Positions 1 through 64,000 of a DNA stretch of 64,000 nt are shown piece after piece. Numbering within the stretch: the stretch's first letter is position 1; the number at the start of each line of letters is the position of its first letter. The translations under genes were made by a program, and so were the position numbers. The stretch is from Gammaproteobacteria bacterium (GTDB taxonomy: Bacteria; Pseudomonadota; Gammaproteobacteria; GCA-001735895), in the NCBI GenBank assembly GCA_050306135.1, contig JBNLGQ010000029.1, forward strand, positions 128,585-192,584. The letters run 5' to 3'. The notes beneath the pieces are model-generated. The model did not search any database. It was not told where the DNA came from and was given only the letters and a program-made list of their open reading frames with translations.

Positions 1-1
1 A

Positions 2-364
2 ACTGCTCTACAGGCCTTGAGCATTATCGAGCAGAATGTGACTCACCCTGGGCAGGTATTTGCTGCCAACCAGCAGGCCGAGCAGCGTATATTTTTGGGA
101 GATTCCAGTTTCTGGGCGATTCTTAATGACATGCTCAGTTCAACACCTCCTTTATTAAAGCTTTCGGAAGGTACAGAGGTAACAAGTCAAATCACTCAAA
201 ATCAAAAGCTCAGTATTACTGCAGCCGGTAAAGCCGTGTTAGCGAATGAGTTAAACTGGCTGGATATCATGCCTGTAGATCGCTGGATCGGCGGGGTTCA
301 TTTGACTCAGGACCGTTTATGGTGCTGGAAAGAGGCAGAGGGTTCTATCGTCCTGAAAGAATGA
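2..364 (+). CDS. 5'-truncated protein, probably the C-terminus of a DUF1835-type protein
   Basis: Frame is open from position 2 (TALQALSIIEQ...), so the TTG at 17 is probably not the start; the C-terminal 'DRWIGGVHL' motif resembles DUF1835-family C-termini. Confidence 0.5.
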   Translation, partial: TALQALSIIEQNVTHPGQVFAANQQAEQRIFLGDSSFWAILNDMLSSTPPLLKLSEGTEVTSQITQNQKLSITAAGKAVLANELNWLDIMPVDRWIGGVHLTQDRLWCWKEAEGSIVLKE

Positions 365-434
365 GCCCTAATTCGCCTCAGCTGCGCTTTTCAATGTACA
401 ATCTTTTATCAGGTTAACGCTAAAGGGTGGCAAT

Positions 435-2252
435 ATGAGCTGGCAACGAAAGATACTACGTATCAATCTGACGCAAGGAAGCTGTGAGGTTGAACCATTG
501 AATATGCAGTGGGCTGAACAATACCTCGGTCAACGTGGGCTGGGCAGTAAGTATCTACTGGAAGAAATGGATCCTGCAGTAGATGCACTATCGCCAGAAA
601 ATAAGCTGATCTTCGCCACAGGCCCACTAACTGGCACCATGGCTGCCACCGCTGGGCGTTATTCAGTCATTACCAAAGGACCGTTAACCGGTGCCATAGC
701 CTGTTCCAATTCGGGCGGAAAATTTGGCGCCGAACTGAAATTCGCCGGATATGATCTATTGATGATAGAAGGGCAGTCGGCAAAACCGGTTTATCTGCAT
801 ATCGAAAACGAAAAAGCCGAACTATGCGATGCGACTGATCTATGGGGACAGACTACCTGGCAAACGGAGTCCCTGATCCACGACCGATATCAGGATCCAC
901 TGATGCGCATCGCCAGTATCGGACCCGCTGGTGAAAACCTGTGTCGATTCGCCTGTGTAGTGAATGATAAGCATCGCGCGGCGGGTCGTTCCGGGGTAGG
1001 GTCTGTAATGGGGTCAAAGAGACTTAAGGCAATTGCAGTACGTGGAACTGCGGGACTAAAGCATGCAGATCCTCAACGTTTTGTCAGCCTGATCAATAGT
1101 ATCAATGCCCGACTCACACAGCGCGAAGGTTATACGCGCGATGGCACACTGGCGATGATCGATGTCACCAATCGCTTTGGCAGCCTGCCTACACGCAATA
1201 ACCGTAGTGTACGTTTTGAGGGGGCGCATAACCTCAATCCCGAAGCGATGCAAACCCCAAATCAACATGGGCATACCAATCTGGTGACCAATGCCGCCTG
1301 TTTTGCCTGCACCATCGCCTGTGGGCGTATCAGTAAGGTCGATCCGCAGCACTTCTCCGTCAGGGATAAACCTCAATATCATGGGGCCTCTGGAGGGCTG
1401 GAGTATGAATCAGCTTATGCACTGGGTGCCGCAGTGGGTGTGGATGACATCGACGCGGCAACTTACGCCGGTTTTCTGTGTAACGAATATGGTATGGATC
1501 CTATCTCTTTGGGAGGGACGATTGCTGCCGCCATGGAGCTTTACGATCTGGGTATCATTAATGAAGCTGATACCGGCGGAATCAAACTGGAATTCGGAAA
1601 TGCAGAAGCTTTGTGTCAGATCACCGAACTCACTGCAAGGGGGGAAGGTTTTGGTAAGGAAATAGGATTAGGTTCTCGTCGGCTGACGGAAAAATATGGT
1701 CATCCAGAGCTTTCCATGTCGGTTAAGGGGCAGGAGTTTGCTGCTTACGATGGGCGCAGTATGCAGGGTATGGGGCTGGCTTATGCAACCAGTAATCGAG
1801 GAGCCTGCCATTTGCGTGCGGCACCTTTCAAACATGATTTCAACACTACTGAGATTGCAGAAAAACCAACCATCGTAAAAGACAGTCAGGATGATATTGC
1901 TTTTATCGATTCCAGTGGCTTATGTCTATTCCCACGAGGTTGTGGATGGACCATAGAAGACTTTCTGGCTATGGTCGATGCCGACAGTGACAGTAAATGG
2001 GATTTACAGCGCTTAAGATTGACCGGGGAACGCATCTGGAACCTGGAACGACAGTTCAATTTACGTGCCGGATTTGAGGGTAAGGATGACACCCTGCCGC
2101 AAAGAATACTGCAGGAGCCAGCCGATGCAGGCGTCGCTAAAGGGCTGGTTAGTCGATTACCCGAAATGTTACCTGAATATTATCAACTGAGAGGTTGGGA
2201 TGAGCAGGGAATTCCTACTGCACAAACCCTGCAAAGGCTGGATTTAGAATAA
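435..2252 (+). CDS. aor: Aldehyde:ferredoxin oxidoreductase family protein (tungstopterin/4Fe-4S AOR catalytic subunit)
   Basis: 605 aa; AOR motifs SNSGG, RAAGRSGVGSVMGSKRLKAI, Fe-S motif CFACTIAC, ATSNRGACH, and C-terminal EYYQLRGWDEQGIP. Confidence 0.92.
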   Translation: MSWQRKILRINLTQGSCEVEPLNMQWAEQYLGQRGLGSKYLLEEMDPAVDALSPENKLIFATGPLTGTMAATAGRYSVITKGPLTGAIACSNSGGKFGAELKFAGYDLLMIEGQSAKPVYLHIENEKAELCDATDLWGQTTWQTESLIHDRYQDPLMRIASIGPAGENLCRFACVVNDKHRAAGRSGVGSVMGSKRLKAIAVRGTAGLKHADPQRFVSLINSINARLTQREGYTRDGTLAMIDVTNRFGSLPTRNNRSVRFEGAHNLNPEAMQTPNQHGHTNLVTNAACFACTIACGRISKVDPQHFSVRDKPQYHGASGGLEYESAYALGAAVGVDDIDAATYAGFLCNEYGMDPISLGGTIAAAMELYDLGIINEADTGGIKLEFGNAEALCQITELTARGEGFGKEIGLGSRRLTEKYGHPELSMSVKGQEFAAYDGRSMQGMGLAYATSNRGACHLRAAPFKHDFNTTEIAEKPTIVKDSQDDIAFIDSSGLCLFPRGCGWTIEDFLAMVDADSDSKWDLQRLRLTGERIWNLERQFNLRAGFEGKDDTLPQRILQEPADAGVAKGLVSRLPEMLPEYYQLRGWDEQGIPTAQTLQRLDLE

Positions 2253-2266
2253 CACCAGTGGCGAAC

Positions 2267-2518
2267 ATGAAAATTACAGCCCAGCTATTTGGTTCCTTAC
2301 GTTTGCATTTACCCGATGGCAGTGAGTTTAACCGCTGCGAAGTCGAGCTGGATGAAACAGCGACGCTTACTCAATTATTATCAAAGCTTCAGTTACCACA
2401 TAGTGAAGACTTTATTATTCTTCTCAACGATCAGAAAATCCACCAGAATGAATACGAATCTACTTTATTAAAGGAGACTGATGAAGTGGTTTTATTGCCG
2501 CCTATTAAGGGCGGCTAG
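2267..2518 (+). CDS. MoaD/ThiS family sulfur carrier protein
   Basis: Ubiquitin-like size with C-terminal LLPPIKGG di-glycine, directly downstream of aor; start is GTG 2258 or ATG 2267. Confidence 0.85.
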   Translation: MKITAQLFGSLRLHLPDGSEFNRCEVELDETATLTQLLSKLQLPHSEDFIILLNDQKIHQNEYESTLLKETDEVVLLPPIKGG

Positions 2519-2527
2519 CTGTCGACT

Positions 2528-3040
2528 TTACAAACTATGTCGTGAAAGCGCCTGTCTTAAAGCATCTTTAACTTCGTCATTAAAGCAGGCGAAGATGATA
2601 TGTTGTAAATTTTCTAGTTCCTGTCGATGCTGAACGATGGCTTGTATGGCAATTTGAGCGGCTGGGATAATCGGATATCCGTATACCCCACAACTGATGG
2701 CTGGGAAGGCGATACTCTGACAGTCATTCGATTCAGCCAGTTTAAGACTCTCTATGTAACAGGAAGCTAATAGTTCAGCTTCCCTGTGCTGCCCACCCTG
2801 CCATACCGGGCCTACGGTATGAATCACGAAACGCGCAGGTAGTTTAAAGCCTCTGGTGATTTTGGCCTGTCCAGTTTCACAACCATTTAGCTTTCGGCAG
2901 GCTTCCAGTAGCTCCGGCCCTGCAGCCCGGTGAATAGCACCATCTACGCCACCACCGCCCAGCAATGAATTATTAGCCGCATTTACAATAGCGTCGACTG
3001 TGAGGGTAGTAATATCTGCCTGTATGATTTCAATCTGCAT
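2528..3040 (-). CDS. Macro domain protein (O-acetyl-ADP-ribose deacetylase, YmdB-like)
   Basis: [34 protein letters not shown] and [12 protein letters not shown] macro-domain motifs. Confidence 0.95.
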
Positions 3041-3250
3041 GACTATGTATGCCCCTGGTTACTAATAATATATAAGTTTTAACAAGATTCGCTTTTGTGA
3101 TGGCTGAAAAGTTTTTCTGAATTAACGAAATATTATCCTCACGTTATATATCTTTCATTCAAAATCCGTATCATCTCGCACTTATTTTAATTTTCTGCGA
3201 ATAATAGTCAGAAAATTGTAAAACTTTACCAGGTTCAATAAAGACAATAC

Positions 3251-4048
3251 ATGGATACTCTACAAATAGTTGTGCTGGCAATCGTTCAGGGGTTGACCGA
3301 ATTTCTGCCTATCTCAAGTTCGGCACATCTTATTCTGGTGCCGGTCATTCTGCATTGGCCCGATCAGGGGCTGGTGTTTGATGTTGCTATGCATGTCGGT
3401 TCACTGATAGCGGTGATGTATTATTTCCGCGTAGAAATTATCAATATGACTGGCGCATGGTTCGCTAGTGTATTCAAGCAGCAGCATAATCAGGATAGCC
3501 GTCTGGCCTGGTGGGTCATTCTGGGTACCATACCTGCGGTTATCGTTGGTATGTTATTCAAGGACATTATCGAAACCGAACTGCGTTCACCTTTGGTCAT
3601 TGCATGGGCAACTATAGGTTTTGGCTTGCTGTTAGGCATCGCTGATCGCGTTCAACGTCATGTTCGTAGTGAATACACCCTGAGCTTTAAGGATGTTTTG
3701 ATTGTAGGCTGTTTTCAGGCACTTGCCCTGATTCCAGGTACTTCACGCTCAGGGATTACTATGACTGCAGGGCTATTTCTAGGTTTAAACAGAGCTGCTT
3801 CAGCTCGTTTTTCCTTTCTATTATCAATCCCGATTATCATTGCCAGTGGCCTGTTTAAAACCAAAGATCTGATTGAGTCTCAGGTGACTATACAATGGTC
3901 GATGTTGTTCATGGCTGTGGTTTTATCAGCATTGAGCGCCTGGATATGTATTCATTTCTTCCTGCGCCTGATTAACCGCGTTGGCATGATGCCATTTGTA
4001 ATGTATCGACTGGTGCTGGGAATCTTTCTACTTTATCTCTTTATGTAG
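3251..4048 (+). CDS. uppP: Undecaprenyl-diphosphate phosphatase (BacA)
   Basis: QGLTEFLPISSSAHL and PGTSRSG signatures; polytopic membrane protein. Confidence 0.95.
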   Translation: MDTLQIVVLAIVQGLTEFLPISSSAHLILVPVILHWPDQGLVFDVAMHVGSLIAVMYYFRVEIINMTGAWFASVFKQQHNQDSRLAWWVILGTIPAVIVGMLFKDIIETELRSPLVIAWATIGFGLLLGIADRVQRHVRSEYTLSFKDVLIVGCFQALALIPGTSRSGITMTAGLFLGLNRAASARFSFLLSIPIIIASGLFKTKDLIESQVTIQWSMLFMAVVLSALSAWICIHFFLRLINRVGMMPFVMYRLVLGIFLLYLFM

Positions 4049-4195
4049 TCATTGGTCACCTAAACGTTATTCCTCTAATCAGGGGCATAAAATTTCCTGA
4101 TAAGATATTCCCAAAATTTAGACTAATGTAATATGATATTGTAGTTGTAAGAAACTACCGTTTAATATAATCATGGAATATTGCAGGGAATTGGG

Positions 4196-5344
4196 ATGAG
4201 CGATATTTGGAATAGTGATCGGAAATTCAAGAGTAATGATATCGTTAATGGTCACGCCAGAGTTGATATCTTTGATGACCATGGTGCGTTACTGGTCAAG
4301 AAAGGTAGTCAGGTCAGCGAAGTCCAGTACCAGCGCATGCGCGATGATGGGTTAATACCGAAGCAGGAAAAAGATTCCAGGCGTAATCCTGATGTTCATA
4401 GTATCCATTATTCTGCTCCCGACTCTATTCATTCCCGTCTAAATAAGTTAATTATTCTTTTTCTGGACTTTCAGAAACGTATTAGAAAGCAACCTCATCC
4501 AGAATTACGCCAGGACCTGAACTACGTTGCCAATTCGCTTAAGAAAATATGCGATGAAAATATATTTCAGGTCCTGGGCGAGTTATTTTTATCAGATGCT
4601 CGCTATTACTCTCATGTAAAACCGCTTTATATTGCCGCTTCATTGAGTGAACTGGTTAAACGCTATAATCAATACTATCCAGATCAGCAAATATCTGCAG
4701 AAAAGAACAGCAAGCTGATGCAGGCTGCTTTAATGCATAACCTGGGTTTATTGATTTCTCAGCATCAAGGTTCCGATTCCAGGAAGAAACTTACTCTGGA
4801 TCAGCGTGCTGAAATTCGGCGTAATTATCCAACAGCCAGCGCGCTTATGGCTGAAAAAATAGGTATAAACGATAGCGATATTCTGGAGGCTATCCGGCAG
4901 CATAATAATGAAACACGGCAGTCCAGGTTAGAGGTCCAGTTACTTCGCATGCCTTTTGTTTATGCGGGTATTGCGATGCGTGAATATGCCGAGCATGAAT
5001 CTATGGATATCATTAACCCTACTCGTGAGTTTGCTCGTCTGTTTTCTGAGAATAAGCTTGATCCCATTTTAGGGGGATTGTTTTTGAAGATTAATGGTCT
5101 TGCACCGGTAGGATCGATTTTACTATTCGACTCTCGTGAGAAGGCAGTGATTGTTGCTGGACCAAATGAAATCAATATCGCTTCATCAATACTGAGAATG
5201 ATTGCCAATAGCAATGGAGCGCAAATGATCCATCCGGGAGAAAAATTTCGCCTTGATCGTACCGTACTTGTGCAAAAAGGGATGTCCAACCATCATGAGT
5301 TTGCATGGAACAAGTTTGCGCCTTTTGCCGTCTGGGAGAAATAA
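4196..5344 (+). CDS. Degenerate HD-GYP-like domain protein
   Basis: HD-GYP-like layout, but ALMHNLG replaces HD, QHN replaces HHE and no GYP motif is present; ATG 4196 preferred over TTG 4181. Confidence 0.55.
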   Translation: MSDIWNSDRKFKSNDIVNGHARVDIFDDHGALLVKKGSQVSEVQYQRMRDDGLIPKQEKDSRRNPDVHSIHYSAPDSIHSRLNKLIILFLDFQKRIRKQPHPELRQDLNYVANSLKKICDENIFQVLGELFLSDARYYSHVKPLYIAASLSELVKRYNQYYPDQQISAEKNSKLMQAALMHNLGLLISQHQGSDSRKKLTLDQRAEIRRNYPTASALMAEKIGINDSDILEAIRQHNNETRQSRLEVQLLRMPFVYAGIAMREYAEHESMDIINPTREFARLFSENKLDPILGGLFLKINGLAPVGSILLFDSREKAVIVAGPNEINIASSILRMIANSNGAQMIHPGEKFRLDRTVLVQKGMSNHHEFAWNKFAPFAVWEK

Positions 5345-5368
5345 TCAAGCCATATAGAAGCGGGTAAA

Positions 5369-6001
5369 TCAGCCGCCTATCAGGCCGCTATGCGCAATTC
5401 CATCAAACATAAACTGCACCGCTAGAGCAGCCAGAATGACTCCAAATACCCGACTGATTACATGAATGCCGGTAATGCCCAGTAGTTTCTGAACCTTGCT
5501 TGATAGTAGTAATAAGATCAGGGTCACTAGTAACACAGCAGTCATTGACGCTATCACGATCGCCTGAGTCTTCGTGTCACCTTGTGCTCTTGCCATCAAT
5601 AGCATGATGGCTCCCATAGACCCAGGACCTGCGATTAATGGTGTTGCTAAGGGAAATACTGAAATATCCTCCTTGCCAGCGCCTTCCTTGTTTTCTTCTT
5701 CGGTGGTACTGGATCCACCTGAAGGTCTTGCGAATACCATATCAATAGCGATTAATAATAGCAGGATGCCACCTGAAAATTTAAGTGCAGCCAGCGAAAT
5801 CCCAAGGGTTTTGAGTAATGTTTCGCCCATTAGCGCAAAAATGATCAATATCACGAAAGCGATCAACGTGCCACGAACTGCCATGGTTCGTTTCTGTTTG
5901 GCATTGCTGCTTTTGGTCATCGCAGCAAAGATAACTGCAACATCCACTGGTCCGATGGTGGCAAAAAAGGTGGTGAAGGTAACGATAGCTGTTTCTAGCA
6001 T
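5369..6001 (-). CDS. MarC family membrane protein
   Basis: Hydrophobic 210 aa protein with VFPLATPLIAGPG and ISRVFGVILAALAVQF MarC motifs. Confidence 0.93.
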   Translation of the reverse strand: MLETAIVTFTTFFATIGPVDVAVIFAAMTKSSNAKQKRTMAVRGTLIAFVILIIFALMGETLLKTLGISLAALKFSGGILLLLIAIDMVFARPSGGSSTTEEENKEGAGKEDISVFPLATPLIAGPGSMGAIMLLMARAQGDTKTQAIVIASMTAVLLVTLILLLLSSKVQKLLGITGIHVISRVFGVILAALAVQFMFDGIAHSGLIGG

Positions 6002-6068
6002 GGATTATATAGCTCTTGTGTATACTCTATTGTGTTAAGCAAGTATTTTTTAAAGAGTCTATCACAAC

Positions 6069-7628
6069 ATGTCAAAACAGATGACTGAACACAAGATACT
6101 GGTGCAATCTATATTGCAGGGGAAGCTATTACCTGAGCAGGAGCATCAGTCGTTCAAATTAATTGAAACCCATATCTCATCGGTGATTGTGGGCGATGAC
6201 ATAGTGTATAAATTGAAAAAGCCTGTGGATTTCGGGTTTCTTGATTTCTCAACGTTACAAAAGCGGCATTTTTATTGCAACGAAGAGATACGTCTAAATC
6301 GACGTTTGAGTCCTCAGTTATATATTGATGTATTACCGGTCTATGGATCTGTTGATGATCCACTCTTAACGGCTCAGGGTAAAGCCATTGAGTATATGGT
6401 TCGTATGAAACCTTTTGCGCAATCTGCTCAACTGGATAGACTGATGCAACAAGGGAATTTGACCCTGGATATTATTAGGCGATTTGCAGACTATATTGCT
6501 GCTTTTCACCAGAACGCTGCTCGCGTTGATGTGAGTAGTTCTTTCGGTAATCCGGAAACGATCAAACTACCCGTGGATGAAAACTTTACACAGATAAGGT
6601 CATTCATAAAAAGTAACAGAGCGATTTATCAATTGCAGCAACTGGAAGTCTGGAGTGAAGCAGAATTTTCCTGTATTCAGTCGTTATTACAGCAGCGTAG
6701 AAGTGAGGGCTTTATTCGTGAATGTCATGGCGACTTACACCTACGCAATCTGGCCTGGATGAATGATCAGCCAATGGCCTTCGACTGTATTGAATTTGAT
6801 CCAAAGCTGTACTGGATAGACGTTATTAGTGACCTGTCTTTTCTGTGGATGGATCTACGACTTAATCAGCGAGAAGATTTAGCATGGTTACTATTGAACC
6901 AGTATCTATCTCGTAACGGAGATTATTCGTCACTGGCTGTGCTACGTTATTATTCGGTTTACCGTGCTCTGGTTCGAGCCAAGATTGCTGCTATCAATGT
7001 TTCTCAGTCAGGTTCAGAAGACTCGGTTGATGATCTTGAGAAGCACATGGATCTTGCGCTTACGCTCAGCAAACAATCCAAACCTGTCATCTACCTGATG
7101 CATGGCCCATCGGCTTCGGGTAAGAGTACTTTATCTCAGCAGCTTTCAGCGCCTTTGCAGGCTGTCATTCTGCGCTCAGATGTTGAACGTAAACGTTTGT
7201 TTGGGTTAATCGCAGAACACAATGCTGCAAGTGATCCTGATAAGGGTATATATAGCAGTGAAGCCACTCAACAAACCTATCAGCACATGCTTGAATTATC
7301 CTGCCAGGTACTCAGAGCCGGTTATTCAGTGATTGTCGATGCAACCTTCAGTGATCCGCATCAGCGGGCTTTATTTACTGAGGACGCCGATATCAAAAAA
7401 TACTGCTGTGTGATTCTGGATCTACAGGTGTCAGAGGCAAAATTAAGGCAACGTATACAACAACGGAAGCGAGATGTATCCGATGCTGATATTCGAATTC
7501 TGGAGAATCAATTACAAAACTGGCAGCCTCTTAATCAGGATGAAAAGGCTTATGCAGTCCAGATAGATCTTGATGAAGAGATTGATTTGCCGACTATTGT
7601 GGCTGAAATAAAGTCAGCTGAAACTTAG
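6069..7628 (+). CDS. Aminoglycoside-phosphotransferase-like kinase fused to AAA_33/P-loop kinase domain
   Basis: ETHIS...YKLKKPVDFGFLDFST, ECHGDLHLRN and DCIEF kinase motifs; Walker A GPSASGKS; IVDATF. Confidence 0.88.
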   Translation: MSKQMTEHKILVQSILQGKLLPEQEHQSFKLIETHISSVIVGDDIVYKLKKPVDFGFLDFSTLQKRHFYCNEEIRLNRRLSPQLYIDVLPVYGSVDDPLLTAQGKAIEYMVRMKPFAQSAQLDRLMQQGNLTLDIIRRFADYIAAFHQNAARVDVSSSFGNPETIKLPVDENFTQIRSFIKSNRAIYQLQQLEVWSEAEFSCIQSLLQQRRSEGFIRECHGDLHLRNLAWMNDQPMAFDCIEFDPKLYWIDVISDLSFLWMDLRLNQREDLAWLLLNQYLSRNGDYSSLAVLRYYSVYRALVRAKIAAINVSQSGSEDSVDDLEKHMDLALTLSKQSKPVIYLMHGPSASGKSTLSQQLSAPLQAVILRSDVERKRLFGLIAEHNAASDPDKGIYSSEATQQTYQHMLELSCQVLRAGYSVIVDATFSDPHQRALFTEDADIKKYCCVILDLQVSEAKLRQRIQQRKRDVSDADIRILENQLQNWQPLNQDEKAYAVQIDLDEEIDLPTIVAEIKSAET

Positions 7629-7654
7629 TTTATTTAACGTGTAAAAAAATATTT

Positions 7655-7799
<145 letters not shown>

Positions 7800-7851
7800 T
7801 AGAAAGCTTCAAAATATTTAAATAACTGAAGCTCAGAAACAATCAGAAGTT

Positions 7852-9099
7852 CTATAAACAACGCTGAATATCATCAGCGAGTACCTCAACCCAGTGTCTG
7901 ACAGGCACTTCACTGGCTGCTTGCAGATGATGTTCGCAGCCTACGTTAGCGGTAATGATGATATCTGGAGAATGTTTATTCAGTGCATTAATTTTATTAC
8001 GTTGTAGTTGTTGTGAAATCTCTGGCTGAAGCAGTGAGTAAGTACCCGCTGAGCCACAACAAAGATGAGCATTTTGCGGGATATCCAGTTGATAGCCGAG
8101 ATTACTCAGTTGCTGGAAAAGAATATCTGCCTGCTTATGACCATGGGTCAGGGTGCAGGGTGCATGGTAGGCAATACGCTGGTTTGATGCGCTAAAATTG
8201 TTGACGTTTTGTTGTAATGTTGCAGCATCTAATAACTCGCTGATATCCACAATCTTATCGCATAGCGAATGATACTCCGTCTGTCTTTCTACCAGCTTCA
8301 TTTGACTCAGAATATGCGGGTAATCTTTCAACATAATACCGCAACCACTGGCGGTAGAAACTACAGCGTCTAATGTCTGTTGTGCATTTATAGTGGACCA
8401 GCTTGCGAGATTCGCAAGCACCCATTGTTCAGCCTTTTCAGGCTGGCTCAAATGTTGATTGACTGCACCACAGCAACTGCTCTGGCTTTCACGTATCACT
8501 TTATAGCCGAGGCTTTGTAACAGCAATACAGCAGCAGAGTTCGTATTTGGGCTGATGCTACTCTGTACACAGCCTTCCAGTAATAATACTGTTTTGACCG
8601 CTTTAACCGGGCTTTGATTAAAGCTTTTTGCCAGACGATTGTGGGGTACTTTTTTGGCAAGGCTTGCAGGCAACAGTGGACGAAATAAAGCCCCCATTTT
8701 GAATAACCATCTATGTCGAGATGGATAGGGCAGGATATCCCCCAGCAGTTGGCGTATCAGTTTTTGACTGGTAGAACGTAGACCCTGTTTTTCCATATGA
8801 GCTCTACCTATGTCAATTAATTCGGCATAATTGACGCCGGAAGGGCAGGTAGTTTCGCAGGAGCGACAGGTCAGACAACGGTCCAGATGCATCTGTGTTT
8901 CACGGTCTGCTGGTTGACCTTCGAGCATCTGTTTGATTTGATAGATTCTTCCACGTGGCCCATCCAGCTCATTGCCTAACAGCTGGTAGGTTGGGCAGGT
9001 CGCGGTGCAGAAACCGCAATGCACACATTTACGCAGGATTTCGTCGGCGCGGTTACCAGCCGTGGTATTAAGCAGTTGAGGGATAATACTGGTTTGCAT
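7852..9099 (-). CDS. glcF: Glycolate oxidase iron-sulfur subunit
   Basis: CVHCGFCTATCPTY and CLTCRSCETTC 4Fe-4S motifs, two CCG domains, cotranscribed with glcDE. Confidence 0.93.
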   Translation of the reverse strand: MQTSIIPQLLNTTAGNRADEILRKCVHCGFCTATCPTYQLLGNELDGPRGRIYQIKQMLEGQPADRETQMHLDRCLTCRSCETTCPSGVNYAELIDIGRAHMEKQGLRSTSQKLIRQLLGDILPYPSRHRWLFKMGALFRPLLPASLAKKVPHNRLAKSFNQSPVKAVKTVLLLEGCVQSSISPNTNSAAVLLLQSLGYKVIRESQSSCCGAVNQHLSQPEKAEQWVLANLASWSTINAQQTLDAVVSTASGCGIMLKDYPHILSQMKLVERQTEYHSLCDKIVDISELLDAATLQQNVNNFSASNQRIAYHAPCTLTHGHKQADILFQQLSNLGYQLDIPQNAHLCCGSAGTYSLLQPEISQQLQRNKINALNKHSPDIIITANVGCEHHLQAASEVPVRHWVEVLADDIQRCL

Positions 9100-9125
9100 A
9101 TTACTGCCTTCTTATCTTCATCTGC

Positions 9126-10193
9126 TTAATCACTAAACTGACTGAGTTTTGGGTTGAACAGCTTATGAGGGTCAAAAGCACGTTTGATTTTCTGATGCAT
9201 CTTGATTTGCAAGCTATCCATCAAGGTTGCTGGTTGGGTGGGTGCTGTACCTCTATGTGCCTCTATATAGCCGCCAATATTACGAATATGCATGAAGTCA
9301 CTTTGTGTTATCGTGTCGCTGTGTAGCCAGCGTAAACCGCCACACCAGTCAATAAAACAGGAGTGATTATTTTCCAGTTCGAGCGGCATTGTGCTTGCCG
9401 GTAAAATAATGCGCCAGAGTGATTTTGCATCGGTAAAGAATGGGTGCGTTTGCTGCTGTATGCTGTCCCAGAACTGCTGATCGTCTGGCATGGCTTCGCC
9501 GCCCATTTTCTGTTCGGCATGTCGTACTCCTGACTCGGTACCCTGTAGTCGAATGATCAATTGTTGCTGGTAATAACAGGCTGCTGTTATCGGTAAAGCC
9601 TGTCCAGCCATTTGATTCATGCTGTGAATGGCTGTTGCTTCATCCTGTTCAAAAGTTAGTGTAATCTGGGTTTCTGGTTGGGGTAGCACCTTAAGTGTAA
9701 TATCTAATATTGGTCCCAGAGTGCCTCGGGAGCCACACAGCAGACGTGATATGTCGTAACCAGCGACATTTTTCATCACCTGTCCGCCGCCACTTAACTG
9801 TTGTGCTAGTCCATTAATGATACTGACACCCAGTACATGATCACGGATGGCGCCATGAAACGGCCGACCTGACCCGCTATGGCCTAGCGCGATGGCACCA
9901 CCAATCGTACAGGCTTCAGAATACATCGGGAAGTCAGTTGGAAGACGCTGTCTGTTCTGTTCTAACAGAGGTTTTAATTCATTGATGGCTGTACCACTAC
10001 GAACTTTTAAGGTGAGTTCTGTGGGCTGGTAATCGATCACTCCTGAATGCTCTCGCATATCTATGCAAAGCGATTCGCTAAACTCATCCAGCATAAATTG
10101 ATGGCTACCCGACCCATGAATGGAGAGCGCCTGCAGATTTCCAAGCGCCTGTTCAACCTGCTGCTGTATCTGTTGTGTATTGTCCTGGTCCAT
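9126..10193 (-). CDS. glcE: Glycolate oxidase FAD-binding subunit GlcE
   Basis: GGQVMKNVAGYD motif; C-terminal IKRAFDPHKLFNP; ATG at 10193 lies just after the glcD stop. Confidence 0.9.
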   Translation of the reverse strand: MDQDNTQQIQQQVEQALGNLQALSIHGSGSHQFMLDEFSESLCIDMREHSGVIDYQPTELTLKVRSGTAINELKPLLEQNRQRLPTDFPMYSEACTIGGAIALGHSGSGRPFHGAIRDHVLGVSIINGLAQQLSGGGQVMKNVAGYDISRLLCGSRGTLGPILDITLKVLPQPETQITLTFEQDEATAIHSMNQMAGQALPITAACYYQQQLIIRLQGTESGVRHAEQKMGGEAMPDDQQFWDSIQQQTHPFFTDAKSLWRIILPASTMPLELENNHSCFIDWCGGLRWLHSDTITQSDFMHIRNIGGYIEAHRGTAPTQPATLMDSLQIKMHQKIKRAFDPHKLFNPKLSQFSD

Positions 10194-10198
10194 AGTCT

Positions 10199-11695
10199 TC
10201 AAAAGCGAGGGATATCTGGATGGGCCAGTTGACCTTTGTGTACATGCATGGCACCCAGTTCGGCACAGCGGTGCAGGCTGGGTATCGCCTTGCCCGGGTT
10301 AAGAATGCCCTGTGGGTCGAGTTGCGATTTGATACGGTGAAACTGAATCAGTTCGGGTGAGGTAAACTGATGACACATATGATCAATCTTTTCGATACCT
10401 ACGCCATGCTCTCCGGTAATTGTACCGCCTTTATCCACGCACAGTCTGAGAATATCACCACCCAACGCTTCAGCTTTATCCAGATCGCCGGGCTTGTTTG
10501 CATCATACAGAATCAGCGGATGCAGATTGCCATCACCTGCATGAAAGACATTAGCTACCGGCAGATTGTATTGAGTGGAAAATTCGGCAATAGACTTGAG
10601 TACATCGGGTAATGCCTTGCGAGGAATGGTACCGTCCATGCAGTAATAATCCGGTGAGATACGTCCTACTGCAGGGAAGGCAGCCTTGCGCCCAGCCCAG
10701 AATAATGCGCGTTGCATATCGTTTTGTGACAGGCGAATATCGTGCGCAGAACACTGTTGCAGGATTTGATTGACTTCGCCCATCTGTTGTTCAATCTCTG
10801 CCAGTGTGCCATCCAGTTCGCATAGCAGCAGAGCTTGGCATATCGGATAATCGGCATGAATAAAATCTTCTGCCGCCTGTATGGCGAGTCGATCCATCAT
10901 TTCCAGACCTGCTGGAATGATACCGGCGCTGATAATATCGCGTACAGCGGCACCGGCATTACTGACATCGTTGAAAGCAGCGAGTACTACCTGTGCGGCC
11001 TGCGGTTTAGGTACCAGACGGACAGTGACTTCCATAATGACGCCGAGCAGGCCTTCAGAGCCATGCATAAGCGCCAGTAAATCGTAACCGGGGCTATCCA
11101 TGCATTGCTGTCCACCGATTTCTAATAGCTCGCCTTCGCTGTTTAGCATTTTTATGCCCATCACATTATTTACGGTCAGGCCATATTTCAGGCTGTGAAC
11201 ACCTCCAGAGTTTTCTGCCACATTGCCGCCAATGGAACAGGCAATTTGTGAGGAGGGGTCTGGTGCGTAATACAGGCCATATTGAGTCGCGGCTTCGGTG
11301 ATGGCAAGGTTTCGTACACCTGGCTCAACCACTGCCAGACGTTGCAGTGGGTCTATACTTTTGATGCGGTTGAACTTGCTCAAGCTCATAACGATGGCCT
11401 GTTCAACGGGTAATACGCCCCCGGCCAGGCCGGTACCTGCACCTCTGGCGATAAGTGGGATGGCATGTTTATGACAATAGCGAACAATTTGCTGACACTG
11501 TTCGATAGTTTCCGGTAGCACTACCATTTTGGGTACCTTGCGGTAAGCCGACAGACCATCACATTCAAAAGGGATTAGCTGAGCTTGGTGATACAGCAGG
11601 CTGTCAACTGGAAGTATGGAACCCAGGTCCGATACGACCTGATGAACCTCCCAGTCTTTAAATTCAAATTCGCCACTTTGAGGGTCAAATGCCAT
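10199..11695 (-). CDS. glcD: Glycolate oxidase subunit GlcD
   Basis: YYAPDPSSQIACSIGGNVAENSGG, FHAGDGNLHP and GEHGVGIEK motifs. Confidence 0.95.
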   Translation of the reverse strand: MAFDPQSGEFEFKDWEVHQVVSDLGSILPVDSLLYHQAQLIPFECDGLSAYRKVPKMVVLPETIEQCQQIVRYCHKHAIPLIARGAGTGLAGGVLPVEQAIVMSLSKFNRIKSIDPLQRLAVVEPGVRNLAITEAATQYGLYYAPDPSSQIACSIGGNVAENSGGVHSLKYGLTVNNVMGIKMLNSEGELLEIGGQQCMDSPGYDLLALMHGSEGLLGVIMEVTVRLVPKPQAAQVVLAAFNDVSNAGAAVRDIISAGIIPAGLEMMDRLAIQAAEDFIHADYPICQALLLCELDGTLAEIEQQMGEVNQILQQCSAHDIRLSQNDMQRALFWAGRKAAFPAVGRISPDYYCMDGTIPRKALPDVLKSIAEFSTQYNLPVANVFHAGDGNLHPLILYDANKPGDLDKAEALGGDILRLCVDKGGTITGEHGVGIEKIDHMCHQFTSPELIQFHRIKSQLDPQGILNPGKAIPSLHRCAELGAMHVHKGQLAHPDIPRF

Positions 11696-11888
11696 ATTTT
11701 TCTAATTTTGCAGAAGTTGCCTGCGATTGTAGGCTAACTGTGAGAGGATTAAAAACATGAAATCTGTGGCTTTAGATGACAGTGCAATTAAAATCTGTAT
11801 TCAGCTACAAAAACTGGGTTTACAGTAATATCCGATTCAGACAGAATCCACAGCTGACAAATCTATTTATAAAACCAGGGAAAATATT

Positions 11889-13067
11889 ATGCCAGTTTCA
11901 TTCAACCCTCCCGTCCGCACATTGATGGGACCAGGTCCATCCGATGTACATCCTAGAATACTAGAAGCGCTCTCAAGGCCTACTATCGGTCATCTTGACC
12001 CCATGTTTGTGGGTATGATGGATGAGGTTAAAAAGCTGCTGCAATATGCTTTTCAAACCGATAATGAGTTAACCATACCGGTTTCCGCGCCGGGTTCAGC
12101 AGGCATGGAAACCTGTTTTGTGAATCTGATTGAACCTGGTGACAAGGTCATTGTTTGCCAGAATGGTGTATTCGGCGGACGCATGAAAGAGAATGTAGTT
12201 CGCTCTGGAGGCGAGGCGGTGATGGTAATGGATGACTGGGGTAAACCGGTCGATCTGGCCAAACTTCAACAGGCTCTGGAATCTAATCCTGATGCGAAGA
12301 TTGTTGCCTTTGTACATGCTGAAACCTCAACAGGCGCTCAGTCAGACGCTAAGGGTATCTGGGAACTTGCACATAAACATAATTGTCTGGTCATCGCTGA
12401 CTGTGTGACCTCGCTGGGTGGAACGCCAATCAAGGTCGATGAATGGGGGCTGGACGCTGTGTATTCAGGTACTCAGAAGTGTCTTTCCTGTGTGCCGGGT
12501 CTCTCTCCAGTTACCTTTAATGAGCGAGCCATTGAAAAAATCAAAAATCGTCAATCACCGGTGCAAAGCTGGTTTCTGGATTTAAATCTGGTGATGGGCT
12601 ACTGGGGTGAAGGCGCTAAGCGTGCCTACCATCATACCGCTCCGGTGAATGCACTTTACTCCCTGCATGAATCGCTGGTTATGTTGCGCGATGAAGGTCT
12701 GGAAAATGCCTGGAATCGCCATGCGCATCAGCACTCTGCGTTAAAAGCAGGCCTTGAAGCCATGGGCATCAGTTTTCTGGTGGACGAGGCAGCACGCTTG
12801 CCACAGCTGAATTCTGTGATGATTCCGCAAGGAGTAGATGATGCCGTTGTCCGTGCTCGTCTACTGAATGAATACAATCTGGAAATAGGTTCCGGTTTGG
12901 GGGATTTGGCCGGTAAGGTGTGGCGCATTGGTTTGATGGGGCATAGCGCACGCTCTGAAAATGTTATTTTCTGTCTGTCTGCTCTGGAAGCGATTTTGGG
13001 CGACATGGGGGCTCCAATCAATAAGGGCGTTGCCTTACCTGCTGCACAGGCAGTGTATTCAGCTTAA
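11889..13067 (+). CDS. Alanine-glyoxylate/serine-pyruvate aminotransferase (class V PLP)
   Basis: LMGPGPSDV, VHAETSTG, YSGTQKCL (PLP lysine), YHHTAP and WRIGLMG motifs. Confidence 0.93.
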   Translation: MPVSFNPPVRTLMGPGPSDVHPRILEALSRPTIGHLDPMFVGMMDEVKKLLQYAFQTDNELTIPVSAPGSAGMETCFVNLIEPGDKVIVCQNGVFGGRMKENVVRSGGEAVMVMDDWGKPVDLAKLQQALESNPDAKIVAFVHAETSTGAQSDAKGIWELAHKHNCLVIADCVTSLGGTPIKVDEWGLDAVYSGTQKCLSCVPGLSPVTFNERAIEKIKNRQSPVQSWFLDLNLVMGYWGEGAKRAYHHTAPVNALYSLHESLVMLRDEGLENAWNRHAHQHSALKAGLEAMGISFLVDEAARLPQLNSVMIPQGVDDAVVRARLLNEYNLEIGSGLGDLAGKVWRIGLMGHSARSENVIFCLSALEAILGDMGAPINKGVALPAAQAVYSA

Positions 13068-13076
13068 GTAATACTC

Positions 13077-13463
13077 TTGAGCTTTTTAGAAAATCTAACC
13101 CCACTACGCTACTCGCGACTATGGTTCAGTATGGCTTATATTTTACTGGCCATAGTCGCAATAGCATCATTGTTGCCAGCACCTGAGATGGGGACCAGCG
13201 ATAAGCTGTTACACCTGGTTACCTATGCTTTTTTGAGTGCCGTTTTCTCCACACTGGTGTGCAGAAATGTCAGCCTGTTTAAGGTGGTTCCCGGATTGAT
13301 TCTGTTTGGTATTGTGCTTGAGTTTCTGCAGGGGATGACTGGCTATCGTTATATGGAGGTGAATGACATGCTGGCTAATAGTGTGGGTGTGTTCATTGGG
13401 TTACTGGTACGACTGACTCCCATTCCGCGCTGGTTTCGTCAGCTGGAAATCATTCTTCCATAA
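13077..13463 (+). CDS. VanZ family membrane protein
   Basis: DKLLHLVTY, EFLQ and DMLANSVG VanZ-like motifs; TTG start. Confidence 0.82.
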   Translation: MSFLENLTPLRYSRLWFSMAYILLAIVAIASLLPAPEMGTSDKLLHLVTYAFLSAVFSTLVCRNVSLFKVVPGLILFGIVLEFLQGMTGYRYMEVNDMLANSVGVFIGLLVRLTPIPRWFRQLEIILP

Positions 13464-13517
13464 GATAACCCGATTAGACCTGAAACTCATTTAACTTAAC
13501 GTAGATAAAAAGCATTT

Positions 13518-13654
13518 ACCACAGAGAACACAGAGAACTCAGAGAGGATAAGTTAGCTCGGTTTTAATCGAACAATCAGTTTGATACTTGAGAAAGCTTC
13601 CTTAAATCTAAAGATAAATATCTTCACCTCAGTGATCTCTGTGTCCTCTGTGGT
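13518..13654. repeat. REP/REPIN-like palindromic element, family A copy 2
   Basis: accacagagaacacagagaactcagagagg (13518) and cctcagtgatctctgtgtcctctgtggt (13627-13654), between convergent genes. Confidence 0.85.
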
Positions 13655-13724
13655 TATAAAAATGTTCTAAATATCGAAATGGTTGAAACTTAGGAGTAAC
13701 CAGGTAAGGTAATGATTGCGTTGT

Positions 13725-14132
13725 TCAAGGGGTAACGTACTGATAGCCTTGGTTCTGTAACTCAATAATCCGGCTAAAGATATTACTCACCAACTGTGGA
13801 GGGTGATTGAGGTTCAGTATATGTCGATTCTTGTAATAGTTATCGCGACTCACCTCGATTTGCAGGCCCAGGCTGATGAGTTCATCTAAACGTACACCCA
13901 GGTCACGGTTTTCATTGACCTTGTTTATCAGGTTGATGCCCGCCCCCTGCAGCAGGATTTTCACATCCATAGACTGATCCGCAGACCCGAGCAATAGATT
14001 TTCCAGGTTGGTAATGGTTTTCCATTGCACATCAGATCGACCGCTATTGAGGTGATATACGATTTTACTTGGTGCTGCCAGCAGATTCGTAGTGAATAGC
14101 AGACTGGCGATCAATATCAGCCACTTAACCAC
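13725..14132 (-). CDS. Secreted DsrE/DsrF-like protein lacking cysteine
   Basis: GTG 14132 overlaps the upstream stop and gives a signal peptide (MVKWLILIASLLFTTNLLA); KIVYHL..TNLENL..G.GINL..QGYQYV mirrors the DsrE domain of the upstream gene. Confidence 0.7.
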   Translation of the reverse strand: MVKWLILIASLLFTTNLLAAPSKIVYHLNSGRSDVQWKTITNLENLLLGSADQSMDVKILLQGAGINLINKVNENRDLGVRLDELISLGLQIEVSRDNYYKNRHILNLNHPPQLVSNIFSRIIELQNQGYQYVTP

Positions 14133-14838
14133 GGATATAGGTCCAGCCCTGTTGCTGACGTTCAATGACTTCTACAATACCTGATTCAATCAGTCTGGCC
14201 TGTGGAATGAGTTCTATCTCTTCATCGTTGGTTATTTGAATCTGGTCGATAGTGTTTTTACAGGCAGCAAATGTAAGATTTTTGTATTCACGGGTAAGGC
14301 GAGCAATCAATGGTCCAAAAGGTGTTGTATCCTGACGTAATAGATTGATTGCATGACCATTGGCAACCACTTCGACTCTGACATTCTGGCCACTTTTGCG
14401 ATATTCCTTCAGCATATTTTCCAGGTTTGTTAAGGTGTTAAGACCTGTATCGGAGTCAGAAGATGTCAAATGCACCAGTACTTTGGTGATAGCATCTGTA
14501 CCGGCCAGGACTTCACTTTGTTGATTTTTCTGTATTTGATGTAAGCCAGCTGTTCCAAGCAGAATCCCCAGGCAGAAGATAGCTACTGCGGCTGCCATGC
14601 GAGGCAAATAACTGGATTTTTTTATTACAGTTTCCGGTAACTGTGAAACTGGGATCTGGTCATAGGCCAGTTTTACACGCTGTTTTATGCGTTGCAATTC
14701 GCAAACTTTAGCAGCAAGGGCTTTATTCTGCTCAAGTAACACCAGTATTTCATGGCGCTCTTCGTCAGTAATCTGCCCATCGATAAATGAATTCAATAAT
14801 TCATCAGATATCGGATTGTTTGGATCCAGTGTGTTCAT
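14125..14838 (-). CDS. Membrane anti-sigma factor fused to a C-terminal DsrE-like domain
   Basis: N-terminal SDELLNSFIDGQ anti-sigma helix, TM at about aa 81-99, then VEVVANGHAINLL, FAACKNT (Cys193) and IERQQQGWTYIR, typical of DsrE/YchN-like proteins. Confidence 0.75.
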   Translation of the reverse strand: MNTLDPNNPISDELLNSFIDGQITDEERHEILVLLEQNKALAAKVCELQRIKQRVKLAYDQIPVSQLPETVIKKSSYLPRMAAAVAIFCLGILLGTAGLHQIQKNQQSEVLAGTDAITKVLVHLTSSDSDTGLNTLTNLENMLKEYRKSGQNVRVEVVANGHAINLLRQDTTPFGPLIARLTREYKNLTFAACKNTIDQIQITNDEEIELIPQARLIESGIVEVIERQQQGWTYIRG

Positions 14839-14841
14839 CCT

Positions 14842-15390
14842 CTATTTAACTCGGTGTATTCGTCTCTGTATGGGTTGTTCAATTTCATTACTATATTTTT
14901 CAAGCAAGCTTTTCAGCTGTGCTCGGGCTCGACATAAACGGCTCATTACTGTGCCAATCGGTATTTCCAGGGCATGTGATACTTCGTCATACGACATTTC
15001 CATCAGGTCTACCAACGTCACCACATTGCGGTGTTTCTCATTCAGTCGCGATATGCAATGACGCACAATCTGACTGGTGTCATTCTGATCGTAACTACTA
15101 GCGGGACCAAAATTGTCAGCAAAATCATAGTCATCTACATCTACGGTATCTTTCTGGCGACGCAGATGATCTCGAAAGCAATTGAGCATGATTCTACAGG
15201 TCCATGCATTCAATTTGCTGTCTTCCTTCAGGCTATCGAAGGATAGAAATGCTTTCTGCATTGCCTCCTGAACCAGATCATCAGCAAGCATCTGATCTGA
15301 GCACCATGAGTAGGCCAGTTTGTAAAATTTTATACGGTTTTCACATAACTCACGCGTTAATTTCCTGTGCCGATTGCGTTTTTTAAACAT
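14842..15390 (-). CDS. ECF sigma-70 family factor
   Basis: ADDLVQEA (region 2) and SYDEVSHALEIPIGTVMSRLCRAR (region 4); 3 bp upstream of its anti-sigma gene. Confidence 0.93.
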   Translation of the reverse strand: MFKKRNRHRKLTRELCENRIKFYKLAYSWCSDQMLADDLVQEAMQKAFLSFDSLKEDSKLNAWTCRIMLNCFRDHLRRQKDTVDVDDYDFADNFGPASSYDQNDTSQIVRHCISRLNEKHRNVVTLVDLMEMSYDEVSHALEIPIGTVMSRLCRARAQLKSLLEKYSNEIEQPIQRRIHRVK

Positions 15391-15408
15391 ATCAATGACC
15401 GCTAGTAG

Positions 15409-15437
15409 TTAGAGTGTTGTTGTAATAATTTTATTCC
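15409..15437 (-). promoter_or_regulatory. Candidate autoregulatory ECF promoter GGAATA-N17-CTCTAA
   Basis: Minus strand reads GGAATAaaattattacaacaacaCTCTAA, ending 18 nt before the sigma ATG. Confidence 0.55.
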
Positions 15438-15601
15438 ATAAAATTCAGCGTAAAAGCCGGTTTCAGACTTGAAATGCTGTCATATTATAGTGGTATGCCC
15501 CTGCAGATTTTGCAGGTAGCATTCTAATTTATGAAATCCCTGTTTATTTGTATATAGGTTTTTATGTGAACTGAACGTGAAATCCTGCTCTTAAAGTTCA
15601 T

Positions 15602-16435
15602 TTATTCGTCGTAGCGTAAAGAAAAATCAATCGCCTGAATGTGTTTGGTAAGCGCTCCAATGGATATAAAATCAATCCCGCATTCAGCTATTTCACGAAT
15701 ATTTTCCAATGTGATATTGCCTGATGCCTCCAGTTCTAATTTGCCGCCTGCCTTTGATACAGCCTGCTTTAGCATATCTGTCGTGAAATTATCCAGTAAA
15801 ACCCGGTCTACTTTTGCATCCATGGCTTGCTCAAGCTGATCAAGGTTCTCAACTTCTACCTCTAGTAAAACATCAGGGTGCAGCTTGCGCGCATGCTTTA
15901 CTGCGGCTGCAATGCTACCCGCAGCAGCGAGATGGTTTTCCTTCAACAGGTAGGCATCGAATAAGCCGATTCTATGGTTTGTACCTCCTCCGCATTTAAC
16001 TGCATATTTCTGAGCCAGGCGAAGGCCTGGTATGGTCTTACGCGTGTCCAGTATCTTACAGCCAGTACCTTCAATGTGACTTTGATAGCGGTGAGTGGCT
16101 GTTGCTGTTGCACTCAGGGTTTGCAGGAAATTGAGCGCGGTACGCTCAGCACTTAAAATGGCGCGAGCATTACCTTTTAGCTGGCACACAATGGAGTTCG
16201 CCTGTAGTAACTGACCATCGCTGGCTAGCCAGCTGATTTCAATTTCAGGGTCGAGTTGCAGAAATGCCTGAGAAAACCACTGACTACCACACAATACTGC
16301 AGTTTCCCGACAGATGAGACTGACGTTCAGAACGGCATCATCTGCGATGAGTGAGGCTGTGATGTCACCAGAGCCTATATCCTCATTAAATGAGGTGTTT
16401 ATATTTTCCACAATAAGAGAAAAGGGGATATTCAT
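15602..16435 (-). CDS. nadC: Nicotinate-nucleotide pyrophosphorylase (quinolinate phosphoribosyltransferase)
   Basis: DTRKTIPGLR, NHRIGLFD, KENH, LLDNF and EASGNI motifs. Confidence 0.96.
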   Translation of the reverse strand: MNIPFSLIVENINTSFNEDIGSGDITASLIADDAVLNVSLICRETAVLCGSQWFSQAFLQLDPEIEISWLASDGQLLQANSIVCQLKGNARAILSAERTALNFLQTLSATATATHRYQSHIEGTGCKILDTRKTIPGLRLAQKYAVKCGGGTNHRIGLFDAYLLKENHLAAAGSIAAAVKHARKLHPDVLLEVEVENLDQLEQAMDAKVDRVLLDNFTTDMLKQAVSKAGGKLELEASGNITLENIREIAECGIDFISIGALTKHIQAIDFSLRYDE

Positions 16436-16490
16436 AAGTAAATTACTATATATAGATGTTTATGTGTTTGAATTAAAAGCAATTATAAAA

Positions 16491-16518
16491 TTGACATGAT
16501 CGATAAATAGAGTATTGT
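16491..16518 (+). promoter_or_regulatory. Candidate sigma-70 promoter TTGACA-N16-TATTGT
   Basis: Perfect -35 and 4/6 -10, about 80 nt upstream of the 16597 CDS, which has GAGGAG 6 nt before its TTG. Confidence 0.5.
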
Positions 16519-16596
16519 AAGGGCATAAAAATTATAAGCCGATTATAAAAAAAGATTAGTTTTAAGGCATTATTTGTTTAAGTTGAGGAGTAAGAA

Positions 16597-17574
16597 TTGT
16601 TTCATTTCAACAACCCTGTGATGAAGTTATCTTTTGCTAGCCTTATAGCTGTATTCACTTCTATTACCTTCGCCTCAATTACCTATGCTGATGTCGATCG
16701 CTCTTTACCTTTGCCTGGCAGTTCGCCTGGCGCAGACGAGATTATCGACCAGGTTTATTATGTCAACCATTTCTATGGTTTTGATAATTACGGCATAGGC
16801 AAGAAGGATAAAAAGATTACTGTGCTGGTTAATAAACCTGCCGGGAAAAAACCTACAATAGTTACCGTAGAGCGCTACCTGAATAATAAATATGATGATG
16901 ATCCATCGGTAAAAGCTCGTGACCTGGCCATCTTCCGTTCGGGTAAATTACGTGGTATCGGTATGCTGGTTACCGATTATCATGAAGCAGCGAGCAATCA
17001 GACCTATGACATATGGATTCCGTCGTTAAGCAAAGTGCGTCGTTTTGCTGATCCGGCTCAGGATGATGCCTGGGGAGGCACTGATTTTACTTTTGGCGAC
17101 GTAGTTTTACGCAAACCACATAATGAAACCCATGAATTAATCGGTACTGAGACCTTTAGTGGCTGTCTGGGTGTTATGGCACTAACTGATGACGAAAAAA
17201 ACCGCAACACACAAGATCTACCTGAAGCTTCCTGTACTGCCGATGGAAAGCAGGTGTATAAATTAAAAAGTACTACCAAATTTGATAACTGGTGGTATGA
17301 CTATCGAATCAGTTATGTCGATACCCTGTCCTTTGCAGACTATCGTACAGAGTACTTCAAAGGTGACAAAAAGATAAAAGTCATTGATCGTGACTGGAAA
17401 CCGATTGCGAGAGCAACTGACCCTCGTCAGATGGTATTTGGGTACTGGTATGGTAAAACTTTAGCTACCGGGCATGAGACCTGGGCGGTGATTCCACCTG
17501 AAGTGGTTACCTATAACGATGATAATATGAAACAAAGTATGTGGAGTGAAAAGAAACTACGAAATATTCGGTAA
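16597..17574 (+). CDS. Outer-membrane lipoprotein-sorting (LolA-like) family secreted protein
   Basis: Signal peptide; G.GMLV..Y...NQTYDIWIPSLSKVRR, WGGTDFTFGD and YRISYVD pattern of this family; RBS GAGGAG supports the TTG start. Confidence 0.7.
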   Translation: MFHFNNPVMKLSFASLIAVFTSITFASITYADVDRSLPLPGSSPGADEIIDQVYYVNHFYGFDNYGIGKKDKKITVLVNKPAGKKPTIVTVERYLNNKYDDDPSVKARDLAIFRSGKLRGIGMLVTDYHEAASNQTYDIWIPSLSKVRRFADPAQDDAWGGTDFTFGDVVLRKPHNETHELIGTETFSGCLGVMALTDDEKNRNTQDLPEASCTADGKQVYKLKSTTKFDNWWYDYRISYVDTLSFADYRTEYFKGDKKIKVIDRDWKPIARATDPRQMVFGYWYGKTLATGHETWAVIPPEVVTYNDDNMKQSMWSEKKLRNIR

Positions 17575-17750
17575 TTATAATGATAAGAAGTTGAGTACAG
17601 CTTAGATAATAAAAGTACAGCTTCAATAATAAAAAGGTAGGAAAATACAAAAATAAAAAGGGGGAGGATTTGCTTTAGCTTAGTTTGAAAATTCATTGAA
17701 TCTTCAATCAGGCTTTAAGTATATGTTCTAATAATAATAATAAAACTTAG

Positions 17751-17776
17751 AGGGGGGCTTTGCCCCCCTTATTTTT
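17751..17776 (+). terminator. Rho-independent terminator
   Basis: aggggggc-ttt-gcccccct hairpin followed by tattttt. Confidence 0.75.
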
Positions 17777-17885
17777 ATAAATAATTTTCTGATACGGCTA
17801 ACATCCCATGCACTGCTTTTGTTGAGAGCATTCAGATAAAACCCATAAACTACGTTCCCTTAAAAACAAGGCCTTTCCAGTAGCT

Positions 17886-18305
17886 TCATTTCAGTCTTTT
17901 TAAACATTCCAGGTATGCCGCTTCATCGGGATGAGTTTGATTTCTTTGCGCCAGCCATAATGCCTGCCCAAGGCATTCCATCATGGCATGCTCTGCATCG
18001 TGACGTCCGAGCTTGTGAGATAATTCCTGATGTATCTGCTGGATCCCTGCAGGTCGGTTGGTAGAGGTCTGTTCATATAAAGCGATATGCATCCCCATAT
18101 GAAGAAAGGGGTTGCTTTGACCTGATTCCGGTGTGAATTCTGAATGTTGTACGTCTTCCCCTTGCTCCAGCAAAGAATGGTATTCAGGATGCAGGCTTAT
18201 GATATCGGATATGACCGCTTCCATAGGCTCGAGCACGCTACCCTGCTGCATTTTCTGCCATACCGTCAGATAAACACGGCGTATCTCTTCTCGGGACTGG
18301 TACAT
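17886..18305 (-). CDS. DUF1841 family protein
   Basis: NPFLHMGMHIAL.EQ.ST.RP.GI and HDAEHAMMECLG motifs; follows nth. Confidence 0.85.
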   Translation of the reverse strand: MYQSREEIRRVYLTVWQKMQQGSVLEPMEAVISDIISLHPEYHSLLEQGEDVQHSEFTPESGQSNPFLHMGMHIALYEQTSTNRPAGIQQIHQELSHKLGRHDAEHAMMECLGQALWLAQRNQTHPDEAAYLECLKRLK

Positions 18306-18320
18306 AGGATGATCTCTAAA

Positions 18321-18956
18321 TTAATCTTCAGTTTTCTTTTTGTATTCGCAAAGGTCTTCGATAATACAGCTAGAACAACGTGGTTTGCGAGCTATACAGG
18401 TATAACGTCCATGCAGTATGAGCCAGTGATGAGCATCAAGTCTGAATTCTTCAGGTACTAGACGTAGTAGCCGCTTCTCAACCTCGTTCACATCTTTGCC
18501 GGGTGCAATACCTGTTCGGTTGGAGACACGAAAGATATGTGTATCTACAGCGATGGTCGGTTCACCAAATGCAGTATTTAAAATCACATTCGCTGTTTTT
18601 CGACCTACCCCAGGCAAGGCTTCCAGACTGGCTCGATCACGCGGTACTTCTGAGTTGTGCTGATCGATCAGGATGTGGCAGGTTTTGATGACATTGGCTG
18701 CTTTGGAGTTGAATAGACCAATGGTTTTTATATATTCCTTAAGGCCCTGTTCCCCTAGTTTTAGAATCGCTTCCGGTGTATTGGCGACCGGGTAAAGTTT
18801 GTCTGTGGCTTTATTCACACTGACATCGGTTGCCTGGGCAGATAACATGACAGCAATCAGAAGCTCGAAATTGGATTGAAATTTGAGTTCAGTGGTAGGG
18901 GATGGATTGTTTTGCTTTAAACGGCCGAAAATTTCAATTCGTTTCTGTTTATTCAT
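18321..18956 (-). CDS. nth: Endonuclease III
   Basis: LLIAVMLSAQATD, HhH motif LPGVGRKTANV, and CIARKPRCSSC..C Fe-S loop. Confidence 0.97.
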   Translation of the reverse strand: MNKQKRIEIFGRLKQNNPSPTTELKFQSNFELLIAVMLSAQATDVSVNKATDKLYPVANTPEAILKLGEQGLKEYIKTIGLFNSKAANVIKTCHILIDQHNSEVPRDRASLEALPGVGRKTANVILNTAFGEPTIAVDTHIFRVSNRTGIAPGKDVNEVEKRLLRLVPEEFRLDAHHWLILHGRYTCIARKPRCSSCIIEDLCEYKKKTED

Positions 18957-18990
18957 GTTAAGTAGTTGAGCAGTCTGAGTGGGTTCAAGA

Positions 18991-21792
18991 TTAATTTAAG
19001 GGGCTCGACTGAGCAATAACGAGTAGCTTTTTAATTTCTTTGAGCAGTTGCTCGTGAGTCTGGCTAAAGCCAATGGCGTCTTCCTCTGCCAGTGAATATT
19101 TCTGTTGCTGGTAATTGTTTAACATTCGCTCGGCGATATTGTGGATTTGAGTATGTAATAGCTGAATAGTTTTAAACTCAGCGTAATGATTATACATCCT
19201 GTCACCGTCGGTTATTAACCAGAGGCCAAAGCGGCATTTAGTATGATCCAGCTCTGGAAGTTGTGACTGTTTGCCGTTGATATAGTTCAGAGTATTGGAT
19301 ACCCAGTAACGGTGTTCTACCATCGCGAGCAATAGCTGAGGGTCACTGTTATGTATATTCTGGATGTTTTTCCAGCTAGATGGAGAAGACCAGCTGTGAC
19401 TCCAGTCAGGTATATCTTCTGCTGGCATGGGGCGGGCGATTGCATAGCCCTGAGCTAAATCACAGCCGACCATTAATAACATTTCTGCATGCTCCATGGT
19501 TTCAATACCTTCTGCAACTACATCGCGCCTGAAAGCTCGGGCGAGGCCTATGACCCCTTCGACAATAGCGAGGTCTTCTGGGTCTTCCAGCATATCGCGC
19601 ACAAAGCTACGGTCAATCTTGATAACATTGGCTGGCAGATGTTTCAGATAGGTCAGGGATGAATAGCCGGTGCCAAAGTCATCCAGGGCAAAATCTACAC
19701 CCATTTGAAGGCATTTATGCATAGTTTTTGCGACATGGACGATATCAAGAGTACTGGTTTCAAGTACTTCAATCTGCAGGCGATTAATATTAGATCTATC
19801 ATGTCTATCAAGTAACTGCTTGAGTCTTTGCACGAAGTCATCCTTTTGAATATGGTAGGCACCTATATTTATACTTACAGAAATATCCAGTCCCTGTTCA
19901 CGCCAACTCTGTAACTGATATAAGGCGTTGCTGATCACCCACTCGCCAAGGGTGACCGATAGTTGATGTTGCTCTATCAATGGCAGGAAAAATCCGGGGT
20001 CCAGCATACCCTGTTCAGGGTGATCCCAACGAATCAGGGCTTCGACACCGATGATTTTACCTGTGCGTAGATTTACCTTGGGCTGGTAGTAAAGTTTAAA
20101 TTCGTTATTTTCCAGACCCATTCGGATGCGTTCCAGTTTTTCATGTTGTCCGCGCAGATTCTGATCTTCTTCAGGGTCAAATTGATAATATTTGTTTTTA
20201 CCTTCTAGTTTGGCCCTGTACATTGCCTGATCGGCCTGTCTGAGTAGCTGATCAGCGTCAATGTCTTCCTTCTGAGGAAAACTGGTGACGCCGATACTGG
20301 CGGTTACCTGAACCTGAATATCACCTAGCTTCACGGGTTGAGCAGCGGCCAGCAGCAGCCGTTCTACTGACCTTTTACTTTCAATTTTGTCGCTGTCTAT
20401 CAAGATGGCGATAAATTCATCTCCGCCCAGGCGAGCTATGGTATCGCTTTCACGCAGGCAGTCTGACATACGCTGGGAAATGGTAATAAGTAATTGATCT
20501 CCAAGGTCATGACCGAGTGAATCATTCACCTGCTTAAAGCCATCAAGGTCGAGATAGGCAACAGTAACTGCCTGCTTTCTACGATGAGCCTGTGCGATGG
20601 CCTGTTTAAGGCGATCTGCCAGCAGCATGCGGTTTGGTAATCCGGTTAAGGAGTCATAGTGCGCAATCTGTTCCAGTTGTTTTTGATGCTCAATCTGAGA
20701 AGTGATATCAGAAAACAAAGCCACGAAGTGCTGAATTTCTTCGTTTGTATCCTTTACAGCACTAATGGTTAGCAGTTCGACCACTGTTTCACCATTCTTT
20801 CTTCGGTTCCAGATTTGTCCGGTCCAGTGCCCATGATGGTTAAGGTTTTTCCACATGTTGAGATAAAAATTCTTTGTATGTTTACCCGATTGCATAAAAC
20901 GTGGGTTTTTTCCAACCACTTCATCCCGGCTGTATCCCGTGATTGTGGTAAAGGCTTCATTAACATCAATGATATTGGCTTTAATATCTGTTATGACGAT
21001 ACCTTCTCTGGCGTGGGTAAAAACACTGGCTGCAAGCTTCATCTGATTTTCAGCAATCAGCCGCTGTTCATTTTCCCAGGCAAGCTGGATATTGGCCTGT
21101 TTCTGTTTCTGTTGTTCATTACTGATTTCCTGAGTCATATGATTAAAGCATTCAGCCAGCTGACTCAGCTCATCTTTAGAGGTTACCGGTGCTCTTATAT
21201 TCAGATTTCCTTTACTGGCCAGGTTTGCAGCACGCATCAGGTTTTTGATTGGTCGAAGTACGCTGATGTGGAAAATGATAAAAATAATTGTGGCTAGAAA
21301 GATGATGATGGCCAGATCGATGATGAGTAGATTAAGCAGGTTCTCATTGTTCAGGTTAAGCAGGCGGCTACGGTCAACAGCAATAATCAATTCGCCCAGT
21401 AAGTCAGCACCATCTTTAATAGGAAATTTGTAGATGTCGAGATGACGAAAATCCTTATTGCTCTCTATCAGTTTCTCTATTTGCTGTAATGACAATCCAT
21501 TAGGGGACGCTGTGGTCATCGCTATTCCATCTTTATTTCTTATCATCGCGAAATTGATATCTACATCACTGGCTATTCGTTCGACATATTGATCCAGGGT
21601 AGTGATATCAAAAGAGTAAATGGGTTTAGGGCTGATCAGTGTAATAAAGTTACCCAATGAGTTAGCTTTATCATTCAACCCTTCAATAAGAAGTTTCTGC
21701 TGTGACTGGTACAGGTACAGGGCTGTTGAAAGCAATGTAATCACCAGCACAATAGAGATTGCTGAAACGAACTTAAAACGTAATCCATGCAT
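18991..21792 (-). CDS. Membrane c-di-GMP enzyme: TM-HAMP-PAS-GGDEF-EAL-CZB
   Basis: Two TMs, HAMP, PAS (GKNPRFMQSG), intact RLGGDEF with RESD I-site, EALIRW/DDFGTGYSS, C-terminal H..HTKCRFG.W..H..H zinc domain; ATG 21792 preferred over TTG 21813. Confidence 0.88.
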   Translation of the reverse strand: MHGLRFKFVSAISIVLVITLLSTALYLYQSQQKLLIEGLNDKANSLGNFITLISPKPIYSFDITTLDQYVERIASDVDINFAMIRNKDGIAMTTASPNGLSLQQIEKLIESNKDFRHLDIYKFPIKDGADLLGELIIAVDRSRLLNLNNENLLNLLIIDLAIIIFLATIIFIIFHISVLRPIKNLMRAANLASKGNLNIRAPVTSKDELSQLAECFNHMTQEISNEQQKQKQANIQLAWENEQRLIAENQMKLAASVFTHAREGIVITDIKANIIDVNEAFTTITGYSRDEVVGKNPRFMQSGKHTKNFYLNMWKNLNHHGHWTGQIWNRRKNGETVVELLTISAVKDTNEEIQHFVALFSDITSQIEHQKQLEQIAHYDSLTGLPNRMLLADRLKQAIAQAHRRKQAVTVAYLDLDGFKQVNDSLGHDLGDQLLITISQRMSDCLRESDTIARLGGDEFIAILIDSDKIESKRSVERLLLAAAQPVKLGDIQVQVTASIGVTSFPQKEDIDADQLLRQADQAMYRAKLEGKNKYYQFDPEEDQNLRGQHEKLERIRMGLENNEFKLYYQPKVNLRTGKIIGVEALIRWDHPEQGMLDPGFFLPLIEQHQLSVTLGEWVISNALYQLQSWREQGLDISVSINIGAYHIQKDDFVQRLKQLLDRHDRSNINRLQIEVLETSTLDIVHVAKTMHKCLQMGVDFALDDFGTGYSSLTYLKHLPANVIKIDRSFVRDMLEDPEDLAIVEGVIGLARAFRRDVVAEGIETMEHAEMLLMVGCDLAQGYAIARPMPAEDIPDWSHSWSSPSSWKNIQNIHNSDPQLLLAMVEHRYWVSNTLNYINGKQSQLPELDHTKCRFGLWLITDGDRMYNHYAEFKTIQLLHTQIHNIAERMLNNYQQQKYSLAEEDAIGFSQTHEQLLKEIKKLLVIAQSSPLN

Positions 21793-21796
21793 AATT

Positions 21797-22699
21797 TTAT
21801 TTGAGCTTTTCAACCTGATGCACGCTCTTTGAAGTGGTTTCTACGAAATTTATTATTTCTCGGTGTGGGTTATAGTCTTCATCGGTTGCCGGGTTAAACG
21901 CACTAAGCTTTGCCGCCTGTAAAACCTTTCGGCCAGCTTCGCTGTGCTTAAGACCGAGTAGTAGCTCTTTGATTTGCTGCTTTATATCGTCGTCTAGCTC
22001 ATGTTTTATAGCCCAGGGCAGATGAGCCATAGAGTCGCTAACAGCCAAAGCTTTTAACTCGCTGGTATCAATTTTTTTGGTAACTACCGGAAGCCTTGTT
22101 GCCATCTCACCGGCACCACATGCAACCACCTGCCTGGTATAGGTTGCGAGTATTGAGTTTGGTGGGTTGGTTGCAAACAGAGAGGTGAAATCAGAGGGCT
22201 GTAATCCCGCTTTAGCCAATAAATATCGGGGCACGATATAGCTCATCATGGCTTCTTTTCCACCACCGAAGAGTATGCTTTTACCTCGTAATTGTTGTAA
22301 AGACTCCAGGCCTGAATCCTTGCGTACATAAATCCCTCCTCGAATATTTTCTTCACCGAATTCTTCATTCTGTACCAATATGTCGTAATTCAGTCTGTCA
22401 TGAGCCTTGACATAATGGTATTGATTAAAGTGCACAAGGTCGTAGCGGCGCAGTTGCATATTTTTTCGAAATGTATCGAAGTTAGCTGAAGCTTCAAGAG
22501 TGAATTTAAACTGAGTATGTTGTTGCAGATAGTTTTTTAACGGTTTAAATAAACGCATGGTCAGTGCGGCGTCTCGGCGTGGAAAGATTCCAATAACCAA
22601 CGTTTTTGACTCACTTTTTGATACTGCTAAAGTTTCACATTGGGCCAGAGGGATGTGAGCAATGAATAATAGAAGAAATAGGATAGGAAGTTTAATCAT
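21797..22699 (-). CDS. PhnD/SsuA-type periplasmic substrate-binding protein
   Basis: Signal peptide from ATG 22699 (MIKLPILFLLLFIAHIPLAQC); SLQQLRGKSILFG...S.MSYIVP PhnD-like pattern; no permease nearby. Confidence 0.75.
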   Translation of the reverse strand: MIKLPILFLLLFIAHIPLAQCETLAVSKSESKTLVIGIFPRRDAALTMRLFKPLKNYLQQHTQFKFTLEASANFDTFRKNMQLRRYDLVHFNQYHYVKAHDRLNYDILVQNEEFGEENIRGGIYVRKDSGLESLQQLRGKSILFGGGKEAMMSYIVPRYLLAKAGLQPSDFTSLFATNPPNSILATYTRQVVACGAGEMATRLPVVTKKIDTSELKALAVSDSMAHLPWAIKHELDDDIKQQIKELLLGLKHSEAGRKVLQAAKLSAFNPATDEDYNPHREIINFVETTSKSVHQVEKLK

Positions 22700-22881
22700 G
22701 AGTAATTCACACTGCGATAAACAAGATTTTAGAGCCTCTGCGGTACAGCTATCAGGATTTTTTTGATGGTTTTTGAGTATAGTACAGATTGACATGTGTA
22801 CCGGCTGAATTTGGTCAACTCAAAGCCGGCTCTTTAAATCTGTACGGTTTATATAAACAACTCAGTTTAGTACTGAAGTTG

Positions 22882-23562
22882 TTATGAGCTTATTTCTGCA
22901 GCTTCTACGCCGATAGTTTGTGCAGTCGAAATCATGCGTTGTTCGATGAGATTCTTACCCACGATTAATAGCGCTAAGCCAAAAAATGCTCCTGGTGGTA
23001 GCACTGCTACTAGAAAACCGCGGTAATCCTGAAACAGGGTAACTGTCAGAATACTGGCGGCATCTCCAAACATGATGTCAGCCTGAGCGAAAACAGTACC
23101 AAAGCCGATGATTTCTCTCATCATGCCAAGTACCGTCAGTACTAGTAAAAAGCCAAGCCCCATCATGAATCCATCAAGTGCAGATACGCCTACCGGGTTG
23201 CGTGATGCAAACCCTTCTGCTCTGCCAATGATGGAACAATTGGTGACGATTAGTGGGATAAAGATGCCTAATACCAGATACAGTTCGTAAAACCAGGCTT
23301 TCATGATCAATTCGATGATCGTTACAATTGAAGCGATAATGAGTACAAATACGGGTAGTCTGACTTCCTGTCTGACTACATCGCGTATCAGGGAAACCAG
23401 TGAATTGGATATTACCAGTGTCATCATTGTGGCCAGGCCTAGACCTATGCCGTTGATAGTGGTGCTGGTGACTGCCAGCAGTGGGCACAGGCCGAGTAGC
23501 TGCACCAGAGCGACATTGTTTTTCCACAAGCCATTGCGTGTGATTTCGCTTTTGCTGTTCAT
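22882..23562 (-). CDS. rnfE: Rnf electron transport complex subunit E
   Basis: QLLGLCPLLAVT and FIPLIVTNC motifs. Confidence 0.95.
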   Translation of the reverse strand: MNSKSEITRNGLWKNNVALVQLLGLCPLLAVTSTTINGIGLGLATMMTLVISNSLVSLIRDVVRQEVRLPVFVLIIASIVTIIELIMKAWFYELYLVLGIFIPLIVTNCSIIGRAEGFASRNPVGVSALDGFMMGLGFLLVLTVLGMMREIIGFGTVFAQADIMFGDAASILTVTLFQDYRGFLVAVLPPGAFFGLALLIVGKNLIEQRMISTAQTIGVEAAEISS

Positions 23563-24188
23563 TGGAAGAGTTTCTCACGGTTAGCCTGAAAATAATCCAG
23601 AGTATTCTTAACGGCTTTGACAATGGCTCTTGGCGTGATGGTTGCACCTGTAATCTGGTCGAAATCACCGCCATCGCGTTTTACTTTCCATTTTTCTATG
23701 CCCGGGTTGTGTAGCGATTTGCCATCAAATCCCAGAATCCAGTTGGACTTGCGTGCTTCTATTCCATCGCCCAGTCCAGGGGTTTCGTTATGCTTAACGG
23801 CTCTCACACCCGCCAGCGTTCCATCGTAGTAAACGGCTATCAGCAGATATATTTTGCCGTTGTAGCCATCTGGTGCGATGGCATTGAATATGGCGGCCAC
23901 CGGCTCGCCATTTTTGCGAGCCCTGTACACAATGCTGGGTTTTTCAGTACCCAGCCGCGCGGAAGGTGCGACCTCCAGAGTATCCTGAGCAATATCGTTA
24001 TCGAGTTTTTCCTGAGGGATTAATATGTAGAGATTTCTCAGTAAAACCATACGTTCATTAGCGGCAATTTGTTCCTCTGTTCCAACCTGTGTGAAGGCCA
24101 CCAGCGAGGTGCCAACGACGGCAAAAAGCCATAACAGGAATCCTGAGATAACGATCTGTACAAATTTGCTGTTAAGTTCTATTTGCAT
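23559..24188 (-). CDS. rnfG: Rnf subunit G
   Basis: HNETPGLGD and FMN-binding DQITGATITPRA motif. Confidence 0.95.
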   Translation of the reverse strand: MQIELNSKFVQIVISGFLLWLFAVVGTSLVAFTQVGTEEQIAANERMVLLRNLYILIPQEKLDNDIAQDTLEVAPSARLGTEKPSIVYRARKNGEPVAAIFNAIAPDGYNGKIYLLIAVYYDGTLAGVRAVKHNETPGLGDGIEARKSNWILGFDGKSLHNPGIEKWKVKRDGGDFDQITGATITPRAIVKAVKNTLDYFQANREKLFQ

Positions 24189-25219
24189 TAGTGATCTTCC
24201 GGAGGCTTAACGCCGAAAACACGGGGCTGAGTGTAATAATCGATAAGAGGAACTGTCATATTGGCTAATAGAACGGCAAAGGCGACACCATCGGGATAGC
24301 CTCCCCAACTGCGAATGATGTAAACCAGAACCCCAATCATAAAGCCATAAATCAGACGCCCTTTTTTAGTGGTTGAAGCTGTTACCGGATCAGTGGCAAT
24401 AAAGAAAGCCCCCAGCATGATCCCTCCTGAGAACAGGTGAAAGCCCGGTGAGGCGACACTATCAGGATTGACCACATAAAACAGGGTAGCAATCAGTAGT
24501 AAACCAAAAATCATTGCTACCGGAATATGCCAGCGGATCGTTTTGGTGAATAGGAGATAGATACCTCCGATAAACCACCAGTTGGCTATCCATTCCCAGC
24601 CTACGCCTGCAAAATCGCCGAATACGGGTGATTGTTTGATTTCGCTAACCATCATATTCAGGCCCAGATTAGTCTTGAACTGATCCAGTGGAGTAGCTGA
24701 TGTTAATGCATCCCATTGTTGCATGTCGACCAGACCCAGAGTGTAACTAAAAGCCTGTGCCAGATTGAGAGAATCACCACTAATCTGTATCGGCAGAAAC
24801 CAGTTGGTCATGTCCTTGGGGAAGGAAATCAATAGCACTACATAACCCACCATGGCCGGGTTAAAAGGATTAAAGCCTAATCCCCCATACAGGTGTTTGC
24901 CGGCTATCATGGCAAACCCTATACCTACCGCTATTAACCACCAGGGGCTATGCATAGGGATACACAGGGCCAATAACCAGGCGGTGACCACTGCGCTGTA
25001 ATCTGAAAGGTAAGGTTTAAGCGGACGTTTACGTAGCAGCAGGATTATCGTTTCAAATAACAATGCAAACCCGATAGCGAATACCAGGTTAACAATAAGT
25101 CCAACGCCAAAATACCAGATATACGCCACTGAGCCTGGAATCAGCGCAATGATCACATTCAACATCATGCGGTTGATGCGAGCAGATGGGGAAATGAATG
25201 GAGAAGATATCAGGCTCAT
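24188..25219 (-). CDS. rnfD: Rnf subunit D
   Basis: KHLYGGLGFNPFNPAM, DALTSATPL and FFIATDPVT motifs. Confidence 0.95.
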   Translation of the reverse strand: MSLISSPFISPSARINRMMLNVIIALIPGSVAYIWYFGVGLIVNLVFAIGFALLFETIILLLRKRPLKPYLSDYSAVVTAWLLALCIPMHSPWWLIAVGIGFAMIAGKHLYGGLGFNPFNPAMVGYVVLLISFPKDMTNWFLPIQISGDSLNLAQAFSYTLGLVDMQQWDALTSATPLDQFKTNLGLNMMVSEIKQSPVFGDFAGVGWEWIANWWFIGGIYLLFTKTIRWHIPVAMIFGLLLIATLFYVVNPDSVASPGFHLFSGGIMLGAFFIATDPVTASTTKKGRLIYGFMIGVLVYIIRSWGGYPDGVAFAVLLANMTVPLIDYYTQPRVFGVKPPEDH

Positions 25220-26880
25220 GGATTTTCCGGTTTGTTGCTGTTTCGACGAGCCTCGGCTTCATCAATCTGGCGTTGTTGAGCTGGCGTAAGATTCTCGATA
25301 TTTTTGGGTTTTACCGCCTGCTGGCTTTTGCGTGCTTTAACACGTTCCAGCGCAGCCTGTACCGCATCAGCAGTAGGCGAAGAGGTGGCTTCAGTATTTG
25401 CGGTTTCTGACTTAGCCTGTTGTTCGGTCTGTTTCTTCTTATCAAGCGCTTCACGCCTTTCACGTCGGCGCTCTTCATCCTGCATCTTTTGCTTGAGGAT
25501 GCGAGCTTCGCGAAATTCATGGCGTTTACGTGCACGATCAGACTGGTAGGTTTTCTTGCGTTGCTCCCAGATTTCACTCTTGGAGAATCGATAATATTGC
25601 ACCAGAGGGATATGGCTGGGACATACCGCTGAACAACATCCACATTCAATACAGTCGAATAAATGATATTGCTCAGATAATTCAAACTGTCTTGAACGGC
25701 TGTGCCAGTAAAGCTGCTGCGGAAGTAAATTCACCGGACACACTTCAGCACATTGACCACAGCGTACACATTCAGTCGCCTCGGGCTGGTCGAGTTTATC
25801 GAGCACAAGAATGGTGTTGGTGGCTTTTACTACCGGAATCTGGTCGCTATGCAAGGGCAGCCCCATCATTGGTCCACCCATAATCAGTAAGGGCTTATCC
25901 ACTTTATAGCCACCAGCGAGTTCTATCAGATGACTGATTGGAGTACCTATTGCGACATGCCAGTTACCAGGATTTTTGATGCCAGGCCCGGTCACTGTGA
26001 CAATACGCGAAGTGAGTCGCAGGTTCTCATCAATGGCATCTGCAATGGCAGCACAGGTACCCACATTTTGTGTTAGAAAGCCAATCTTGAAGGAGAGTTC
26101 ACCACTTAATACCTCGCGTCCGGTGAGTACCTTAATCAGCTGCCTTTCTCCCCCTGAAGGATAGAGTGTGGGAATAGATATAACCTGTGTATCAGCCAGC
26201 TCAAGCTCTTTCAATGCTTTACGCATGGCCTTAATAGCAGCGGGCTTGTTGTCTTCAATGCCAATCAAAGTTTGCTGGGGCTTGAGCAGGTTTTGTAAAA
26301 TCTGGATACCACGCATCACTTTGGGGGCATCGTGTTGCATCAGGATATCATCACAGGTGATATAGGGTTCGCATTCGGCGCCATTGATCACCAGAGTTTC
26401 TATCCGATGCTGTATCGCGGTTTCCAGTTTGGCGGCGGTAGGAAAGACCGCCCCCCCCAGACCCACAATGCCGCATTGTCGAATACGCTCCAGTATGTCT
26501 TGCGTACTGAGGTCAGAATTAACTGATTTACTACTGTTGATGTGGCTGTCGGTGCCATAGGGTTGAATAACAATACACAGGTCGGTTTGACCAGAAGGGT
26601 GTGCTATAGGTCGATCTTCAATTGCGGTGATGACACCTGAGGCTGGCGAATGGACCGGAGCACTGACAAACTCTATGGTTTCAGCCAATAACTGTCCTTT
26701 TTTGACGGACTGGCCAACCTTAACCAGAGGGCTGTTCGGTTCCCCAATGTGTTGACTGACGCGCACAATGATTTCATTCGGCAGGCTGGCAATTTGGATT
26801 TCACCACCCAGTGATTCCTTTTTGTGGTCCTCAAGATGTAGACCGCCATGAAACTTAAATGACCCTGGATTACCCGACAT
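25216..26880 (-). CDS. rnfC: Rnf subunit C
   Basis: Start at ATG 26880 ([13 protein letters not shown]); [24 protein letters not shown] and CIECGCC motifs; charged C-terminal tail. Confidence 0.94.
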
Positions 26881-27433
26881 GCTGCCCTCCTGCGGTGTCT
26901 GGTGCGGACCATTTCCAGTCTGCCAGGGTTCGCTTGACCGGAACCATGGCAATACAGTCGACCGGGCAGGGTGGCAGGCAGAGTTCACAGCCAGTACATT
27001 CATTGGCGATAATGGTGTGCATATGTTTTGCCGACCCCAGTATGGCATCTACAGGACAGGCCTGGATGCAGAGTGTACAACCGATGCAGGTTTGTTCGTC
27101 GATATGAGCTACGGTAGGGACGTCTTTGTGTTCACCGTGTTCAGCGCTGAGTTCTAACACCTCAACATCCAGCAGGTCTGCCAGCATAACTATGGTGTTC
27201 TGACCACCGGGAGGGCATTGGTTGATTGGAGCTTCTCCATTAGCGATAGCTTCTGCGTAGGGGCGGCAGCCTGCAAAACCACACTGGCCGCACTGGGTTT
27301 GTGGCAGGATCGCATCGATTTGTTCAACAATAGGGTTGCCTTCAACCTTGAAACGAATAGCCGCGTAGCCAAGAATCAGGCCGAAGCTTCCGGCTATAAA
27401 ACTGAGAGTGAATACGGCAATAAGGACTAACAT
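26870..27433 (-). CDS. rnfB: Rnf subunit B
   Basis: [20 protein letters not shown] and two CxxCxxCxxxCP motifs. Confidence 0.95.
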
Positions 27434-28014
27434 TAGACTTTGACTAAGCCGCTGAGGCCCATAAAAGCGAGAGACATCAGACCTGCAGTGATGAGCCCAA
27501 TGGCTGCACCCTGAAAAGGCACCGGCACATCGGCAACATTGACACGCTCGCGCATAGCGGCAAACAAGATGAGTACCATAGAAAATCCAGCAGCAGCACC
27601 AAATCCATATACCGCTGATTCCAGAAAACTATGTTGTTGCTGGATATTGAGTAAAGCGACACCAAGCACTGCACAGTTGGTAGTAATCAAGGGCAGAAAA
27701 ATACCGAGTACATTGTGTAGTAAAGGACTGGTTTTGTGCACCACCATTTCAGTGAAGTTAACCACTGCTGCAATGGTGATAATAAAGGCAATGGTTCGTA
27801 GAAATTCCAGATCCAGAGGCGCCAGAATCCAGCTATCTACCATATAACTCAGTATGGAAGATAGTGTGAGTACAAAGGTGGTTGCCAGGCTCATGCCTAT
27901 GGCTGTTTCCACTTTGCGAGATACACCCATGAAAGGGCATAGGCCAAGAAATTTTACCAGCACGATATTATTTACAAAGATCGTACTGATCAGTATTAGC
28001 AGGTATTCAGTCAT
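27433..28014 (-). CDS. rnfA: Rnf subunit A
   Basis: [11 protein letters not shown] and [13 protein letters not shown] motifs. Confidence 0.95.
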
Positions 28015-28095
28015 GTAGAGATTATACTTGCGGGTATGCTCTCTGCATACCCTTGGCTTAGTGTGGCAATATGAGGCACATCAATAGAGTGCAGT

Positions 28096-28133
28096 AAAAA
28101 AGCCGATAGATGGATTGAATCTATCGGCTTTTT
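28096..28133 (-). terminator. Rho-independent terminator after trpB
   Basis: aaaaaagccgataga-N9-tctatcggcttttt. Confidence 0.85.
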
Positions 28134-28138
28134 ATGGG

Positions 28139-29338
28139 TTATAGACCAAGCTTGTTAGCTACAAAATCAGCATCCTTGTCACCACGGCCTGATAGATTGA
28201 TCAGGATGCTCTGGTCACTGGACATGTCAGCTGCAATACGCATGGCGTAAGCAACGGCATGAGCACTTTCCAGTGCAGGGATGATGCCTTCCATACGTGA
28301 TAAGGTCATAAAGGCATCCAGGCATTCGTTATCATCTGCTGAGACATATTCAACGCGCTTGATATCTTTAAGATAGCAATGCTGAGGGCCAACACCTGGA
28401 TAATCCAGCCCAGAAGCAATGGAATACACTGGTAGTGGGTTACCTTCATCATCCTGCAGGTTGTAACACTCAAAACCGTGGATAGTGCCTTTCTTACCCA
28501 GTGTTAGGGTGGCTGCATGATCGGGAGTATCCAGCCCTTTGCCTGCTGGTTCTACGCCAACCATCCTGACGCCTTCATCTTCCAGAAAAGCAGTGAATAA
28601 ACCAATGGCATTAGAGCCGCCGCCCACACAGGCAGTGACGATGTCGGGAAGTTTGCCTTGCTTGTCTAAGAACTGAGCACGAGCTTCATGTCCAACAATA
28701 CTTTGAAAGTCACGAACCATCTTGGGAAAAGGATGTGGACCAACTACTGAGCCAATGGCATAGAAAAAATTGACCGGGTCTTTCAGGTATTCTTCAAATG
28801 CGCTGTCTACGGCGTCTTTCAGGGTTTTTGTGCCGCGAGTAACAGGGACCAGTTTACAACCCAGAATCTTCATCTTGGTGACATTCGGGTGTTCTTTTTC
28901 GATATCGATCTGGCCCATGTGAATTTCACAGTCGATGCCAACCAGCGCGCAGGCTGTGGCAAGTGCAACACCATGCTGCCCTGCGCCGGTTTCAGCCAGT
29001 ACCTTGGTCTTGCCCATATGCTTGGCAAGTAATGCTTCACCCAGACAGTGATTGATTTTATGTGCGCCAGTGTGATTCAAATCTTCTCTTTTCAGAAAAA
29101 TACGTGCACCACCCAGTTTTTCGGACAGTCGTCTGGCGTAGTAAATCGGGCTTGGACGTCCGACATAATCAACATTCAGTGAGGACAGTTCCTGGATAAA
29201 GGCCTCGGTCTGGCTGACCTGGTCGTAGGCATCATTGATGTCATCCATGATCTGTTTTAATTCAGGTGGTATTACCTGACCACCATATTCTCCAAAGTAA
29301 CCCTGTTGATCGGGCATAGGGGCAAATTCGTATGTCAT
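28139..29338 (-). CDS. trpB: Tryptophan synthase beta subunit (stand-alone copy)
   Basis: [14 protein letters not shown] (PLP lysine), [19 protein letters not shown] and NLSGRGDKD motifs. Confidence 0.95.
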
Positions 29339-29547
29339 GATTTTTCCTTGATTAGCGTTAAACGGTTTTCAAATCAATATTTTTAGCTCAGTTATTGTGC
29401 GTCTGTCATGCTTTTGTAGCAAAGGCTGGGCAATAATAGGGCAAAACAGGGGGTGATTGAACGGCATACAGTGAAAATTTGTGTTTGTTAGCATATTAAG
29501 TTCAAAATTTAATGGTCAAGTTAGCCTGTCCGTCGGAGGAAGTTAAT

Positions 29548-29709
29548 ATGAACATCTCTTTACACAGCAGATTAGGAACAGATAGCATTATCAGGAATGA
29601 TCATTATTCCTCAAATCACGCATCAGCGGTTTGGCGTGTTTTATTAGCGGTGCTGGTAGTAACAAATAGTTTGCTGTTATTTTTTCTGTATCTATATGAC
29701 GTCATTTAA
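29548..29709 (+). CDS. Small single-TM hypothetical protein (53 aa)
   Basis: GGAGGA 7 nt before ATG 29548; hydrophobic C-terminal VLLAVLVVTNSLLLFFLYLY. Confidence 0.5.
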   Translation: MNISLHSRLGTDSIIRNDHYSSNHASAVWRVLLAVLVVTNSLLLFFLYLYDVI

Positions 29710-29725
29710 TAAGGAATAGATCAGG

Positions 29726-30640
29726 TTACACATTTCGATCCAGTTGCTCCCAGTCGTTTTGATGGATCAGTTTTTGAATTAATTCGACATATTCTGTGCC
29801 TTTCTCGGAATACTTTTCCAGGCCTTTTGCCATCGCTTCCCCAGTGATAGGTTGTTCATTATTACGTAACTGCTGGCGAATACTACGCATCTTGCGGTAG
29901 GCCGCATGGCTGTTCAGGGTTAGCATATAGTACTGGATAGATTCATCGATGTGCTCGAATTTGCGAACGAAGTGTTTTTTCTCCTCATCCCTGTCTTTGG
30001 GTTTCAGGCCCTTGTTCTTATCGAAGGTCCAGATACCGAATAGATTATTTGCCTCACGACTAAAGCGTGACTGCCCCCAGGCTGATTCATTCGCTGCCTG
30101 CGCCAGTGCAAGAGACACGGGTATGATATCAACCTTATCCAGTAACTCTATCCTGCTGTTGATGTCTGTCATAATGTCTCCCTTGACCTTGTACTTTTCC
30201 GCCAGTGTTTTAAGCCACTGCTCATCCTGAGGTTTGAGTTGATAGCCGCGATTGAGCAGGATAAAGGTATTTATAATTCGATAACGTACTGTAACCAGAC
30301 GTTTGTTCTCTTTCTGGATAATGGGTACCAGCTGCTTTACGAACTGGCTTTTGCGATTCTTAGCATCAGGTGCAGTTTTCCCCGGTTTATCAGCGTTTTT
30401 GGGTGCAGCTTTCTGATGCGGGTATTGATAATAATAGTTAGCTGGAGCTGGGTAAGGTTGAGTATAGCCGGAATAAGGGTTGTACTGCGGTATCATCCGG
30501 TTTTGGTAGGAATAAGGTTGGTAATAAGAGTAGTTCCAGTCGGGTCTCCAGCTTTGAGCCTGCAACTTTGAGGCAGATATCAGGCTGATATAGCAGACCA
30601 GTTGTAGGGTGAGTTTAATAGCTTTACTGCTTGTTGGCAT
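29726..30640 (-). CDS. Bax-like glucosaminidase-domain protein
   Basis: LAQAANESAWGQSRF...NNLFGIW and YSEKG..Y motifs; signal peptide. Confidence 0.85.
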   Translation of the reverse strand: MPTSSKAIKLTLQLVCYISLISASKLQAQSWRPDWNYSYYQPYSYQNRMIPQYNPYSGYTQPYPAPANYYYQYPHQKAAPKNADKPGKTAPDAKNRKSQFVKQLVPIIQKENKRLVTVRYRIINTFILLNRGYQLKPQDEQWLKTLAEKYKVKGDIMTDINSRIELLDKVDIIPVSLALAQAANESAWGQSRFSREANNLFGIWTFDKNKGLKPKDRDEEKKHFVRKFEHIDESIQYYMLTLNSHAAYRKMRSIRQQLRNNEQPITGEAMAKGLEKYSEKGTEYVELIQKLIHQNDWEQLDRNV

Positions 30641-30667
30641 AGACTTACTCTGCTTTGCTGTTGATAT

Positions 30668-31732
30668 TTAAGGTTCATGATACCAGCTACCATCCGCATT
30701 AGGCATGATCCAGTTATGACTGTACCAGTGAAAACGACCTTTTTCAGTGGAGGGCATGGTGCAATTTGTTCGATGTCTTCCAGGTTTCAGGTCAAACAGC
30801 GGAGTAACCTCGACGGTATCTTCTACCTCGTTCGACCAGTTCATGGCCACCTTATCACTACCACTGACATAACAGCGTAAACTGCTTTTAGAATAGTGTT
30901 TGGGAGCCAGGGTGAGGGTTAGCGTTGGTCTGTTGTTACCGGGTGTTAATACGGGTTCCGATGGCAGGGCTCGAACCACGGGCAGGGGGAGTGTGTTGAC
31001 CTTGGTAATAAACCCATCCAGATTGGCATACTTGTCAGCCATGGGAAAGCGAGGTAATGCTGAGAAATTGGCATCGGCCCAGGCGGGGCCTGACTGCTGA
31101 CCAAAGCCTGTCAGGCCCAGGTCAGTAATCAATTTAGCCAGTTTATTATTGTATTCACCATACGGCCAGGCAAACAGTTGTGATGCAATACCTGTATGCC
31201 TGGTAATTTGCTGTTGTGATTTTGTGATATCCAGGCGAATGCGTTGTAACCATTGCTGTTCTGATTCATCGGGCTTACGTCGAACCATGTGGGTATGACT
31301 TTTCCCATGGTTTTCAATACTAACGCCATTTTGCGCCATTTCACGTAACTGCTCCCAGCTCATATATAATGTCGATTTATCAGATATCTGGTCGCTACTA
31401 ACGAATACTGTTAATGGCCAGCGATGTTTTTTCACTAAGGGGTAAGCGGTCTGGTAAACAGAAAGGTAGGCATCATCAACAGTCAGGCTGACGCATTTAT
31501 CCGGCAATTCCAGTTGGTGGTTCAACGATAGAACTACATCACGCAATGCCATAACAGCGAAACCATTTTCAGCCAGATAGTTCAGCTGATCGACAAACTG
31601 TGTTTCTTTTATGCTGGTAACAGGCGGGGTTGAATCACTGAAATGATGATACTGAAGGATGACGCAATGATTCGCCCCCAGTGCAATTACTGGCGACAGG
31701 GTTAACATGATCAAAATAAAGTATCGATACAT
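30668..31732 (-). CDS. Polysaccharide deacetylase family protein
   Basis: LTVDDAY, NHGKSH, FAWPYGEY and ALPRFP motifs; signal peptide. Confidence 0.9.
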   Translation of the reverse strand: MYRYFILIMLTLSPVIALGANHCVILQYHHFSDSTPPVTSIKETQFVDQLNYLAENGFAVMALRDVVLSLNHQLELPDKCVSLTVDDAYLSVYQTAYPLVKKHRWPLTVFVSSDQISDKSTLYMSWEQLREMAQNGVSIENHGKSHTHMVRRKPDESEQQWLQRIRLDITKSQQQITRHTGIASQLFAWPYGEYNNKLAKLITDLGLTGFGQQSGPAWADANFSALPRFPMADKYANLDGFITKVNTLPLPVVRALPSEPVLTPGNNRPTLTLTLAPKHYSKSSLRCYVSGSDKVAMNWSNEVEDTVEVTPLFDLKPGRHRTNCTMPSTEKGRFHWYSHNWIMPNADGSWYHEP

Positions 31733-31813
31733 TAAAAGATCACCTTAGTGGGGTTTTAGATTGTTACAGTATGTTAGATTATTAGGCGTTCAGTAACAAA
31801 TACGCAGAATAAC

Positions 31814-32632
31814 ATGACCCAGGTTTTACTTTGCGATAATGGCTCCAAACAGCCTGCAGCCACTCTGGTGTTGCGTAACATAGCACAACAGCTAAGTGCA
31901 ATGACACTACAGTCTGTGGATGCGGTATCGCTACAACACTCAGATAACATTGATGCCAGTTTTTTGAATAAGCAGACAGCGCAAACGCTGCCGGGATATT
32001 TATCACATAAGATACAGCAGGGTGAGCGCGACTTTATCATCCTGCCGCTTTTTTTCGGTAAGAGCCGCGCCTTAACTTCCTTTATTCCTGAACAGGTTAA
32101 TAAACTGCAACAGCAGTATGGTGATTTTACACTCCGGCTGGCAGAGGTTCTATACCCCATGCCGGAGGGGGATGAGGCGTTGGTGCAGATTCTGTATGAC
32201 AATATTCAGCAATATCAAAGACAGCAGTCTGCTGACATTAAACAGGTGGTGTTAGTCGATCATGGATCGCCTGTACCTTCGGTGACTGATGTAAGAAGGT
32301 CTATTGCAAATCAGCTGGTTAAATTACTTGATGATGATATTTCCCTATCTCAGGCAGTAATGGAAAGGCGGCCAGGAAAGGAATACGATTTTAATGGTGA
32401 CTTACTGGAAGACAGTTTAATAGAAATGGCTCAACGAGGTGAGAGCAGGGCGATTGTCAGTATGATGTTTTTATTACCGGGGCGACATGCGGGGAAAGAA
32501 GGTGATGTGAATGAAATCTGTGCACGCGTTATGCAGCGCTACCCTGATTTTAAGGTCTGGATTTCACCGCTTATATCCGAGCATCCTTTGCTGATAGATA
32601 TCCTCAATAGACGATTGCAAAATATTTCCTAA
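31814..32632 (+). CDS. CbiX/SirB-type sirohydrochlorin chelatase family protein (two-domain)
   Basis: SLQHS, LPLFFG, LVDHGSP and FLLPGRHAG motifs. Confidence 0.75.
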   Translation: MTQVLLCDNGSKQPAATLVLRNIAQQLSAMTLQSVDAVSLQHSDNIDASFLNKQTAQTLPGYLSHKIQQGERDFIILPLFFGKSRALTSFIPEQVNKLQQQYGDFTLRLAEVLYPMPEGDEALVQILYDNIQQYQRQQSADIKQVVLVDHGSPVPSVTDVRRSIANQLVKLLDDDISLSQAVMERRPGKEYDFNGDLLEDSLIEMAQRGESRAIVSMMFLLPGRHAGKEGDVNEICARVMQRYPDFKVWISPLISEHPLLIDILNRRLQNIS

Positions 32633-32709
32633 GCTCTGATTCTGGGTTGCAAGCCTATTAATTTTGGAACAGGATTAGGGTTTTTGTGAACGTATCAGGG
32701 AGATTACAC

Positions 32710-34800
32710 ATGCAAAGCCGACTGTCGATTCTAATTACACTATTGATGGTGTTAGCACTGGCTGCCTGCAATCAGGATTCAGAAACCACTAAACCCATCC
32801 AGCAAGTAGCACAGTCTCAGTCTCAGGTTGCACTACGAGCAGTTACTGGCTGCGATGACCTCAAACAGCAGTTTGTCGACAACTGGGTAGAGAACCTGTT
32901 GTCTGCTTACCGTTATCAGCTTGCTGTAGATGACATTGTATTGAGTGCTCCAGCTGAGGCTGATGCTACCAATGCCGTTAGCGCAGAAAGTGATATCACT
33001 CCAGATAATATCAGTCAGACCAATACTCAGGAAGCAGGTGTCGATGAGGCAGATATCGTCAAAACCGACTCTCAGGGGAATCTATATATAGCCCAGCACG
33101 ATAAGCTGGTAATTGCGGATGCCTTTCCTCCACAATCGATGAATATCCTGTCTACTCTGGATCTGGGTGGGTGGACTTCCGGGCTTTATCTGGCAGAAGA
33201 TCAAAATACAGTGGCGCTGCTGGTTTCTCCAAAGGTATTACGCGCAGACCCTGTTATTACGCTAGCAGCTGATCAGGCGATTGCGCCTTATATTAGATCT
33301 ATCCCTCAAACCGATTTGCTGCTTATCGATATAACTGATCCCACTAAGCCAGTAATTGCCCGACGCATTCGCCTTGATGGAAATCTGGTCAGTAGTCGTC
33401 TGATAGGCGACCGGCTGCATCTGATACAGGGCTATTATCTGGCTGGATATAATATGCCTGCTAATGATCAGATACCGGCATTGCAGACGCAATACCGTGA
33501 TGCGTATCTGGCAGACGATGAAACTCTGATGGACAGTATTCGACAGCAGCTCAGGCAACTGGTTGAGGATGGTCTGGAGTTTGATTCGGTGGATGGTCTA
33601 CTGCCTAAAGTCACGATATCTGGCCCGCAAATAAACACCCAAACTCAGGCACTGGATTGTTCAGATGTGTACAGGCCGGATGTTGATTTAACTCAGAACC
33701 ATTTGTTGACGCTTACCAGTATCGATATCAATGGAGATAATCTGCAGCAGGTGGCAGCACTGGGCAGTGGATGGGTAAGCTATGTCAGTCAGCAGGACCT
33801 GTTTATTGTACAGCCGGGTAGTCACTGGTGGTTTGATAGAAATCAACAACAGCAATCTGCCATACACCATTTTTCTATCGGTGATCAAAAGCCATCATAT
33901 GTATCTACGGGTTTGGTAAAAGGATATCCACAGAATTCATTTAACCTGAGCTATTACCAGAATTACCTGCGTATAGCGACAACACAGAATCTATGGAATC
34001 TGGATGATCGTAGCGACATTAGAAGCACCAATCATCTGTATGTGCTGGAAGATAATGCACAACAGGGTATGGATATTGTCTCATCAGTAGAAAATTTTGC
34101 AGACAACGAACGCATATATTCAGCACGGTTTGTGGGTGATAGAGGCTACGTCGTGACTTTTCGTCAGATTGACCCCTTATTTACTTTTGACCTGTCTGAT
34201 CCTCTACACCCCTTTATTGCCGGAGAGTTGAAAATCCCCGGCTTCAGTACCTATATGCATCCAGTTGGTGATACGCATTTACTGACGATCGGTAAAGAGG
34301 AGAATCAAGTTGCAATTAAGCTGTTTGATGTGACTGATCTGTCAGCACCGTTGCTGATCGACAGTTATTTCCCGCAAATGAAAAAAGGATATAGCTGGAG
34401 TCAGGCTGACTGGGATCACCATGCCTTTACCTATTATGAGCCTTTGCAAATGCTGGTTGTACCCTTTGCAAGCTATGGTGGCAGCAGTGGTGATTATTAT
34501 ATGGGTATGCTTGCACTGGATATAGATTTACAGCAGGGCTTAAGCCTGGTAGGGAAGGTAGATCATAATGATTTGGTAAAGCAAACCAGCTGCCAGATTA
34601 CTGAAAATTATTGCAACCCTAATTACTATGGCTGGTTAGCCCAGCCAACACGAAGTATTTTTATGAGCAGTGGCAGTGATAACTATCTGTTTTCACTTTC
34701 TAACATTGGTGTCAAAGCGGTTAATGTTAATGATTTTGCAACCACAGCAGGAAGCTTACTGCTGCCATCTGCAGAATCTTTTTACGGTTTTTATTATTAA
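32710..34800 (+). CDS. Beta-propeller-domain lipoprotein
   Basis: Lipobox LAAC from ATG 32710; TNTQEAGVDEADIVKTD, YLRIATT, ERIYSARF, VTFRQIDPLF and GELKIPGFSTYMHP motifs of the Beta_propel family. Confidence 0.85.
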   Translation: MQSRLSILITLLMVLALAACNQDSETTKPIQQVAQSQSQVALRAVTGCDDLKQQFVDNWVENLLSAYRYQLAVDDIVLSAPAEADATNAVSAESDITPDNISQTNTQEAGVDEADIVKTDSQGNLYIAQHDKLVIADAFPPQSMNILSTLDLGGWTSGLYLAEDQNTVALLVSPKVLRADPVITLAADQAIAPYIRSIPQTDLLLIDITDPTKPVIARRIRLDGNLVSSRLIGDRLHLIQGYYLAGYNMPANDQIPALQTQYRDAYLADDETLMDSIRQQLRQLVEDGLEFDSVDGLLPKVTISGPQINTQTQALDCSDVYRPDVDLTQNHLLTLTSIDINGDNLQQVAALGSGWVSYVSQQDLFIVQPGSHWWFDRNQQQQSAIHHFSIGDQKPSYVSTGLVKGYPQNSFNLSYYQNYLRIATTQNLWNLDDRSDIRSTNHLYVLEDNAQQGMDIVSSVENFADNERIYSARFVGDRGYVVTFRQIDPLFTFDLSDPLHPFIAGELKIPGFSTYMHPVGDTHLLTIGKEENQVAIKLFDVTDLSAPLLIDSYFPQMKKGYSWSQADWDHHAFTYYEPLQMLVVPFASYGGSSGDYYMGMLALDIDLQQGLSLVGKVDHNDLVKQTSCQITENYCNPNYYGWLAQPTRSIFMSSGSDNYLFSLSNIGVKAVNVNDFATTAGSLLLPSAESFYGFYY

Positions 34801-35006
34801 GGAAGCTCAGAATAATTTATCCATGAATGATTAGAGCAAGAAAAACGGAATTATGATTTTCTTTTTTTCTCACAAAAACAATGGCTTGTAGCCATCGATT
34901 TTGGCGGCACATCACTGTGCCGCAGGAATCTCTGAATTAATAAGGAGGTTCCTTAAATGGTAATGGCTATTAATTTTACCTCACCAACAGCCTTTTGAAC
35001 GGCTTG

Positions 35007-35567
35007 TTAAATATCATTCATCTCTATCAATGCAATAATCTGCCCGACAGTATCTTCTACCGATTGATCATTGTTGATGTAGATACAGTTATCCATCTTC
35101 ATGGATTCCAGTTCACGGTTACGCTGGATGCGTAATTCGATTTCTTCTGCTGTTTCTCGACCACGCTGAGTTAGTCTTTCGCGCAGAATGTCCTCTGATA
35201 CGGTTATCCAGATAGGAGTCGTTTTGGCATAGATATTTAGGGCTTTGGGAAGGTATCTGCGTGATCCATTCACAATCACATTCTGCCCCTGTTTGACCCA
35301 TTTTCGGGCTTCTTTGCCTATCGCATACTGAAAGCCATGAGATTCCCAGTCGAACAGAAATAGCCCTGCTTCCTTGCGCTGATTAAAGTCAAACTCACTG
35401 AGTGAAATATGGTTTTCATCACCTTCGCGTACAGGTCTCGTGATATAGCGATGAGCGACCAGCGGCTGGTTGTCAGAATATTGATGCTGCTTCAGGTGGT
35501 TGAGCAACGTATCTTTACCGACGCCTGAAGGACCGACCAGAAAAAATAATCTTGCTGAGTGAGACAT
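35007..35567 (-). CDS. phnN: Ribose 1,5-bisphosphate phosphokinase
   Basis: VGPSGVGKDTL, AHRYITRP, W.SHG..Y, VNGSR and RL..RGRE motifs. Confidence 0.88.
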   Translation of the reverse strand: MSHSARLFFLVGPSGVGKDTLLNHLKQHQYSDNQPLVAHRYITRPVREGDENHISLSEFDFNQRKEAGLFLFDWESHGFQYAIGKEARKWVKQGQNVIVNGSRRYLPKALNIYAKTTPIWITVSEDILRERLTQRGRETAEEIELRIQRNRELESMKMDNCIYINNDQSVEDTVGQIIALIEMNDI

Positions 35568-35727
35568 AGAGTAATTACCGCTTGTATTTTGTTGTTTTTA
35601 ATTACTAAGATTGATCTTAGAGTGGTGATTATTGAGGAGGTTCATTATAGTCTGGATGCATTATTTTAGGGCATTTATATGACAATTTGATTAAAAAAGT
35701 TGCACTGTGCAACCGCGCAGTTCAAAC

Positions 35728-35791
35728 TATGGCCTGTTAACACTTGTTGATTGCCACAACAGAGACAATCAACAAGTGTTAACAGGTCCTA
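35728..35791. mobile_element. 64-bp TA-flanked hairpin, MITE-like (family B)
   Basis: 26-bp arms tatggcctgttaacacttgttgattg / caatcaacaagtgttaacaggtccta (2 mismatches) around a 12-nt loop. Confidence 0.65.
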
Positions 35792-35816
35792 AAAAAAATT
35801 AAAAACGTAACGATCC

Positions 35817-36584
35817 TTGAATTCAGCTGCTATTTCAATTACCGATCTGCATAAATCATTTGGCGAGATTGAAGTATTAAAAGGGGTTTCTCTAAATGCC
35901 CATAATGGGGATGTAGTCTCTATTCTGGGTAGTAGTGGCTCTGGCAAAAGCACCTTGCTACGTTGTATCAACCTGCTAGAAATCCCCACTTCCGGTAAAA
36001 TCTCTATCGATGGCGAAAGCCTCAATCTGATTACCAATAAACGGGGTGAGGTTGTGCCGGCTGATATGCGCCAGATAGCCCGTATCCGTGCACGATTATC
36101 GATGGTTTTTCAAAGCTTTAATCTATGGGCTCATATGACGATTCTCGAAAATATCATTGAAGCCCCTGTTCACGTATTGAAAAAAGACAAGAAACAGGCC
36201 ATCGATGAAGCCCGAGTCTTACTCGAAAAAGTCGGTATTTCTCAAAAAGCCGATGCCTATCCAGCCGAGCTTTCCGGTGGCCAGCAGCAAAGGGTTGCAA
36301 TTGCCAGGGCCCTGGCAATGGAGCCTGAGGCTATGCTGTTTGATGAACCAACATCTGCGCTAGACCCTGAGTTGGTCAATGAAGTGCTATTGGTGATGCG
36401 ACAACTGGCCGAGGAAGGCCGAACCATGATTGTGGTGACTCACGAAATGGGGTTTGCGCGTGAGGTATCGGATAATGTGATTTTTCTGCATAATGGAAAA
36501 ATCGAAGAGCAGGGCGTCCCTGACCAGGTTTTCAATAACCCAACCTCAGAACGATTTAAGCAATTTCTATCCAGTGGCTTGTGA
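35817..36584 (+). CDS. Polar amino-acid ABC transporter ATP-binding protein (HisP/AotP-like)
   Basis: [25 protein letters not shown] and [11 protein letters not shown] motifs; TTG start. Confidence 0.93.
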
Positions 36585-36617
36585 TCGTTCAAATAATCAA
36601 CTAACAGGAGAATATCA

Positions 36618-37367
36618 ATGAAATTTAAAGTTACCCTGGCGACCTTACTATTGGGTATGTTAACAGTCGGTTCTGCACAGGCTGAGAAAATCCGTATTGC
36701 AACAGAAGGCGCCTATCCTCCATTTAATATGAAGGATACCAGTGGTCAACTAGCTGGCTTTGATGTGGATATCGCCAAAGCCTTATGTGCCGAAATGAAG
36801 GCAGATTGTGAGATCGTCGCACAGGATTGGGACGGTATTATTCCCGGCCTGCTGGCAAAAAAATACGATGCGATTATTGCCAGTATGTCCATCACTGCTG
36901 AGCGTAAGCAAAAGGTATCTTTCACAGATCCCTATTATTCGAATTACCTGCGTTTTATAGCCAAAAAGAACAGTGGCCTGACCGCTACTAAACTGGGCTT
37001 GAATGGCAAAACTCTGGGCGCTCAGCGAGCCACTATCAGTGGGCAGAATCTGGAAGATAATTATCGTAAAACCTCTAATATAAAGGTTTATGATACTCAG
37101 GAAGCTGCGTTTCTTGATTTGAAATCAGGTCGTCTGGATGCGGTACTGGTTGATGCCTACCCTGGTTATGACTGGTTAAGCAAAGCTGAAAACAGTGGTT
37201 TTGATTTCCTGGGAGAGAGTATTGATATCAACGACAAGATAGGTATTGCTGTGCGTAAAGGCGATAAAGCACTGGCCGGAAAATTTAACAAAGCCTTACA
37301 GGCGCTGTTGAAAAATGGCATGTATAGCAAAATCAACAGCAAATACTTTCCTTTCAGTATCTATTAA
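36618..37367 (+). CDS. Polar amino-acid ABC transporter substrate-binding protein (HisJ/ArgT-like)
   Basis: Signal peptide; IATEGAYPPFN, GFDVDIA and WDGIIPGL motifs. Confidence 0.93.
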   Translation: MKFKVTLATLLLGMLTVGSAQAEKIRIATEGAYPPFNMKDTSGQLAGFDVDIAKALCAEMKADCEIVAQDWDGIIPGLLAKKYDAIIASMSITAERKQKVSFTDPYYSNYLRFIAKKNSGLTATKLGLNGKTLGAQRATISGQNLEDNYRKTSNIKVYDTQEAAFLDLKSGRLDAVLVDAYPGYDWLSKAENSGFDFLGESIDINDKIGIAVRKGDKALAGKFNKALQALLKNGMYSKINSKYFPFSIY

Positions 37368-37372
37368 ACATA

Positions 37373-37401
37373 AAAGGCCGGGGTAAAAAGCTCCGGCCTT
37401 T
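37373..37401 (+). terminator. Intra-operon stem-loop after the binding-protein gene
   Basis: aaaggccgg-N11-ccggccttt between the SBP and permease genes. Confidence 0.6.
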
Positions 37402-37408
37402 GTAGTTT

Positions 37409-38110
37409 ATGTTTGAATACCTCAGTTTTGGCGATAGTGGTTTTGGCGATGAAATTCTCGCCGGTGCATGGCTAACATTACAACTGGCTGTAGTCTCATT
37501 AGTGATTGGCATCCTGCTTGGTTTGCTGGTTGCTAGCGGTAAATTATCCAAATATCGAATCGCCAGGGCTCTAGCACATTTATACACCGAAGTCGTACGA
37601 GGCATACCAGAAATGCTGGTCGTGCTGGTGGTATTCTTTGGTGCATCCTTCCTGATACAAACCATGGCTGCATGGTTTAATTATGATGAATATATAGAGG
37701 TTAATGCCTTTGTCGCAGGTGTATTTGCGCTGGGGATTGTATTCGGCGCTTTTTCCAGTGAGGTTTTTCGCGGTGCTTTTCTGGCAGTCCCCAAAGGACA
37801 GATTGAGGCAGCGATAGCCTGTGGTATGTCACCCTGGCAGGTGTTTCACCGTATTCGCATGCCGCAGATGTGGCGCTACGCCTTACCGGGCCTGGGTAAT
37901 CTATGGATGGTGCTACTGAAAGATACTTCTCTAATTTCTATAATTGCTCTGGACGAGTTACTACGCTGGTCCAAGGTGGCAGCGGAAACTACCAAGCAAC
38001 CTTTTACTTTTTATATTACTGCGGCCGTCATCTATTTATTGTTTACCATGGTTTCGGATGTCATTCGCCATCGCTTTGAAGTGCGCGCCAACCGGGGTGT
38101 GCTGAAATGA
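37409..38110 (+). CDS. Amino-acid ABC transporter permease (HisQ-like)
   Basis: RGIPE and EAA loop GQIEAAIACGMS motifs. Confidence 0.92.
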   Translation: MFEYLSFGDSGFGDEILAGAWLTLQLAVVSLVIGILLGLLVASGKLSKYRIARALAHLYTEVVRGIPEMLVVLVVFFGASFLIQTMAAWFNYDEYIEVNAFVAGVFALGIVFGAFSSEVFRGAFLAVPKGQIEAAIACGMSPWQVFHRIRMPQMWRYALPGLGNLWMVLLKDTSLISIIALDELLRWSKVAAETTKQPFTFYITAAVIYLLFTMVSDVIRHRFEVRANRGVLK

Positions 38111-38790
38111 GTTTTGATCTGATCAGTAAATATGGAGACCGTTTTTGGGATGGCACGCTCATCTCGTTAAAACTGGTTATCCTGTCTTCGATTATTGGAC
38201 TGGTATTGGCTTTTGCGCTGGCGATGGCGCGTACCTCAAAACAGCGTCGCTACTGGATTCCCGCTTATAGTTATATCTACTTTTTTCGCGGTACTCCTTT
38301 ATTGATTCAGTTATTTATACTGTACTACGGCTTAGGACAGTTTGAGTGGGTGCGCAGCAGTTTTCTCTGGCCTGTTCTGGGCGATGCTGAGTGGTGTGGT
38401 TTGATCGGCTTAAGCTTGAATACCTCCGCTTATACCGCAGAAATTCTGCGCGGTGGAATCAGGGCCGTTCCTAGAGGAGAGGTAGAAGCCGCGCGCTCAT
38501 TAGGTATGAGCAGCTGGCTATTGAATAAACGTATTGTATTGCCTCGAGCCATACGCATCGCCTGGCCTGCCTATGGCAATGAAGTGATTTTATTACTCAA
38601 GGGAAGCGCGCTGGTCAGTACTATCTCGGTGTGGGATTTGATGGGTGAAACGAGATCGATTTTTTCACGCACCTATGCGCTGGAGATTTTTGTGTACGCA
38701 GCCATTATCTATTTTGTATTGACCTTTGTGCTGACACGCGTTTTTAGATTGATAGAAAAAAGAATTAATCGTTATCTGGTAGGTGCTTAA
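38107..38790 (+). CDS. Amino-acid ABC transporter permease (HisM-like)
   Basis: FRGTPLLIQ and GEVEAARSLGMS motifs. Confidence 0.92.
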   Translation: MSFDLISKYGDRFWDGTLISLKLVILSSIIGLVLAFALAMARTSKQRRYWIPAYSYIYFFRGTPLLIQLFILYYGLGQFEWVRSSFLWPVLGDAEWCGLIGLSLNTSAYTAEILRGGIRAVPRGEVEAARSLGMSSWLLNKRIVLPRAIRIAWPAYGNEVILLLKGSALVSTISVWDLMGETRSIFSRTYALEIFVYAAIIYFVLTFVLTRVFRLIEKRINRYLVGA

Positions 38791-38864
38791 GTGTCACCCT
38801 GGCCATGCTTTTTGATGTTTTGTGTAATTGATAGATAGTTATTTTATTACTGAGAAGTAGAACG

Positions 38865-39356
38865 ATGCCCTTATCTGCTGTGCCGTTTGAACAAATAAAG
38901 TCTGAAGTTAATGCGGATATGCTAAAAAACGGCTCTATCTTTGGCGCGTTATCAGGTGAGTCGATAAATTATCTGTTAAATCAGGGGGAGATATACCGGG
39001 TCGAGACCGGAGACAGGATTTTTGAATATGGAGATAAAGGCGAGAATTTCTATATTGTCTGCAAAGGCTCCATCGACTTTCATAAACAGTATAGAGGTGA
39101 ATGTGTACACACACGGACGGCAGGATTTGGTGAGGAGTTAGGTTTTGTCGCAATGATTGCGCTACATGATCACACAGGGTTCGCCGAAGCCAGTGAAGAT
39201 AGTGTGGTGTTAAAAATCTCTTCCTTATTGTTCAGAGCTTTGCATAAGGAATACCCCTTTGACTTTGGTATCATGAGCTTGAATCTGGCCCGAGATATGG
39301 CCAGAACTATTCGTAAACTGAATGATACACTGGTGGAAAATTCTATTACTTATTAG
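38865..39356 (+). CDS. Stand-alone cyclic nucleotide-binding domain protein
   Basis: IFEYGDKGENFYIV..G and GEELGFVAM cNMP-fold motifs; no HTH. Confidence 0.75.
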   Translation: MPLSAVPFEQIKSEVNADMLKNGSIFGALSGESINYLLNQGEIYRVETGDRIFEYGDKGENFYIVCKGSIDFHKQYRGECVHTRTAGFGEELGFVAMIALHDHTGFAEASEDSVVLKISSLLFRALHKEYPFDFGIMSLNLARDMARTIRKLNDTLVENSITY

Positions 39357-39421
39357 GGCCTGTTAACAGCAGTCAACCAGCTCTAAGCTGTATCAGCTAT
39401 CTTTGATGTTTCGAATAAATC

Positions 39422-39449
39422 TGTAAGTTTTCCTTTTCTGTAACGACTA
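39422..39449 (+). promoter_or_regulatory. Candidate ECF promoter TGTAAG-N16-CGACTA upstream of the sigma gene
   Basis: Both hexamers recur exactly at 40447-40475. Confidence 0.7.
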
Positions 39450-39588
39450 ATTTAGAAATCAATATTTCGTATATAGGTTTATAGGAATAGTAATGCTGTT
39501 ATCTGGGTGATGAAATAAAGACTCTGGCTAAAAATCCCAGACATCACTATAGTTTCATGAAGATAAAACATGGATCAGAGCGTATTTA

Positions 39589-40218
39589 ATGAGTGATGAC
39601 CGACTAACTCCTGAAAGAAAGAAAATTGATGAAGGGGGAGTAAAACTTACCGACGAGGCTTTCATAGCAGAGTTACGTAAAAAAATGCTCAAATTTGCAA
39701 TGCTTCAGTTATCTGATCCACATCTGGCTGAAGATGCTGTTCAGGAAGCTCTGATTGCTGCGTTAAAGAATGCAGATTCTTTTCATCGCCGATCTGCTCT
39801 AAAGACATGGGTGTTTGCTATATTGAAAAATAAGATTGCTGATGTTTTAAGACAGAAAACACGCCGATCAGAAGTGAGTCAGCTGTCTACAGATGTTGAA
39901 GGTGATGACAGTCTGGATAAGCTTTTTAATGCCAGAGGTTTCTGGCAGGCAGATGAGAAGCCTGTAACCTGGTCTGAACCGATGGAGTCTGTACAAAACG
40001 GTCACTTCTGGCTGGTATTCGAAGCCTGTCTTGAGCATTTGCCAGAAAGCCAGGCTCGGCTGTTTATGATGAGGGAATTTATTCAGTTGGACACGGCTGA
40101 GATATGCGAAACCCTGAAAATATCTACCAGTAACCTGCATGTCATGTTGTATCGCTCCAGATTACGCTTAAGAGAATGCCTGGAGAATAACTGGTTCAAA
40201 GATGGAGAAAAGTCATGA
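39589..40218 (+). CDS. ECF sigma-70 factor (TIGR02943-like)
   Basis: AEDAVQEA, LKTWVFAILKNKI and NLHVMLYRSRLRLRECLE motifs. Confidence 0.92.
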   Translation: MSDDRLTPERKKIDEGGVKLTDEAFIAELRKKMLKFAMLQLSDPHLAEDAVQEALIAALKNADSFHRRSALKTWVFAILKNKIADVLRQKTRRSEVSQLSTDVEGDDSLDKLFNARGFWQADEKPVTWSEPMESVQNGHFWLVFEACLEHLPESQARLFMMREFIQLDTAEICETLKISTSNLHVMLYRSRLRLRECLENNWFKDGEKS

Positions 40219-40427
40219 TGAATTGTAAAAAAGCCACCCGGTTATTGTCTGAAGCCCAGGAGCATGATTTATCACTTACCGACCGTGCAGCGCTGAAAAT
40301 TCACGTGATGATGTGCTCTGGCTGCACTAACTTTTCAAAACAGATAAATTTATTGCGCAGTTTTTCTCAAAGCTATACACAGGGTGAAGAAGCAACCTTT
40401 CCTTCTGAAAAACAGGAAAAGGATTAA
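40215..40427 (+). CDS. Zinc-finger (zf-HC2/ZAS) anti-sigma factor
   Basis: N-terminal Cys plus HVMMCSGC (HxxxCxxC); ATGA overlap with the sigma stop. Confidence 0.88.
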   Translation: MMNCKKATRLLSEAQEHDLSLTDRAALKIHVMMCSGCTNFSKQINLLRSFSQSYTQGEEATFPSEKQEKD

Positions 40428-40446
40428 AAAATAATTTTACGTCAGG

Positions 40447-40475
40447 TGTAAGAATTTCAGTAGTCGCTACGACTA
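40447..40475 (+). promoter_or_regulatory. Candidate ECF promoter TGTAAG-N17-CGACTA upstream of arsS
   Basis: Same hexamers as 39422-39449; ends 54 nt before ATG 40530. Confidence 0.7.
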
Positions 40476-40529
40476 TGGATTTAAGCTGCATCCATAAGGG
40501 TGCCTGTCTTTTTTATCTGGAATTTGAAC

Positions 40530-41483
40530 ATGCTTGATACCTTACCCTATCTGGAAACAACAGAGTTTCCGCTGATTACCAGACGCAGTCTGGAAACACT
40601 GCAGGTTAACCTTGGATACCGCTGTAATCAGACCTGCCTACATTGTCACGTGAATGCCGGGCCTCATAGAACAGAAATGATGGATCAACACACATTACAG
40701 CAGATTTTGCCTGTGTTGCTTAAACATAATATAGCAACGCTTGATCTAACTGGAGGGGCTCCTGAGATGCATGATGGATTTCGTGAACTGGTTAGCTCGG
40801 TCACAAATGCAGGTGTTCATGTGATTGATCGCTGTAACCTGACGATCCTGTTCGAACCCGGACAGGAGGGGTTAGCTGAATTCCTTGCTGACGAAGGCGT
40901 TGAAATTGTTGCTTCTTTGCCCTGTTACACATTGGAAAACGTAGATCAGCAGCGTGGCAAAGGTGTTTTTGATAAGAGTATCGCGGGTCTACAGAAGCTC
41001 AACGCTCTCGGTTATGGCAAACCGGGAAGCGGTTTAAAGCTCAATCTGGTGTACAACCCTCAGGGTGCTCAGCTACCGCCTGATCAACAGCAGCTGGAAT
41101 GCGACTATAAGCGCGAACTAAAGGACCATTTTGCAATTGAATTTAATGAACTGTTTGTACTTGCCAATATGCCTGTTAAACGATTTGGTTCCACCTTACT
41201 CTCTAAAAATGGCCTTGACGATTACATAGCATTATTAAAAGCGAATTTCTCCGAACAAAACCTGGAGCAGGTTATGTGCCGCTCTATGCTAAGCGTAGAT
41301 TGGCAGGGGTATCTGTATGACTGTGATTTTAATCAACAACTGGGTATGAATCTTGATGGTTCAAAAAAGCCTGAATTAAAAGATTTACTGAATACGAAGC
41401 TGGAAGGGAAAACCATTCGTGTTGCGGATCACTGCTTTGGTTGTACTGCGGGTCAGGGTAGTAGCTGTGGCGGTGCGCTCTAA
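40530..41483 (+). CDS. arsS: ArsS-family radical SAM protein (DUF3641 C-terminus)
   Basis: CNQTCLHC motif, LDLTGGAPE, SLPCY, YDCDFNQ and the C-terminal HCFGCTAGQGSSCGGAL; ATG 40530. Confidence 0.88.
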   Translation: MLDTLPYLETTEFPLITRRSLETLQVNLGYRCNQTCLHCHVNAGPHRTEMMDQHTLQQILPVLLKHNIATLDLTGGAPEMHDGFRELVSSVTNAGVHVIDRCNLTILFEPGQEGLAEFLADEGVEIVASLPCYTLENVDQQRGKGVFDKSIAGLQKLNALGYGKPGSGLKLNLVYNPQGAQLPPDQQQLECDYKRELKDHFAIEFNELFVLANMPVKRFGSTLLSKNGLDDYIALLKANFSEQNLEQVMCRSMLSVDWQGYLYDCDFNQQLGMNLDGSKKPELKDLLNTKLEGKTIRVADHCFGCTAGQGSSCGGAL

Positions 41484-42315
41484 AAACTGGCAGCAAAAGC
41501 TGCCTGTCAAGGTTATTGTGTTATTAGCGGCGCTGACTATACAGTCAGTAGCTGCGGATAATTTTGATCATTCGATATGGGATAAACTGTTAAAGCAACA
41601 TGTGGAAAAAAAGGGCCTTTCCACGGTCGTGGATTATCGAGGCATGTTGTCTGATCATGCCCAGCTGAAACAGTATCTAAAGTCTATATCAACACTACTT
41701 CAACAGGAATTCGAGGAAATGGATTCCTCCTCCCAGCTGGCTTTTTTGATCAATGCTTATAATGCTTGGACGATAGAACTGGTTCTAAGCAACTACCCTG
41801 AACTAAATTCCATTAAAGATCTAGGCAATTTTATAGTTTCCCCCTGGAGTAGAGACTTTATTCCTCTGTTCGGAGAAAAATACTCACTGAATGATATCGA
41901 ACACAGGTTTATTCGTGGATCTGGACGATATCAAGATCCACGCATACATTTTGCGATTAATTGTGCCAGTATCAGTTGTCCGGCATTACGAGCGGAAGCT
42001 TATTGGGGGGATTTTCTAGATACTCAGTTTGAACAGCAGACGCGACTTTTCCTGTCTAATCAGAATCACAATCGCATTCAAAGTGATGTGTTACAGCTGT
42101 CATCTATTTTTAAATGGTATCGCTCTGACTTTGAGAAGGAGTGGATGGGCTGCAACTCATTAAATGATTTTTTGCTGCGATATGCTGATGAGCTTAAGTT
42201 AACAGCAGCGCATATTAAGCGCTTAAAAGATAATAAACAGATTATTGAATTTCTTGACTATGACTGGGGGCTCAATTCAAAAGCTGCTAAATCATCTCAA
42301 ACGGCGAGAAAATAG
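41473..42315 (+). CDS. DUF547 domain secreted protein
   Basis: LAFLINAYNAWT, DPRIHFAINCASISCP and FLDYDWGLN motifs; GTG 41473 gives a signal peptide. Confidence 0.88.
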   Translation: MRSKNWQQKLPVKVIVLLAALTIQSVAADNFDHSIWDKLLKQHVEKKGLSTVVDYRGMLSDHAQLKQYLKSISTLLQQEFEEMDSSSQLAFLINAYNAWTIELVLSNYPELNSIKDLGNFIVSPWSRDFIPLFGEKYSLNDIEHRFIRGSGRYQDPRIHFAINCASISCPALRAEAYWGDFLDTQFEQQTRLFLSNQNHNRIQSDVLQLSSIFKWYRSDFEKEWMGCNSLNDFLLRYADELKLTAAHIKRLKDNKQIIEFLDYDWGLNSKAAKSSQTARK

Positions 42316-42329
42316 AGATAATAATTACT

Positions 42330-43379
42330 ATGAAACCTTTTTATTATATGCAGGTGATAGTAATCATGTTCTTTATGATTCAATCGTCTCTGGTTGAGGC
42401 TAGCGACGAAATAAAGGAGCCTGTTACTGTTTCTATCTATATTGATAATGATTTATTCACGGGTAGTAACAGAGATGAAAATTACACCGGTGGTTTCGCG
42501 TTAACCTATTCTGGGGCAAAGGCTGCTAATCATCCTTTTTCTATTGATAAGGCTTTAAGATGGGTAAATGATTTAACAGGAGTTTCATCTGTTGCTCGTA
42601 ATGGCGATCGAATCTGGCACTCCTGTGAAGCGGGCCTGGCCGCATTTACACCCATCGATCTAGATAGTCGGCAGCCAATTACCAATGACCGACCCTATGC
42701 TGGTCTAGTTTATTTATCCAATGCGCAACAAACAGTTAGCGCAGAAACTCGCAGCGCCTTGATTAGTACGCTGACCCTGGGTTTTCTGGGTCTTCATTTA
42801 ACAGCCGAAACTCAAAACTCTATCCATGAAATGATTGGCTCAAGTAAGGCTGAAGGCTGGGATAATCAAATATCAGAAGGCGGTGAGGCTACCTTTAAAT
42901 ATTCATTAACCTGGCAGAAATATCCCGATTTAAAAAATAATAATCTACAGGCGACTACATCCTTAGGGGTTAGTATCGGTTACCTGACCGAAGCCGTCGC
43001 CGGTGCTAGTTTTCGCTTCGGAAGAATACATACTCCATGGTGGAGTTTTAATGTGCATAATAGTAACTACGGTGAAAAATCGAACGTCACTCTGCCGACA
43101 TCAAATTTTAAAGATGAGTTTTATGGGGTAGTCGGTGCGAATATCAAACTACGTATTTTTAACGCGTTGTTACAAGGTCAATTTCGGGATAGCAAGGTGA
43201 CCTACTCATCCAGTGATCTGGAGCCTGTGGTACTTGAAGCCTGGATAGGTGTGGGAAGTGAGTTTAAATCAGGCCTGCGACTCAGTTATCTTTTGCGCTA
43301 CCAAACCAGCGAGTTTAAAACCGGTCTGTCTGATCGAGGGTTTAGCTATGGTGAGATTGTAGCCAGCTATAAGTTTTAA
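42330..43379 (+). CDS. LpxR/DUF2219-family outer-membrane beta-barrel protein
   Basis: Signal peptide; DNDLF...D.NYTGG, DRPYAG, GWDNQI motifs; terminal Phe. Confidence 0.8.
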   Translation: MKPFYYMQVIVIMFFMIQSSLVEASDEIKEPVTVSIYIDNDLFTGSNRDENYTGGFALTYSGAKAANHPFSIDKALRWVNDLTGVSSVARNGDRIWHSCEAGLAAFTPIDLDSRQPITNDRPYAGLVYLSNAQQTVSAETRSALISTLTLGFLGLHLTAETQNSIHEMIGSSKAEGWDNQISEGGEATFKYSLTWQKYPDLKNNNLQATTSLGVSIGYLTEAVAGASFRFGRIHTPWWSFNVHNSNYGEKSNVTLPTSNFKDEFYGVVGANIKLRIFNALLQGQFRDSKVTYSSSDLEPVVLEAWIGVGSEFKSGLRLSYLLRYQTSEFKTGLSDRGFSYGEIVASYKF

Positions 43380-43463
43380 TGACAACTGTGATGATCAGAA
43401 ATGCCCTGTAAAAAAACAATTATTTTTATGAATTATTTAAGCCTGTATGGAGTCCTATAGAAC

Positions 43464-44852
43464 ATGATTACTGAACTCGTTATCATTACCGTTACAATCG
43501 CACTCTTTTCAATAATCCTGGCACCTCGTGTTAAATCTGAAAAGTCCTTTTTTCATGGATATACATCAACTGGCGTTTCCCCCGGTCTGCTCACGCTGGT
43601 ATTTTCTCAGGTAACGACCTGGATATTTGCCCGTTCATTAATGAATGCCGCGATTCTGGGTTTCTATTATGGGGTTTGGGGCACCCTGGCTTATGCAGCT
43701 TATTATCTGTCCTTTATTACCGGGGCATCGATTATAGACAGCCTCCGCTTCCGTCACGGTTATAAAAATATCCAGAGCTTTCTGTTTGATCGTTTCGGCA
43801 GTATCGGCACTGGCTGTTATAACTTTGTGATCGGGTTAAGGCTGGTCAGCGAGGTGTTTGCCAATCTGCTGGTGATAGGTATTCTTTTTGGTGCGGCTGG
43901 TAGCAATCTATATACACTGAGTATCATCGGTTTTGCAGCTATTACACTGATCTATTCTATGACGGGAGGGCTACATGCCTCGCTGCGTACCGACGTCATG
44001 CAAATGATCATTTTTATCATCGTGTTACTGGCGTTACTGGTGATTGTCATGGCTGGTGATAGCTTTTCGTGGGATATACTGGGATTTAAGGTATTTAAAA
44101 TCAGTGACCCTGGCCCTGTTTTATTATTGGTGGCATTGTTACAGGTCTGGAGTTATCCGATGCATGACCCGGTAATGATGGATAGAGGTCTGCTGGTCGA
44201 TCGTAATACGACCCGACGCAGCTTTTATCATGCCGCATGGATTAGCATTAGTTGTATTCTGGGTTTTGGCTTATTGGGGATTTTTGCGGGAGCAAATGCA
44301 ATGGATGGTGAGTCGATGAATGCCGCTTTAAGTCGATTAACAGGAAGTGTAACTATGCTTTTATTCAGCACGACATTGGTTATATCAGCGATGTCTACAC
44401 TTGATAGTACACTTTCCAGTTCAGCAAAATTAATAGTTATAGATATGCAACTGCTGGGTTACAAGGTGAGTAATGGGCGCCTTGTGATGGCATTATTTAT
44501 GCTGCTGGGTTTATTTCTGGTATTTGTCGGCAATAAAGACCTGTTTAGTGCTGTTGCAGTAAGCGGTACTGCTTCTATGTATCTGGCTCCGGTTATCTTT
44601 TTCTCACTATGGGGTGGACGAAATGATATTCCTGTATGGAGTTATGCAGCCAGCTTTACACTGGCGGTGAGTGCTGCGGTGTTATATTTTCTTGAGTCAT
44701 CTGGCTATACTATGCTGCTGGGTGATGCGCATAAATATACCAAGTTACTATGGATTTCTTTGGCTGTGCTTATCGCTGGATGTGGTTTTTTCTGGGTGGG
44801 CGGTAAAACTTCTGCGCAGAGTCAGCATCTTACACAAAGTTCTGCAGTTTAA
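43464..44852 (+). CDS. Sodium:solute symporter family protein
   Basis: Many TMs; SQVTTWIFARSLMNAAILG, GGLHASLRTD and SAMSTLDS motifs. Confidence 0.85.
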   Translation: MITELVIITVTIALFSIILAPRVKSEKSFFHGYTSTGVSPGLLTLVFSQVTTWIFARSLMNAAILGFYYGVWGTLAYAAYYLSFITGASIIDSLRFRHGYKNIQSFLFDRFGSIGTGCYNFVIGLRLVSEVFANLLVIGILFGAAGSNLYTLSIIGFAAITLIYSMTGGLHASLRTDVMQMIIFIIVLLALLVIVMAGDSFSWDILGFKVFKISDPGPVLLLVALLQVWSYPMHDPVMMDRGLLVDRNTTRRSFYHAAWISISCILGFGLLGIFAGANAMDGESMNAALSRLTGSVTMLLFSTTLVISAMSTLDSTLSSSAKLIVIDMQLLGYKVSNGRLVMALFMLLGLFLVFVGNKDLFSAVAVSGTASMYLAPVIFFSLWGGRNDIPVWSYAASFTLAVSAAVLYFLESSGYTMLLGDAHKYTKLLWISLAVLIAGCGFFWVGGKTSAQSQHLTQSSAV

Positions 44853-44888
44853 ACCATACTATTTTTTTATACTTAGAGACTCAGCTTT

Positions 44889-46553
44889 ATGCCCTCGACG
44901 TTCCTTCTGGTTTCAGTGTTCATATTAGTCTTTATCGGCAGTGTGCAGCTGATATGGCCTCCTGTTCTATGGGCACTGGTTATCTGTCTCCCGATGATTA
45001 TTATTGGGTTTTATGACATGTTTCAGAGTGATCATGCCATCAGACGTAACTTCCCCCTGTTTGGACGTGGCCGATGGCTGATGGAGGGACTGCGTCCATA
45101 TATCAGACAATATTTACTTGAGTCAGATACCAATGGGACTCCGATCAACAGGATGTTTCGCAATATTATTTATCAGCGTGCAAAGGGTGCTCGGGAAACA
45201 GTGCCTTTTGGTACCCGAGTTGATACCTATCGTACGGGTTATGAATGGATGGGGCATTCCCTGTCAGCCATCGATGTGAATAGTTTTGATGCCGATATGC
45301 GTGTCACTATTGGTGGTCCAGACTGTCGCCAGCCATACTCCTCCAGTATATTGAATATTTCAGCCATGAGCTTTGGTGCTCTCAGTCAAAATGCCATACT
45401 GGCATTGAATCAGGGGGCTCAACTGGGCGGGTTTTCGCATAATACCGGCGAAGGTGGTATCAGCCCTCATCACCTCAAACACGGCGGAGATCTGGTGTGG
45501 CAAATAGGCACGGGCTATTTTGGTTGTCGTGATAAACAGGGGAATTTTTCAGCACAGGAATTCAGCCAGAAGGCCAATCTGGATGTGGTGCGCATGATAG
45601 AAATCAAACTATCGCAGGGTGCAAAGCCCGGGCATGGTGGCATTCTACCTGCGGATAAAAATACCGCAGAGATTGCTGCCATACGTGGCGTAGAGGTCGG
45701 AACTCAGGTGAATTCTCCTCATGTACACAGTGCTTTTGATTCCCCCCTTGGTCTGCTGAGATTTATCGATCAGTTACGCACTCTATCGAATGGGAAGCCG
45801 GTCGGTTTCAAGCTTTGTATCGGGCGTCAGAGTGAGTTTGTCGCTATCTGTAAAGCCATGCTGGAAACAAATATTTACCCTGACTTTATAACTGTTGATG
45901 GTGGTGAAGGTGGCACGGGTGCCGCCCCATTAGAGTATACCAACTCTGTCGGTATGCCGTTACGTGAAGCCGTTGCGTTTGTTGATGATTGCCTCACTGG
46001 TTTTGGTATACGTCAGCATATTCGCATTATAGCTTCAGGTAAGATTCTTTCCGGTTTTCATCTGGTTAAAACGCTGGCGCTGGGTGCTGATATCTGTAAC
46101 AGCGCCAGAGGCATGATGCTGGCTTTGGGCTGCGTGCATTCATTAACCTGTAACAGCAATGAATGCCCAACGGGGGTGGCTACACAAAACCCTAAATTAT
46201 TTCGTGGACTGGTAGTGAGTGATAAAAGTCAACGAGTGGCACAGTTTCATAAAAAGACCGTGCACGCTACGGCTGATATTATTTCTTCGGCAGGCCTACG
46301 TCACAGCAGCGAGCTGAATAGAACCCACATATTTCGACGTACCAGCCAGAACTGTATTCAGCGATATGATCAAATTTTTCCATATATTGGCTCGGGAAGT
46401 TTGTTGAGTGAAGATATACCTGAAGCCTACAGCTTGTATCTGGAAGAGGCTGATTCCAAAAGTTTCCAGCCCAAACAGAGTTTAACTTATATGAAAAATG
46501 AGAACAGCAAGATAGATGTTAACAGCGCTCCAGTGACGCCTGATTTATCTTAA
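44889..46553 (+). CDS. FMN-binding glutamate synthase family protein (stand-alone, N-terminal TMs)
   Basis: SAMSFGAL, HNTGEGG, EIKLSQGAKPGHGG, DGGEGGTGAAP and C-x5-C-x4-CPTGVATQ motifs. Confidence 0.9.
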   Translation: MPSTFLLVSVFILVFIGSVQLIWPPVLWALVICLPMIIIGFYDMFQSDHAIRRNFPLFGRGRWLMEGLRPYIRQYLLESDTNGTPINRMFRNIIYQRAKGARETVPFGTRVDTYRTGYEWMGHSLSAIDVNSFDADMRVTIGGPDCRQPYSSSILNISAMSFGALSQNAILALNQGAQLGGFSHNTGEGGISPHHLKHGGDLVWQIGTGYFGCRDKQGNFSAQEFSQKANLDVVRMIEIKLSQGAKPGHGGILPADKNTAEIAAIRGVEVGTQVNSPHVHSAFDSPLGLLRFIDQLRTLSNGKPVGFKLCIGRQSEFVAICKAMLETNIYPDFITVDGGEGGTGAAPLEYTNSVGMPLREAVAFVDDCLTGFGIRQHIRIIASGKILSGFHLVKTLALGADICNSARGMMLALGCVHSLTCNSNECPTGVATQNPKLFRGLVVSDKSQRVAQFHKKTVHATADIISSAGLRHSSELNRTHIFRRTSQNCIQRYDQIFPYIGSGSLLSEDIPEAYSLYLEEADSKSFQPKQSLTYMKNENSKIDVNSAPVTPDLS

Positions 46554-46559
46554 CAGCCC

Positions 46560-47282
46560 CTAACTCAAGTTGAAGGATAAAGGGATTTCAAACTGCCACT
46601 GCAGACGATTTATTTTTTCAGGAAAGGGGAGTTTCCCTGAAACGGCCTGTATCGCCTTGATGACGGCTTTATCCAGAATCTTATGCCCTGTGGAATCGAT
46701 AACGCGAATCTGTTTGACGGTGCCATCACTCAATACAAGAAAACTTACAATTGCCCTGCCTTCTATATTACGGCGTTGTGCGCGCCGAGGGTAATCCTTG
46801 CTGGCATCGATTAACTTGCTCAGGGTTAGTCGATACTCATCTTCCAGCCTGGTAATTAGTCCGGGATCATGCATCATCTTCTCGGGTTCTGCTTCCAATG
46901 CAGCTACCGGCTGTGGAGGCGGTGCTGCCTGCACAATCTCTGGTTGCGGCTCGACCTCTGGTTTCGGTGGTTCTATTTTTTTCTCTACTACAGGCTTTCT
47001 CATCGGCCTGGGTTTAGGCTTTACGATGGGTTTGGTTTTCTTTTTTACTACGGGTTTCGGCTTGACCGGTTTGGGAGGAGGAGTTACCGGTTTTGGTGGC
47101 TCAGGAATAATGGTCTTAACTGGTTCGGGAACTGTTTTGAACATCGCCAGTTTTAATGGGGTAGTTGTTTGTTTATTGCTGGCAGAAGTGAATTTTCCTG
47201 AAAAATAGGGGATAGCGACCGCTGCATGTATGAGTGCAGAAAAAAAGATGGCTATCAACTCGAAATGGAAATTTCTGGGCAT
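46560..47282 (-). CDS. tonB: TonB energy transducer
   Basis: N-terminal TM, Pro/Lys-rich linker, YPRRAQRRNIEG C-terminal domain. Confidence 0.9.
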   Translation of the reverse strand: MPRNFHFELIAIFFSALIHAAVAIPYFSGKFTSASNKQTTTPLKLAMFKTVPEPVKTIIPEPPKPVTPPPKPVKPKPVVKKKTKPIVKPKPRPMRKPVVEKKIEPPKPEVEPQPEIVQAAPPPQPVAALEAEPEKMMHDPGLITRLEDEYRLTLSKLIDASKDYPRRAQRRNIEGRAIVSFLVLSDGTVKQIRVIDSTGHKILDKAVIKAIQAVSGKLPFPEKINRLQWQFEIPLSFNLS

Positions 47283-47284
47283 TG

Positions 47285-47659
47285 TTATTGCTGTTTGGTA
47301 ATAATCGATAGCTTTTCGAGTTGATTGCCTTTGAGTAAATCAATCACCTGGATAAAGTATTCAAAAGCTACCTTTTTATCTACGCGCAATACGATAGGCG
47401 TATCGTTCGATAAATCCTTAAGCCGGTCGCCTAATTCCTGCTGGGTGATTTTCTCTTCGTCGTAATAAAACTGATTTTGATCATCAATCGCAATTTCTCG
47501 TGTCTGTTCAGCTTTTAGCGGTTGACTGCTACTGGCTTCGGGTATGTTGATATCGATCTTGCCCTGAGCGATGAAGGTTGCTGTCATCAATACGATAGCC
47601 AGCAATACCAGCATGATGTCGATAAATGGAATAACATTGATCTGATCAAAGCGTTTCAT
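47285..47659 (-). CDS. exbD: ExbD
   Basis: INVIPFIDIMLVLL motif; ATG 47659 overlaps the exbB stop. Confidence 0.92.
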   Translation of the reverse strand: MKRFDQINVIPFIDIMLVLLAIVLMTATFIAQGKIDINIPEASSSQPLKAEQTREIAIDDQNQFYYDEEKITQQELGDRLKDLSNDTPIVLRVDKKVAFEYFIQVIDLLKGNQLEKLSIITKQQ

Positions 47660-48084
47660 TGATCCTGTGCCTGTTTCCATTGTGAAGTCAGTACATCAAC
47701 CTTACGCAACAGCGTGTTGTAGAACAGTATGGAGGGAATGGCGACTACAAGCCCCGCTGCAGTCGCTTTAAGTGCCAGAGCCAGTCCAAGCATGATGGCA
47801 GAGGGGTCTATGTTTCCTCCGCCCTTGCCTATATCCCAGAAAGTAATCAATATGCCAAATACCGTTCCCAATAAGCCGATATAGGGTGCGTTGGAACCAA
47901 TGGTTGAAATAGCGGTGAGTCTATGGGTCAGGGAAACCTGAAGTTGCTCAGGATGGGTGTAAGCATCCACCTTGAAGCGGGCGTAAAAGATAAAGCGTTC
48001 AATGACGAACCAGATCATCAGAAAACTCATCAGACCGAGAATGCCGAAAACCATAAAATCCAGATATTGCTTTAAAAATTCCAT
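47656..48084 (-). CDS. exbB: ExbB (short form)
   Basis: TIGSNAPYIGLLGTVFGI and ALKATAAGLVVAIP motifs; 142 aa. Confidence 0.92.
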   Translation of the reverse strand: MEFLKQYLDFMVFGILGLMSFLMIWFVIERFIFYARFKVDAYTHPEQLQVSLTHRLTAISTIGSNAPYIGLLGTVFGILITFWDIGKGGGNIDPSAIMLGLALALKATAAGLVVAIPSILFYNTLLRKVDVLTSQWKQAQDQ

Positions 48085-48086
48085 AA

Positions 48087-48731
48087 TTAAAATGCCATAG
48101 CAATGCGATAACTACCGATAGCAACCAGTACACTGCTACCGAACCAGACCAATCCCTGTTTCAGCCAGGGGCTGCGACTACGTAGTTCCTGCCCCAACTT
48201 GCCGAGTAAAGGCAGGATAATAAAAAGCGGGGTAATCGCTGCACCAAGGCCAAATACAAATCCGTAGGACATTCCCAGGGTGAAGCTTCCGGCTGCAGCA
48301 CAGGCAGCTAACAGGGCGGCAAGTGGCGCACAGGGAATAAAGCTAAGAGAAAAACCCATCATGAAAGGATGCATATTGTGTCGCTTACTGATCGCGCAAC
48401 CACGGTGCTGCTTACCCATGTTGTAAATTAACCAGATACCTGCCACTACACTGCTGACTCCGATTAATACATTGCCAATACCGCTACGCAGGTAATGCAG
48501 CAGAAATTCACCAGTAATACCTGCGAATGCACCTAGTGTTGCATAGGCTGTCACTTTTCCAGCAGCAAATAATCCGGCATCAATCATGCTGCCTTTCATA
48601 CCCAGATTGCGGCTCATTACCCAGCTGCCCATAAAGGGCAGGCAGGATGCTGTGCAGGCGGTAAAGCCTACGGTGATGCCGAGAATCCACACCGAAAATA
48701 GTCCGACCTGTTGCAGTACGATATTGTCCAT
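48087..48731 (-). CDS. CcdA/DsbD_2 (TauE/UreH-like) membrane protein
   Basis: Six hydrophobic segments with the Cys motifs ACTASCLP and FIPCAPL. Confidence 0.7.
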   Translation of the reverse strand: MDNIVLQQVGLFSVWILGITVGFTACTASCLPFMGSWVMSRNLGMKGSMIDAGLFAAGKVTAYATLGAFAGITGEFLLHYLRSGIGNVLIGVSSVVAGIWLIYNMGKQHRGCAISKRHNMHPFMMGFSLSFIPCAPLAALLAACAAAGSFTLGMSYGFVFGLGAAITPLFIILPLLGKLGQELRSRSPWLKQGLVWFGSSVLVAIGSYRIAMAF

Positions 48732-49786
48732 CAGACTGGCTCCACGGTAACGGGGCGAGGTTTAGCTTTTTTTGTAGGCTTTATACCTTCAGGCTTTTCC
48801 TGCTTGATACGTTTCTTGTAGTACTCTCTGTTAGAGCTAAATAATGCTATCGGGCCAAACTTGACTTGAATGACACCGTCATCAGGACAGAATTCAGCAC
48901 AGCGTCCGCATAAAGTGCAGTCATCGTGAAAGGCTTTGCTGCCTGATTGTTTCCAGATTTCCTGAATATCCATCGGGCAGGCCTTTGTACAGACGCCACA
49001 TTTTTCGCATTTCTCATGTTCTTTCTTTACCAGTCGTGTGGGCGATAGTTTCTGGAACAGAGCATTGAATGCGAGTAAGGGACAGATTCTACAAAATGGC
49101 TGACGCATGGTCATCGATAACACAACAATCGTGCCGAATAACAATGCACGTATAGATGAAAAAATGATATCAGCGATACCTGCGGTGTTAATGGTTAACT
49201 GTTCAAAGTTACCACTAGCTAATGTGGTAAGAACACGAGATGGACAGACCTGACAAAAGGCATCACCGGCAGCGTGCGGTGCTACGCCAAGTCCAGCGAC
49301 CAGGGGCAGGATAAAAACCAGTATGGCCAGCATTAACCATTTTATTGGACGTACATATCGCAGCTGATTTTGCGCAAGGCTGTGGTTTTTCTGTAGCCCA
49401 AAGAAGTGTGACATCTTGTACATCATTTCCTGAAAGGTACCCAGCGGGCAGATCCAGCCGCAGAACATCTTATTCAGAAAAACAAAAAATACATAAAATG
49501 ACAGAAAGGTGAACAGTAGAGGAATGACGACCTTGTAACTGAATTGCTGTATCTGTACTAATGCTTCTCCAACACGATGGTGCAATTGATGCTGGGTAGG
49601 TATCAGTACGCAATAACCTCCATTTAACTGATCGTAGGCACAGGAAAGAGCAGGCAGAGATCCTGAGATTTTTTCTGCAGAATAGTGACCTACAAGAAGG
49701 CCGCCATATACCAGAAAAAGAAAGGATAGAATTTGTACGACAAATCGTACACGGCCAAGAGTAGGTGCGCTTATGGATGAGCTCAT
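48731..49786 (-). CDS. Membrane 4Fe-4S protein (NapH/CcoG/NosR-like)
   Basis: FCGWICPLG, FCRICP, CEKCGVCTKACP and CTLCGRCAEFCP motifs. Confidence 0.85.
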   Translation of the reverse strand: MSSSISAPTLGRVRFVVQILSFLFLVYGGLLVGHYSAEKISGSLPALSCAYDQLNGGYCVLIPTQHQLHHRVGEALVQIQQFSYKVVIPLLFTFLSFYVFFVFLNKMFCGWICPLGTFQEMMYKMSHFFGLQKNHSLAQNQLRYVRPIKWLMLAILVFILPLVAGLGVAPHAAGDAFCQVCPSRVLTTLASGNFEQLTINTAGIADIIFSSIRALLFGTIVVLSMTMRQPFCRICPLLAFNALFQKLSPTRLVKKEHEKCEKCGVCTKACPMDIQEIWKQSGSKAFHDDCTLCGRCAEFCPDDGVIQVKFGPIALFSSNREYYKKRIKQEKPEGIKPTKKAKPRPVTVEPV

Positions 49787-50598
49787 GCTGACCTCCTTTT
49801 GAACAAAAAGATGCCGGTTATCAGGCTACCGCTAAAAGCCAGACCAATGGCCGGTAATACGGATTTATTGGTGAAAGCATCTTCGCCATATTTGTAATTA
49901 AAGGCTGACGTTTTATTATCATGCTCAACACTGAGGGCAAATTGGGCGGATTTTCTACCATGGCTTGCATGGCCCATGTCATGGCCTTTATGCTTTTCTG
50001 CGAAGGCTGCAAAATCATCTGGAAAACGGACAGAGACTATGCCATTAGCATCGCTGGTCATAGTGATGGTTGTGTCGTTACTGGTCTCTAGAATAACGGT
50101 AGCATCGGCCAGAGGTTTTCCCTGTGATAGCACGATAAAATCCCAGTTTTCATTGGCTCTAAATCGTTGGTGTTCGCGCGGTAGATTTACGGGCTTGATT
50201 TCCAGTGGCAGTTTGCTTTGCTTTAGCATCTGTCTTGGCGCCGGACCGGGGCTAGAAAAATAATGAACTGTACTTGCAAAGTGTAATCCTTCGCTATCAG
50301 CAGCAGTTAACCAGTGGTAATTACCCTGGTTTTTACCGCCGATTTTCATGCTAAAGCTGCCATCACCGGTTGCATTTAATTCATTCGCAATAGACTCGCC
50401 TTCTGATGCAGGAAAATCCTGCATCAAAACATTGCTCATATTGTGAGGGCGAAAAGCAGACTGAGCACGACGATCAGCACCCTTTATTCTCTCCGGGATA
50501 AGTATCGGAGCTGAGGTCCAGTTGACACTCGCCTGTAGCGGGATAGCCAGTGATGCAAGTACAGCCCAGACAGGAGCCAAATAAATCAGTCTTTTCAT
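49783..50598 (-). CDS. Periplasmic DUF4198-like protein with His-rich loop and C-terminal membrane anchor
   Basis: Signal peptide; LEIKP..F.V...GKPLADA.V..T.SDANG.V pattern; HKGHDMGHASH; terminal TM followed by KRR. Confidence 0.6.
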   Translation of the reverse strand: MKRLIYLAPVWAVLASLAIPLQASVNWTSAPILIPERIKGADRRAQSAFRPHNMSNVLMQDFPASEGESIANELNATGDGSFSMKIGGKNQGNYHWLTAADSEGLHFASTVHYFSSPGPAPRQMLKQSKLPLEIKPVNLPREHQRFRANENWDFIVLSQGKPLADATVILETSNDTTITMTSDANGIVSVRFPDDFAAFAEKHKGHDMGHASHGRKSAQFALSVEHDNKTSAFNYKYGEDAFTNKSVLPAIGLAFSGSLITGIFLFKRRSA

Positions 50599-52754
50599 GA
50601 TTTAGCTCCAAAGCTATAGGTGTAATTGAACAGGATGGATCGTGGTGCACCGGCCTGGTAGGATTTGTCACCTGAGGTGTCTTTGCTCACTTCTAATGCA
50701 TAGCGTTCGTCGGTCAGATTGCTCACGGTTAAATCGAACTTGTGCTGTTTCATGGCATAGCGCAGGTTAAAATCAGCAATCATTTTATTGTCCGTCCATT
50801 TTTCACTGTTGGCATTATCCATATAGTATTCACCATCTTTGCGTAGCTTAATCTGTGAAGAAAACCCTTCTGTGAATTGATATTCAACGAACATATTGGT
50901 TTGTTGACGGGGTATTAACGGTAGATAGTTTCCGCTACGATCCACATTGGAAACATTACGTCCAACTCTAACTTCTTCCTGGAAGTCATCATATTTATAG
51001 CTGGTGAAGTTTAACCCGGCGCCAAAAGTTAATTGTGCAGTAGCTGCATACTGACCTGAAAATTCCAGTCCCTGTTTACTGGTCTGACCGGCATTAACAT
51101 ATTGGCTTTCTCCATCAGGCTGACGAATTTGAATAACTTCATCCTTTCCAGTAATGTCATAAATGGAGGTATCGAAAGACCATCTTCCACTGCGGCCCTT
51201 TAAACCGATCTCGATATTTGTATTGCTGGATTTGTTTAGATCAGGGTTGCTATTGAGTTCGCTGTCTGCAGGTATTTGATCGGCTGTGGCAAGTGAAATA
51301 AAGGTATTAATCTCTTTAGTTAGTTCATAACTTACACCTACACTGGCTGAGCCAAGGGTTAGGTCGTGGGTGTTATGGGTCTCGCCAGCGCCGGTATCAT
51401 AATTACCTGTGCTGTAGTTGTAGGCGATGATCTCATTTTCATCAATAGTGAGTTTGACGTCATCCACGCGAGCTGTTAAATCCATACTGACTCGGTCAGT
51501 CAGGTTCAGGTGTTCTGAAGCGAAAAGACCCAGCAGTGTTCCTTTGGTGCTGCTTATTTGTGCCAGCTCGCCTTTATCATCTGAAAGTGTAGAAACGATA
51601 CGACCTGAAGGGATGGTTTGAACATCGGCATAGGTATACTTTTCAGCATCCTTGGTAGTATTAACCCGATAAGCAATACCAAAAACCGTATTGGCATCTC
51701 GTCCGCCTATCTGGTGTTCATTCTGAACGGCAATCTCTGCGCCCAGCATGTTGGGTGGATTACCGGAGTTGTCATTGATGAATCCGGTAACAGGGTGGTA
51801 ATGGTGATACTGGCTGTAATACAGCTTGGGTTCCAGCATATAATCACCCATCTCGATTTCTGCCTTGGTGTTAAAGAAAACATTCTCGGAATAGCGACCG
51901 GTATGTTTGAAGATGCTATCTACGTCATTCTGTTCACCCGTACGCTTGTATTCTTCCCACATGGCTTCGTCCATTCCGCCTGATAATTCCATATCAATTT
52001 TTGCAAAACCGAGCTCGGTTTCCAGCACATTATCTTCACCAAACTCAAGACCATGTTTAATGCTCAGGTGATCACTGGACTGTTCATTACGTTTGCGCCA
52101 GCTGTTCTTTAATTCACGATGACTAAAGGTGACTGACATAGCCTGGTTTTCGTTGATGTCTCCCCCCGTTCTTAAGTGCAGGTCACTACCATCATCATCG
52201 TTGATACCAATCTTTATGCGGCCTTTATCCTGATCGAAAACAGATTTTGTGATGATATGAATGGTGCCGCCTGCAGAGCCCGAAGCATACATATTGCCGG
52301 GACCACGGGTGACTTCTAAACGTTCAATGTCCTGACCATCGATAGTGTCCAGGCGGGTAAAGCTATCGGGCTCTGTAAGAGGGATGCCATCGCGTAGTAC
52401 CATAATTTCTCGTATGCCATATCTTGCTTTCAGTCCTGCACCACGAATAATCAGCTTGGCACTACTTAAACCATTTTTTGAGTAGGTAACAACACCGGGA
52501 ATATCCTGTAATGCATCACTGATGGAGTTCATCTTCAGCTGGTCGAGTTTTTCTTCACCCATACTGGAAATAGCCGAAGGCACCGACTTGCTTTCACGCT
52601 CGGATCTTGTTGCGGTAATGGTTACTTCATCAAGTACATCTCCTCCAGCGGTTTCAGCATAACTGGGCAAAGGAATGAGTGAAGACAAAAAAAGAAAATA
52701 TGCAGAGGTGAGGTAATGCCCTGATTTCCGATTGATACAGAATGGATCTTTCAT
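50595..52754 (-). CDS. TonB-dependent receptor
   Basis: TonB box DEVTITATR, plug motifs IRGAG and IERLEVTRGP...GSAGGTI, C-terminal NLTDERY...GAPRS. Confidence 0.93.
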   Translation of the reverse strand: MKDPFCINRKSGHYLTSAYFLFLSSLIPLPSYAETAGGDVLDEVTITATRSERESKSVPSAISSMGEEKLDQLKMNSISDALQDIPGVVTYSKNGLSSAKLIIRGAGLKARYGIREIMVLRDGIPLTEPDSFTRLDTIDGQDIERLEVTRGPGNMYASGSAGGTIHIITKSVFDQDKGRIKIGINDDDGSDLHLRTGGDINENQAMSVTFSHRELKNSWRKRNEQSSDHLSIKHGLEFGEDNVLETELGFAKIDMELSGGMDEAMWEEYKRTGEQNDVDSIFKHTGRYSENVFFNTKAEIEMGDYMLEPKLYYSQYHHYHPVTGFINDNSGNPPNMLGAEIAVQNEHQIGGRDANTVFGIAYRVNTTKDAEKYTYADVQTIPSGRIVSTLSDDKGELAQISSTKGTLLGLFASEHLNLTDRVSMDLTARVDDVKLTIDENEIIAYNYSTGNYDTGAGETHNTHDLTLGSASVGVSYELTKEINTFISLATADQIPADSELNSNPDLNKSSNTNIEIGLKGRSGRWSFDTSIYDITGKDEVIQIRQPDGESQYVNAGQTSKQGLEFSGQYAATAQLTFGAGLNFTSYKYDDFQEEVRVGRNVSNVDRSGNYLPLIPRQQTNMFVEYQFTEGFSSQIKLRKDGEYYMDNANSEKWTDNKMIADFNLRYAMKQHKFDLTVSNLTDERYALEVSKDTSGDKSYQAGAPRSILFNYTYSFGAKS

Positions 52755-52827
52755 TTGGTACAGCCCTATAGTTTGTAATGATTATTAAATGATGGGCGAA
52801 TAGTAAATTGGAAGAATAATTCTGAAA

Positions 52828-52857
52828 GAGGCAAATTGTCGCGCGACAATATGTCAC
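52828..52857. promoter_or_regulatory. Two abutting RegA/RegR-type boxes
   Basis: GAGGCAAATTGTCGC + GCGACAATATGTCAC, together forming the perfect palindrome ATTGTCGCGCGACAAT at 52835-52850. Confidence 0.5.
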
Positions 52858-53116
52858 AGGGGAATAACTGTATTACTGATACGAAAAACACGTAATGATG
52901 TAGAGGGGGCTAGCGTATTTTCAGAGATCGGTTAACTGATCAGGGTGAGGTAGGTAATAAATAGAAATTGCATGTTCAACTCTATTTAGAGTTCTCAGAT
53001 AGGGGATCTGTACCCCCGACTTTAGGCGATGGATGCTTGGGAGGGGGCGTGTGATATTCTAAATAAATGGAAAATACTAATACCTGGGGCTACAGGTTCA
53101 GGCTTCAAAAAAATAG

Positions 53117-54025
53117 TTATTTTACCCCCTCTCCATATATCAGGGGCTTGCGCATCAGATACCAGGCGTCTGAGTAGGGAACGGTTCCATTATCTCGAAT
53201 GATTTGCTTGCCTTTTTTTGAGGATGCGAATTTTACGAATTCTTTAACCTTGTTATTTGATTTTGCACCGGTAACCAGATAAAGAGGGCGATAAAAAACA
53301 TAATTACCCGACTTAACATTTTCATAGGTAGGCACATAATTATCGATACCGATGATTTTCACATCACGTTTTCTGGCACTACTGACTCCTGTAATGGCGA
53401 TGGCATCAGGGTCTACTTCAACCGCTTTTTCGATGGGACCGGATGATTTCTTGATATATTCTTTCCTGGTCACAAAGTCAAAATCGCCAGCCTTAAAAAT
53501 ATACTGTCGAATGGCATACCCCACACCGGAAATTTTACCCTTTCGAATATAAAGATGGATGGGTTTATCTAAACCGCCAAGCTGCTTCCAGTTGGTGATT
53601 TCTCCACTATAAACCTTACTAATCTCTTCTGAAGTAATATTACTTACTGGATTATCTTTGTGCAGAATAACAGCTAATGCATCCCAGGCTACTGGATGAA
53701 GTGTTACATAGCTTTCAATACTATCAGACAGGGGCAGGGTCATTCTACAGGTACCGCCCATCATGACTAATCCCTTAGCGGTATCTCTTATACCTCTAGT
53801 TGCACCGCCACCTTCTATGTGAATTTTAATCCCGGTCTCGTTTTCAAAACCCTGAGCAAGTTCTTTCATAAAAGACTTTTGAGTGATGCCGCAACCAGCC
53901 CATGTAAGCACGGAGTCGTCGATTTCAGTGAGGGCTAGTACCTGTCTGGGCTGCAATAGCAAGATTGCAGTAATCAGAGCGATTGATTTCAAAATGACGA
54001 AGTGGGCAGGTTTTTTAGTAGCCAT
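53117..54025 (-). CDS. PstS-like periplasmic binding protein (orphan)
   Basis: Signal peptide; GGGATRGI, VAWDALAVILHKDNPV, ITNWKQLGG and RPLYLV motifs. Confidence 0.8.
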   Translation of the reverse strand: MATKKPAHFVILKSIALITAILLLQPRQVLALTEIDDSVLTWAGCGITQKSFMKELAQGFENETGIKIHIEGGGATRGIRDTAKGLVMMGGTCRMTLPLSDSIESYVTLHPVAWDALAVILHKDNPVSNITSEEISKVYSGEITNWKQLGGLDKPIHLYIRKGKISGVGYAIRQYIFKAGDFDFVTRKEYIKKSSGPIEKAVEVDPDAIAITGVSSARKRDVKIIGIDNYVPTYENVKSGNYVFYRPLYLVTGAKSNNKVKEFVKFASSKKGKQIIRDNGTVPYSDAWYLMRKPLIYGEGVK

Positions 54026-54243
54026 AATACTTAGCTTAATTTTTTCTCAGGGAATAAATTCCCAAAGGTATAGCGGTTACCGTTATCATTTAATTAATTT
54101 ATTCATTAAAGGTCAAATTTCCAGACGAGTGGTTAAGTACACATAATGCTGCATACTGTTTAACACCTTCTGTGCATGAAAGCATTTTGTGTGCAATATA
54201 GTGCGTTCCGATCAGGGTCCCCCTCGGAAACTGTTAACTTGTG

Positions 54244-54732
54244 TCAGCAGTTTCTGAGGATTTCCCTGGTCAATTCTTCAAGTTGATTCTGATTGAAAAC
54301 CTTGATGCCATGCCTCTCAAGTAAAGCAGCGGTAACCCCCTTACCGGGTATTTTTATGCCTTTAAATTCTCCATTATGGATGCTATTGCTGCCGCAGGAG
54401 GGACTGGATTCGGTTAACAGGGCAATACGAATGTCGTGCTGTTTACAACATTGAAGTGCTAACTCTGCACCGCGTATAAAGTCTTCTGTGACATCAATGT
54501 CATCGCTATTGATTACCCGGGAGTTGCCAGCTAATACCTCATCACCATTACCCCTGATAATCTCAGCAGGAGCCCTTGGTGTTGCTAGCCCGCCCGAAAC
54601 TTCGGGACAAAAAGGAATTATCTCAACTCGGGCCTGAATATCCCTGAATAGCTGTGAGCAGATCGCAAGATCACTACCGTTGTATCTCACTTTCTGCCCC
54701 ATCAGACAGGAGCTGACCATGATTTTTATCAT
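54244..54732 (-). CDS. DUF523 family protein (TudS/2-thiouracil desulfidase-like)
   Basis: SSCLMG..VRY.G, CPEV.GGL.TPR and SPSCG motifs. Confidence 0.88.
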   Translation of the reverse strand: MIKIMVSSCLMGQKVRYNGSDLAICSQLFRDIQARVEIIPFCPEVSGGLATPRAPAEIIRGNGDEVLAGNSRVINSDDIDVTEDFIRGAELALQCCKQHDIRIALLTESSPSCGSNSIHNGEFKGIKIPGKGVTAALLERHGIKVFNQNQLEELTREILRNC

Positions 54733-54769
54733 GCATCCGACCTCATTAATTGAAGGCGTATTTTGACGC

Positions 54770-55366
54770 CTATTGCATGCCCGTGTAACGGGGATGGTTT
54801 TGTATGCGGGCTATCCAGTCATTAATTTCCGGGTATGCCGCCAGATCAAAACCTCCTTCATCTGCCACATGGGTGTAGCCATACAGAGAAATGTCCGCAA
54901 TGCTGAGCTGATCACCAACCAGAAAGGGAGACTTCTGTAACTGTTGTTGCATCACTTTAAGTGCTTTGTGTCCGCCTGCCTGTAGCGATTCGTATTCTGC
55001 GCGTCTATCTTCGGGGAGCCCCAGATACCTGGCAATGAAACGGGCGACTGCGATATAGGGTTCATGGCTATACTGCTCAAAGAACTGCCACTGTAATACT
55101 TTGGCACGTAAGAATGGGTCAGCAGGTAGCAGCTCGCTACCTTCGGCTAGATAGTTAAGGATGGCATTAGATTCTGCAAGAAGGCGGCCATCGTCAAGCT
55201 CAAGCAAGGGGATCTGACCACTAGGGTTTTTAAGCAGAAATTCTTCGGTTTTTGATTCACCCTTTAAAATATCGACCACTATCCATTGATGATCGATAGC
55301 TAACAAAGATGCTGCCAGCTTTATCTTGTAACAGTTACCCGACTGAATATCGCCGTAAATTTTCAT
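54770..55366 (-). CDS. Glutathione S-transferase
   Basis: SGNCYK, NPSGQIP, ESNAIL and SIADISLYGY motifs. Confidence 0.93.
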   Translation of the reverse strand: MKIYGDIQSGNCYKIKLAASLLAIDHQWIVVDILKGESKTEEFLLKNPSGQIPLLELDDGRLLAESNAILNYLAEGSELLPADPFLRAKVLQWQFFEQYSHEPYIAVARFIARYLGLPEDRRAEYESLQAGGHKALKVMQQQLQKSPFLVGDQLSIADISLYGYTHVADEGGFDLAAYPEINDWIARIQNHPRYTGMQ

Positions 55367-55559
55367 ACTAAAGTGGACTCGTCTGTTTTCAAATTTGATT
55401 TATATTAGGGGATAAAATACTGAATGAAAACTACGATAAAAAATAAGCAAATAGATGAATAAATAGATAAAAGGGGAACTTTGCTATCGCCGCCAGGCCA
55501 TTAAACCATCCTTTATATCGAATCAAATAAAGGTATACTGCTCGTTTTTTTCATAGCCC

Positions 55560-57188
55560 ATGTCACAGTCGTCTTCTATCCGTATCGCACTAGCGCAAAT
55601 GAATCCCAAGGTCGGGGATATCCAGGGCAATTTGCAGAAAGTCCTGTCAATGGCAAAACAGGCATGTGAGCAGCATAACGCAGATGTAGTGTTATTTCCT
55701 GAGTTGGCTTTAACCGGTTATCCCCCTGAAGATCTTCTGTTACGTCCGCAGTTTATATATCAGGCGGAAGAGGCTGTTCAGCAATTGCAGCAGGCTTTAA
55801 GCGATGTGAGTCTAGTGATAGGAACCATTCATCAGATAGATGGACGTTTATACAATAGTGCACTGTTTTTACAGCCGGGTCAGCCCGCCGTCTTTTACCA
55901 TAAGCATAAACTGCCTAACTACGGTGTTTTTGACGAGCAGCGTTATTTTACAGCCGGTGATCAACCTTGTGTGGTTGATATCAAAGGTATCAAGCTGGGT
56001 ATCACTGTGTGTGAGGATATCTGGTTTTCTGAACCGGCAAGATTGTCAGTTCAGGCCGGGGCGGAAATCATTGTTAACCTGAATGCTTCCCCTTTTCATG
56101 CGAGCAAAACAGCTGAACGTGTTCAACAGGTAAACCAGCGTGTGACGGAAAATGCAGTGCCAGTGTGTTATGTGAATATGGTAGGTGGTCAGGATGAGCT
56201 GGTTTTTGATGGTCATAGTTTTGTTATCGATGCCAACAACCAGCTTATTGTTGAAGGTGAAGGGTTTACAGAGTCTTTAATGGCGATTGAATTTAACCAG
56301 GCGTTAGGCATCAAAGCTATTACAGAATCCTGTCCCGAGCAGGCAGAGTTGGCACAGCTTTATCAGGCACTGGTGCTGGCAACCAGAGATTACGTAGTTA
56401 AAAATGGCTTTAAAAAAGTGGTACTTGGCCTGTCAGGAGGGATCGATTCAGCAATGGTACTGGCTATTGCAGTCGATGCACTGGGCACTGATGCAGTACA
56501 GGCGATTATGATGCCCTACCACTATACCTCTGATATGAGTGTGTCAGATGCGGCTGAACAGGCTCGTATGCTGGGTGTGACCTATTCTGAGATAGCTATT
56601 GCTAAACCGGTTCAGGCATTTATGGATGTGCTGGAGAGTGAGTTTAGTGGCCTGCAGAATGATGTCACCGAAGAAAATCTGCAGGCGCGTAGTCGTGGTG
56701 TGATTTTGATGGCTGTATCCAATAAGAAAGGCGCCATGCTGTTAACCACAGGCAATAAAAGTGAGATGTCGGTGGGCTATGCCACCCTGTATGGAGATAT
56801 GGCGGGTGGTTTTGCACCCCTGAAGGATGTATCCAAATTAAGGGTATTTGCTTTAGCGGAGTATAGAAACAGTTTGAGTCCCGCGATTCCTCAAAGGGTG
56901 ATAGATAGACCGCCTTCAGCTGAACTGGCCCCGGATCAGAAAGATGAAGATTCCTTACCGCCTTATGAAATCCTTGATCCGATATTACAGAAGTACATTG
57001 AGCAGGATTTATCGGTGGATGAGATCATCGCACAGGGCTATGACGCAGATATGGTGAAGAGAGTTGCCTGGCTGGTGGATATGAATGAGTACAAGCGTCG
57101 CCAGTCACCACCGGGAGTGAGAGTCACTCAGCGTGCTTTTGGTAAAGAACGCCGATATCCGATAACTTCTGGCTTCAAGCGCGTTTGA
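55560..57188 (+). CDS. nadE: Glutamine-dependent NAD+ synthetase
   Basis: Nitrilase domain (FPEL..GY, K..LPNY..FDE, CEDIW) plus GLSGGIDS, GNKSE and PPSAEL motifs. Confidence 0.96.
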   Translation: MSQSSSIRIALAQMNPKVGDIQGNLQKVLSMAKQACEQHNADVVLFPELALTGYPPEDLLLRPQFIYQAEEAVQQLQQALSDVSLVIGTIHQIDGRLYNSALFLQPGQPAVFYHKHKLPNYGVFDEQRYFTAGDQPCVVDIKGIKLGITVCEDIWFSEPARLSVQAGAEIIVNLNASPFHASKTAERVQQVNQRVTENAVPVCYVNMVGGQDELVFDGHSFVIDANNQLIVEGEGFTESLMAIEFNQALGIKAITESCPEQAELAQLYQALVLATRDYVVKNGFKKVVLGLSGGIDSAMVLAIAVDALGTDAVQAIMMPYHYTSDMSVSDAAEQARMLGVTYSEIAIAKPVQAFMDVLESEFSGLQNDVTEENLQARSRGVILMAVSNKKGAMLLTTGNKSEMSVGYATLYGDMAGGFAPLKDVSKLRVFALAEYRNSLSPAIPQRVIDRPPSAELAPDQKDEDSLPPYEILDPILQKYIEQDLSVDEIIAQGYDADMVKRVAWLVDMNEYKRRQSPPGVRVTQRAFGKERRYPITSGFKRV

Positions 57189-57196
57189 ATGAGTTA

Positions 57197-57406
57197 ACCA
57201 CGAAGGTCACGAAGAACACGAAGATTTTTTTGGTGGGGGATGGGTTGTTGATTGGTGGCTTGCTGGCGCTGCGGTGGGTAGTTGGGGGCTGGAAAGGCTT
57301 TTTAACCACGGAGCACACAGAGAACACAGAGAAGAAAATCTTTTTTAATCTTCGTGCCTTTCGTGGTTTACATCACAAACCTCTGCGTACTCTGTGCCTC
57401 CGTGGT
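57197..57406. repeat. Two interleaved family-A palindromes (A-B-A'-B')
   Basis: A accacgaaggtcacgaag (57197) pairs with A' 57347-57367; B accacggagcacacagagaacacagag (57305) pairs with B' 57381-57406. Confidence 0.8.
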
Positions 57407-57470
57407 GAAACTCACGCAATCATAGCTATCTATTGTATCGTTCATGATGTTTGCAGAATCCTGTTGGCAT

Positions 57471-57498
57471 AAAAAAACCGGCTTAGAGCCGGTTTTTT
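57471..57498. terminator. Bidirectional rho-independent terminator
   Basis: aaaaaaaccggc-ttaga-gccggtttttt downstream of rpmG. Confidence 0.88.
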
Positions 57499-57516
57499 CT
57501 TTGCAGAGAAAGCAGA

Positions 57517-57672
57517 TTATTTAATCTTGGCTTCCTTGTACTCCACGTGCTTGCGCACAACTGGGTCATATTTTTTCATGACCATCTTGTCAGGAGTGTT
57601 TTTCTTGTTCTTGTCGGTAGTGTAGTAATGACCAGTACCAGCAGTTGAAACCAGTTTGATTTTATCTCTCAT
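57517..57672 (-). CDS. rpmG: 50S ribosomal protein L33 (not in the ORF track)
   Basis: Hand translation [51 protein letters not shown]; Cys-free, non-zinc type. Confidence 0.97.
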
Positions 57673-57679
57673 AAGTCAC

Positions 57680-57916
57680 CTATACCTTTTCGCCGCGCTT
57701 GCGCATATCCGCAAGTACTGCTTCGATACCGTTTTTATCGATAATTCGCATGCCTTTTGTAGAAAGACGCAGTTTTACCCAGCGATTTTCAGCTTCTACC
57801 CAGAACTTATGGGTATGCAAATTTGGTAAGAAGCGGCGGCGCGTCTTATTGTGTGCATGTGATACATTGTTTCCAGTAACAGGTTTCTTGCCTGTAACTT
57901 GACATACCCGGGACAT
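57680..57916 (-). CDS. rpmB: 50S ribosomal protein L28
   Basis: [33 protein letters not shown]. Confidence 0.98.
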
Positions 57917-57948
57917 GGTCTACTCCGAATGATTGGTCAATTGCGTAA

Positions 57949-57985
57949 GGCCGCGCACTCTACCAGATCAAAAGGGAGGATTCAA
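57949..57985 (-). promoter_or_regulatory. Sigma-70 promoter of rpmBG with GC-rich discriminator
   Basis: Minus strand TTGAAT-N17-TAGAGT followed by GCGCGGCC. Confidence 0.7.
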
Positions 57986-58108
57986 GCCGCTTTTTAGATT
58001 CATTGGGTAACAGAAATTGCTTTGGGTAGCCTGTGTTAGTTTTCTTTGTAATATTCATTTAATGATGAATGAAATCAAGCAATAATAAGGGTAACTGAAA
58101 ACTAGAAG

Positions 58109-58471
58109 ATGCTGATGGATATCGTATTTATAAAAGACCTGCAGATTGAAACCGTAATTGGGATATATGACTGGGAGCGCAAGATTCGACAGATGATTAG
58201 CCTTGATCTTGAAATGGCTAGCGATATCAGAAAGGCTGCCAGCACTGATAATATTGACGATACACTTAATTACAAAGCCGTGGCCAAACGCCTGATCTCA
58301 TATGTTAGTGACAGTGAATATGAGTTGGTGGAAACCCTGGCCGAGAAGATATGCAGTATTATCATGCAGGAATTTGATGTGCCCTGGGTAAGGCTCACAC
58401 TCAATAAGCCAGGAGCTGTAAGTGGCTCCAGGTCGGTGGGCGTAAGAATCGAACGTGGACAAAGGCAATAG
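58109..58471 (+). CDS. folB: Dihydroneopterin aldolase
   Basis: IGIYDWER and LVETLAE...KPGAV motifs. Confidence 0.95.
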   Translation: MLMDIVFIKDLQIETVIGIYDWERKIRQMISLDLEMASDIRKAASTDNIDDTLNYKAVAKRLISYVSDSEYELVETLAEKICSIIMQEFDVPWVRLTLNKPGAVSGSRSVGVRIERGQRQ

Positions 58472-58473
58472 TC

Positions 58474-58965
58474 ATGGCTAGAGTGAGTGTTAGCTTAGGT
58501 AGCAATATAGATAGTGAACAGAATATTCGAAGAGCAATAGCCTTGCTTGAGCAGCTTTACGGGGAATTAGTCATTTCTCCCGTGTATCAAACAGCGTCGG
58601 TTGGATTTGAAGGCGATGATTTTCTCAATCTGGTAGTACTGTTTTCCGCATACGACGAAGCTAAGGATATCGTTAGAGCGCTTAAACAGATAGAAGATAG
58701 CATGGGGCGAGACCGCTCCTTACCCAAATTTACGCCTCGTAGCATTGATCTTGATCTGCTGACTTATGACCACCAGGTAATCGATGATAAGGGAGTGCAG
58801 ATTCCGCGCCATGAGATTCTAAAAAATGCCTTTGTACTCAAGCCTTTAAGCGATATTATGGGCGAAGAAGAGCATCCAGTGGTAGGGAAAACCTATAATG
58901 AGCTGTGGAATGAGATGAAAAACTCAGCAGATCGCATAGAAAATATAGCCTTTCAGCTGAAATAA
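58474..58965 (+). CDS. folK: 2-amino-4-hydroxy-6-hydroxymethyldihydropteridine diphosphokinase
   Basis: SLGSN, FLNLV, PRSIDLDLL and AFVLKPL motifs. Confidence 0.95.
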   Translation: MARVSVSLGSNIDSEQNIRRAIALLEQLYGELVISPVYQTASVGFEGDDFLNLVVLFSAYDEAKDIVRALKQIEDSMGRDRSLPKFTPRSIDLDLLTYDHQVIDDKGVQIPRHEILKNAFVLKPLSDIMGEEEHPVVGKTYNELWNEMKNSADRIENIAFQLK

Positions 58966-59056
58966 ATACCGTTTACCCTTTGGTTCGCTCAATAATTGCC
59001 ATATTGACCATTAATTGTGCGGTGTTTGCAGATAATTGTGTTTCGATTACAGGCCA

Positions 59057-59242
59057 GGGTCTGTTAATACGTATTAACAGACCCGAATGGCACTTACTTA
59101 AGGCTAACACGACGTCATTGCGAGGAGCTTGCGACGTGGCAATCTCTTTTGGCAGTTGGTTTCAGCACGGTTTAGAGATCGCCGCGCTAACGCTCGCGAT
59201 GACAATTTTCCGTTAAGTAAGAGCCATTCTTAACAGACCCTA
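59057..59242. mobile_element. Composite non-coding element: family-B-like ends enclosing an RPE-like palindrome
   Basis: Perfect 28-bp palindrome at 59057-59084; gaatggcacttacttaa / ttaagtaagagccattc arms; inner cgtcattgcgag..gcaatctc / gagatcgcc..ctcgcgatgac; right end ttaacagacccta. Confidence 0.75.
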
Positions 59243-59348
59243 ATTCGTTACGGCTATAAATTGCATAATGGTGGGTATATTTATTGAGTCAAATGGAAGG
59301 CATTTTGAACCCATTCCCCGTAATAAAACGCTCAACTTGAGATAGCTC

Positions 59349-60605
59349 GTGGAATTAAAAACGGATAATCTGGATTTCTGGAAATCAATATCGATATTGT
59401 TGAAGGATAACTGCCTGGTAACAGATGGTGACAGCCTGAAATATGCAGGTTCGACATTAACTGATTTGTTAGCTGTCGATAACGAAGACCTGTTTGGTCG
59501 CCCCTGCGATGACTTTTTCTGTTTACACGATAAAACTTCTTTAAGTGATGCCATTCGCGGGTTGCACACAGAAGAGAAAAAAATACTCAGCCTGCAGCTC
59601 CTTTCTGTTCACCTCTCAACCGATCACTCCCAGACTTTGCAGGTAGAGTTTCAACAAAAGGAGATTCTGGGTACAAAGTTGATTGTTGGAGTTATAGCGA
59701 ATCAAAATACGAATCAGCTAACTGAACAGGCGCCTGCAGATACACATCTTCAATTGAGCACGATTCTCGAAAGTTTCAGTAACACCATTTTTCGAACCAA
59801 TATGGATGGTGCTATCACACTTATTTCAGAAAACGTTAAGGAGTTAATGGGGTATACCCGAGAGGAGGTTATCGGTACTAAGTTATCTAATTATTACTGG
59901 ACCCCGGAAGACAGGGAACGATCTGTACAGGAAATTATGAAGCAGAATGGCAATGTGGCACAGCTGGACACGGTCATGCGTCATAAGGATGGGTCTCCAG
60001 TATGGATTGTGTCCAATGTTCATTTAATAAAAAACGAAAAAGACGAGCCGATAGGGGTTGAGGGTATAGGGCATGATGTAACCTATCAGAAGAAACTTGA
60101 ACAAAAGCTTGAAACACTGGCATTAACGGATAGCATGACACAGTTACCCAATCGCAGAGCCCTGTTGGATGAGCTTCATCGTCACTATGTGCTGGCTCGG
60201 GCAAACAATTCAACAATCTCTCTGGTGATGGTTGATATCAAGGGGACCAAAAAGGTAAACGAGCAGTATGGATATCTGTATGGAGATGCGCTAATAAAAC
60301 AGGTCGCTACCCTGTTAAGGGTGTATACACAGTTTCCTCAGGTGTTCGGGAGGGTTTCTGCTGATGAGTTTTTATACATTCTGCCGGGATATACCATAAA
60401 TAATACAGTTCAATTTATTGCACCGATCATAGAAGCAGTGAAACAGGATCCTGTAATGATCGGAGATAAAAGGGTGAGTTATTCCTTATCTATCGGTTTG
60501 ACTGAACTTAGAAAAAGTGACAAGAATGAATTTGCGTTGCTGGATAGAGCAGATAAAGCCACTCTGGTTTCCAAACACGGTGTGTCCAGTTTCGAAGTGA
60601 TGTAA
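59349..60605 (+). CDS. PAS domain + degenerate GGDEF protein
   Basis: PAS/PAC followed by ALTDSMTQLPNRR; DIKGTK..NEQYGY and RVSADEF instead of DxDxFK..ND.YGH and GGDEF; GTG start. Confidence 0.8.
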   Translation: MELKTDNLDFWKSISILLKDNCLVTDGDSLKYAGSTLTDLLAVDNEDLFGRPCDDFFCLHDKTSLSDAIRGLHTEEKKILSLQLLSVHLSTDHSQTLQVEFQQKEILGTKLIVGVIANQNTNQLTEQAPADTHLQLSTILESFSNTIFRTNMDGAITLISENVKELMGYTREEVIGTKLSNYYWTPEDRERSVQEIMKQNGNVAQLDTVMRHKDGSPVWIVSNVHLIKNEKDEPIGVEGIGHDVTYQKKLEQKLETLALTDSMTQLPNRRALLDELHRHYVLARANNSTISLVMVDIKGTKKVNEQYGYLYGDALIKQVATLLRVYTQFPQVFGRVSADEFLYILPGYTINNTVQFIAPIIEAVKQDPVMIGDKRVSYSLSIGLTELRKSDKNEFALLDRADKATLVSKHGVSSFEVM

Positions 60606-60782
60606 ATAGCGATACAGCTAGCAGTAGCCCCGCCACAAAATACCTGTCCAGAAGTTTATTCAAATCAGATCGTTGACCTGCCTGCCGCAAGGTTTGACAA
60701 TGATCAACATTAATACGGTTCTGTATGGAGCCGATGCATATCTTTCAACTGATTTTTCCAGGTTCAACCCTGTCGAATAGCA

Positions 60783-63700
60783 ATGACTAAATCAATAAAA
60801 CCTGTACAAACAGCACAGAAAACTGGCTGGCAATTCTGGGTCGACCGTGGCGGTACTTTTACTGATCTGGTTGCCCGGCGTCCCGATGGGGTACTGCTGA
60901 CTCATAAACTATTGTCGGAAAACCCTCAGCAGTATCAGGATGCGGCCATTCAGGGAATAAGGGATCTATTGGGTGTAAAGGCTGGTGAGGCTCTACCCGC
61001 TGAGCAAATAGAAGCAGTCAAGATGGGTACGACCGTAGCCACCAATGCTCTTCTGGAGCGCCAGGGTGAACCAACCCTGCTGGTCACTACCCGAGGCTTT
61101 GCGGATGCCCTGCGTATTGGCTATCAAACCCGACCCGATCTATTTGCGTTGGATATAGAATTGCCCGAGATGCTTTATACGCAGGTGCTAGAGGTTGATG
61201 AGCGCATCGCTGCGCAGGGCGAGGTCGTGAAGGCACTGGATGATGCACAGGCGCGGACTGGTTTACAACAGGCTTATGACAGCGGATTACGAGCCCTGGC
61301 GATTCTGTTTATGCATGGCTATCGCTATCCAGAGCATGAGCTTAAGGTGGCTGAGATAGCCAGTGAGATTGGTTTTAGCCAGATCTCAGTAAGCTCACAG
61401 GTCAGTCCATTGATGAAACTGGTGAGTCGGGGTGACACCACTGTGGTGGATGCCTATCTGTCGCCTATCCTGCGGCGTTATATCAATCAAGTTGCCGATG
61501 AATTATCAGGCATGCAGACATCAGGAGGGCGGCTGATGTTTATGCAGTCTAATGGCGGGCTGACAGATGCGCACTGCTTTCAGGGCAAGGATGCCATTCT
61601 TTCCGGCCCGGCTGGTGGTGTAGTAGGTATGGTACGAACTGCCGAAGCTGCAGGATACAATCGACTGATCGGTTTTGACATGGGTGGGACTTCCACCGAT
61701 GTCAGCCATTATGCTGGTGAATATGAACGTGCTTTTGAGACCGAAGTCGCGGGTGTAAGAATTCGCGCACCGATGATGCAAATCCATACGGTGGCCGCAG
61801 GTGGTGGTTCTATTCTGCAGTTTGATGGTGCCCGCTATCGCGTAGGGCCAGACTCGGCGGGTGCCAACCCCGGGCCAGCCAGCTATCGTAATGGCGGGCC
61901 ATTGACCGTCACCGATTGTAATGTGATGCTGGGCAAGCTTCAGCCAGATCATTTTCCCCCAGTATTTGGTCCAAATGCTGATCAGCCGCTGGATGCAGAA
62001 ATAGTTGAGAAAAAGTTTAGTGAGCTGGCCGAGGAAATATTCGTGGCTACCGGAAAGCGCAGCACGCCACAGCAGGTAGCCGAAGGTTTTCTCGCCATTG
62101 CGGTAGAGAATATGGCGAATGCCATCAAGAAAATTTCGGTTCAGCGTGGCTATGATATCTCTGAATATACCCTGTGCTGTTTTGGTGGAGCCGGCGGGCA
62201 GCACGCCTGTCTGGTGGCGGATGCACTGGGCATGAAGCGCGTTTATCTGCACCCATATTCAGGCGTGTTATCAGCGTTTGGTATGGGATTGGCAGATCTT
62301 CGCCTGATGCGAGAGAAAGCCGTGGAAGCTATTCTTGAGGATAAGGTGATGACTGAACTCCAACAGCAGCTAATAGAACTGCAAAAGGATGCTGAACAGG
62401 GGATGCTGGCACAGGGAGTACCCGCCTCTCGTATACGTAGTGAATGGAAGATGCATCTACGTTATTCAGGTTCGGATACGGCTCTGGTTGTTGTACATGG
62501 TGAACTGGCAGAGATTGTCGAAACCTTTGAGCAGGCACATCGCCAGCGTTTCGGTTTTATCTCCGCCGACAAGCCACTGATTGTAGAGGCGCTACAGGTG
62601 GAAGTGATAGGGGAATCTGACTCACCTGCTGTTGAAGTCCGAGCAGAGCAAATATTGACTGATAGGCTTACCGCCATTCATCAGGCTGTGATGAATGGTG
62701 AACCCCATACTACGCCATTCTATGAGCGGGATGCACTGCCGGTTGCCAGCGCAATTAAAGGCCCCGCTATCATTATCGAAAAAACGGGCACTATCGTGGT
62801 TGAGCCAGGCTGGCAGGCTACACTGACTGAGAACAATGACATCCTGCTTGAACGCTATCAGGCGCTGCCTAAACGGGTAGCTATAGGTACTCAGGTTGAC
62901 CCGGTGATGCTGGAGATTTTCAACAACCTGTTCATGTCTATCGCCGAACAGATGGGTATGGTGCTGGAAAACACTGCCGCTTCAGTCAATATAAAAGAAC
63001 GTCTCGATTTCTCCTGTGCCGTGTTTGATCAGGCGGGAGAACTCATCGCCAATGCACCGCATATGCCTGTTCACCTGGGCTCGATGAGTGAGAGCATCAA
63101 AACGGTAATTCGAGAGCGTCTGGATACAATGAAAAAGGGCGATGCCTATGCGCTGAATGCACCTTACAACGGGGGGACTCATCTGCCCGATGTGACCATT
63201 ATCAAGCCAGTATTCGATGAGTCAGGTGATCAGGTCATTTTTTATGTCGCCGCCCGTGGACATCATGCGGATATTGGCGGTATCACACCGGGCTCTATGC
63301 CCCCTGATTCAAGTTCGGTAGAGCAGGAAGGTATTCTGATCGACAATGTGAAGCTGGTAGATCAGGGACGATTTCTGGAACAGGAAATGCGTGATCTACT
63401 CAACTCCGGAGACTACCCTTCGCGCAATCCTGATGCGAATATTGCAGATTTTCAGGCCCAGCTTGCCGCCTGTGAAAAGGGCATGCAGGAACTACAGCGC
63501 ATGGTGAATCATTTTGGACTGCAGGTGGTGCATGCCTATATGCGGCATGTGCAGGAGAATGCCGAAGAGTCCGTACGCAGAGTGCTTGATGTGCTCAGTG
63601 ATGGTGAATTCTGTTATGCGATGGATGATGGTAATCAGGTTTGCGTTAAAATCACACTGGATAAAGAGGCGCGTCGCGCGGTAATCGATTTCACTGGGAC

Positions 63701-64000
63701 CAGCGAACAGCATCCCGGTAATTACAATGCCCCAGCCTCGGTATGTAAAGCAGCTGTGCTGTATGTTTTCCGCTGTCTGGTGGATGACATGATTCCCCTC
63801 AATGAAGGCTGCCTGAAACCACTGGATATCATTATTCCTGAAGGCTCAATGATCAATCCGCGTTACCCGGCAGCAGTGGTTGCGGGCAATGTAGAAACCT
63901 CACAGGTAATTGTCGATACCCTGCTGGGCGCGCTTGGTGTTGCAGCCGCTTCGCAGGGAACCATGAACAACTTCACCTGGGGCAATGCAAAATATCAGTA
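60783..64000 (+). CDS. Fused ATP-dependent 5-oxoprolinase / hydantoinase A-B (3'-truncated by the window edge; not in the ORF track)
   Basis: Hand translation from ATG 60783 gives [45 protein letters not shown] and, in the same frame, GTMNNFTWG at the window end. Confidence 0.93.

Follow-up and report, generated by a model that had tools for sequence, protein, structure and literature searches.

The closest described regulators are the ECF26 sigma/anti-sigma pairs, which include RpoE4-EcfR4, RpoE1 and RpoE6-EcfR6 (the last on pSymA) of S. meliloti and SigE of Starkeya novella. Compounds that generate sulfite elicit a response from RpoE4, RpoE1 and SigE (PMC3511301, PMC6527743), and the sulfite-responsive RpoE4 and SigE regulons are preceded by promoters with GGAAT at -35 and CGTC at -10 (PMC6527743). 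The ECF26 promoter consensus has GGAATA at -35, and the mechanism by which the sulfite-responsive ECF26 sigmas are activated has been described as hypothetical (PMC6180224).

To our knowledge, little is understood of how sulfur oxidisers detect extracytoplasmic sulfur that is reduced or reactive. Structures from the MTH1491/COG1416 branch of the DsrE superfamily have been available since 2002, and we know of no function, biochemical or otherwise, and no persulfide chemistry shown for this branch. Here both subjects meet in a 64-kb window, the whole stretch of DNA that was analysed (64,000 nucleotides), from a gammaproteobacterium.

The window contains a three-gene operon at 13725-15390, with all genes on the minus strand. 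The ECF sigma gene (14842-15390, 182 aa) is followed by the gene for an anti-sigma/DsrE-fold fusion protein (14125-14838, 237 aa) and then by the gene for a secreted DsrE-fold paralog (13725-14132, 135 aa). The third gene starts with GTG at 14132; the automatic ORF list puts its start further out, at TTG 14165. An earlier note on this DNA had described a 3-bp gap followed by an 8-bp overlap, and direct reading of the junctions agrees. The sigma and anti-sigma genes are joined by ...GTT AAA TAG, AGG, ATG, while GTGGTTAA holds both the GTG start of the third gene and the TAA stop of the anti-sigma gene, whose 8-bp overlap couples the two translationally. Independent gene prediction for the public contig gave the same three genes. 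A scan against Rfam and a scan for terminators gave no match. In 71/80 related loci a sigma gene immediately precedes the fusion gene, abutting or overlapping it, so the arrangement is not due to chance. The loci that make up the rest of the 80 mostly stop at a contig end or were matched through the C-terminal domain only.

The sigma matches Pfam Sigma70_r2 (1.9e-12) and Sigma70_r4_2 (3.5e-13), with no other region, and scores 83.6 bits against TIGR02937 (sigma70-ECF; cutoff 42.9), in agreement with its original identification as an ECF sigma. With regions 2 and 4 only and a size within about 180-200 aa, it belongs to the ECF (group 4) sigmas. A second ECF trait, a co-transcribed anti-sigma together with a candidate autoregulated promoter (AAC/AAT at -35, CGT at -10), was also found in silico. 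The best plasmid-borne relatives of the sigma are Rhizobiaceae ECFs with 35-43% identity. Among them is the S. meliloti pSymA sigma whose gene is divergent from an S8 peptidase gene, which is the rpoE6 arrangement; the two sigmas are 39% identical (E 3e-28) and have ADDLVQ in common. Judged by these relatives, its promoter and its anti-sigma domain, the sigma appears to be ECF26-like. The kinship with sulfite-responsive ECF26 sigmas that had been proposed is thus upheld by the GGAAT/CGTC consensus, by the identity to the RpoE6-type sigma and by ADDLVQ.

The regions upstream of the sigma gene in 69 loci served to derive a promoter weight matrix de novo. The resulting motif, tGGAATAaa-N15-CGTCt, equals the published consensus of ECF26 (-35 GGAATA, -10 (C)GT(C)) and of the sulfite-responsive RpoE4/SigE regulons. 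In the window it predicts an ECF-type autoregulated promoter, TTATGGAATAAAATTATTACAACAACACTCTAACTA (15406-15441, minus strand), with -35 GGAATA at 15437-15432 and -10 ACTCTA at 15415-15410, which leaves about 20 nt to the sigma ATG. With a score of 26 bits, this promoter is the sole match above 13.1 bits in the entire 64 kb. It has ACTC at -10 where the motif has CGTC, and every relative of the window clade shows the ACTCTAA variant. The weight matrix proved necessary because a search of the window for exact GGAAT-N17-CGTC returned matches that were not above chance and missed the real site. Position 15437, where the feature ended in the earlier note, is the first G of the independently derived -35 element.

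In 1.9 Mb, 84 sites scored 17 bits or more with the matrix. Of these, 57 precede sigma genes, which were the training class, 22 precede divergently transcribed secreted DsrE paralogs from outside the training set, and one precedes a porin gene; four lie elsewhere. In most other lineages the predicted regulon is wider: one or two secreted DsrE paralogs that keep the Cys belong to it, as does an anion porin of the OprO/P type. The porin of related loci matches Porin_O_P above the cutoff (OprO/P type, anion-selective). A weak resemblance to ExtI, the porin encoded in a selenite/tellurite reduction operon, was seen in one member (E 3.6e-5, below the cutoff), and a search of the porin against solved structures returned nothing useful. 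Support is good for both the architecture and the regulon.

The 237-aa protein was modelled by AF2 with a mean pLDDT of 84.7. Its putative cytoplasmic anti-sigma domain (residues about 10-60; 14659-14811, minus strand) consists of three helices (12-19, 25-37 and 39-60). In hhalign the N-terminus aligned with residues 2-56 of an annotated ECF26-type anti-sigma, from the S. meliloti pSymA rpoE6-type pair, at 93.4% probability (E 2.5e-7). Weak zf-HC2 matches were obtained in 19/28 family members and weak RseA_N matches in 4/28. Asp20, which lies in a typical xxDGxL helix, is invariant in 240/240 members. [quoted passage not shown] In the window protein this region had no above-threshold Pfam match, and an N-terminal profile search of solved structures returned coiled-coil noise only and no anti-sigma. 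The domain is thus assigned from the hhalign and zf-HC2 matches, which bear out what had been proposed for this part of the protein.

A single transmembrane helix, also as proposed, follows at residues about 78-102 (14533-14607, minus strand; AF2 helix 78-102). It is the sole hydrophobic stretch, with a Kyte-Doolittle maximum of 2.25 against at most 0.82 elsewhere, and Lys73, Lys74 and Arg80 lie on its N-terminal side. A linker of 12-15 residues comes next, with low pLDDT at 103-114. Because the DsrE-fold domain comes after the only transmembrane helix of an anti-sigma, we infer that it is periplasmic.

This putative sensor domain (residues about 116-237; 14128-14493, minus strand) is best matched by archaeal proteins. 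Its profile retrieved 1l1s (MTH1491) at E 1.8e-20 and 2pd2 (ST0148) at E 1.4e-9 from the PDB, and Foldseek matched the same structures with TM scores of 0.91 and 0.89, along with DsrE 2hy5_A and YchN 1jx7. In the alignment with MTH1491 the His, ACxNT and GWxYI motifs all coincide. Pfam DsrE (PF02635) scores 20.6 bits on the window anti-sigma, slightly below the 22.7 cutoff; several orthologues carry a precomputed PF02635 match, and JGI names orthologues with the COG1416 label. On the profile match and the shared motifs, the domain belongs to the MTH1491/ST0148 (COG1416) subfamily. The DsrE-like C-terminal domain of the earlier note is therefore present, and its tie to DsrE proper is at the level of the fold only. 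The models predict a DsrE-type alpha/beta fold for the sensor domain and the third-gene product alike. On its predicted topology, the sensor domain is not a cytoplasmic hetero-hexamer component working with DsrC, TusA or TusE, and dsrC, tusA and tusE were not found in the window or among the recurrent neighbours of related loci. The annotation of such membrane anti-sigma factors as 'intracellular sulfur oxidation DsrE/DsrF' is thereby corrected.

The whole protein has three cysteines (46, 89 and 193), and Cys193 (codon TGT, 14260-14262, minus strand), in the motif FAACKNT that had been singled out, is the only one in the C-terminal domain. The earlier note had staked its proposal on the conservation of this residue. 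The Cys193 column is Cys in 240/240 family members, which span 27-100% identity, each with exactly one cysteine in its C-terminal domain, and in 80/80 genomic loci. Its counterpart in the MTH1491 alignment is the Cys of FcACsNT, and it is a candidate equivalent of Cys78 in DsrE/TusD. Among the 240 members His123 and Asn160 are nearly invariant. Together with Cys193 they sit at the C-terminal ends of strands 1-3, and such strand ends are the usual active edge of the DsrE-type fold.

The third-gene product was modelled with a pLDDT of 88.2 and has an N-terminal helix at residues 2-17 and a signal peptide at about residues 1-20. Foldseek matched it to 1l1s (TM 0.80), DsrEFH (2hy5) and TusBCD (2d1p). 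It is 37% identical to residues 116-169 of the anti-sigma (E 7e-8), the first half of the sensor domain, and scores 14.1 bits on Pfam DsrE against the 22.7 cutoff, which secreted paralogs from related loci exceed (45.4 and 25.9 bits). The earlier note had described a secreted DsrE paralog here, and the secreted DsrE fold was found. The window paralog has Ser in place of the Cys, which its whole clade has lost: in the alignment of the third-gene family, with 32 invariant columns, the position is Ser or Gly in all 22 aligned homologues. Judging from this alignment, the window paralog cannot carry a persulfide because its Cys is replaced by Ser, and a Cys-to-Cys relay therefore cannot be universal. 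Paralogs lie near 59/80 related loci and are Cys-bearing at 46 of those 59. About a quarter of the loci, including that of Thiogranum longum, have no paralog nearby.

The family is large. A total of 96 full-length homologues of the 237-aa protein were found. Family representatives number 4061 at E<=1e-3, 1329 at E<=1e-10 and 531 at E<=1e-30, and the top 150 are all full-length fusions; the family size is thus at least 531, counted as clusters at 50% identity and E<=1e-30. Hosts named to family or genus, with taxon labels taken from MAG record titles, are nearly all sulfur oxidisers. Among them are Acidiferrobacteraceae, Ectothiorhodospiraceae, Thioalkalivibrio, Thiohalobacter, Thiobacillus, Sulfuriferula, Sedimenticola, Ca. 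Thiodiazotropha and Thiogranum, and cultured hosts include Thiogranum longum and Sulfuriferula sp. GW1. For the host of the window, a comparison of NadE homologues gave a member of the Crenotrichaceae as the closest named relative, at only 59% identity. The linkage to sox, sor or sqr anticipated in the earlier note was not seen. Neither these genes nor dsr or tusA were found in the window or as conserved neighbours of the 80 related loci, and a Pfam survey of about 40 window proteins revealed no sulfur-oxidation genes. Searches of the literature on DsrE with anti-sigma or ECF factors and on MTH1491 turned up no account of the fusion, as the earlier note had supposed; an entry in the ECF reclassification tables is possible (PMC7826278). 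The module is a widespread signalling system, found mostly in sulfur-oxidising bacteria, and we know of no published characterisation.

We see an even chance that the operon is an ECF26-like sigma/anti-sigma module that regulates itself and has a sensor of a new kind, in which a periplasmic sulfur species acting on Cys193 frees the sigma. At rest, the 237-aa protein would use its cytoplasmic domain to keep the sigma at the membrane. This protein would span the membrane once and expose the DsrE fold, with its unpaired invariant Cys193, to the periplasm. There Cys193 could be modified by a thiol-reactive sulfur species. Candidate signals are polysulfide or other sulfane sulfur, thiosulfate or tetrathionate, and sulfite acting on an oxidised Cys; both the sulfur ligand and persulfidation of Cys193 are conjectural. 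Modification may alter the conformation or the oligomeric state of the sensor domain. The anti-sigma would next lose its activity; regulated proteolysis across the short linker, known from other single-pass anti-sigmas, is the most likely route. A survey of neighbours at the 80 loci revealed no protease gene consistently linked to the family. A DegP-like gene was considered as the site-1 protease and rejected; it is near 7 betaproteobacterial loci, within a petABC/sspA syntenic block, and so looks like mere synteny. Freed sigma would read promoters of the GGAATA-N17-CGTC type, of which the only one in the 64 kb presumably drives the operon itself, including the secreted Cys-less paralog. The paralog in turn might modulate the system from the periplasm by binding the sensor domain, a role like that of RseB or DsrF/H. 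As a whole, the module probably reports reactive sulfur compounds outside the cytoplasm.

A bolder proposal, which we entertain only tentatively, is that the sensor domain makes up a periplasmic sulfur relay together with the secreted DsrE-fold paralogs and the anion porin, as an extracytoplasmic counterpart of DsrEFH/TusBCD. The ECF anti-sigma would directly read the loading of this relay, as persulfide or thiosulfonate at the invariant Cys.

The same sigma/anti-sigma build could instead detect a thiol-reactive agent other than sulfur through Cys193 and control periplasmic protection. Candidate agents are the oxidants H2O2 and HOCl, selenite or tellurite, and the soft metals Cu, Ag or Hg, which Cys193 and His123 would bind together. 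Such a sensor would fit a lone unpaired Cys that is invariant next to a nearly invariant His, and it would also fit the co-regulated anion porin with its one weakly ExtI-like member and the unlinked sulfur-oxidation genes. We nevertheless think this unlikely, since the family is concentrated in sulfur oxidisers, the promoter and sigma type match those of sulfite-responsive ECF26 members, and the regulon yields more DsrE-fold Cys proteins and no known detoxification enzymes. The absolute conservation of Cys193, in a family whose paralogs can lose their own cysteine, points to chemistry on the sensor itself. That argues against a docking role, in which the domain would bind secreted paralogs in a DsrEFH-like hetero-oligomer and read their amount, folding or loading by partner titration. 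The Cys would then serve catalysis or assembly rather than signalling, and the Cys-less paralog would be a dedicated partner in the window clade. DsrE-fold proteins are obligate oligomers in the matched structures (DsrEFH 2hy5, TusBCD 2d1p), and where a paralog stands beside the pair, in 59/80 loci, it is under the same promoter. Translational coupling of the window paralog, its resemblance to the first half of the sensor domain and its 32 invariant columns also speak for docking. The loci that have no paralog nearby do not, and we hold this role to be improbable.

That the 237-aa protein is simply a membrane-anchored periplasmic DsrE-like carrier, with an N-terminus that exerts no sigma control and a sigma gene adjacent through co-expression, is very hard to believe. 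The missing above-threshold Pfam match and the failure of the structure search to return an anti-sigma would fit a carrier. Against it stand the hhalign match to an ECF26-type anti-sigma N-terminus, the zf-HC2 matches, invariant Asp20 and the sigma gene that abuts or overlaps in 71/80 loci. The layout of anti-sigma domain, one transmembrane helix and periplasmic domain is moreover that of ECF26 anti-sigmas (PMC6180224). In the preferred reading, gene order, domain architecture, conservation, the promoter motif with its targets and the taxonomic distribution are observed, while topology, sigma binding, ligand, Cys chemistry, proteolysis and the role of the paralog are proposed.

The family offers a sensor domain with one absolutely conserved candidate reactive residue, a defined promoter, a small predicted regulon and cultured hosts, and it is a functional lead for the orphan MTH1491/COG1416 branch of the DsrE superfamily. 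If the periplasmic relay were true, cysteine persulfidation outside the cytoplasm would for the first time be seen to trigger a transmembrane signalling pathway, and the MTH1491/COG1416 family would have its first function. The module might also serve as a compact biosensor for sulfur species.

The sensor domain is new; the type of ECF sigma/anti-sigma pair is already known. As in the ECF26 pairs, a small two-domain sigma is co-transcribed with a single-pass anti-sigma of the same domain order, the anti-sigma domain is homologous to theirs, and the promoter consensus is -35 GGAAT(A) / -10 CGTC in both. In contrast, the periplasmic domain of ECF26 anti-sigmas is COG5662/RsiW-like (PMC6180224), whereas here it is a DsrE fold with an invariant Cys. 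The predicted regulon comprises secreted DsrE paralogs and a porin but no sulfite dehydrogenase, and the hosts are Gamma- and Betaproteobacteria, mostly lithotrophic sulfur oxidisers. The topology and short juxtamembrane linker resemble those of RseA-RseB-sigmaE and RsiW-sigmaW, and the co-transcribed periplasmic partner, for which an RseB-like guard role is proposed, recalls the former; the sensor fold and the presumed signal differ from both. MTH1491 and ST0148 share the fold, sequence and motifs of the sensor domain, including the Cys, but they are small soluble archaeal proteins without a signal sequence, while the domain here is periplasmic and joined to a transmembrane helix and an anti-sigma domain. 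The cytoplasmic sulfur relay of DsrEFH/TusBCD has the DsrE-type alpha/beta fold (2hy5, 2d1p), a conserved Cys after a central strand, and paralogous subunits of which only some carry the Cys (DsrE versus DsrF/H), as do the sensor and its Cys-less paralog. Those proteins, however, are cytoplasmic, work with DsrC/TusA/TusE, have no regulatory role and do not match the sensor domain at the sequence level in the profile search against the PDB.

The three-gene operon described in the earlier note, with its 3-bp gap and 8-bp overlap, was confirmed by direct reading of the minus strand and by independent gene calls. In the ORF list the ECF sigma gene occupies 14842-15390 (182 aa) and the anti-sigma gene 14125-14838 (237 aa). 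The sigma gene ends with AAA TAG, followed by AGG and the ATG of the anti-sigma gene. The third gene, given by the mechanical ORF list as 13725-14165 (146 aa from TTG), was read directly as 13725-14132 (135 aa from GTG at 14132); the sequence GTGGTTAA holds this start and the TAA stop of the anti-sigma gene. Gene calls on the public contig with this sequence, from a gammaproteobacterial MAG (GCA_050305115.1), concur at 182, 237 and 135 aa. The sigma and anti-sigma ORFs share one frame with only TAG AGG between them (14836-14847, minus strand). Read-through of that single stop would yield a fused sigma/anti-sigma protein; the junction is probably just tight translational coupling. The neighbours of the operon are ordinary housekeeping genes (nadC, vanZ-like, glycolate oxidase, aminotransferase). 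The vanZ-like gene and the last gene of the operon converge, and the spacer between them contains a 27-nt inverted repeat (13518-13654; 85% complementary, arms 83 nt apart) that might also serve as the operon's terminator. Its 20-nt unit CCACAGAGAACACAGAGAAC has two more copies after the NAD synthase gene (57306-57334), with none expected by chance, and looks like a small intergenic REP/MITE-like family.

The ECF identity of the sigma was upheld, as only regions 2 and 4 were matched in Pfam and the threshold of the NCBIfam ECF superfamily model was passed. The anti-sigma had been read as an anti-sigma domain (ASD), one transmembrane helix and a DsrE-like domain. Its match to Pfam DsrE (residues 147-235) scored 20.6 bits against a threshold of 22.7. 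Sequence matches were found to the solved structures MTH1491 (1l1s, E 4e-11) and ST0148 (2pd2), and a profile of the C-terminal domain matched 1l1s with E 1.8e-20, aligning His, ACxNT and GWxYI. An AlphaFold2 model built from 27 homologues (mean pLDDT 84.7) has N-terminal helices at 12-19, 25-37 and 39-60, followed by a single long one (78-102) and then, after a linker modelled with low confidence (103-114), by an alpha/beta domain (118-236, pLDDT >90). Foldseek against the PDB returned 1l1s (TM 0.91) and 2pd2 (0.89), then DsrE of DsrEFH (2hy5_A) and YchN (1jx7).

Pfam gave no significant match to the N-terminal region of the window protein; among 28 family members, 19 have weak zf-HC2 matches and 4 have RseA_N matches. 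The N-terminal profile aligns with residues 2-56 of the annotated S. meliloti pSymA anti-sigma (hhalign 93.4%, E 2.5e-7). These results point to an ASD, which would bind the sigma. It lacks an HxxxCxxC motif and is therefore of the non-zinc type. Because the ASD must meet the cytoplasmic sigma and hydropathy reveals a single membrane segment, we infer that the DsrE-fold domain is periplasmic. The architecture is very likely as the earlier note described it. Cys46 in the third ASD helix (RVCELQ; codon 14701-14703, minus strand) is kept in 199/240 members without a zinc-finger motif, and a second, cytoplasmic redox input there is conceivable.

A word-indexed search found 96 full-length homologues. 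With an exhaustive profile search the number of representatives was 4061 at E<=1e-3, 1329 at 1e-10 and 531 at 1e-30, and the top 150 are all full-length (228-303 aa). The motif FAACKNT was confirmed in the anti-sigma, with Cys193 encoded by TGT at 14260-14262. Across 240 full-length sequences of 27-100% identity, Cys193, Trp232 and Asp20 never vary; His123 is kept in 231 and Asn160 in 226. The C-terminal domain has exactly one cysteine in every member. One genome per species was scanned with a single peptide pattern, which gave 342 relatives, and in the best 80 of these loci the Cys193 column is always cysteine. Hosts with a family or genus in the record title, taken from MAG titles, are almost all sulfur oxidisers. 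Within the window, an aldehyde:ferredoxin oxidoreductase (435-2252, plus strand) and an Rnf-type complex (22882-27048, minus strand) are slight signs that the host lives at low potential, possibly under microaerobic or anaerobic conditions.

Mechanically called ORFs were compared around the 80 loci. The sigma gene lies immediately upstream of the anti-sigma gene in 71, usually overlapping by 4 bp; the others are mostly contig ends or C-terminal-only matches. When all neighbouring ORFs were clustered, none of sox, sor, sqr or dsr emerged as conserved, and the 64-kb window has no sulfur genes; the sox/sor/sqr linkage for which the earlier note proposed a survey was not seen. What recurs is secreted DsrE-fold paralogs, encoded near 59/80 loci. 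In 35 of these loci they are transcribed divergently from the sigma gene and all carry the cysteine; in 11 they lie downstream with the cysteine, and in 13, among them the window and its clade, downstream without it. Seven loci (L036, L037, L042, L050, L056, L057, L071) have two tandem paralogs of distinct subtypes, VVYHIN...F(Q/R)VCNNT and IVLQ(I/V)S...FSAC(A/E)NT, the second with Gln where the first has His; this calls to mind DsrEFH, whose subunits are likewise differentiated. An outer-membrane protein of ~450 aa adjoins the divergent paralogs in 22 loci (L018-L065; e.g. L022 5208-6581, L055 5295-6704). One member exceeds the Pfam Porin_O_P cutoff (OprO/P anion-porin type), and another weakly resembles ExtI, the porin of a selenite/tellurite reduction operon. 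The gene in L055 has an ECF-type promoter site of its own. The next gene after the sigma/anti-sigma pair encodes a SulP-family anion transporter (Sulfate_transp and STAS) in Thiogranum longum (L082 11503-13665) and, with nearby paralogs absent, in several Thiohalobacter-type loci (L022, L045, L070, L080).

The dyad GGAAT-N17-CGTC was found upstream of sigma genes at 36/69 loci (no dyad exceeded 7 when the sequence was shuffled) and was refined to the matrix consensus tGGAATAaa-N15-CGTCt. When both strands of the loci, 1.9 Mb in all, were scanned, 84 matches reached at least 17 bits: 57 before sigma genes, which fit by construction because sigma-upstream regions were the training class, 22 before divergent paralogs, 1 before the porin gene and 4 elsewhere. 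The 22 paralog sites, on the opposite strand directly before the paralogs, lie outside the training set. In the window a predicted ECF-type promoter at 15441-15406 (minus strand) scores 26 bits, with at most 13.1 bits elsewhere; its -35 begins at 15437, which is also where the earlier note ends its region. The distribution of sites predicts a regulon made up of the operon and, wherever they are encoded apart from it, the secreted paralogs and the porin.

Other genes in the window were recorded. A second ECF sigma gene is followed by radical-SAM/DUF3641, DUF547 and LpxR-like outer-membrane genes (39589-40218 and 40500-43379, plus strand). A kinase-like gene (6069-7628, plus strand; 519 aa, Zeta_toxin/AAA_33, weak APH) keeps its synteny in related MAGs. 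A TonB-dependent receptor, a DUF4198 protein, a polyferredoxin-like membrane protein and a DsbD_2-type protein (48087-52754, minus strand), with a TonB gene (46560-47282), are probably a metal-uptake unit.

In the best-supported of the proposed mechanisms a thiol-reactive periplasmic sulfur species would modify the sole invariant Cys193 and inactivate the anti-sigma, and the freed sigma would activate its own operon and the DsrE-paralog and porin genes. Proteolysis of the anti-sigma, like its topology and sigma binding, is presumed. A sulfur signal at Cys193 is proposed tentatively because of the fold family, the absolute conservation of the cysteine, its unpaired state in an oxidising compartment, the sulfur-oxidiser hosts and the ECF26/sulfite kinship. 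The absent linkage to sulfur-oxidation genes weakens this proposal. Another weak point is that the COG1416 subfamily is not known to have been studied biochemically. A thiol-reactive but non-sulfur signal at the same invariant residue is a rival.

Loss of the cysteine from the co-transcribed paralog of the window clade also weakens the case for a sulfur signal. The claim of a secreted DsrE paralog held as to fold: the model of the third protein (pLDDT 88) matched 1l1s with TM 0.80, and also DsrEFH and TusBCD, and 37% identity was found to sensor-domain residues 116-169. Its N-terminal hydrophobic helix is consistent with a signal peptide. Since the protein stays strongly conserved while the cysteine is lost, a binding partner or modulator is suggested rather than a carrier, and titration of a partner by the paralogs is a second rival. 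A middle protein without any regulatory role is the third; the conserved gene pairing and the ASD alignment make a functional sigma/anti-sigma pair very probable.

Among plasmid-borne proteins, the best relatives of the window sigma are ECFs of Rhizobiaceae. One of them, from S. meliloti pSymA, is 39% identical and also has ADDLVQ, supporting the proposed ADDLVQ-type kinship. Its gene is divergent from an S8 peptidase gene and is followed by an anti-sigma gene, as has been described for rpoE6 of the ECF26 group (PMC6180224). The promoter consensus agrees with those published for the sulfite-responsive RpoE4/SigE (-35 GGAAT, -10 CGTC; PMC6527743) and for ECF26 in general (-35 GGAATA, -10 GT; PMC6180224). 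Members of the family are named 'hypothetical' or 'intracellular sulfur oxidation DsrE/DsrF family protein' in databases. In agreement with the earlier note, which knew of no characterised anti-sigma-DsrE fusion, a full-text literature search gave no description of a DsrE-containing anti-sigma; the supplementary tables of the ECF reclassification, outside its reach, may list one. The system varies a known kind of sigma/anti-sigma signalling by a new sensor domain, and it is widespread and readily testable. Because promoter consensus, sigma relatives and anti-sigma layout match, the system was filed as ECF26-like with a replaced sensor domain, not as an established member. ECF26 anti-sigmas are described as an ASD, a transmembrane helix and an RsiW-like/COG5662 periplasmic domain (PMC6180224); the window protein is laid out alike except that its presumed periplasmic domain is of the DsrE fold.

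Follow-up and report, generated by a model that had tools for sequence, protein, structure and literature searches.

A ZAS-gated sigma factor of the ECF13 type very probably switches on a neighbouring ArsS-type radical SAM cluster

The locus studied here places the genes of an ECF sigma factor and of a short ZAS anti-sigma directly in front of arsS, the gene of a radical SAM protein, and raises the question of whether this sigma factor directly controls the arsS operon. Such a link had been proposed in a sequence-only reading on the basis of two identical promoter-like motifs, one preceding the sigma gene and the other preceding arsS. We analysed the whole 64,000-nt stretch of DNA that carries the locus (hereafter the window) together with related loci from genomes and metagenomes.

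The regulatory pair is encoded by two overlapping genes:

39589..40218, + strand: 209-aa ECF sigma factor limited to sigma regions 2 and 4 (Pfam, NCBIfam)
40215..40427, + strand: cytoplasmic ZAS anti-sigma of 70 aa (Pfam zf-HC2, NCBIfam NF052368)

The sigma protein contains the Pfam domains Sigma70_r2 (residues 26-93) and Sigma70_r4_2 (residues 144-194) and scores above the cutoffs of two NCBIfam models, PRK12544 (307 bits, cutoff 287) and TIGR02943 (251 bits, cutoff 162). It has 2819 homologues that are 60-70% identical, distributed across the gamma- and betaproteobacteria. The anti-sigma is recognised by the NCBIfam model NF052368, 'antisigmaE' (71 bits, cutoff 50), and consists of a zf-HC2 domain only, without a transmembrane segment. 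Its ATG overlaps the sigma stop codon as ATGA, which indicates translational coupling of the two genes. Residues Cys4, His30, Cys34 and Cys37 are invariant in 37 members of the family. Their positions are identical to those reported for Neisseria MseR, whose activity as an anti-sigma depends, according to mutagenesis, on Cys4, Cys34 and Cys37, with His30 as the remaining residue of the ZAS motif (PMC2893595), which consists of Hx3Cx2C plus an N-terminal Cys. Both the domain models and the invariant ZAS residues bear out the earlier identification of an ECF sigma factor paired with a short ZAS anti-sigma.

The locus is very probably a switch of the ECF13 kind (sigmaE/MseR, RpoE2/HrsE), itself a known type. 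That TIGR02943 and PRK12544 correspond to ECF13, a group later merged into ECF293 (PMC7826278), is suggested by the anti-sigma model, by the promoter and by the bufferin/DoxX targets that related loci have in common with this group. The ECF11 pair RpoE-ChrR, which mediates the singlet-oxygen response, was considered and rejected: its ZAS protein of about 200 aa carries a C-terminal cupin, whereas the window anti-sigma has 70 aa and a zf-HC2 domain only. In a search of solved structures, the relatives found for the radical SAM and ECF sigma proteins were all distant and the anti-sigma had none, and an Rfam scan of the whole window gave no match.

The two candidate promoters are located in consecutive intergenic regions:

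39422..39449, + strand: P_sigma, predicted autoregulatory ECF13-type promoter (direct reading, pattern search, conservation)
40447..40475, + strand: P_arsS, second predicted ECF13-type promoter (direct reading, pattern search, conservation)

In P_sigma, TGTAAG (39422-39427) and CGACTA (39444-39449) are separated by 16 nt, and the sigma ATG (39589) lies 140 nt downstream. The same hexamers are 17 nt apart in P_arsS (40447-40452 and 40470-40475), which falls within the 102 nt that separate the anti-sigma stop (40427) from the arsS ATG (40530). With their flanking bases, the -35 elements read TGTAAG(TTTT) in P_sigma and TGTAAG(AATT) in P_arsS, and the -10 elements CGACTA(AT) and CGACTA(TG), respectively. 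The 12/12 hexamer match that had been claimed for two adjacent intergenic regions was confirmed by direct reading and by a search of the 64-kb window on its two strands, in which only P_sigma and P_arsS, both on the + strand, match the pattern TGTAAG-N15-18-CGACTA. This exact pattern is expected 0.02 times by chance, and none of 100 dinucleotide shuffles contained two or more matches.

We also scored the window with a position weight matrix built from related loci. P_arsS obtained the best score in the window (21.4) and P_sigma scored 19.0; the next-best site, at 26635 on the minus strand, scored 14.9, which corresponds to chance level (1.2 sites of at least 14 per shuffle). A score of 21.95 was reached in 1 of 30 shuffles, so that the matrix score alone cannot separate P_sigma and P_arsS from chance. 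A loose form of the motif is expected by chance about once per 33 kb per strand and is not significant within one window; those found at 44348 (+) and 26635 (-) agree with this chance frequency. The significance of the two sites thus derives from their exact 12/12 identity, from their two consecutive intergenic positions and from conservation in other genomes. A search for sigma-70-like promoters gave none in the intergenic regions that precede the sigma gene and arsS.

An experimentally derived consensus is available from Neisseria sigmaE, which controls msrAB and its own operon: the -35 element GTMAGBWTT and the -10 element CGTCTAAH are 12-13 nt apart, and a conserved A located 6 nt past the -10 motif is the mapped msrAB start (PMC2893595). 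The GTAAG -35 element and the control of msrAB that had been attributed to the sigmaE/MseR system are correct according to this source. The published consensus, GTMAGBWTT-N12-13-CGTCTAAH, fits both window sites. P_sigma, which reads GTAAGTTTT-N12-CGACTAAT, matches it at 9 of 9 positions at -35 and 7 of 8 at -10, while P_arsS, which reads GTAAGAATT-N13-CGACTATG, matches only 5 of the 8 positions of the extended -10 element. The third -10 base is A in the window (CGACTA) and T in Neisseria (CGTCTA); both A and T occur across the family. An A is present at the predicted +1 of both promoters, and transcription is predicted to start near A39457 for P_sigma and near A40483 for P_arsS.

Conservation of the motif was followed at sigma loci collected by a genome scan with an alignment of sigma homologues. 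Among the 80 loci obtained, 35 (L001-L035) carry a sigma/ZAS pair of the same family, with sigma proteins 43-66% identical to that of the window. At least 12 of these 35 loci (L001, L005-L007, L011-L014, L019, L032 and L033 among them) have the motif 40-170 nt before the sigma ORF, and about 10 of the 35 have a second copy just downstream of the anti-sigma gene; roughly one third of the related sigma loci lack a recognisable motif upstream of sigma. Pooling 106 instances gave the family consensus TGTAAGRAW-N12-13-CGWCTAA. TGTAA is followed by G in 66% of the instances, then by R, then by A in 66%, and CGWC is followed by T, A and A in 45, 60 and 65%, respectively. The pooled instances therefore carry information at positions that the search pattern had left free.

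The closest locus in the genome scan belongs to an Oleiphilus MAG, whose sigma protein is 66% identical to that of the window. Exact protein look-up provided two closer relatives, L161 (85%) and L165 (78%). In both, P_sigma and P_arsS are conserved at -35 and -10, with the elements of P_arsS identical base for base; the spacer and the sequence that precedes the -35 element, by contrast, have diverged. P_arsS is conserved in L001 as well.

The same two relatives inform the reading of a small element in the arsS leader:

40488..40503, + strand: 6-bp hairpin GCATCC-ATAA-GGGTGC, conserved in L161 and L165

This hairpin would lie at about +5 of the predicted arsS mRNA. L161 and L165 retain the stem, with a single U-G pair changed to C-G, but lack the T-run found behind it in the window. 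The hairpin therefore more probably stabilises the 5' end of the mRNA than terminates transcription, and a function as attenuator was set aside on the same ground.

Downstream of P_arsS, five genes form a co-directional run:

40530..41483, + strand: ArsS-type radical SAM protein of 317 aa (TIGR04167, Pfam DUF3641, Radical_SAM)
41473..42315, + strand: exported DUF547 protein (Pfam DUF547)
42330..43379, + strand: LpxR-like outer-membrane protein (Pfam LpxR, 162 bits)
43464..44852, + strand: polytopic membrane protein of 462 aa, distant relative of sodium:solute symporters (weak SSF/sss matches, below cutoffs)
44889..46553, + strand: membrane-anchored FMN oxidoreductase related to glutamate synthase domains, GltS-like (Pfam Glu_synthase, 274 bits)

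ArsS scores 465 bits with TIGR04167 (cutoff 300) and 186 bits with DUF3641. Its cluster motif CNQTCLHC corresponds to C32-N-Q-T-C36-L-H-C39, and its Cys-rich C-terminal DUF3641 domain ends with CFGCTAGQGSSCGGAL, an ending that is invariant in 4 homologues. Alignment with homologues 68-69% identical places the start at the ATG at 40530, not at the GTG at 40500. Cyanobacterial ArsS acts on dimethylarsenite. It would be counter-intuitive for a radical SAM enzyme, which is oxygen-labile, to be induced under oxidative stress.

The DUF547 gene likely starts at a GTG at 41467 or 41473, overlapping the arsS stop; the longest ORF begins at 41419. The gene recurs beside arsS in L093, L102, L106, L119, L138 and L142, and in L010 it directly follows the anti-sigma gene. 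The LpxR-like gene begins 15 nt past the DUF547 stop and probably belongs to the same operon. Both genes are absent from L161 and L165, relative to which they constitute an insertion: there the gene order is sigma, ZAS, arsS, transporter and GltS-like, so that the order of the last three is that of the window. The 462-aa transporter gene directly follows arsS in these two loci and also in L134 and L138. The GltS-like gene is the last of the run. No terminator-like site was found between the genes of the run, and the gaps are short.

The usual neighbours of arsS in related loci are genes for a DedA-reductase and for TIGR04283 and TIGR04282 transferases. In the ArsS/'rSAM-selenodomain' cluster of many Proteobacteria, ArsS is accompanied by a DedA-flavin disulfide reductase, by TIGR04282/TIGR04283 transferases and by an ArsM-like methyltransferase; the partners of the window ArsS are instead the DUF547 protein, the LpxR-like protein, the transporter and the GltS-like flavoprotein. 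By tblastn, no gene for ArsM, TIGR04282/TIGR04283 transferases, DedA-reductase or bufferin was found in the 64-kb window. ArsM and the transferases go with arsS in many related loci and may be encoded at another place in the genome. Since neither ArsM nor the associated transferases are encoded within these 64 kb, the label 'arsenosugar biosynthesis', which the window ArsS owes to profile similarity alone, is doubtful here.

We then considered the motif from the side of arsS. It precedes arsS, in the correct orientation, in 4 of the 4 other genomic loci that have arsS near a sigma gene, namely those of the Oleiphilus MAG, a Hydrogenophilales MAG, Microbulbifer rhizosphaerae and Caldimonas manganoxidans (L001, L003, L006 and L008). 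A metagenome scan with an ArsS alignment provided 80 further loci, 79 of them usable. The motif was found in sense orientation within 250 nt of the arsS start in 16 of the 79 (shuffles: mean 0.4, maximum 3), whereas 80 control windows taken from within the coding sequence of arsS contained no copy. In these metagenomic loci CGWC typically lies 29-44 nt before the ATG, compared with 56 nt in the window. Three matches in antisense orientation correspond to divergent promoter pairs. The positive loci range from 40 to 73% GC (about 43% for the window DNA), indicating that they represent independent lineages. Most of their contigs carry no sigma gene, and the motif stands before arsS without an upstream sigma gene in, for example, L081, L083, L084, L087, L122, L126 and L150. 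The motif is thus associated with arsS as such, and its presence there is not explained by a nearby sigma gene. About three quarters of the metagenomic arsS loci do not have it, showing that the link between sigma and arsS is restricted to certain lineages.

Conservation of the motif in the four genomic loci, the two close relatives and the 16 metagenomic loci therefore supports the direct sigma-arsS link that had been put forward. That this link had not been described also holds: the searchable literature contained no paper joining ArsS, DUF3641 or TIGR04167 to an ECF sigma factor. ECF control of the ArsS/ArsM arsenosugar pathway was not found in the literature searched, nor was any account of the function or regulation of the ArsS family in Proteobacteria. 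From these sequence comparisons, ArsS appears to be an undescribed but widely conserved member of the regulon of this sigma factor.

Other genes preceded by the motif in relatives include BufA/BufB(MNIO)/DUF2063/DoxX operons (BufB 357 bits, cutoff 310), 720-aa DedA-flavin disulfide reductase fusions that are MerA/RclA-like, TIGR03169 reductases (NCBIfam label 'Nterm_to_SelD'), thioredoxin-like proteins and ArsM-like methyltransferases (L002, L008, L083 and L123), the latter with scores below the NCBIfam cutoffs; the window contains none of these genes. The bufferin/DoxX-type operon depends experimentally on RpoE2/sigmaE (PMC7907618). As an established target, it cross-validates the family assignment of the related loci.

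Taken together, these data lead us to propose, with a probability of about 0.8, that the locus is a ZAS-gated switch of the ECF13/ECF293 type with two cognate promoters, P_sigma and P_arsS. The ArsS radical SAM cluster would very probably be switched on by the neighbouring stress-sensing sigma system, as judged from the gene arrangement and the conserved motifs. In unstressed cells, the 70-aa zinc-binding anti-sigma would hold the sigma factor in the cytoplasm. Attack on the thiols of Cys4, Cys34 and Cys37 by an oxidant (HOCl, H2O2) or by another thiol-reactive agent would release it. We infer that the freed sigma factor uses both motifs: with RNA polymerase it would start transcription at P_sigma, near 39457, creating positive feedback, and at P_arsS, near 40483, giving a presumed operon of arsS, DUF547, the lpxR-like gene, the transporter gene and the gltS-like gene. 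Read-through from P_sigma would probably add to arsS expression, since no terminator lies between the anti-sigma gene and P_arsS.

The presumed inducing signal, described in the sequence-only reading as oxidative or thiol stress, is extrapolated from homologues. The H. influenzae RpoE2 system is induced by HOCl and H2O2 (PMC7907618), while meningococcal sigmaE was not detectably induced by oxidants (PMC2893595), which makes the signal uncertain even in the model systems. It is possible, with a probability that we place well below even, that the same wiring responds to thiophilic metals or metalloids (arsenite, selenite, tellurite, Cu(I), Au) that bind or oxidise the ZAS cysteines, and that the arsS operon belongs to a response handling metalloids or chalcogens and not to one against reactive oxygen or chlorine species. 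The occurrence of the motif before ArsM-like, bufferin, MerA/RclA-like DedA-fused and TIGR03169 genes in relatives is consistent with such a signal, as is the presence of TIGR04282 and TIGR04283 transferases in ArsS-type clusters. Operons for bufferin, a copper-binding peptide, are copper-responsive in Caulobacter (PMC11626156), and a radical SAM enzyme suits anoxic or metalloid stress better than oxidant stress. However, HOCl and H2O2, in H. influenzae, are the sole experimental inducers reported for the family. The ArsM, DedA-reductase, transferase and bufferin genes that would point to metalloids are all missing from the 64-kb window, and the sub-cutoff scores of the ArsM-like proteins of relatives weaken their bearing. 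The family-level regulon and the oxygen sensitivity of radical SAM enzymes nevertheless make a metalloid or electrophile a serious alternative signal.

The proposal of two cognate promoters was also weighed against the view that P_arsS is weak or vestigial and adds little, most arsS expression coming from P_sigma read-through or from a housekeeping promoter that escaped recognition. The lack of a terminator between the anti-sigma gene and arsS and the poorer fit of the extended -10 element of P_arsS to the Neisseria consensus would agree with this view, which we consider very unlikely: P_arsS has the top matrix score in the window (21.4 against 19.0), its -35 and -10 elements are kept base for base in the two closest relatives, and the motif precedes arsS even at loci without an upstream sigma gene. 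Chance, or a repeated element unrelated to transcription, can be dismissed as the source of the two matches despite the frequency of the loose motif and its extra copies at 44348 and 26635, since it is effectively refuted by the shuffles and the 0.02 expected exact matches, by conservation in L161 and L165, by a position and orientation kept over dozens of loci of very different GC, metagenomic arsS loci included, and by agreement with an experimentally derived promoter consensus.

Beyond the two-promoter switch itself, one may speculate that the ArsS/'rSAM-selenodomain' cluster is stress-inducible and ZAS-gated in many Proteobacteria, that its putative product is an organo-arsenic, -selenium or -tellurium compound which it makes or detoxifies, and that the anti-sigma cysteines directly sense the metalloid or electrophile. 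We regard this extension as rather improbable. If the metalloid-sensing reading were true, it would give ArsS-type chemistry a new physiological role outside cyanobacteria and ECF13 systems a new input.

What is new here is the conserved wiring of a known type of switch to an ArsS-type radical SAM cluster; the regulatory logic is conventional. The ArsS family is widespread in Proteobacteria and is named for the cyanobacterial arsenosugar step. The ECF13 regulon, so far known from pathogens as consisting of methionine sulfoxide reductases and the DoxX/bufferin operon, would now extend towards metalloid- and redox-linked enzymes of environmental bacteria. A thiol-sensing sigma factor that directly drives the arsS cluster would provide a simple experimental handle on the product of this orphan cluster and on the conditions under which it is made, which is useful for assigning its function.

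Several known systems share features with the locus. With the cyanobacterial ArsS/ArsM pathway, the window ArsS has in common the radical SAM motif, the Cys-rich C-terminal domain and an equivalog-level score; that pathway differs by including ArsM and TIGR04282/TIGR04283 transferases, which are absent from the 64 kb of the window. Streptomyces coelicolor sigmaR-RsrA, a switch for thiol-oxidative stress, works in the way proposed here, through a soluble ZAS anti-sigma whose zinc-ligand cysteines free the sigma factor upon oxidation, but it is an ECF12 system of Actinobacteria, which has another promoter consensus and controls a thioredoxin/mycothiol regulon. Caulobacter SigF-NrsF and Cupriavidus RpoQ-RsqA, both ECF16, are likewise ECF systems responding to metal or oxidative stress, with a bufferin/gig operon as neighbour or target. 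Their anti-sigma (NrsF/RsqA) is membrane-bound and not of the ZAS type, and their promoter consensus is AATTCG / GGTTAC, whereas the window has a soluble ZAS protein and GTAAG/CGAC elements. Membership of the RpoQ family, suggested by its bufferin/gig neighbours, was rejected, as RpoQ is an ECF16 sigma factor with a membrane anti-sigma and a different promoter (PMC13492112).

Haemophilus influenzae RpoE2-HrsE (ECF group 13) is closer. Its cytoplasmic ZAS anti-sigma of 67 aa is co-transcribed with the sigma factor, and separate sigma-dependent promoters stand before neighbouring targets, as predicted in the window (PMC7907618). The DoxX/DUF692/DUF2063 operon of its regulon is shared with several loci related to the window. 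RpoE2 is only weakly autoregulated and acts on msrAB, dmt, mtsZ and the doxX operon, with no ArsS-type gene among its targets (PMC7907618).

In Neisseria meningitidis and N. gonorrhoeae, the short cytoplasmic ZAS anti-sigma MseR (NMB2145) is encoded directly downstream of sigmaE (NMB2144), as in the window, and the operon is autoregulated (PMC2893595), as predicted for the window. The promoters of both have the form GTAAG...CG(T/A)CTAA, agree in spacing and have an A at the mapped or predicted +1. The reported Neisseria regulon consists of msrAB and the sigmaE operon itself, including DoxX/DUF692/DUF2063, with no radical SAM gene. In the window, by comparison, the sigma gene is the first of its operon and the predicted target, arsS, is adjacent to it.

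Copies of the TGTAAG...CGWC promoter motif of the ECF sigma/ZAS anti-sigma family were found at genes other than sigma and arsS in related loci. In two genomic loci related by their sigma gene (L001, 5885-5981; L006, 2876-2977) and two metagenomic arsS loci (L081, L087), divergent copies lie back-to-back within a single intergenic region, an arrangement in which one copy would drive arsS and the other a divergently transcribed gene. Opposite arsS, L001 carries a DoxX-like protein and L006 a 184-aa protein together with a thioredoxin-like protein. ArsM-like SAM methyltransferase genes, encoding proteins with a Cys-rich C-terminal tail, carry a motif copy of their own in genomic loci L002 (258-290) and L008 (11626-11659) and in metagenomic loci L083 and L123. 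These copies point to co-regulation of arsS and arsM-like genes, even as separate transcription units.

The following features of the window were compared with the close relatives L161 and L165:

38865-39356, directly upstream of P_sigma, the motif before the sigma gene: stand-alone cyclic-nucleotide-binding-domain protein of 163 aa without a DNA-binding domain
39457-39588: predicted leader of the sigma gene, 133 nt
40483-40535: predicted arsS leader, beginning AAGC
46600-52000, minus strand: gene block downstream of the GltS-like gene

Gene order and sizes in this last block match the TonB/ExbD/ExbB/DsbD_2/ferredoxin block of both relatives; the neighbourhood is thus syntenic chromosomal DNA and not a mobile island, and the region shows uniform GC content. 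Neither L161 nor L165 conserves the cyclic-nucleotide-binding-domain gene at the corresponding position. In two metagenome contigs (L166, L167), the transporter gene following arsS is shortened to 218 aa and the next block, TonB/ExbBD/DsbD_2/Fer4/DUF4198 as far as the GltS-like gene, has the opposite orientation to that in L165, which indicates a putative inversion with one breakpoint within the transporter gene.

The predicted sigma leader shares the conserved blocks ACTCTGGYTAAAA, CTATAGTT and ATCAGAGCGTATTT with L161 and L165. Pairing of AATACTCTGG with CAGAGCGTATT, which lies immediately 5' of the start codon, is predicted to form a 13-bp long-range helix that could block access to the ribosome-binding region; every pair is invariant in the three sequences, and the helix therefore has no covariation support. 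In the arsS leader, the 5' AAGC is able to pair with GCUU immediately 3' of the AUG, and a conserved hairpin (40488-40503) shows one wobble-to-Watson-Crick change among three sequences compared. Further downstream, arsS and the longest DUF547 reading frame share 65 nt (41419-41483). Starting instead at the GTG at 41467 or 41473, the protein would begin with a typical signal peptide (RSKNWQQKLPVKVIVLLAALTIQSVAA), and the resulting overlap of 11-17 nt would be consistent with translational coupling.

Residues C147, C173 and C197 of the sigma factor (39589-40218) are invariant in 15 diverse homologues (alignment A1). These cysteines may constitute a second redox-sensitive layer, of the kind described for some other ECF groups.

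Follow-up and report, generated by a model that had tools for sequence, protein, structure and literature searches.

The analyzed stretch of DNA (64 kb; here referred to as the window) contains five open reading frames arranged head to tail, all on the plus strand, at 40530-46553, which code for ArsS, a DUF547 protein, an LpxR-like protein, an SSS-like carrier, and a GltB-like protein. A first-pass annotation had described five co-oriented genes separated by an overlap and gaps of 14, 84, and 36 bp and had assigned each gene to a family. Gene calls on the source contig bear out this layout, and profile matches bear out all five family assignments. The three intergenic gaps contain no terminator-like sites, and the five genes from arsS to the GltB-like gene are a real operon. 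A sigma factor gene, an anti-sigma factor gene, and two copies of a promoter motif, all of which had been overlooked in the first-pass annotation, lie outside 40530-46553 but are part of the same unit. The features are as follows.

39422-39449, plus strand: TGTAAG-N15-ACGACTA, ECF-type promoter for the sigma/anti-sigma operon, 140 nt ahead of the ATG of the sigma gene
39589-40218, plus strand: ECF sigma factor, 209 aa (NF009196/PRK12544, 307 bits, cut-off 287; TIGR02943, 251 bits, cut-off 162)
40215-40427, plus strand: 70-aa ZAS (zf-HC2) anti-sigma factor whose gene overlaps the stop codon of the sigma gene (weak PF13490 match)
40447-40475, plus strand: TGTAAG-N16-ACGACTA, ECF-type promoter for the arsS operon, 55 nt ahead of the ATG of arsS
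40488-40503, plus strand: hairpin of 6 bp where the arsS mRNA is predicted to begin, flagged as terminator-like
40530-41483, plus strand: arsS, radical SAM 5'-deoxyadenosyl transferase, 317 aa (TIGR04167, 465 bits, cut-off 300)
41467-42315, plus strand: DUF547 protein (PF04784, 2.4e-25), alternative starts at 41419 and 41437, 17-nt overlap with the 3' end of arsS, signal-like N terminus (hydrophobic residues 12-30)
41484-43405 (end approximate), plus strand: DUF547 plus LpxR-like cassette, present here and absent from locus L084 of a sister lineage
42330-43379, plus strand: LpxR-fold outer-membrane barrel (PF09982, 1.7e-47), 14 nt after the DUF547 gene
43464-44852, plus strand: divergent SLC5/SSS-superfamily carrier, 462 aa (PF00474 [SSF], 22.2 bits, cut-off 22.8; TIGR00813, 38.7 bits; both below cut-off), 84 nt after the LpxR-like gene
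44889-46553, plus strand: membrane-anchored GltB-like FMN/3Fe-4S protein, 554 aa (PF01645, 3.2e-81), with an N-terminal hydrophobic segment, 36 nt after the SSS-like gene

The sequence TGTAAG-N15/16-ACGACTA matches the 64-kb window only twice (0.00 matches expected), once ahead of the sigma gene and once ahead of arsS. Both copies form conserved islands in comparison with L084, in which the gene order is sigma-antisigma-arsS-SSS-GltB, and the flanks of the copy at 39422-39449 have diverged. The hairpin at 40488-40503 is probably a stem-loop of the 5' leader rather than a terminator, because L084 retains the stem, with a T-to-C change that replaces a G.U pair by G-C, but does not retain the T-run. 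Of 85 loci, 21 have a relaxed form of the motif in the 200 nt preceding arsS, compared to ∼3.3 for each equally sized control window, and 18 matches were found in 2.3 Mb of fetched loci versus 3.45 in shuffles. Most of these 18 matches are just upstream of sigma, arsS, arsM, or MNIO/bufferin operons or of a Methylohalobius DUF547-DUF3179-DedA/FADox-GltB operon, and the motif also precedes AhpC operons in other taxa. Of 53 well-flanked ArsS loci, 9 have a sigma homologue within 10 kb of arsS, mostly on its upstream side; some loci that have the arsS promoter motif have no sigma gene within that distance. The sigma factor has Sigma70_r2 and Sigma70_r4_2 domains. The anti-sigma factor has the ligand set C4...H30-x3-C34-x2-C37 (C-x25-H-x3-C-x2-C), with fixed spacing and conservation in 15 homologues, and no hydrophobic segment was found in its 70 aa, which indicates a soluble protein. 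The strongest argument for treating the five genes as one regulated unit is this sigma/anti-sigma module with its promoters. On sequence grounds, the arsS operon is predicted to be switched on by its own putative stress-sensing sigma/anti-sigma pair.

The arsS product has Radical_SAM and DUF3641 domains in addition to the TIGR04167 match, and its CX3CX2C motif and C-terminal Cys-rich motif are invariant. It is 58 to 71% identical to the ArsS proteins of 80 proteobacterial species, and its nearest relatives (69 to 71% identity) have the full gene set. In a neighbor-joining tree without support values, it is nested within the canonical, glycosyltransferase-bearing clade, which points to a cluster that was trimmed recently rather than a separate pathway. 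The first-pass proposal of a separate pathway in place of the standard cluster is thereby weakened.

Partner genes within 10 kb of arsS were counted in the 53 well-flanked loci. The TIGR04282 and TIGR04283 glycosyltransferases are both present in 83 to 85% of the loci and usually cluster with arsS, either directly after it or one to two genes downstream. DedA-FAD oxidoreductase is present in 53%, the TIGR03169 oxidoreductase in 19 of the 53, DUF547 in 23% (12 loci), ArsM in 15% (8 loci), and the SSS carrier in 11%. The clusters are mosaics. Their common members are TIGR04283, TIGR04282, a DedA-fused FAD disulfide oxidoreductase, DUF547, DUF3047, TIGR03169, MTAP, and ArsM, and SSS, LpxR-like, and GltB-like genes are rarer recurrent members. 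ArsM, an LMWPc-type phosphatase/reductase, and a PstS-like ABC system occur together in one cluster (L175), and ArsS-ArsM fusion proteins occur. No ArsM-type methyltransferase, glycosyltransferase (TIGR04282/04283 included), or DedA-FAD oxidoreductase was seen in the window among open reading frames of at least 150 aa (at least 100 aa in 52800-64000), whose translations were read by eye, with Pfam scans of selected frames. The first-pass annotation had thus been correct that ArsM and the glycosyltransferases are missing locally, and the lack of glycosyltransferases is indeed a minority state (8 to 9 of the 53 loci). The lack of ArsM is not a distinctive trait, as ArsM is within 10 kb in only 8 of the 53.

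The SSS gene is directly downstream of arsS in L084, L034, L053, L058, L065, and L083. Its product has at least nine hydrophobic segments, and the family profile matches CHT1, SGLT, and DUR3 at E values of 1e-9 to 5e-5. SLC5-type carriers are typically importers. SSS genes and glycosyltransferases are nearly mutually exclusive: one locus (L034) has both, 5 have only SSS, 58 have only glycosyltransferases, and 16 have neither (Fisher P = 0.004), a pattern that fits a transport-based alternative to glycosylation. The first-pass interpretation is supported in this respect.

In L084 the SSS gene directly follows arsS, and an alignment of the junction shows conservation of the 3' end of arsS and of the ∼55 nt that precede the SSS start, with the DUF547 plus LpxR-like cassette between them in the window. 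The DUF547 protein is probably periplasmic, and its motif H-x-A-x2-C-A-S-x2-C-P, which includes a C-x4-C pair, is invariant. The AF2 model of the LpxR-like protein (pLDDT 81) has as its best PDB match the Salmonella lipid A 3'-O-deacylase LpxR (3fid; E = 5e-20; target-normalized TM-score, 0.81), with which it is predicted to share the 12-stranded barrel fold. D39/N40/D41 (the N-terminal D-N-D motif) and H166 are invariant, and a His that aligns to the LpxR active-site region is conserved. However, identity to LpxR is 18%, with no significant sequence match to 3fid (E = 0.1), and, unlike the Salmonella gene, the gene here is in an ArsS operon. LpxR-like homologues are found within ArsS clusters L171, L172, and L175, and the closest (L172 and L175) are in full clusters with ArsM, both glycosyltransferases, DedA-FAD oxidoreductase, and DUF547, which rules out the LpxR-like gene as a substitute for ArsM or the glycosyltransferases.

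The GltB-like protein aligns to the FMN domain of glutamate synthase (GltS), including C-x5-C-x4-C, and C415, C421, and C426 are invariant. It shares these three cluster cysteines with the large subunit, GltB, but lacks the amidotransferase, central, and C-terminal domains and has an N-terminal membrane anchor. It belongs to an uncharacterized "FMN-binding glutamate synthase family protein" group with ∼70% identity across many taxa. GltB-like genes adjoin, or are within ∼5 kb of, ArsS-set genes in L087, L088, L090, L099, L116, and L171, and in four of the five closest contexts a sigma-type promoter precedes the GltB-like gene or the operon to which it appears to belong. The neighbors of 80 more distant GltB-like loci (52 to 70% identity) are mostly unrelated. 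The GltB-like gene adjoins a DedA-FAD oxidoreductase gene in L090 and L116 and is near one in L171, and it is therefore ruled out as a replacement for that enzyme. When the 80 ArsS loci closest to that of the window were taken from GTDB species, none had an LpxR-like or a GltB-like gene; both are rare but recurrent partners of arsS. In a variant arrangement (L085/L086) sigma-antisigma-arsS is inverted as a block and faces away from SSS-GltB, and thus co-transcription is not obligatory.

The explanation that we consider best, and probably correct, is that 39422-46553 is a single regulated unit, an ECF sigma factor and a ZAS anti-sigma factor followed by a five-gene operon, and that this operon represents a shortened, carrier-containing selection from the mosaic of ArsS-cluster genes found widely across beta- and gammaproteobacteria. 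Thiol-reactive stress, probably from arsenite, methylarsenite, or some other soft metal(loid), would perturb the zinc-binding Cys/His residues of the anti-sigma factor and release the sigma factor, which would then transcribe its own gene and the arsS operon. Against this proposed signal, the related Caulobacter sigmaF responds to Cr and Cd via a different, membrane-bound anti-sigma factor. ArsS would move 5'-deoxyadenosyl from SAM onto a trivalent methylated arsenical, a chemistry that is established for ArsS with DMAs(III) (PMC13598754). The SSS carrier would take a small organoarsenical across the inner membrane, replacing the glycosyltransferase route. The DUF547 protein and the LpxR-fold barrel may work in the envelope, and the GltB-like protein may provide a membrane-bound redox step.

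It is possible, though considerably less likely, that the window holds a regulon fragment of a standard pathway whose other genes, for ArsM, the two glycosyltransferases, and the DedA-FAD oxidoreductase, are at distant sites in the genome, perhaps behind the same sigma-type promoter, and whose products are ordinary arsenosugar-type compounds. The regulon is dispersed in other taxa, where the motif is ahead of separate arsS, arsM, bufferin, and DUF547-DedA/FADox-GltB units, and both the arsS promoters that lack a nearby sigma gene and the full gene sets of the nearest ArsS relatives favor such a split. However, the window has neither partner genes nor a third promoter copy, glycosyltransferases usually cluster with arsS when they are present, and their near-exclusion with SSS argues for real loss.

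The first-pass proposal, in which a methylated As, Se, or S compound is taken up by way of the LpxR-like barrel, the DUF547 protein, and the SSS carrier and then undergoes ArsS adenosylation and a GltB-like redox step, with no arsenosugar made, is plausible from the gene content but slightly less probable again. The missing ArsM and glycosyltransferases, the SSS exclusion pattern, the match of the carrier profile to the SLC5 family, whose members typically import, and the glycosyltransferase-less ArsS-SSS clusters of several Pseudomonas, Halopseudomonas, and Propionivibrio metagenome-assembled genomes (L053, L058, L065, and L083) agree with it. However, LpxR-like (L172 and L175) and SSS (L034) genes are also found in full clusters and are therefore accessories of the same pathway rather than markers of a different one. 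Furthermore, LpxR is an enzyme fold and not a known solute channel, and most ArsS loci (45 of 53) lack a local ArsM.

It seems unlikely that the ArsS-family enzyme adenosylates a Se or S compound or another nucleophile in a general thiol/metal stress response. The NCBIfam name of the family includes "(seleno)protein"; TIGR03169, present in 19 of the 53 clusters, is an oxidoreductase family that is found fused to the N terminus of SelD; the promoter is shared with bufferin (copper) and AhpC operons; and a YeeE/YedE-type Sulf_transp gene is nearby in L171. However, fusions to ArsM occur, the closest full clusters have ArsM, LMWPc, and PstS-like genes, the window protein scores as a TIGR04167 equivalog, and DMAs(III) is the only demonstrated ArsS substrate (PMC13598754). 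Least likely of all is a functional unit of arsS alone, perhaps with SSS, and co-oriented DUF547, LpxR-like, and GltB-like passengers: the zero count of the last two in the 80 GTDB species loci, the missing cassette in L084, and the generally variable GltB-like neighborhoods favor it, but all three genes recur with ArsS-set genes in independent lineages, GltB-like operons elsewhere have the sigma-type promoter, and the five genes have tight gaps with no terminators between them.

Among known regulators, the anti-sigma factor resembles that of the SigR-RsrA ZAS thiol switch, a small soluble protein with the ligand set C...H-x3-C-x2-C, although the sigma factor probably belongs to an ECF lineage different from that of SigR. 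The RsrA ligands are C11/H37/C41/C44, with the same spacing from first Cys to His (26 residues) as in the anti-sigma factor here. The Caulobacter sigmaF-NrsF and Cupriavidus RpoQ-RsqA (ECF16) systems have a similar promoter architecture; the experimentally defined sigmaF site is GTAACC-N16-CGAA (PMC3511200), versus TGTAAG-N15/16-ACGACT here. Their regulons adjoin bufferin (gig) operons, and a link to MNIO/bufferin operons and metal stress is common to both. NrsF, however, is a six-helix membrane protein, in contrast to the 70-aa soluble ZAS protein.

ArsS belongs to the same enzyme family as ArsS of the cyanobacterial ArsM/ArsS arsenosugar pathway (Synechocystis ArsS converts DMAs(III) to DDMAA), with TIGR04167, CX3CX2C, and the Cys-rich DUF3641 C terminus in common, and the ArsS-ArsM fusions tie the family to that pathway. 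The host here is proteobacterial, control is by an ECF sigma factor, the partner genes differ, and no ArsM was seen in 64 kb. The ArsS-SSS-(358-aa protein)-DedA/FAD-oxidoreductase clusters of L053, L058, L065, and L083 have arsS followed by the same SSS subfamily (34 to 37% identity) and no glycosyltransferases; they have the 358-aa protein and DedA-FAD oxidoreductase but not the LpxR-like and GltB-like genes, whereas the opposite is true of the window operon. Their ArsS proteins are on other branches of the unsupported neighbor-joining tree, and thus the arrangement appears to have arisen more than once. The proteobacterial ArsS-TIGR04283-TIGR04282 clusters (NCBIfam "arsenosugar biosynthesis glycosyltransferases"), often with DedA-FAD oxidoreductase and DUF547, have an orthologous ArsS and share DUF547, the sigma/anti-sigma pair, and the promoter with the window operon, which lacks both glycosyltransferases and DedA-FAD oxidoreductase and has SSS, LpxR-like, and GltB-like genes instead. 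The operon is thus a moderately interesting variant of this barely studied proteobacterial ArsS cluster and not a new kind of system.

The five genes at 40530-46553 on the plus strand form a tightly spaced, co-oriented set that lies behind a predicted ECF-type promoter shared with its own sigma gene. Coordinates and spacing agree with the first-pass annotation, and the same five-ORF layout is given by the public gene calls for the source contig, which belongs to the metagenome-assembled genome GCA_050305115.1. Pfam and NCBIfam scores bore out the family assignments made there, the call of a sodium/solute symporter (SSS) weakly. Overlooked in that reading was a sigma/anti-sigma pair upstream of arsS.

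Features of the ArsS operon and its upstream region
39422-39449, promoter motif TGTAAG-N15/16-ACGACTA of the sigma gene
39589-40218, + strand, ECF sigma factor (NF009196, 307 bits, cut-off 287; TIGR02943, 251 bits, cut-off 162)
40215-40427, + strand, anti-sigma factor of 70 aa, directly after the sigma gene, its start overlapping the sigma stop codon
40447-40475, promoter motif TGTAAG-N15/16-ACGACTA of arsS
40488-40503, hairpin of 6 bp, just 3' of the predicted arsS transcription start
40530-41483, + strand, arsS (TIGR04167)
41467-42315, + strand, DUF547 gene (PF04784, 2.4e-25), overlapping arsS by 17 nt
42330-43379, + strand, LpxR-like gene (PF09982, 1.7e-47), after a gap of 14 nt
43464-44852, + strand, SSS-like gene (PF00474, weak), after a gap of 84 nt
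44889-46553, + strand, GltB-like gene (PF01645, 3.2e-81), after a gap of 36 nt

The sigma factor consists of regions 2 and 4 only and exceeds its family cut-offs. The anti-sigma factor has zero hydrophobic segments and carries the zinc-ligand set C4...H30-x3-C34-x2-C37, with identical spacing in 15 of 15 aligned homologues, the arrangement of RsrA, a redox-sensing zinc anti-sigma (ZAS) protein. A second ECF sigma factor is encoded elsewhere in the window, at 14842-15390 within 14125-15390 (minus strand), with a 237-aa partner whose C-terminus is weakly DsrE/DsrF-like.

Alignment with L084, the corresponding locus of a sister lineage (identity of ArsS 90%, SSS 92%, GltB 87%, sigma 77%, and anti-sigma 68%), showed that the intergenic DNA has diverged save for two islands, one 5' of the sigma gene and one 5' of arsS. 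Both islands contain TGTAAG-N15/16-ACGACTA, which has exactly two matches in the 64-kb window, with 0.00 expected from shuffles. The motif has ECF architecture and is predicted to be an autoregulatory promoter shared by the sigma gene and arsS, kept in the sister lineage and beyond. A relaxed match inside the SSS gene (44348-44375, TGTAAC...CACGACA; 514 nt 5' of the GltB-like gene) is not kept in L084 and is probably a chance occurrence. The hairpin at 40488-40503 was rejected as a terminator between the anti-sigma gene and arsS because it sits 3' of the arsS promoter and its T-run is not kept in L084, where the stem is retained (one change strengthens a pair). Rfam at the gathering threshold returned zero RNA families in the window.

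When the motif was relaxed, 18 matches were detected across a non-redundant set of fetched loci totaling 2.3 Mb (shuffles: mean, 3.45; maximum, 7), most of them just 5' of genes or operons of sigma, arsS, arsM, MNIO/bufferin (BufB-like metallophore operons), AhpC, or a DUF547-DedA set. Such matches precede the sigma gene in L005 and L172; arsS in L008, L018, L087, L171, and L172; arsM in L008 (8224-8251); MNIO operons in L015 (9791-9818) and L099 (11499-11525); an AhpC-TSA operon in L088 (2347-2372); and, in L090 from Methylohalobius crimeensis, a DUF547-DUF3179-DedA/FAD-oxidoreductase-GltB-like-TPP operon. At 21 of 85 loci, a still looser form stands within 200 nt 5' of arsS, compared with ∼3.3 matches per control window of equal size, and some of these loci lack a sigma gene within 10 kb. 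This recurrence leads us to infer a conserved ECF regulon with arsS among its members. Because one motif stands before AhpC-TSA, MNIO, and arsM genes, copper-metallophore, peroxiredoxin, and arsenic genes would be linked in a single putative regulon. No description of either the cluster or the regulon was found in the literature searched.

ArsS scores 465.2 bits to TIGR04167 (curated equivalog cut-off, 300), and Radical_SAM and DUF3641 matches were also obtained, the latter over the Cys-rich C-terminal domain (PF12345, 2.8e-55). C32, C36, and C39 (CX3CX2C) are invariant, and C250, C265, C302, and C305 are conserved. ArsS converts DMAs(III) to DDMAA by a redox-neutral adenosylation (PMC13598754). 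Neighbors were clustered at the 80 loci with the closest ArsS, one genome per GTDB species (orthologous to the window's protein at 58 to 71% identity; nearly all beta- or gammaproteobacterial), and counted at those 53 loci where arsS is flanked by 5 kb or more on either side.

Genes found near arsS at 53 well-flanked loci
TIGR04283 glycosyltransferase, 45/53
TIGR04282 glycosyltransferase, 44/53
DedA/VTT-fused FAD disulfide oxidoreductase, 28/53
TIGR03169 oxidoreductase, 19/53
358-aa protein (unassigned), 15/53
DUF3047, 13/53
DUF547, 12/53
MTAP, 10/53
ECF sigma factor, 9/53
ArsM (within 10 kb), 8/53
MNIO, 7/53
SSS subfamily, 6/53
LpxR-like, 0/53
GltB-like, 0/53

The first-pass annotation had noted the lack of both an ArsM-type methyltransferase and glycosyltransferases, and neither was seen in the window among translations of the larger ORFs read by eye and selected ORFs searched with Pfam. 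As ArsM, the working partner that provides ArsS with DMAs(III), is near arsS at only 8 of the 53 loci, its local absence is normal; the unusual feature is the missing TIGR04283/TIGR04282 glycosyltransferases, none of which lies beside arsS in the window, compared with 44 to 45 of the 53 loci. ArsS is fused to ArsM, in both domain orders, in homologous proteins listed as P0021, P0055, P0058, P0068, P0092, P0121, and P0018, a list that includes one ArsS-family protein fused to a Flavin_Reduct domain. In a neighbor-joining tree without support values, ArsS of the window and of L084 lies beside loci that bear glycosyltransferases, with the SSS-type loci dispersed over the tree, a placement that suggests repeated, recent remodeling of ArsS clusters and not a lineage that has long stood apart.

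Co-occurrence of the SSS gene with the glycosyltransferases is close to nil. Among the 80 loci, 5 carry the SSS gene without glycosyltransferases, 58 show the reverse, 16 lack both, and 1 has both (Fisher P = 0.004). The order ArsS-SSS-(358 aa)-DedA/FAD oxidoreductase without glycosyltransferases recurs in Pseudomonas, Halopseudomonas, and Propionivibrio metagenome-assembled genomes. The SSS protein scores below the cut-offs of PF00474 (22.2 bits versus 22.8) and TIGR00813 (38.7 versus 184), and alone it had no sequence match in the PDB. However, a profile of the subfamily matched CHT1 (1e-9), SGLT1/2, and DUR3 (range, 1e-9 to 5e-5) over the first ∼200 residues, and at least nine hydrophobic segments are present. 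The protein is thus a polytopic, divergent member of the SLC5/SSS superfamily and a putative Na+ symporter.

The DUF547 and LpxR-like genes are a cassette of ∼1.9 kb which, in the junction alignment with L084 (gene order, sigma-antisigma-arsS-SSS-GltB), is bounded precisely by the arsS stop codon and a conserved stretch of ∼55 nt 5' of the SSS gene. Each of the two proteins has a signal-like N-terminus, and the DUF547 protein is probably periplasmic. It has no significant solved relative, whether searched as a single sequence or as a profile, and its residues H161-P172 (H-x-A-x2-C-A-S-x2-C-P, with a C-x4-C pair) are invariant in the DUF547 proteins of ArsS clusters. The LpxR-like protein (162 bits to PF09982 against a cut-off of 26) has an AlphaFold2 model with a pLDDT of 81, for which Foldseek gave Salmonella LpxR (3fid) as the clear best PDB match (E = 5e-20; target-normalized TM-score, 0.81); the predicted fold is a 12-stranded barrel. 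D39/N40/D41 and H166 are invariant in 37 homologues, the His aligning, in a sequence alignment only, with '...NRAHRIIG' of 3fid. In Salmonella LpxR the catalytic residues are an Asn/Asp pair close to the N-terminus plus a His.

Absence from the vicinity of ArsS at all 80 loci and from L084 had made the LpxR-like gene look like a passenger, but this was overturned when three of five look-ups of its closest homologues (55 to 59% identity) fell inside ArsS clusters. In L172 the order is sigma-antisigma-ArsS-DedA/FAD oxidoreductase-LpxR-DUF547-glycosyltransferase-glycosyltransferase-...-ArsM; L175 shares this core and adds DUF3047, AhpC, ArsM, LMWPc, a PstS-like protein, and an ABC permease; and in L171, GltB-like and Sulf_transp genes are followed by ArsS-DedA/FAD oxidoreductase-LpxR-porin-metallophosphoesterase-SSS. 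ArsS of these three loci is 69 to 71% identical to that of the window, as close as any GTDB match. L173 and L174 offer no ArsS context; in L174 (10049-12600) a merR-merT-merP-like-merA-like operon lies ∼1.7 kb away from the homologue. The most extensive cluster encountered was L175 (sigma-antisigma...ArsS-DedA/FAD oxidoreductase-LpxR-DUF547-glycosyltransferase-glycosyltransferase-DUF3047-MauE-x-AhpC-ArsM-LMWPc-PBP_like_2-ABC permease), a gene set that suggests a complete route from arsenate uptake through reduction and methylation to adenosylation.

The GltB-like protein (274 bits to PF01645) aligns with the FMN domain of glutamate synthase over a stretch that takes in the 3Fe-4S motif C-x5-C-x4-C, whose cysteines are invariant in the family, and has an N-terminal hydrophobic anchor. 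It lacks the amidotransferase, central, and GXGXG domains and reaches only 137 bits to NF008730 (cut-off, 1047), over profile positions 863-1174; thus, it is not a glutamate synthase. The family is conserved at ∼70% identity over many taxa, mostly in variable neighborhoods, and is near ArsS in 0 of the 80 GTDB-species loci. Among its closest contexts, however, it follows arsS-SSS in L084, lies ∼5 kb from an ArsS-LMWPc pair in L087, stands beside a sigma/ZAS pair in L088, adjoins the DedA-FAD oxidoreductase in two loci (L090 and L116), and in L099 is close to arsM-sigma-antisigma; in four of the five closest (L084, L088, L089, and L090), a sigma-type promoter stands 5' of the gene itself or of the operon to which it appears to belong. 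The idea that it replaces the DedA-FAD oxidoreductase was rejected, since they stand side by side in L090 and L116 and share one cluster in L171. L085 and L086, to be compared with L084, are contigs encoding the identical GltB-like protein in which the sigma-antisigma-arsS block has been turned around and lies beyond a TonB/ExbBD/DsbD_2/Fer4/DUF4198 cluster. This arrangement, either an inversion polymorphism or an assembly artifact, splits arsS off from SSS-GltB and calls for caution in all readings.

A similar cluster converges on the GltB-like gene in the window after a 6-nt gap (46560-52754, minus strand: TonB, ExbD, ExbB, DsbD_2, a NapH-like Fer4 membrane protein, DUF4198, and a TonB-dependent receptor) and likewise follows it in L084. 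Beyond it, a PstS-like PBP_like_2 binding protein is encoded at 53117-54025 (minus strand). PBP_like_2 genes also occur in the ArsS clusters L087, L172, and L175, but the window copy is only ∼26% identical to these and was therefore left out of the unit. An aldehyde:ferredoxin-oxidoreductase-like gene (435-2252) and a complete rnfABCDGE-like cluster (22882-28014), both recognized by eye, suggest an anaerobic or microaerobic lifestyle of the source organism.

The LpxR-like, SSS, and GltB-like genes recur in other ArsS-related loci, so all five genes are recurrent members of one mosaic, of which these three are the rarer members. The mechanism that we consider most likely is the following. A thiol-reactive metal(loid) signal would cause the anti-sigma factor to release the sigma factor; ArsS would adenosylate a trivalent methylated arsenical; the SSS carrier, for which import best fits SLC5, would stand in for glycosylation by moving a small organoarsenical; the DUF547 protein, with its C-x4-C pair, and the LpxR-fold enzyme would act in the envelope; and the GltB-like protein would supply a redox step. 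A broader proposal, which we consider improbable as a whole, would have the ECF sigma/ZAS pair be an undescribed thiol-reactive metal(loid) sensor whose regulon (TGTAAG-N16-CGACT) joins ArsS/ArsM, bufferins, the DedA-FAD oxidoreductase, and the membrane GltB-like protein, here pared to an ArsM-independent salvage in which a new SLC5 subfamily imports an environmental methylated arsenical, ArsS adenosylates it, and the DUF547 and LpxR-fold proteins put the product in place at the outer membrane or process it there.

A self-contained import-and-modify pathway, as the first-pass annotation proposed, is possible. That interpretation stands in part; it is weakened because its supposedly new parts are also found in full ArsM/glycosyltransferase clusters, where LpxR-like and SSS genes co-occur with ArsM and glycosyltransferases. 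Alternatively, the regulon may be split, with the missing genes elsewhere in the source genome. TIGR03169, the family name '(seleno)protein,' and the YeeE-type gene in L171 hint at a selenium or sulfur substrate, but the ArsM fusions and the ArsM/LMWPc/PstS-like genes of the nearest full clusters favor arsenic. Pure coincidence of the five genes is unlikely, given that they recur among other ArsS-related loci.

To our knowledge, ArsS is the sole enzyme known to initiate arsenosugar and arsenolipid formation. Clusters containing it occur in hundreds of proteobacterial species, yet no role has been assigned to the genes around it. The window holds a minimal ArsS cluster, of five genes in place of ten or more, convenient for learning what ArsS produces without glycosyltransferases. 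Three orphan families, namely DUF547, the ∼70%-conserved membrane 'FMN-binding glutamate synthase family,' and the new SLC5 subfamily, also gain a first clue to function. If a transporter has indeed been exchanged for glycosyltransferases, bacteria may process methylated arsenicals from their surroundings, which would be relevant to arsenic cycling. Of the new results, the most useful is the sigma/anti-sigma module together with its conserved promoter and implied regulon, a testable regulatory model built from an ECF sigma factor, a soluble anti-sigma factor of the ZAS type, and a promoter of defined sequence that can be used for mapping the entire regulon in any genome.

The predicted promoter is similar to GTAACC-N16-CGAA, the site of Caulobacter sigmaF as defined by experiment (PMC3511200). 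In the bufferin literature, ECF sigma genes adjoin buf/gig operons and are partnered by the membrane anti-sigma factors NrsF/RsqA, whereas the partner in the window is a soluble 70-aa Cys/His protein. The operon is a reduced, transporter-type, ECF-controlled variant of the known but poorly understood ArsS cluster.

Follow-up and report, generated by a model that had tools for sequence, protein, structure and literature searches.

The CcoA-CcoG-CcoI system of Rhodobacter is the copper route for the cbb3 oxidase, with CcoG being a cupric reductase, and the OprC/NosA receptors are linked to N2O reductase in Pseudomonas stutzeri. In Bordetella, crtA and crpH encode a copper receptor and a putative periplasmic copper reductase serving heme-copper oxidases (PMC12914433, PMC13038864), and CruR is a copper-sensing leader peptide (PMC9426467). 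Among the DUF4198 proteins characterized to date, Zn or Ni is the metal bound best (PMC12663993, PMC12537917), Zcp binding Zn, Co and Cu (PMC12663993). The closest known analogue of the operon described here is Bordetella cruR-crtA-crpH.

The operon consists of seven minus-strand ORFs at positions 46560-52754 of the window (the whole 64,000-nt stretch of gammaproteobacterial DNA that was analyzed). All seven were found by an ORF check where the original prediction had placed them, overlapping or 2 bp apart, and they encode, in this order, a TonB-dependent receptor, a DUF4198-fold protein, a polyferredoxin, a DsbD_2 protein, ExbB, ExbD and TonB. The overlaps are 4 bp at the receptor/DUF4198 and DUF4198/polyferredoxin junctions and 1 bp at the polyferredoxin/DsbD_2 junction, while DsbD_2/ExbB and ExbD/TonB are separated by 2 bp. 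We interpret this unit as a dedicated TonB-dependent copper acquisition operon, with a probability of about 0.55. The system was predicted to be undescribed, and our literature search indeed yielded no paper on this seven-gene operon, the protein set being not yet described for this job.

The gene order was compared in 65 related loci from beta- and gammaproteobacteria and Campylobacterota, their carriers including many sulfur- and iron-oxidizing and denitrifying bacteria. The inner trio (DUF4198-like protein, polyferredoxin, DsbD_2) is adjacent in about 60 of the 65 loci: the DUF4198-like gene adjoins the polyferredoxin gene in 64 of them, and the DsbD_2 gene is adjacent in 59. The receptor lies directly upstream of the trio in 44/52 loci, ExbB or TonB is found downstream in 34/56, and the order of all seven genes is identical in L001, L002, L204, L207 and L208. 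As the same order recurs across the 65 loci, the arrangement is not a chance juxtaposition. The inner genes are thus kept with the receptor, so that the argument which the original prediction had named against itself, a receptor conserved without them, does not hold.

The first gene (50595..52754, minus strand; 719 aa) encodes an outer-membrane receptor with both domains that define the TonB-dependent receptors, namely the N-terminal plug (Plug, PF07715, 66.9 bits) and the 22-strand barrel (TonB_dep_Rec_b-barrel, PF00593, 115 bits). It belongs to an uncharacterized clade (n = 22), where the HxHPVTG motif (H318, H320), H347 and H671 are conserved, the sole conserved Met is M118 in the plug, and no Cys is conserved. 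Among solved structures, PqqU and YncD come nearest (~1e-22). Both outscore CrtA-Bp (9RVQ; 62 bits, E 3.8e-16), matching residues 460-707 in the C-terminal part only, and membership in the CrtA family, defined by the CrtA sequence cluster and the conserved site E337/Q356/H358/R395/W265/Y130, was rejected. The second receptor types of related loci (that of L023 and the second receptor of L029) are likewise not CrtA. Assignment to the OprC/NosA copper receptors was rejected too, since the conserved Cys-Met-His-Met site is lacking; the only Cys sits in the signal peptide, OprC structures are not among the PDB matches of the receptor, and the OprC/NosA model is absent from the ten NCBIfam families matching it.

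The second gene (49783..50598, minus strand) encodes a periplasmic protein of 271 aa that carries a signal peptide, the His-rich loop HKGHDMGHASHG and, just before KRRSA, a C-terminal membrane helix. Its DUF4198 (PF10670) score is marginally above the Pfam cut-off (34.8 bits vs 34), and several orthologues have no Pfam hit at all. The AlphaFold2 model (pLDDT 83) shows the same two-domain beta-sandwich as Zcp and IsDUF4198. In Foldseek, Zcp structures take all of the first eight ranks (E 1e-8 to 1e-7, TM 0.46-0.54), led by those with Zn, Co and Cu (E 1e-8, TM 0.47-0.54), and IsDUF4198 (9gcb) is at rank 22. No alignment to the sequence of Zcp, with its three-His site, was obtained. Each of the 41 aligned relatives has the membrane anchor, and the only near-invariant His among them are H95 and H143. 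Capture of the metal by the His loop had been predicted; the loop does exist in the window, but it is lineage-specific and not conserved across the family. The DUF4198-like proteins of Gallionellaceae have Met/His-rich N-terminal segments.

The third gene (48731..49786, minus strand; 351 aa) encodes a NapH/MauN-like membrane polyferredoxin with two Fer4_5 stretches and a 2x[4Fe-4S] domain. According to hydropathy and the positive-inside rule, it has four membrane helices, with C49, C59, H66, H69, H70 and C178xxC181P in two predicted periplasmic loops, and with a CX3CP motif, a CX2CP motif and the 2x[4Fe-4S] domain on the cytoplasmic side (one CX3CP, two CX2CP motifs and eight ferredoxin Cys in total). 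The Cys/His columns are invariant in 24 sequences of 55-79% identity, while the protein collection holds more than 1100 homologues; the pLDDT of the predicted model, 50, is too low to judge the clustering of Cys and His of the loops. The architecture is of the NapH type, the best NCBIfam match being NapH/MauN TIGR02163 (68.7 bits vs the cut-off of 213). The protein had been predicted to be of the CcoG type, but CcoG/FixG/RdxA proteins are recognized by the CcoG model, five helices and a C-terminal periplasmic FixG_C domain, and this identity was rejected: the 25 NCBIfam families listed for the polyferredoxin do not include CcoG, FixG_C is missing from its Pfam hits, and residue 351 is the last one of the protein.

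The fourth gene (48087..48731, minus strand; 214 aa) encodes a DsbD_2 (CcdA/UreH-like) membrane protein (62 bits with Pfam DsbD_2, 27.7 bits with DsbD_TM), homologues of which bear generic public names (CcdA, UreH-domain or TauE/SafE). Its membrane-embedded motifs are C26xxxC30LP and PC134xP. C26, C30 and C134, as well as the contexts C30-L-P and P-C134-A-P, are invariant in all 40 sequences, while C112 is present in 33 of them. This agrees with the DsbD/CcdA thiol-disulfide transporters, in which the first and the fourth membrane helix each have one conserved Cys within a P-C-x-x-P-like motif. The periplasmic thioredoxin-like acceptor, fused or encoded nearby, that is expected for DsbD/CcdA proteins is not encoded in the window operon, and such genes were found in only six of the related loci, never adjoining the DsbD_2 gene.

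The last three genes encode an ExbB-ExbD-TonB energizing complex, as follows from the curated equivalog scores: ExbB of the short form (47656..48084, minus strand; 142 aa; TIGR02805, 199 bits vs 135), ExbD (47285..47680, minus strand; 131 aa; TIGR02804, 140 bits vs 123) and TonB (46560..47282, minus strand; 240 aa; TonB_C, 65 bits; TIGR01352, 69 bits vs 27), the latter with an N-terminal anchor, a Pro/Lys-rich spacer and the C-terminal domain. The longest ExbD ORF would overlap ExbB by 25 bp; the start is probably the eighth codon, 47659, with ATGA over the ExbB stop codon.

Some related loci, from several independent lineages, contain copper genes next to the module, namely Csp1 genes in nine loci (TIGR04401, 120 bits vs 100; PDB 5fjd), NosL-like genes in three, and PCuAC genes in L045 and L038. 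In Sulfuricella sp. T08 the cluster begins with a DUF2946/CruR gene, and the CruR/DUF2946 leader is present in the relatives L001, L005 and L206, those of L001 and L005 being CruR-like ORFs that end with RAPP and stand before the receptor gene. Copper neighbors occur in about 17 of the 65 loci, nine of these being related loci of the Gallionellaceae type, and the window itself has no copper chaperone, CruR or RegBA genes. In particular, the region 52755-53116 contains no CruR/DUF2946 ORF that could act as a leader.

A conserved 34-nt box, CTGTGACATATTGTCGCGCGACAATTTGCCTCTT (52826..52859, minus strand), lies upstream of the receptor gene, some 95 nt from its ATG, and is formed by overlapping GCGAC-N5-GTCGC inverted repeats. 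Its exact core occurs once in the window, CGCGACAA is present in 11 of 45 upstream regions with 0.6 expected, and scanning with a weight matrix locates the box upstream of the receptor gene in some 20 loci, while the closest relative examined (L207, 79% identical) has none. Reading the box as a coding leader ORF was rejected on examination. RegA-type sites are degenerate in the literature. The RegB/RegA (PrrBA/ActSR/RoxSR) systems are recognized by an upstream inverted GCG repeat and by a cognate kinase bearing both GGxxNPF and a redox Cys. The box fits such a repeat and may be a binding site of a RegA/PrrA-type response regulator. It adjoins RegB/RegA-like genes in metagenome loci as well as in L045 and L205. 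The order in L045 is PCuAC, RegB, RegA, two boxes, receptor, DUF4198-like protein, polyferredoxin, DsbD_2, Csp1, and in L205 the module and a RegB/cydAB/RegA operon, including the cytochrome bd oxidase genes, are transcribed away from each other, the box lying between them. The neighboring RegB-like kinases contain the quinone motif GGxxNPF and, some 40 residues past the phospho-acceptor His, a Cys at the position expected for the redox Cys of RegB (PMC8191878).

Metal uptake with an inner-membrane redox step, as originally proposed, fits these observations best, and among the metals copper is the best-supported substrate, given the neighboring genes and the regulation; the Zcp-like fold, the Met/His-rich segments and the Bordetella precedent also speak for it. 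Against copper speak its neighbor genes being limited to about 17 loci and missing from the window, the Zn or Ni preference of the characterized DUF4198 proteins, the receptor with a single conserved Met and no conserved Cys, and the lack of the box in L207. As we infer the direction of electron flow and the roles of the proteins, the receptor, energized by its own ExbB-ExbD-TonB, would pass Cu(II), free or loosely chelated, to the periplasm, where the DUF4198-fold protein, anchored in the inner membrane, would capture it by His ligands or, in some lineages, by Met/His-rich segments instead. The polyferredoxin would transfer electrons from its cytoplasmic Fe-S clusters to the Cys/His site in the periplasmic loops, at which Cu(II) would be reduced to Cu(I). 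The three-cysteine DsbD_2 protein would then conduct Cu(I) across the inner membrane or supply thiol reducing power to the periplasmic site; it could equally export reducing power. The original prediction had further assumed that the electrons come from quinol and that the metal passes inward. Cu(I) would finally reach chaperones, stores and copper enzymes (Csp1, NosL, PCuAC, heme-copper oxidases, N2O reductase). Expression in the window is probably driven, via the box, by a respiratory redox two-component system of the RegB/RegA type; other lineages would use a CruR-type copper-sensing leader peptide. More tentatively, and less likely than not, this could be a widespread unrecognized pathway by which microaerophilic and denitrifying proteobacteria import copper, where the Fe-S polyferredoxin reduces periplasmic Cu(II), the three-cysteine DsbD_2 is the long-sought inner-membrane Cu(I) permease, and RegBA switches the system on together with the copper-free bd oxidase. 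In sulfidic habitats poor in copper, such an import would therefore govern how the cbb3 oxidase and N2O reductase are loaded with the metal.

The substrate list of the original prediction (Cu, Ni, Co, Fe-chelate, W/Mo) could be narrowed to copper, since the neighbors and regulation point to it, while marks of other metals are lacking. One alternative is reductive iron uptake, in which a ferric chelate is imported, the polyferredoxin reduces periplasmic Fe(III) and DsbD_2 imports Fe(II). It would parallel the FoxB, FpvG and PepSY_TM systems, often found with DUF4198 proteins; clusters of PepSY, DUF4198 and TonB receptor genes have been tied to iron (bioRxiv 10.1101/2021.01.07.425746), in Caulobacter, Alteromonas and Avibacterium iron regulates DUF4198 genes, many carriers of the module are iron oxidizers, and the best NCBIfam match of the receptor is a siderophore subfamily, though below its cut-off. 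However, the regions upstream of 46 receptors match the Fur box no better than shuffled sequence does, Feo, Fur and siderophore genes are absent from the 146 nearest neighbors, the metal-specific neighbors found are copper proteins without exception, and it is CruR and RegBA, not Fur, that stand at the regulatory head, which makes iron quite improbable. Even less probable is the uptake of nickel, cobalt or zinc, suggested by DUF4198 proteins characterized elsewhere (IsDUF4198, encoded near NikR and TonB receptor genes, binds Ni with Kd 18 nM, PMC12537917; Zcp binds Zn, PMC12663993) and by the UreH-like annotation of some DsbD_2 proteins. Neither Ni(II) nor Zn(II) calls for a reductase, the predicted mature N-terminus of the 271-aa protein (SVNWTS) lacks the His found there in 79% of DUF4198 proteins (PMC12537917), no NiCo or cobalamin riboswitch was detected by Rfam in the window and seven related loci, nor was a Moco riboswitch found, and NikR, Zur, urease, hydrogenase and Znu genes, as well as other Ni, Zn and Fe markers, are absent among the neighbors of the related loci.

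A different alternative retains copper but not its import across the inner membrane: the polyferredoxin and DsbD_2 would form a transmembrane electron and thiol relay, similar to CcdA, ScsB or TlpA, that keeps the copper sites of the periplasm and the cysteines of chaperones in the reduced state. Both CcdA-type cysteines are indeed retained in the first and fourth membrane helices of DsbD_2, thioredoxin-like genes accompany related receptors, the periplasm is where Csp1, NosL and PCuAC work, and CrpH apparently serves copper use and not acquisition (PMC13038864). Yet the window operon has no thioredoxin-like partner gene, the third invariant cysteine, C26, completes a trigonal Cys3 set suited to Cu(I), and members of PF13386 are also called UreH-like metal permeases. 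We consider the relay unlikely, and copper acquisition remains the preferred reading.

Like Bordetella pertussis cruR-crtA-crpH, the window operon encodes a copper-linked TonB-dependent receptor together with an inner-membrane redox protein proposed to reduce periplasmic copper (PMC9426467, PMC12914433, PMC13038864), and the similarity extends, in some loci, to private ExbBD and TonB genes and to PCuAC or Sco genes, and also to the CruR/DUF2946 leaders heading some relatives. Unlike it, the window receptor is outside the CrtA cluster, the redox protein is an Fe-S NapH-like polyferredoxin instead of a di-heme PepSY_TM protein, two more conserved partners (the anchored DUF4198-fold and three-cysteine DsbD_2 proteins) are present, and the candidate RegA-type box stands in place of CruR. 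The clusters of PepSY_TM, DUF4198 (with DUF2271/ApbE in some) and TonB receptor genes, read as periplasmic metal reduction systems (bioRxiv 10.1101/2021.01.07.425746), also combine a receptor, a DUF4198 protein and an inner-membrane electron-transfer protein; the latter is heme-based there and Fe-S in the window, where the flavinylation genes are absent, the DUF4198 protein is membrane-anchored and the proposed metal differs.

With CcoA-CcoG-CcoI the operon shares a [4Fe-4S] membrane polyferredoxin tied to Cu(II) reduction and oxidase copper supply, but CcoG reduces cytoplasmic copper, while the conserved Cys/His loops of the window protein, which has four helices and no FixG_C domain, are predicted to be periplasmic. 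NapH, MauN and NosR, the last of which also serves a copper enzyme, have the same four helices, CxxxCP and CxxCP motifs and C-terminal 2x[4Fe-4S]. The window polyferredoxin nevertheless scores far under the NapH/MauN cut-off, has a TonB receptor as its genomic partner and no NapG-, NosZ- or FMN-binding one, and carries in its first periplasmic loop the invariant C, C, H, HH peculiar to its family. Finally, OprC/NosA also provide a TonB-dependent copper route through the outer membrane, but via the Cys/Met/His/Met site that the mature, cysteine-free receptor of the window does not have.

The seven minus-strand ORFs at 46560-52754 lie exactly where the original prediction had placed them. In gene order, their junctions are overlaps of 4, 4 and 1 bp, a gap of 2 bp, an ATGA overlap between ExbB and ExbD (provided that ExbD starts at 47659), and a further gap of 2 bp. 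According to Pfam and NCBIfam, the set opens with a TonB-dependent receptor having plug and barrel domains and closes with TonB, while ExbB and ExbD are recognized by TIGR02805 (199 bits versus the cut-off of 135) and TIGR02804 (140 bits versus 123), all on the minus strand. The terminator-like hairpin at 53082-53097 on the upstream side and the convergent orientation of the downstream neighbor set these genes apart as a separate unit. The gene directly upstream (53117-54025, minus strand) encodes a PstS-like periplasmic binding protein (PBP_like_2; TIGR02136 at 140 bits, under the cut-off); since it is followed by the hairpin and is found in none of the related loci, it was dropped as a component and is probably unrelated to the system. 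Elsewhere in the window, the glycolate oxidase genes glcD and glcF (7852-11695, minus strand) and the Rnf/Rsx electron transport cluster (~22-28 kb, minus strand; RsxC at 25216-27048) look like ordinary gammaproteobacterial housekeeping context. The first ~220 residues of a 605-aa ORF at 435-2252 (plus strand) resemble the tungsten enzyme family aldehyde:ferredoxin oxidoreductase (207 bits, far under the equivalog cut-off).

The polyferredoxin has more than 1100 homologs, typically ~60% identical, across beta- and gammaproteobacteria, and a scan with one genome per species yielded 65 orthologous loci. Among the carriers there are Thiobacillus, Sulfuricella, Gallionella, Sideroxydans, Ferrigenium, Dechloromonas, Azonexus, Azospira, Methylotenera, Sedimenticola, Thiodiazotropha, the Solemya symbiont, Neptuniibacter, Amphritea and Sulfurimonas. 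By tblastn-based adjacency counts, the DUF4198-like gene adjoins the polyferredoxin gene in 64 of the 65 loci, the DsbD_2 gene is adjacent in 59 of 65, and ExbB or TonB is found downstream in 34 of 56. Of the 52 loci whose upstream sequence is long enough, 44 have a receptor gene immediately ahead of the module; the outcome that would have refuted the original prediction, inner genes not conserved with the receptor, is not what is seen. Half of these receptors (22 of 44) belong to the clade of the window (41-47% identical), the remainder forming a second clade of 750-830 aa. The order of all seven genes is identical in the related locus L001 (receptor 47% identical) and is repeated in gene calls of public assemblies, where the proteins bear generic annotations ('4Fe-4S binding protein', 'NapH', 'CcdA', 'TauE/SafE', 'hypothetical'). 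In L207 (polyferredoxin 79% identical), the nearest relative for which a long contig is available, flavocytochrome c sulfide dehydrogenase genes (4573-6666) are divergent from the operon, and the cbb3 oxidase genes ccoN and ccoO (19650-21050) lie ~8 kb downstream of it.

The 271-aa protein barely passes the DUF4198 cut-off (34.8 bits versus 34). Behind its signal peptide, 224 residues, 10 of them His, lie in the periplasm, and the C-terminus is formed by a membrane helix followed by a basic tail. Its AlphaFold2 model (pLDDT 83) most closely resembles the structures of Zcp with bound Zn, Co or Cu; Zcp was the first DUF4198 protein to be characterized (PMC12663993). An alignment of the two sequences, meant to map metal ligands, gave no match. 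The His loop proposed earlier for metal capture turned out to be confined to the lineage of the window, while the family as a whole keeps H95, H143 (inside LPREH) and the membrane anchor. Moreover, segments rich in Met and His, e.g. PPMDMSGAHDHAAMMRGMG, are present at the N-terminus of the versions from Gallionellaceae and Methylotenera; such a composition is typical of copper-binding proteins.

The 351-aa polyferredoxin combines a 2x[4Fe-4S] domain with two Fer4_5 stretches. In NCBIfam it matches NapH/MauN best (TIGR02163, 68.7 bits, far under the 213-bit cut-off), and its assignment to CcoG was rejected. The protein has four membrane helices; since the positive-inside rule predicts the N-terminus and the Fe-S domain to be cytoplasmic, loops 34-85 and 161-206 are predicted to be periplasmic. 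In the former, C49, H66, H69 and H70 are invariant and C59 is near-invariant, and in the latter C178xxC181P is invariant (the AlphaFold2 model, pLDDT 50, was too poor for use). The 214-aa membrane protein matches DsbD_2 with 62 bits, and all 40 sequences compared keep its C26xxxC30LP and PC134xP motifs, which contain two CcdA-type cysteines and one extra.

The solved structures nearest to the receptor are PqqU and YncD (~1e-22). The match to the copper receptor CrtA (9RVQ; PDB codes were confirmed) is weak, 3.8e-16, and covers the C-terminal part only, and the identification of the receptors as CrtA or OprC was rejected. Receptors of the window's clade keep HxHPVTG (H318, H320), H347 and H671; they have no conserved Cys, and the sole conserved Met is M118 in the plug. 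Some receptors are accompanied by genes for a BNR/sialidase-like beta-propeller protein with CECC and CPHH motifs and a thioredoxin-like (AhpC/TSA) protein (L023, 12730-14480; L029, 11945-13788; L115, 5293-7090; L206, 4814-6528); in L115 the pair is downstream of a receptor gene preceded by the RegA-type box described below. This pair may act in the periplasm as one more accessory for copper or redox functions.

In several lineages, copper-related genes recur beside the module. NosL is the sole metal-specific Pfam family among the 146 nearest neighbors in 45 loci, and NosL-like proteins are found near the module in three loci; Csp1 copper storage proteins, Tat-exported, are encoded beside it in nine loci, and PCuAC genes near it in L045 and L038. 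The cluster of Sulfuricella sp. T08 is headed by a DUF2946/CruR gene, and CruR-like ORFs ending in RAPP immediately precede the receptor gene in L001 and, twice, in L005. Experiments have established CruR as a copper-sensing leader peptide heading copper homeostasis operons (PMC9426467). A receptor-linked metal system is, in our judgment, very probable, and, given such a system, copper is the likely metal.

The window (52826-52859) and about 20 loci share a conserved 34-nt box with the consensus CTGyGACAnnnTGTCGCGCGACAnnnTGyCACAT, placed ~90-100 nt ahead of the start codon of the receptor gene. The box contains GCGAC-N5-GTCGC; the exact consensus for RegA/PrrA we take to be GCGNC-N5-GNCGC. RegA and PrrA reportedly bind GCG repeats in inverted orientation, separated by spacers of variable length (PMC4263372). 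Other interpretations of the box were rejected. One frame encodes CRATxCH, but the surrounding ORFs span 8-55 codons in nearly all loci, mostly lack a start codon and have no signal peptide, so the box is not a leader ORF. As for an RNA hairpin, the outer arms TGCGACA and TGCCACA, as read from the sites, differ in a fixed, non-compensating way. As for a CusR/CopR box, the GACA-N3-TGTC spacing differs from that of CusR (presumably GACAA-N2-TTGTC), and the OmpR-type regulator encoded next to it (cluster c19) is of a generic kind.

When metagenome contigs were scanned for the exact pattern, 80 with the box were identified. The box precedes receptor genes in 14 of them, and in about 12 it directly adjoins paired genes for a histidine kinase and a response regulator. 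The best match of these kinases is ActS/PrrB/RegB (248-261 bits) and that of the regulators is ActR/PrrA/RegA (178-209 bits), both under the equivalog cut-offs. In the kinases there is a GGxxNPF quinone motif and, ~40 residues past the phospho-acceptor His, a Cys at the position expected for the redox Cys of RegB; both features have been described for RegB (PMC8191878). In L045 the order is PCuAC, RegB-like, RegA-like, two boxes, receptor, DUF4198-like, polyferredoxin, DsbD_2, Csp1. In L205 one operon (1830-6843) comprises RegB-like, cydP, cydA, cydB, cydX and RegA-like genes, and the receptor/DUF4198-like/polyferredoxin/DsbD_2 module is divergent from it, with the box (6877-6910) in the 127-bp spacer; thus a respiratory redox sensor and copper-free oxidase genes stand beside the module, in keeping with a response to the failure of copper-dependent respiration. 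As no RegBA genes occur in the 64 kb of the window and the box is absent from L207, the closest relative examined, the control varies between lineages.

The box also precedes a Sel1-repeat protein gene in L033 (~10381), L061 (~11765) and L161 (~1859), which may belong to the same regulon. A Phenol_MetA_deg-family outer-membrane protein, encoded beside the box in L155 (876-2102, minus strand) and just past a CruR gene in L206 (1287-2285, plus strand), may be another outer-membrane component of it. About half of the 80 contigs (within L084-L163, e.g. L100, L113, L119, L122, L124, L129) have neither receptor nor RegBA genes nearby, and there the box could have arisen by chance or serve some unrelated purpose; many of these contigs are marine, crowded with ORFs of 60-130 aa, and may be phage-like.

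Judging from comparative evidence, the operon most likely represents a novel version of TonB-dependent copper acquisition in which reduction takes place in the periplasm. The analysis establishes which genes make up the operon and how they are conserved, how the anchored protein is folded, which Cys and His residues are invariant, the copper neighbors, and the box along with its genomic association; the steps that follow are inferred. Together with its private ExbBD-TonB, the receptor would import Cu(II) or a weak copper chelate, to be captured at the inner-membrane surface by the anchored DUF4198-fold protein. The polyferredoxin would send electrons outward to its periplasmic Cys/His loops, yielding Cu(I), and the three-cysteine DsbD_2 protein would either conduct Cu(I) inward or export thiol reducing power. 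Csp1, NosL or PCuAC would then receive the Cu(I) and deliver it to copper enzymes. We assign this full model a probability of roughly 55%.

A rival reading is a copper-related thiol and electron relay with no inner-membrane import, which we regard as unlikely. Reductive iron uptake, less probable still, is suggested by the resemblance of the operon to PepSY_TM/DUF4198/receptor clusters, which were proposed for iron. The best 19-mer Fur box matches upstream of 46 receptors are no better than in shuffled sequence, and for this reason a Fur-like TAATAATCATTACAA close to the start codon in the window was discarded. No riboswitches were found in the window or in seven related loci. Uptake of nickel, cobalt or zinc is the most doubtful reading. 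Fur boxes, riboswitches and neighbor genes gave no signs of iron, nickel, cobalt or B12 as the substrate.

To our knowledge, nutrient copper uptake by bacteria is still poorly understood. The carriers of the module are sulfur and iron oxidizers, denitrifiers, wastewater organisms (Competibacter, Dechloromonas) and chemosynthetic symbionts (those of Solemya, Thiodiazotropha); sulfide makes copper scarce in their habitats, and their N2O reductase and cbb3 oxidases require it. If the copper-acquisition model is true, it would provide a testable copper-supply route to N2O reductase, bearing on N2O emissions, as well as a function for a large, highly conserved NapH-like polyferredoxin family of more than 1100 clusters at ~60% identity, for a DsbD_2 subfamily and for a membrane-anchored DUF4198 branch, and it would tie RegBA redox sensing to metal acquisition.

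The operon is real and conserved and, with no published description found in literature searches, apparently undescribed. It lacks the tested defining features of the CrtA, OprC and CcoG families and thus falls outside them. The CrtA/CrpH system was reportedly described no earlier than 2022-2026. The closest system is cruR-crtA-crpH of Bordetella, with the logic and some accessories in common (PMC12914433, PMC13038864). Unlike that system, the operon has a receptor of a different clade, uses an Fe-S protein where Bordetella has a heme reductase, and adds two conserved inner proteins.
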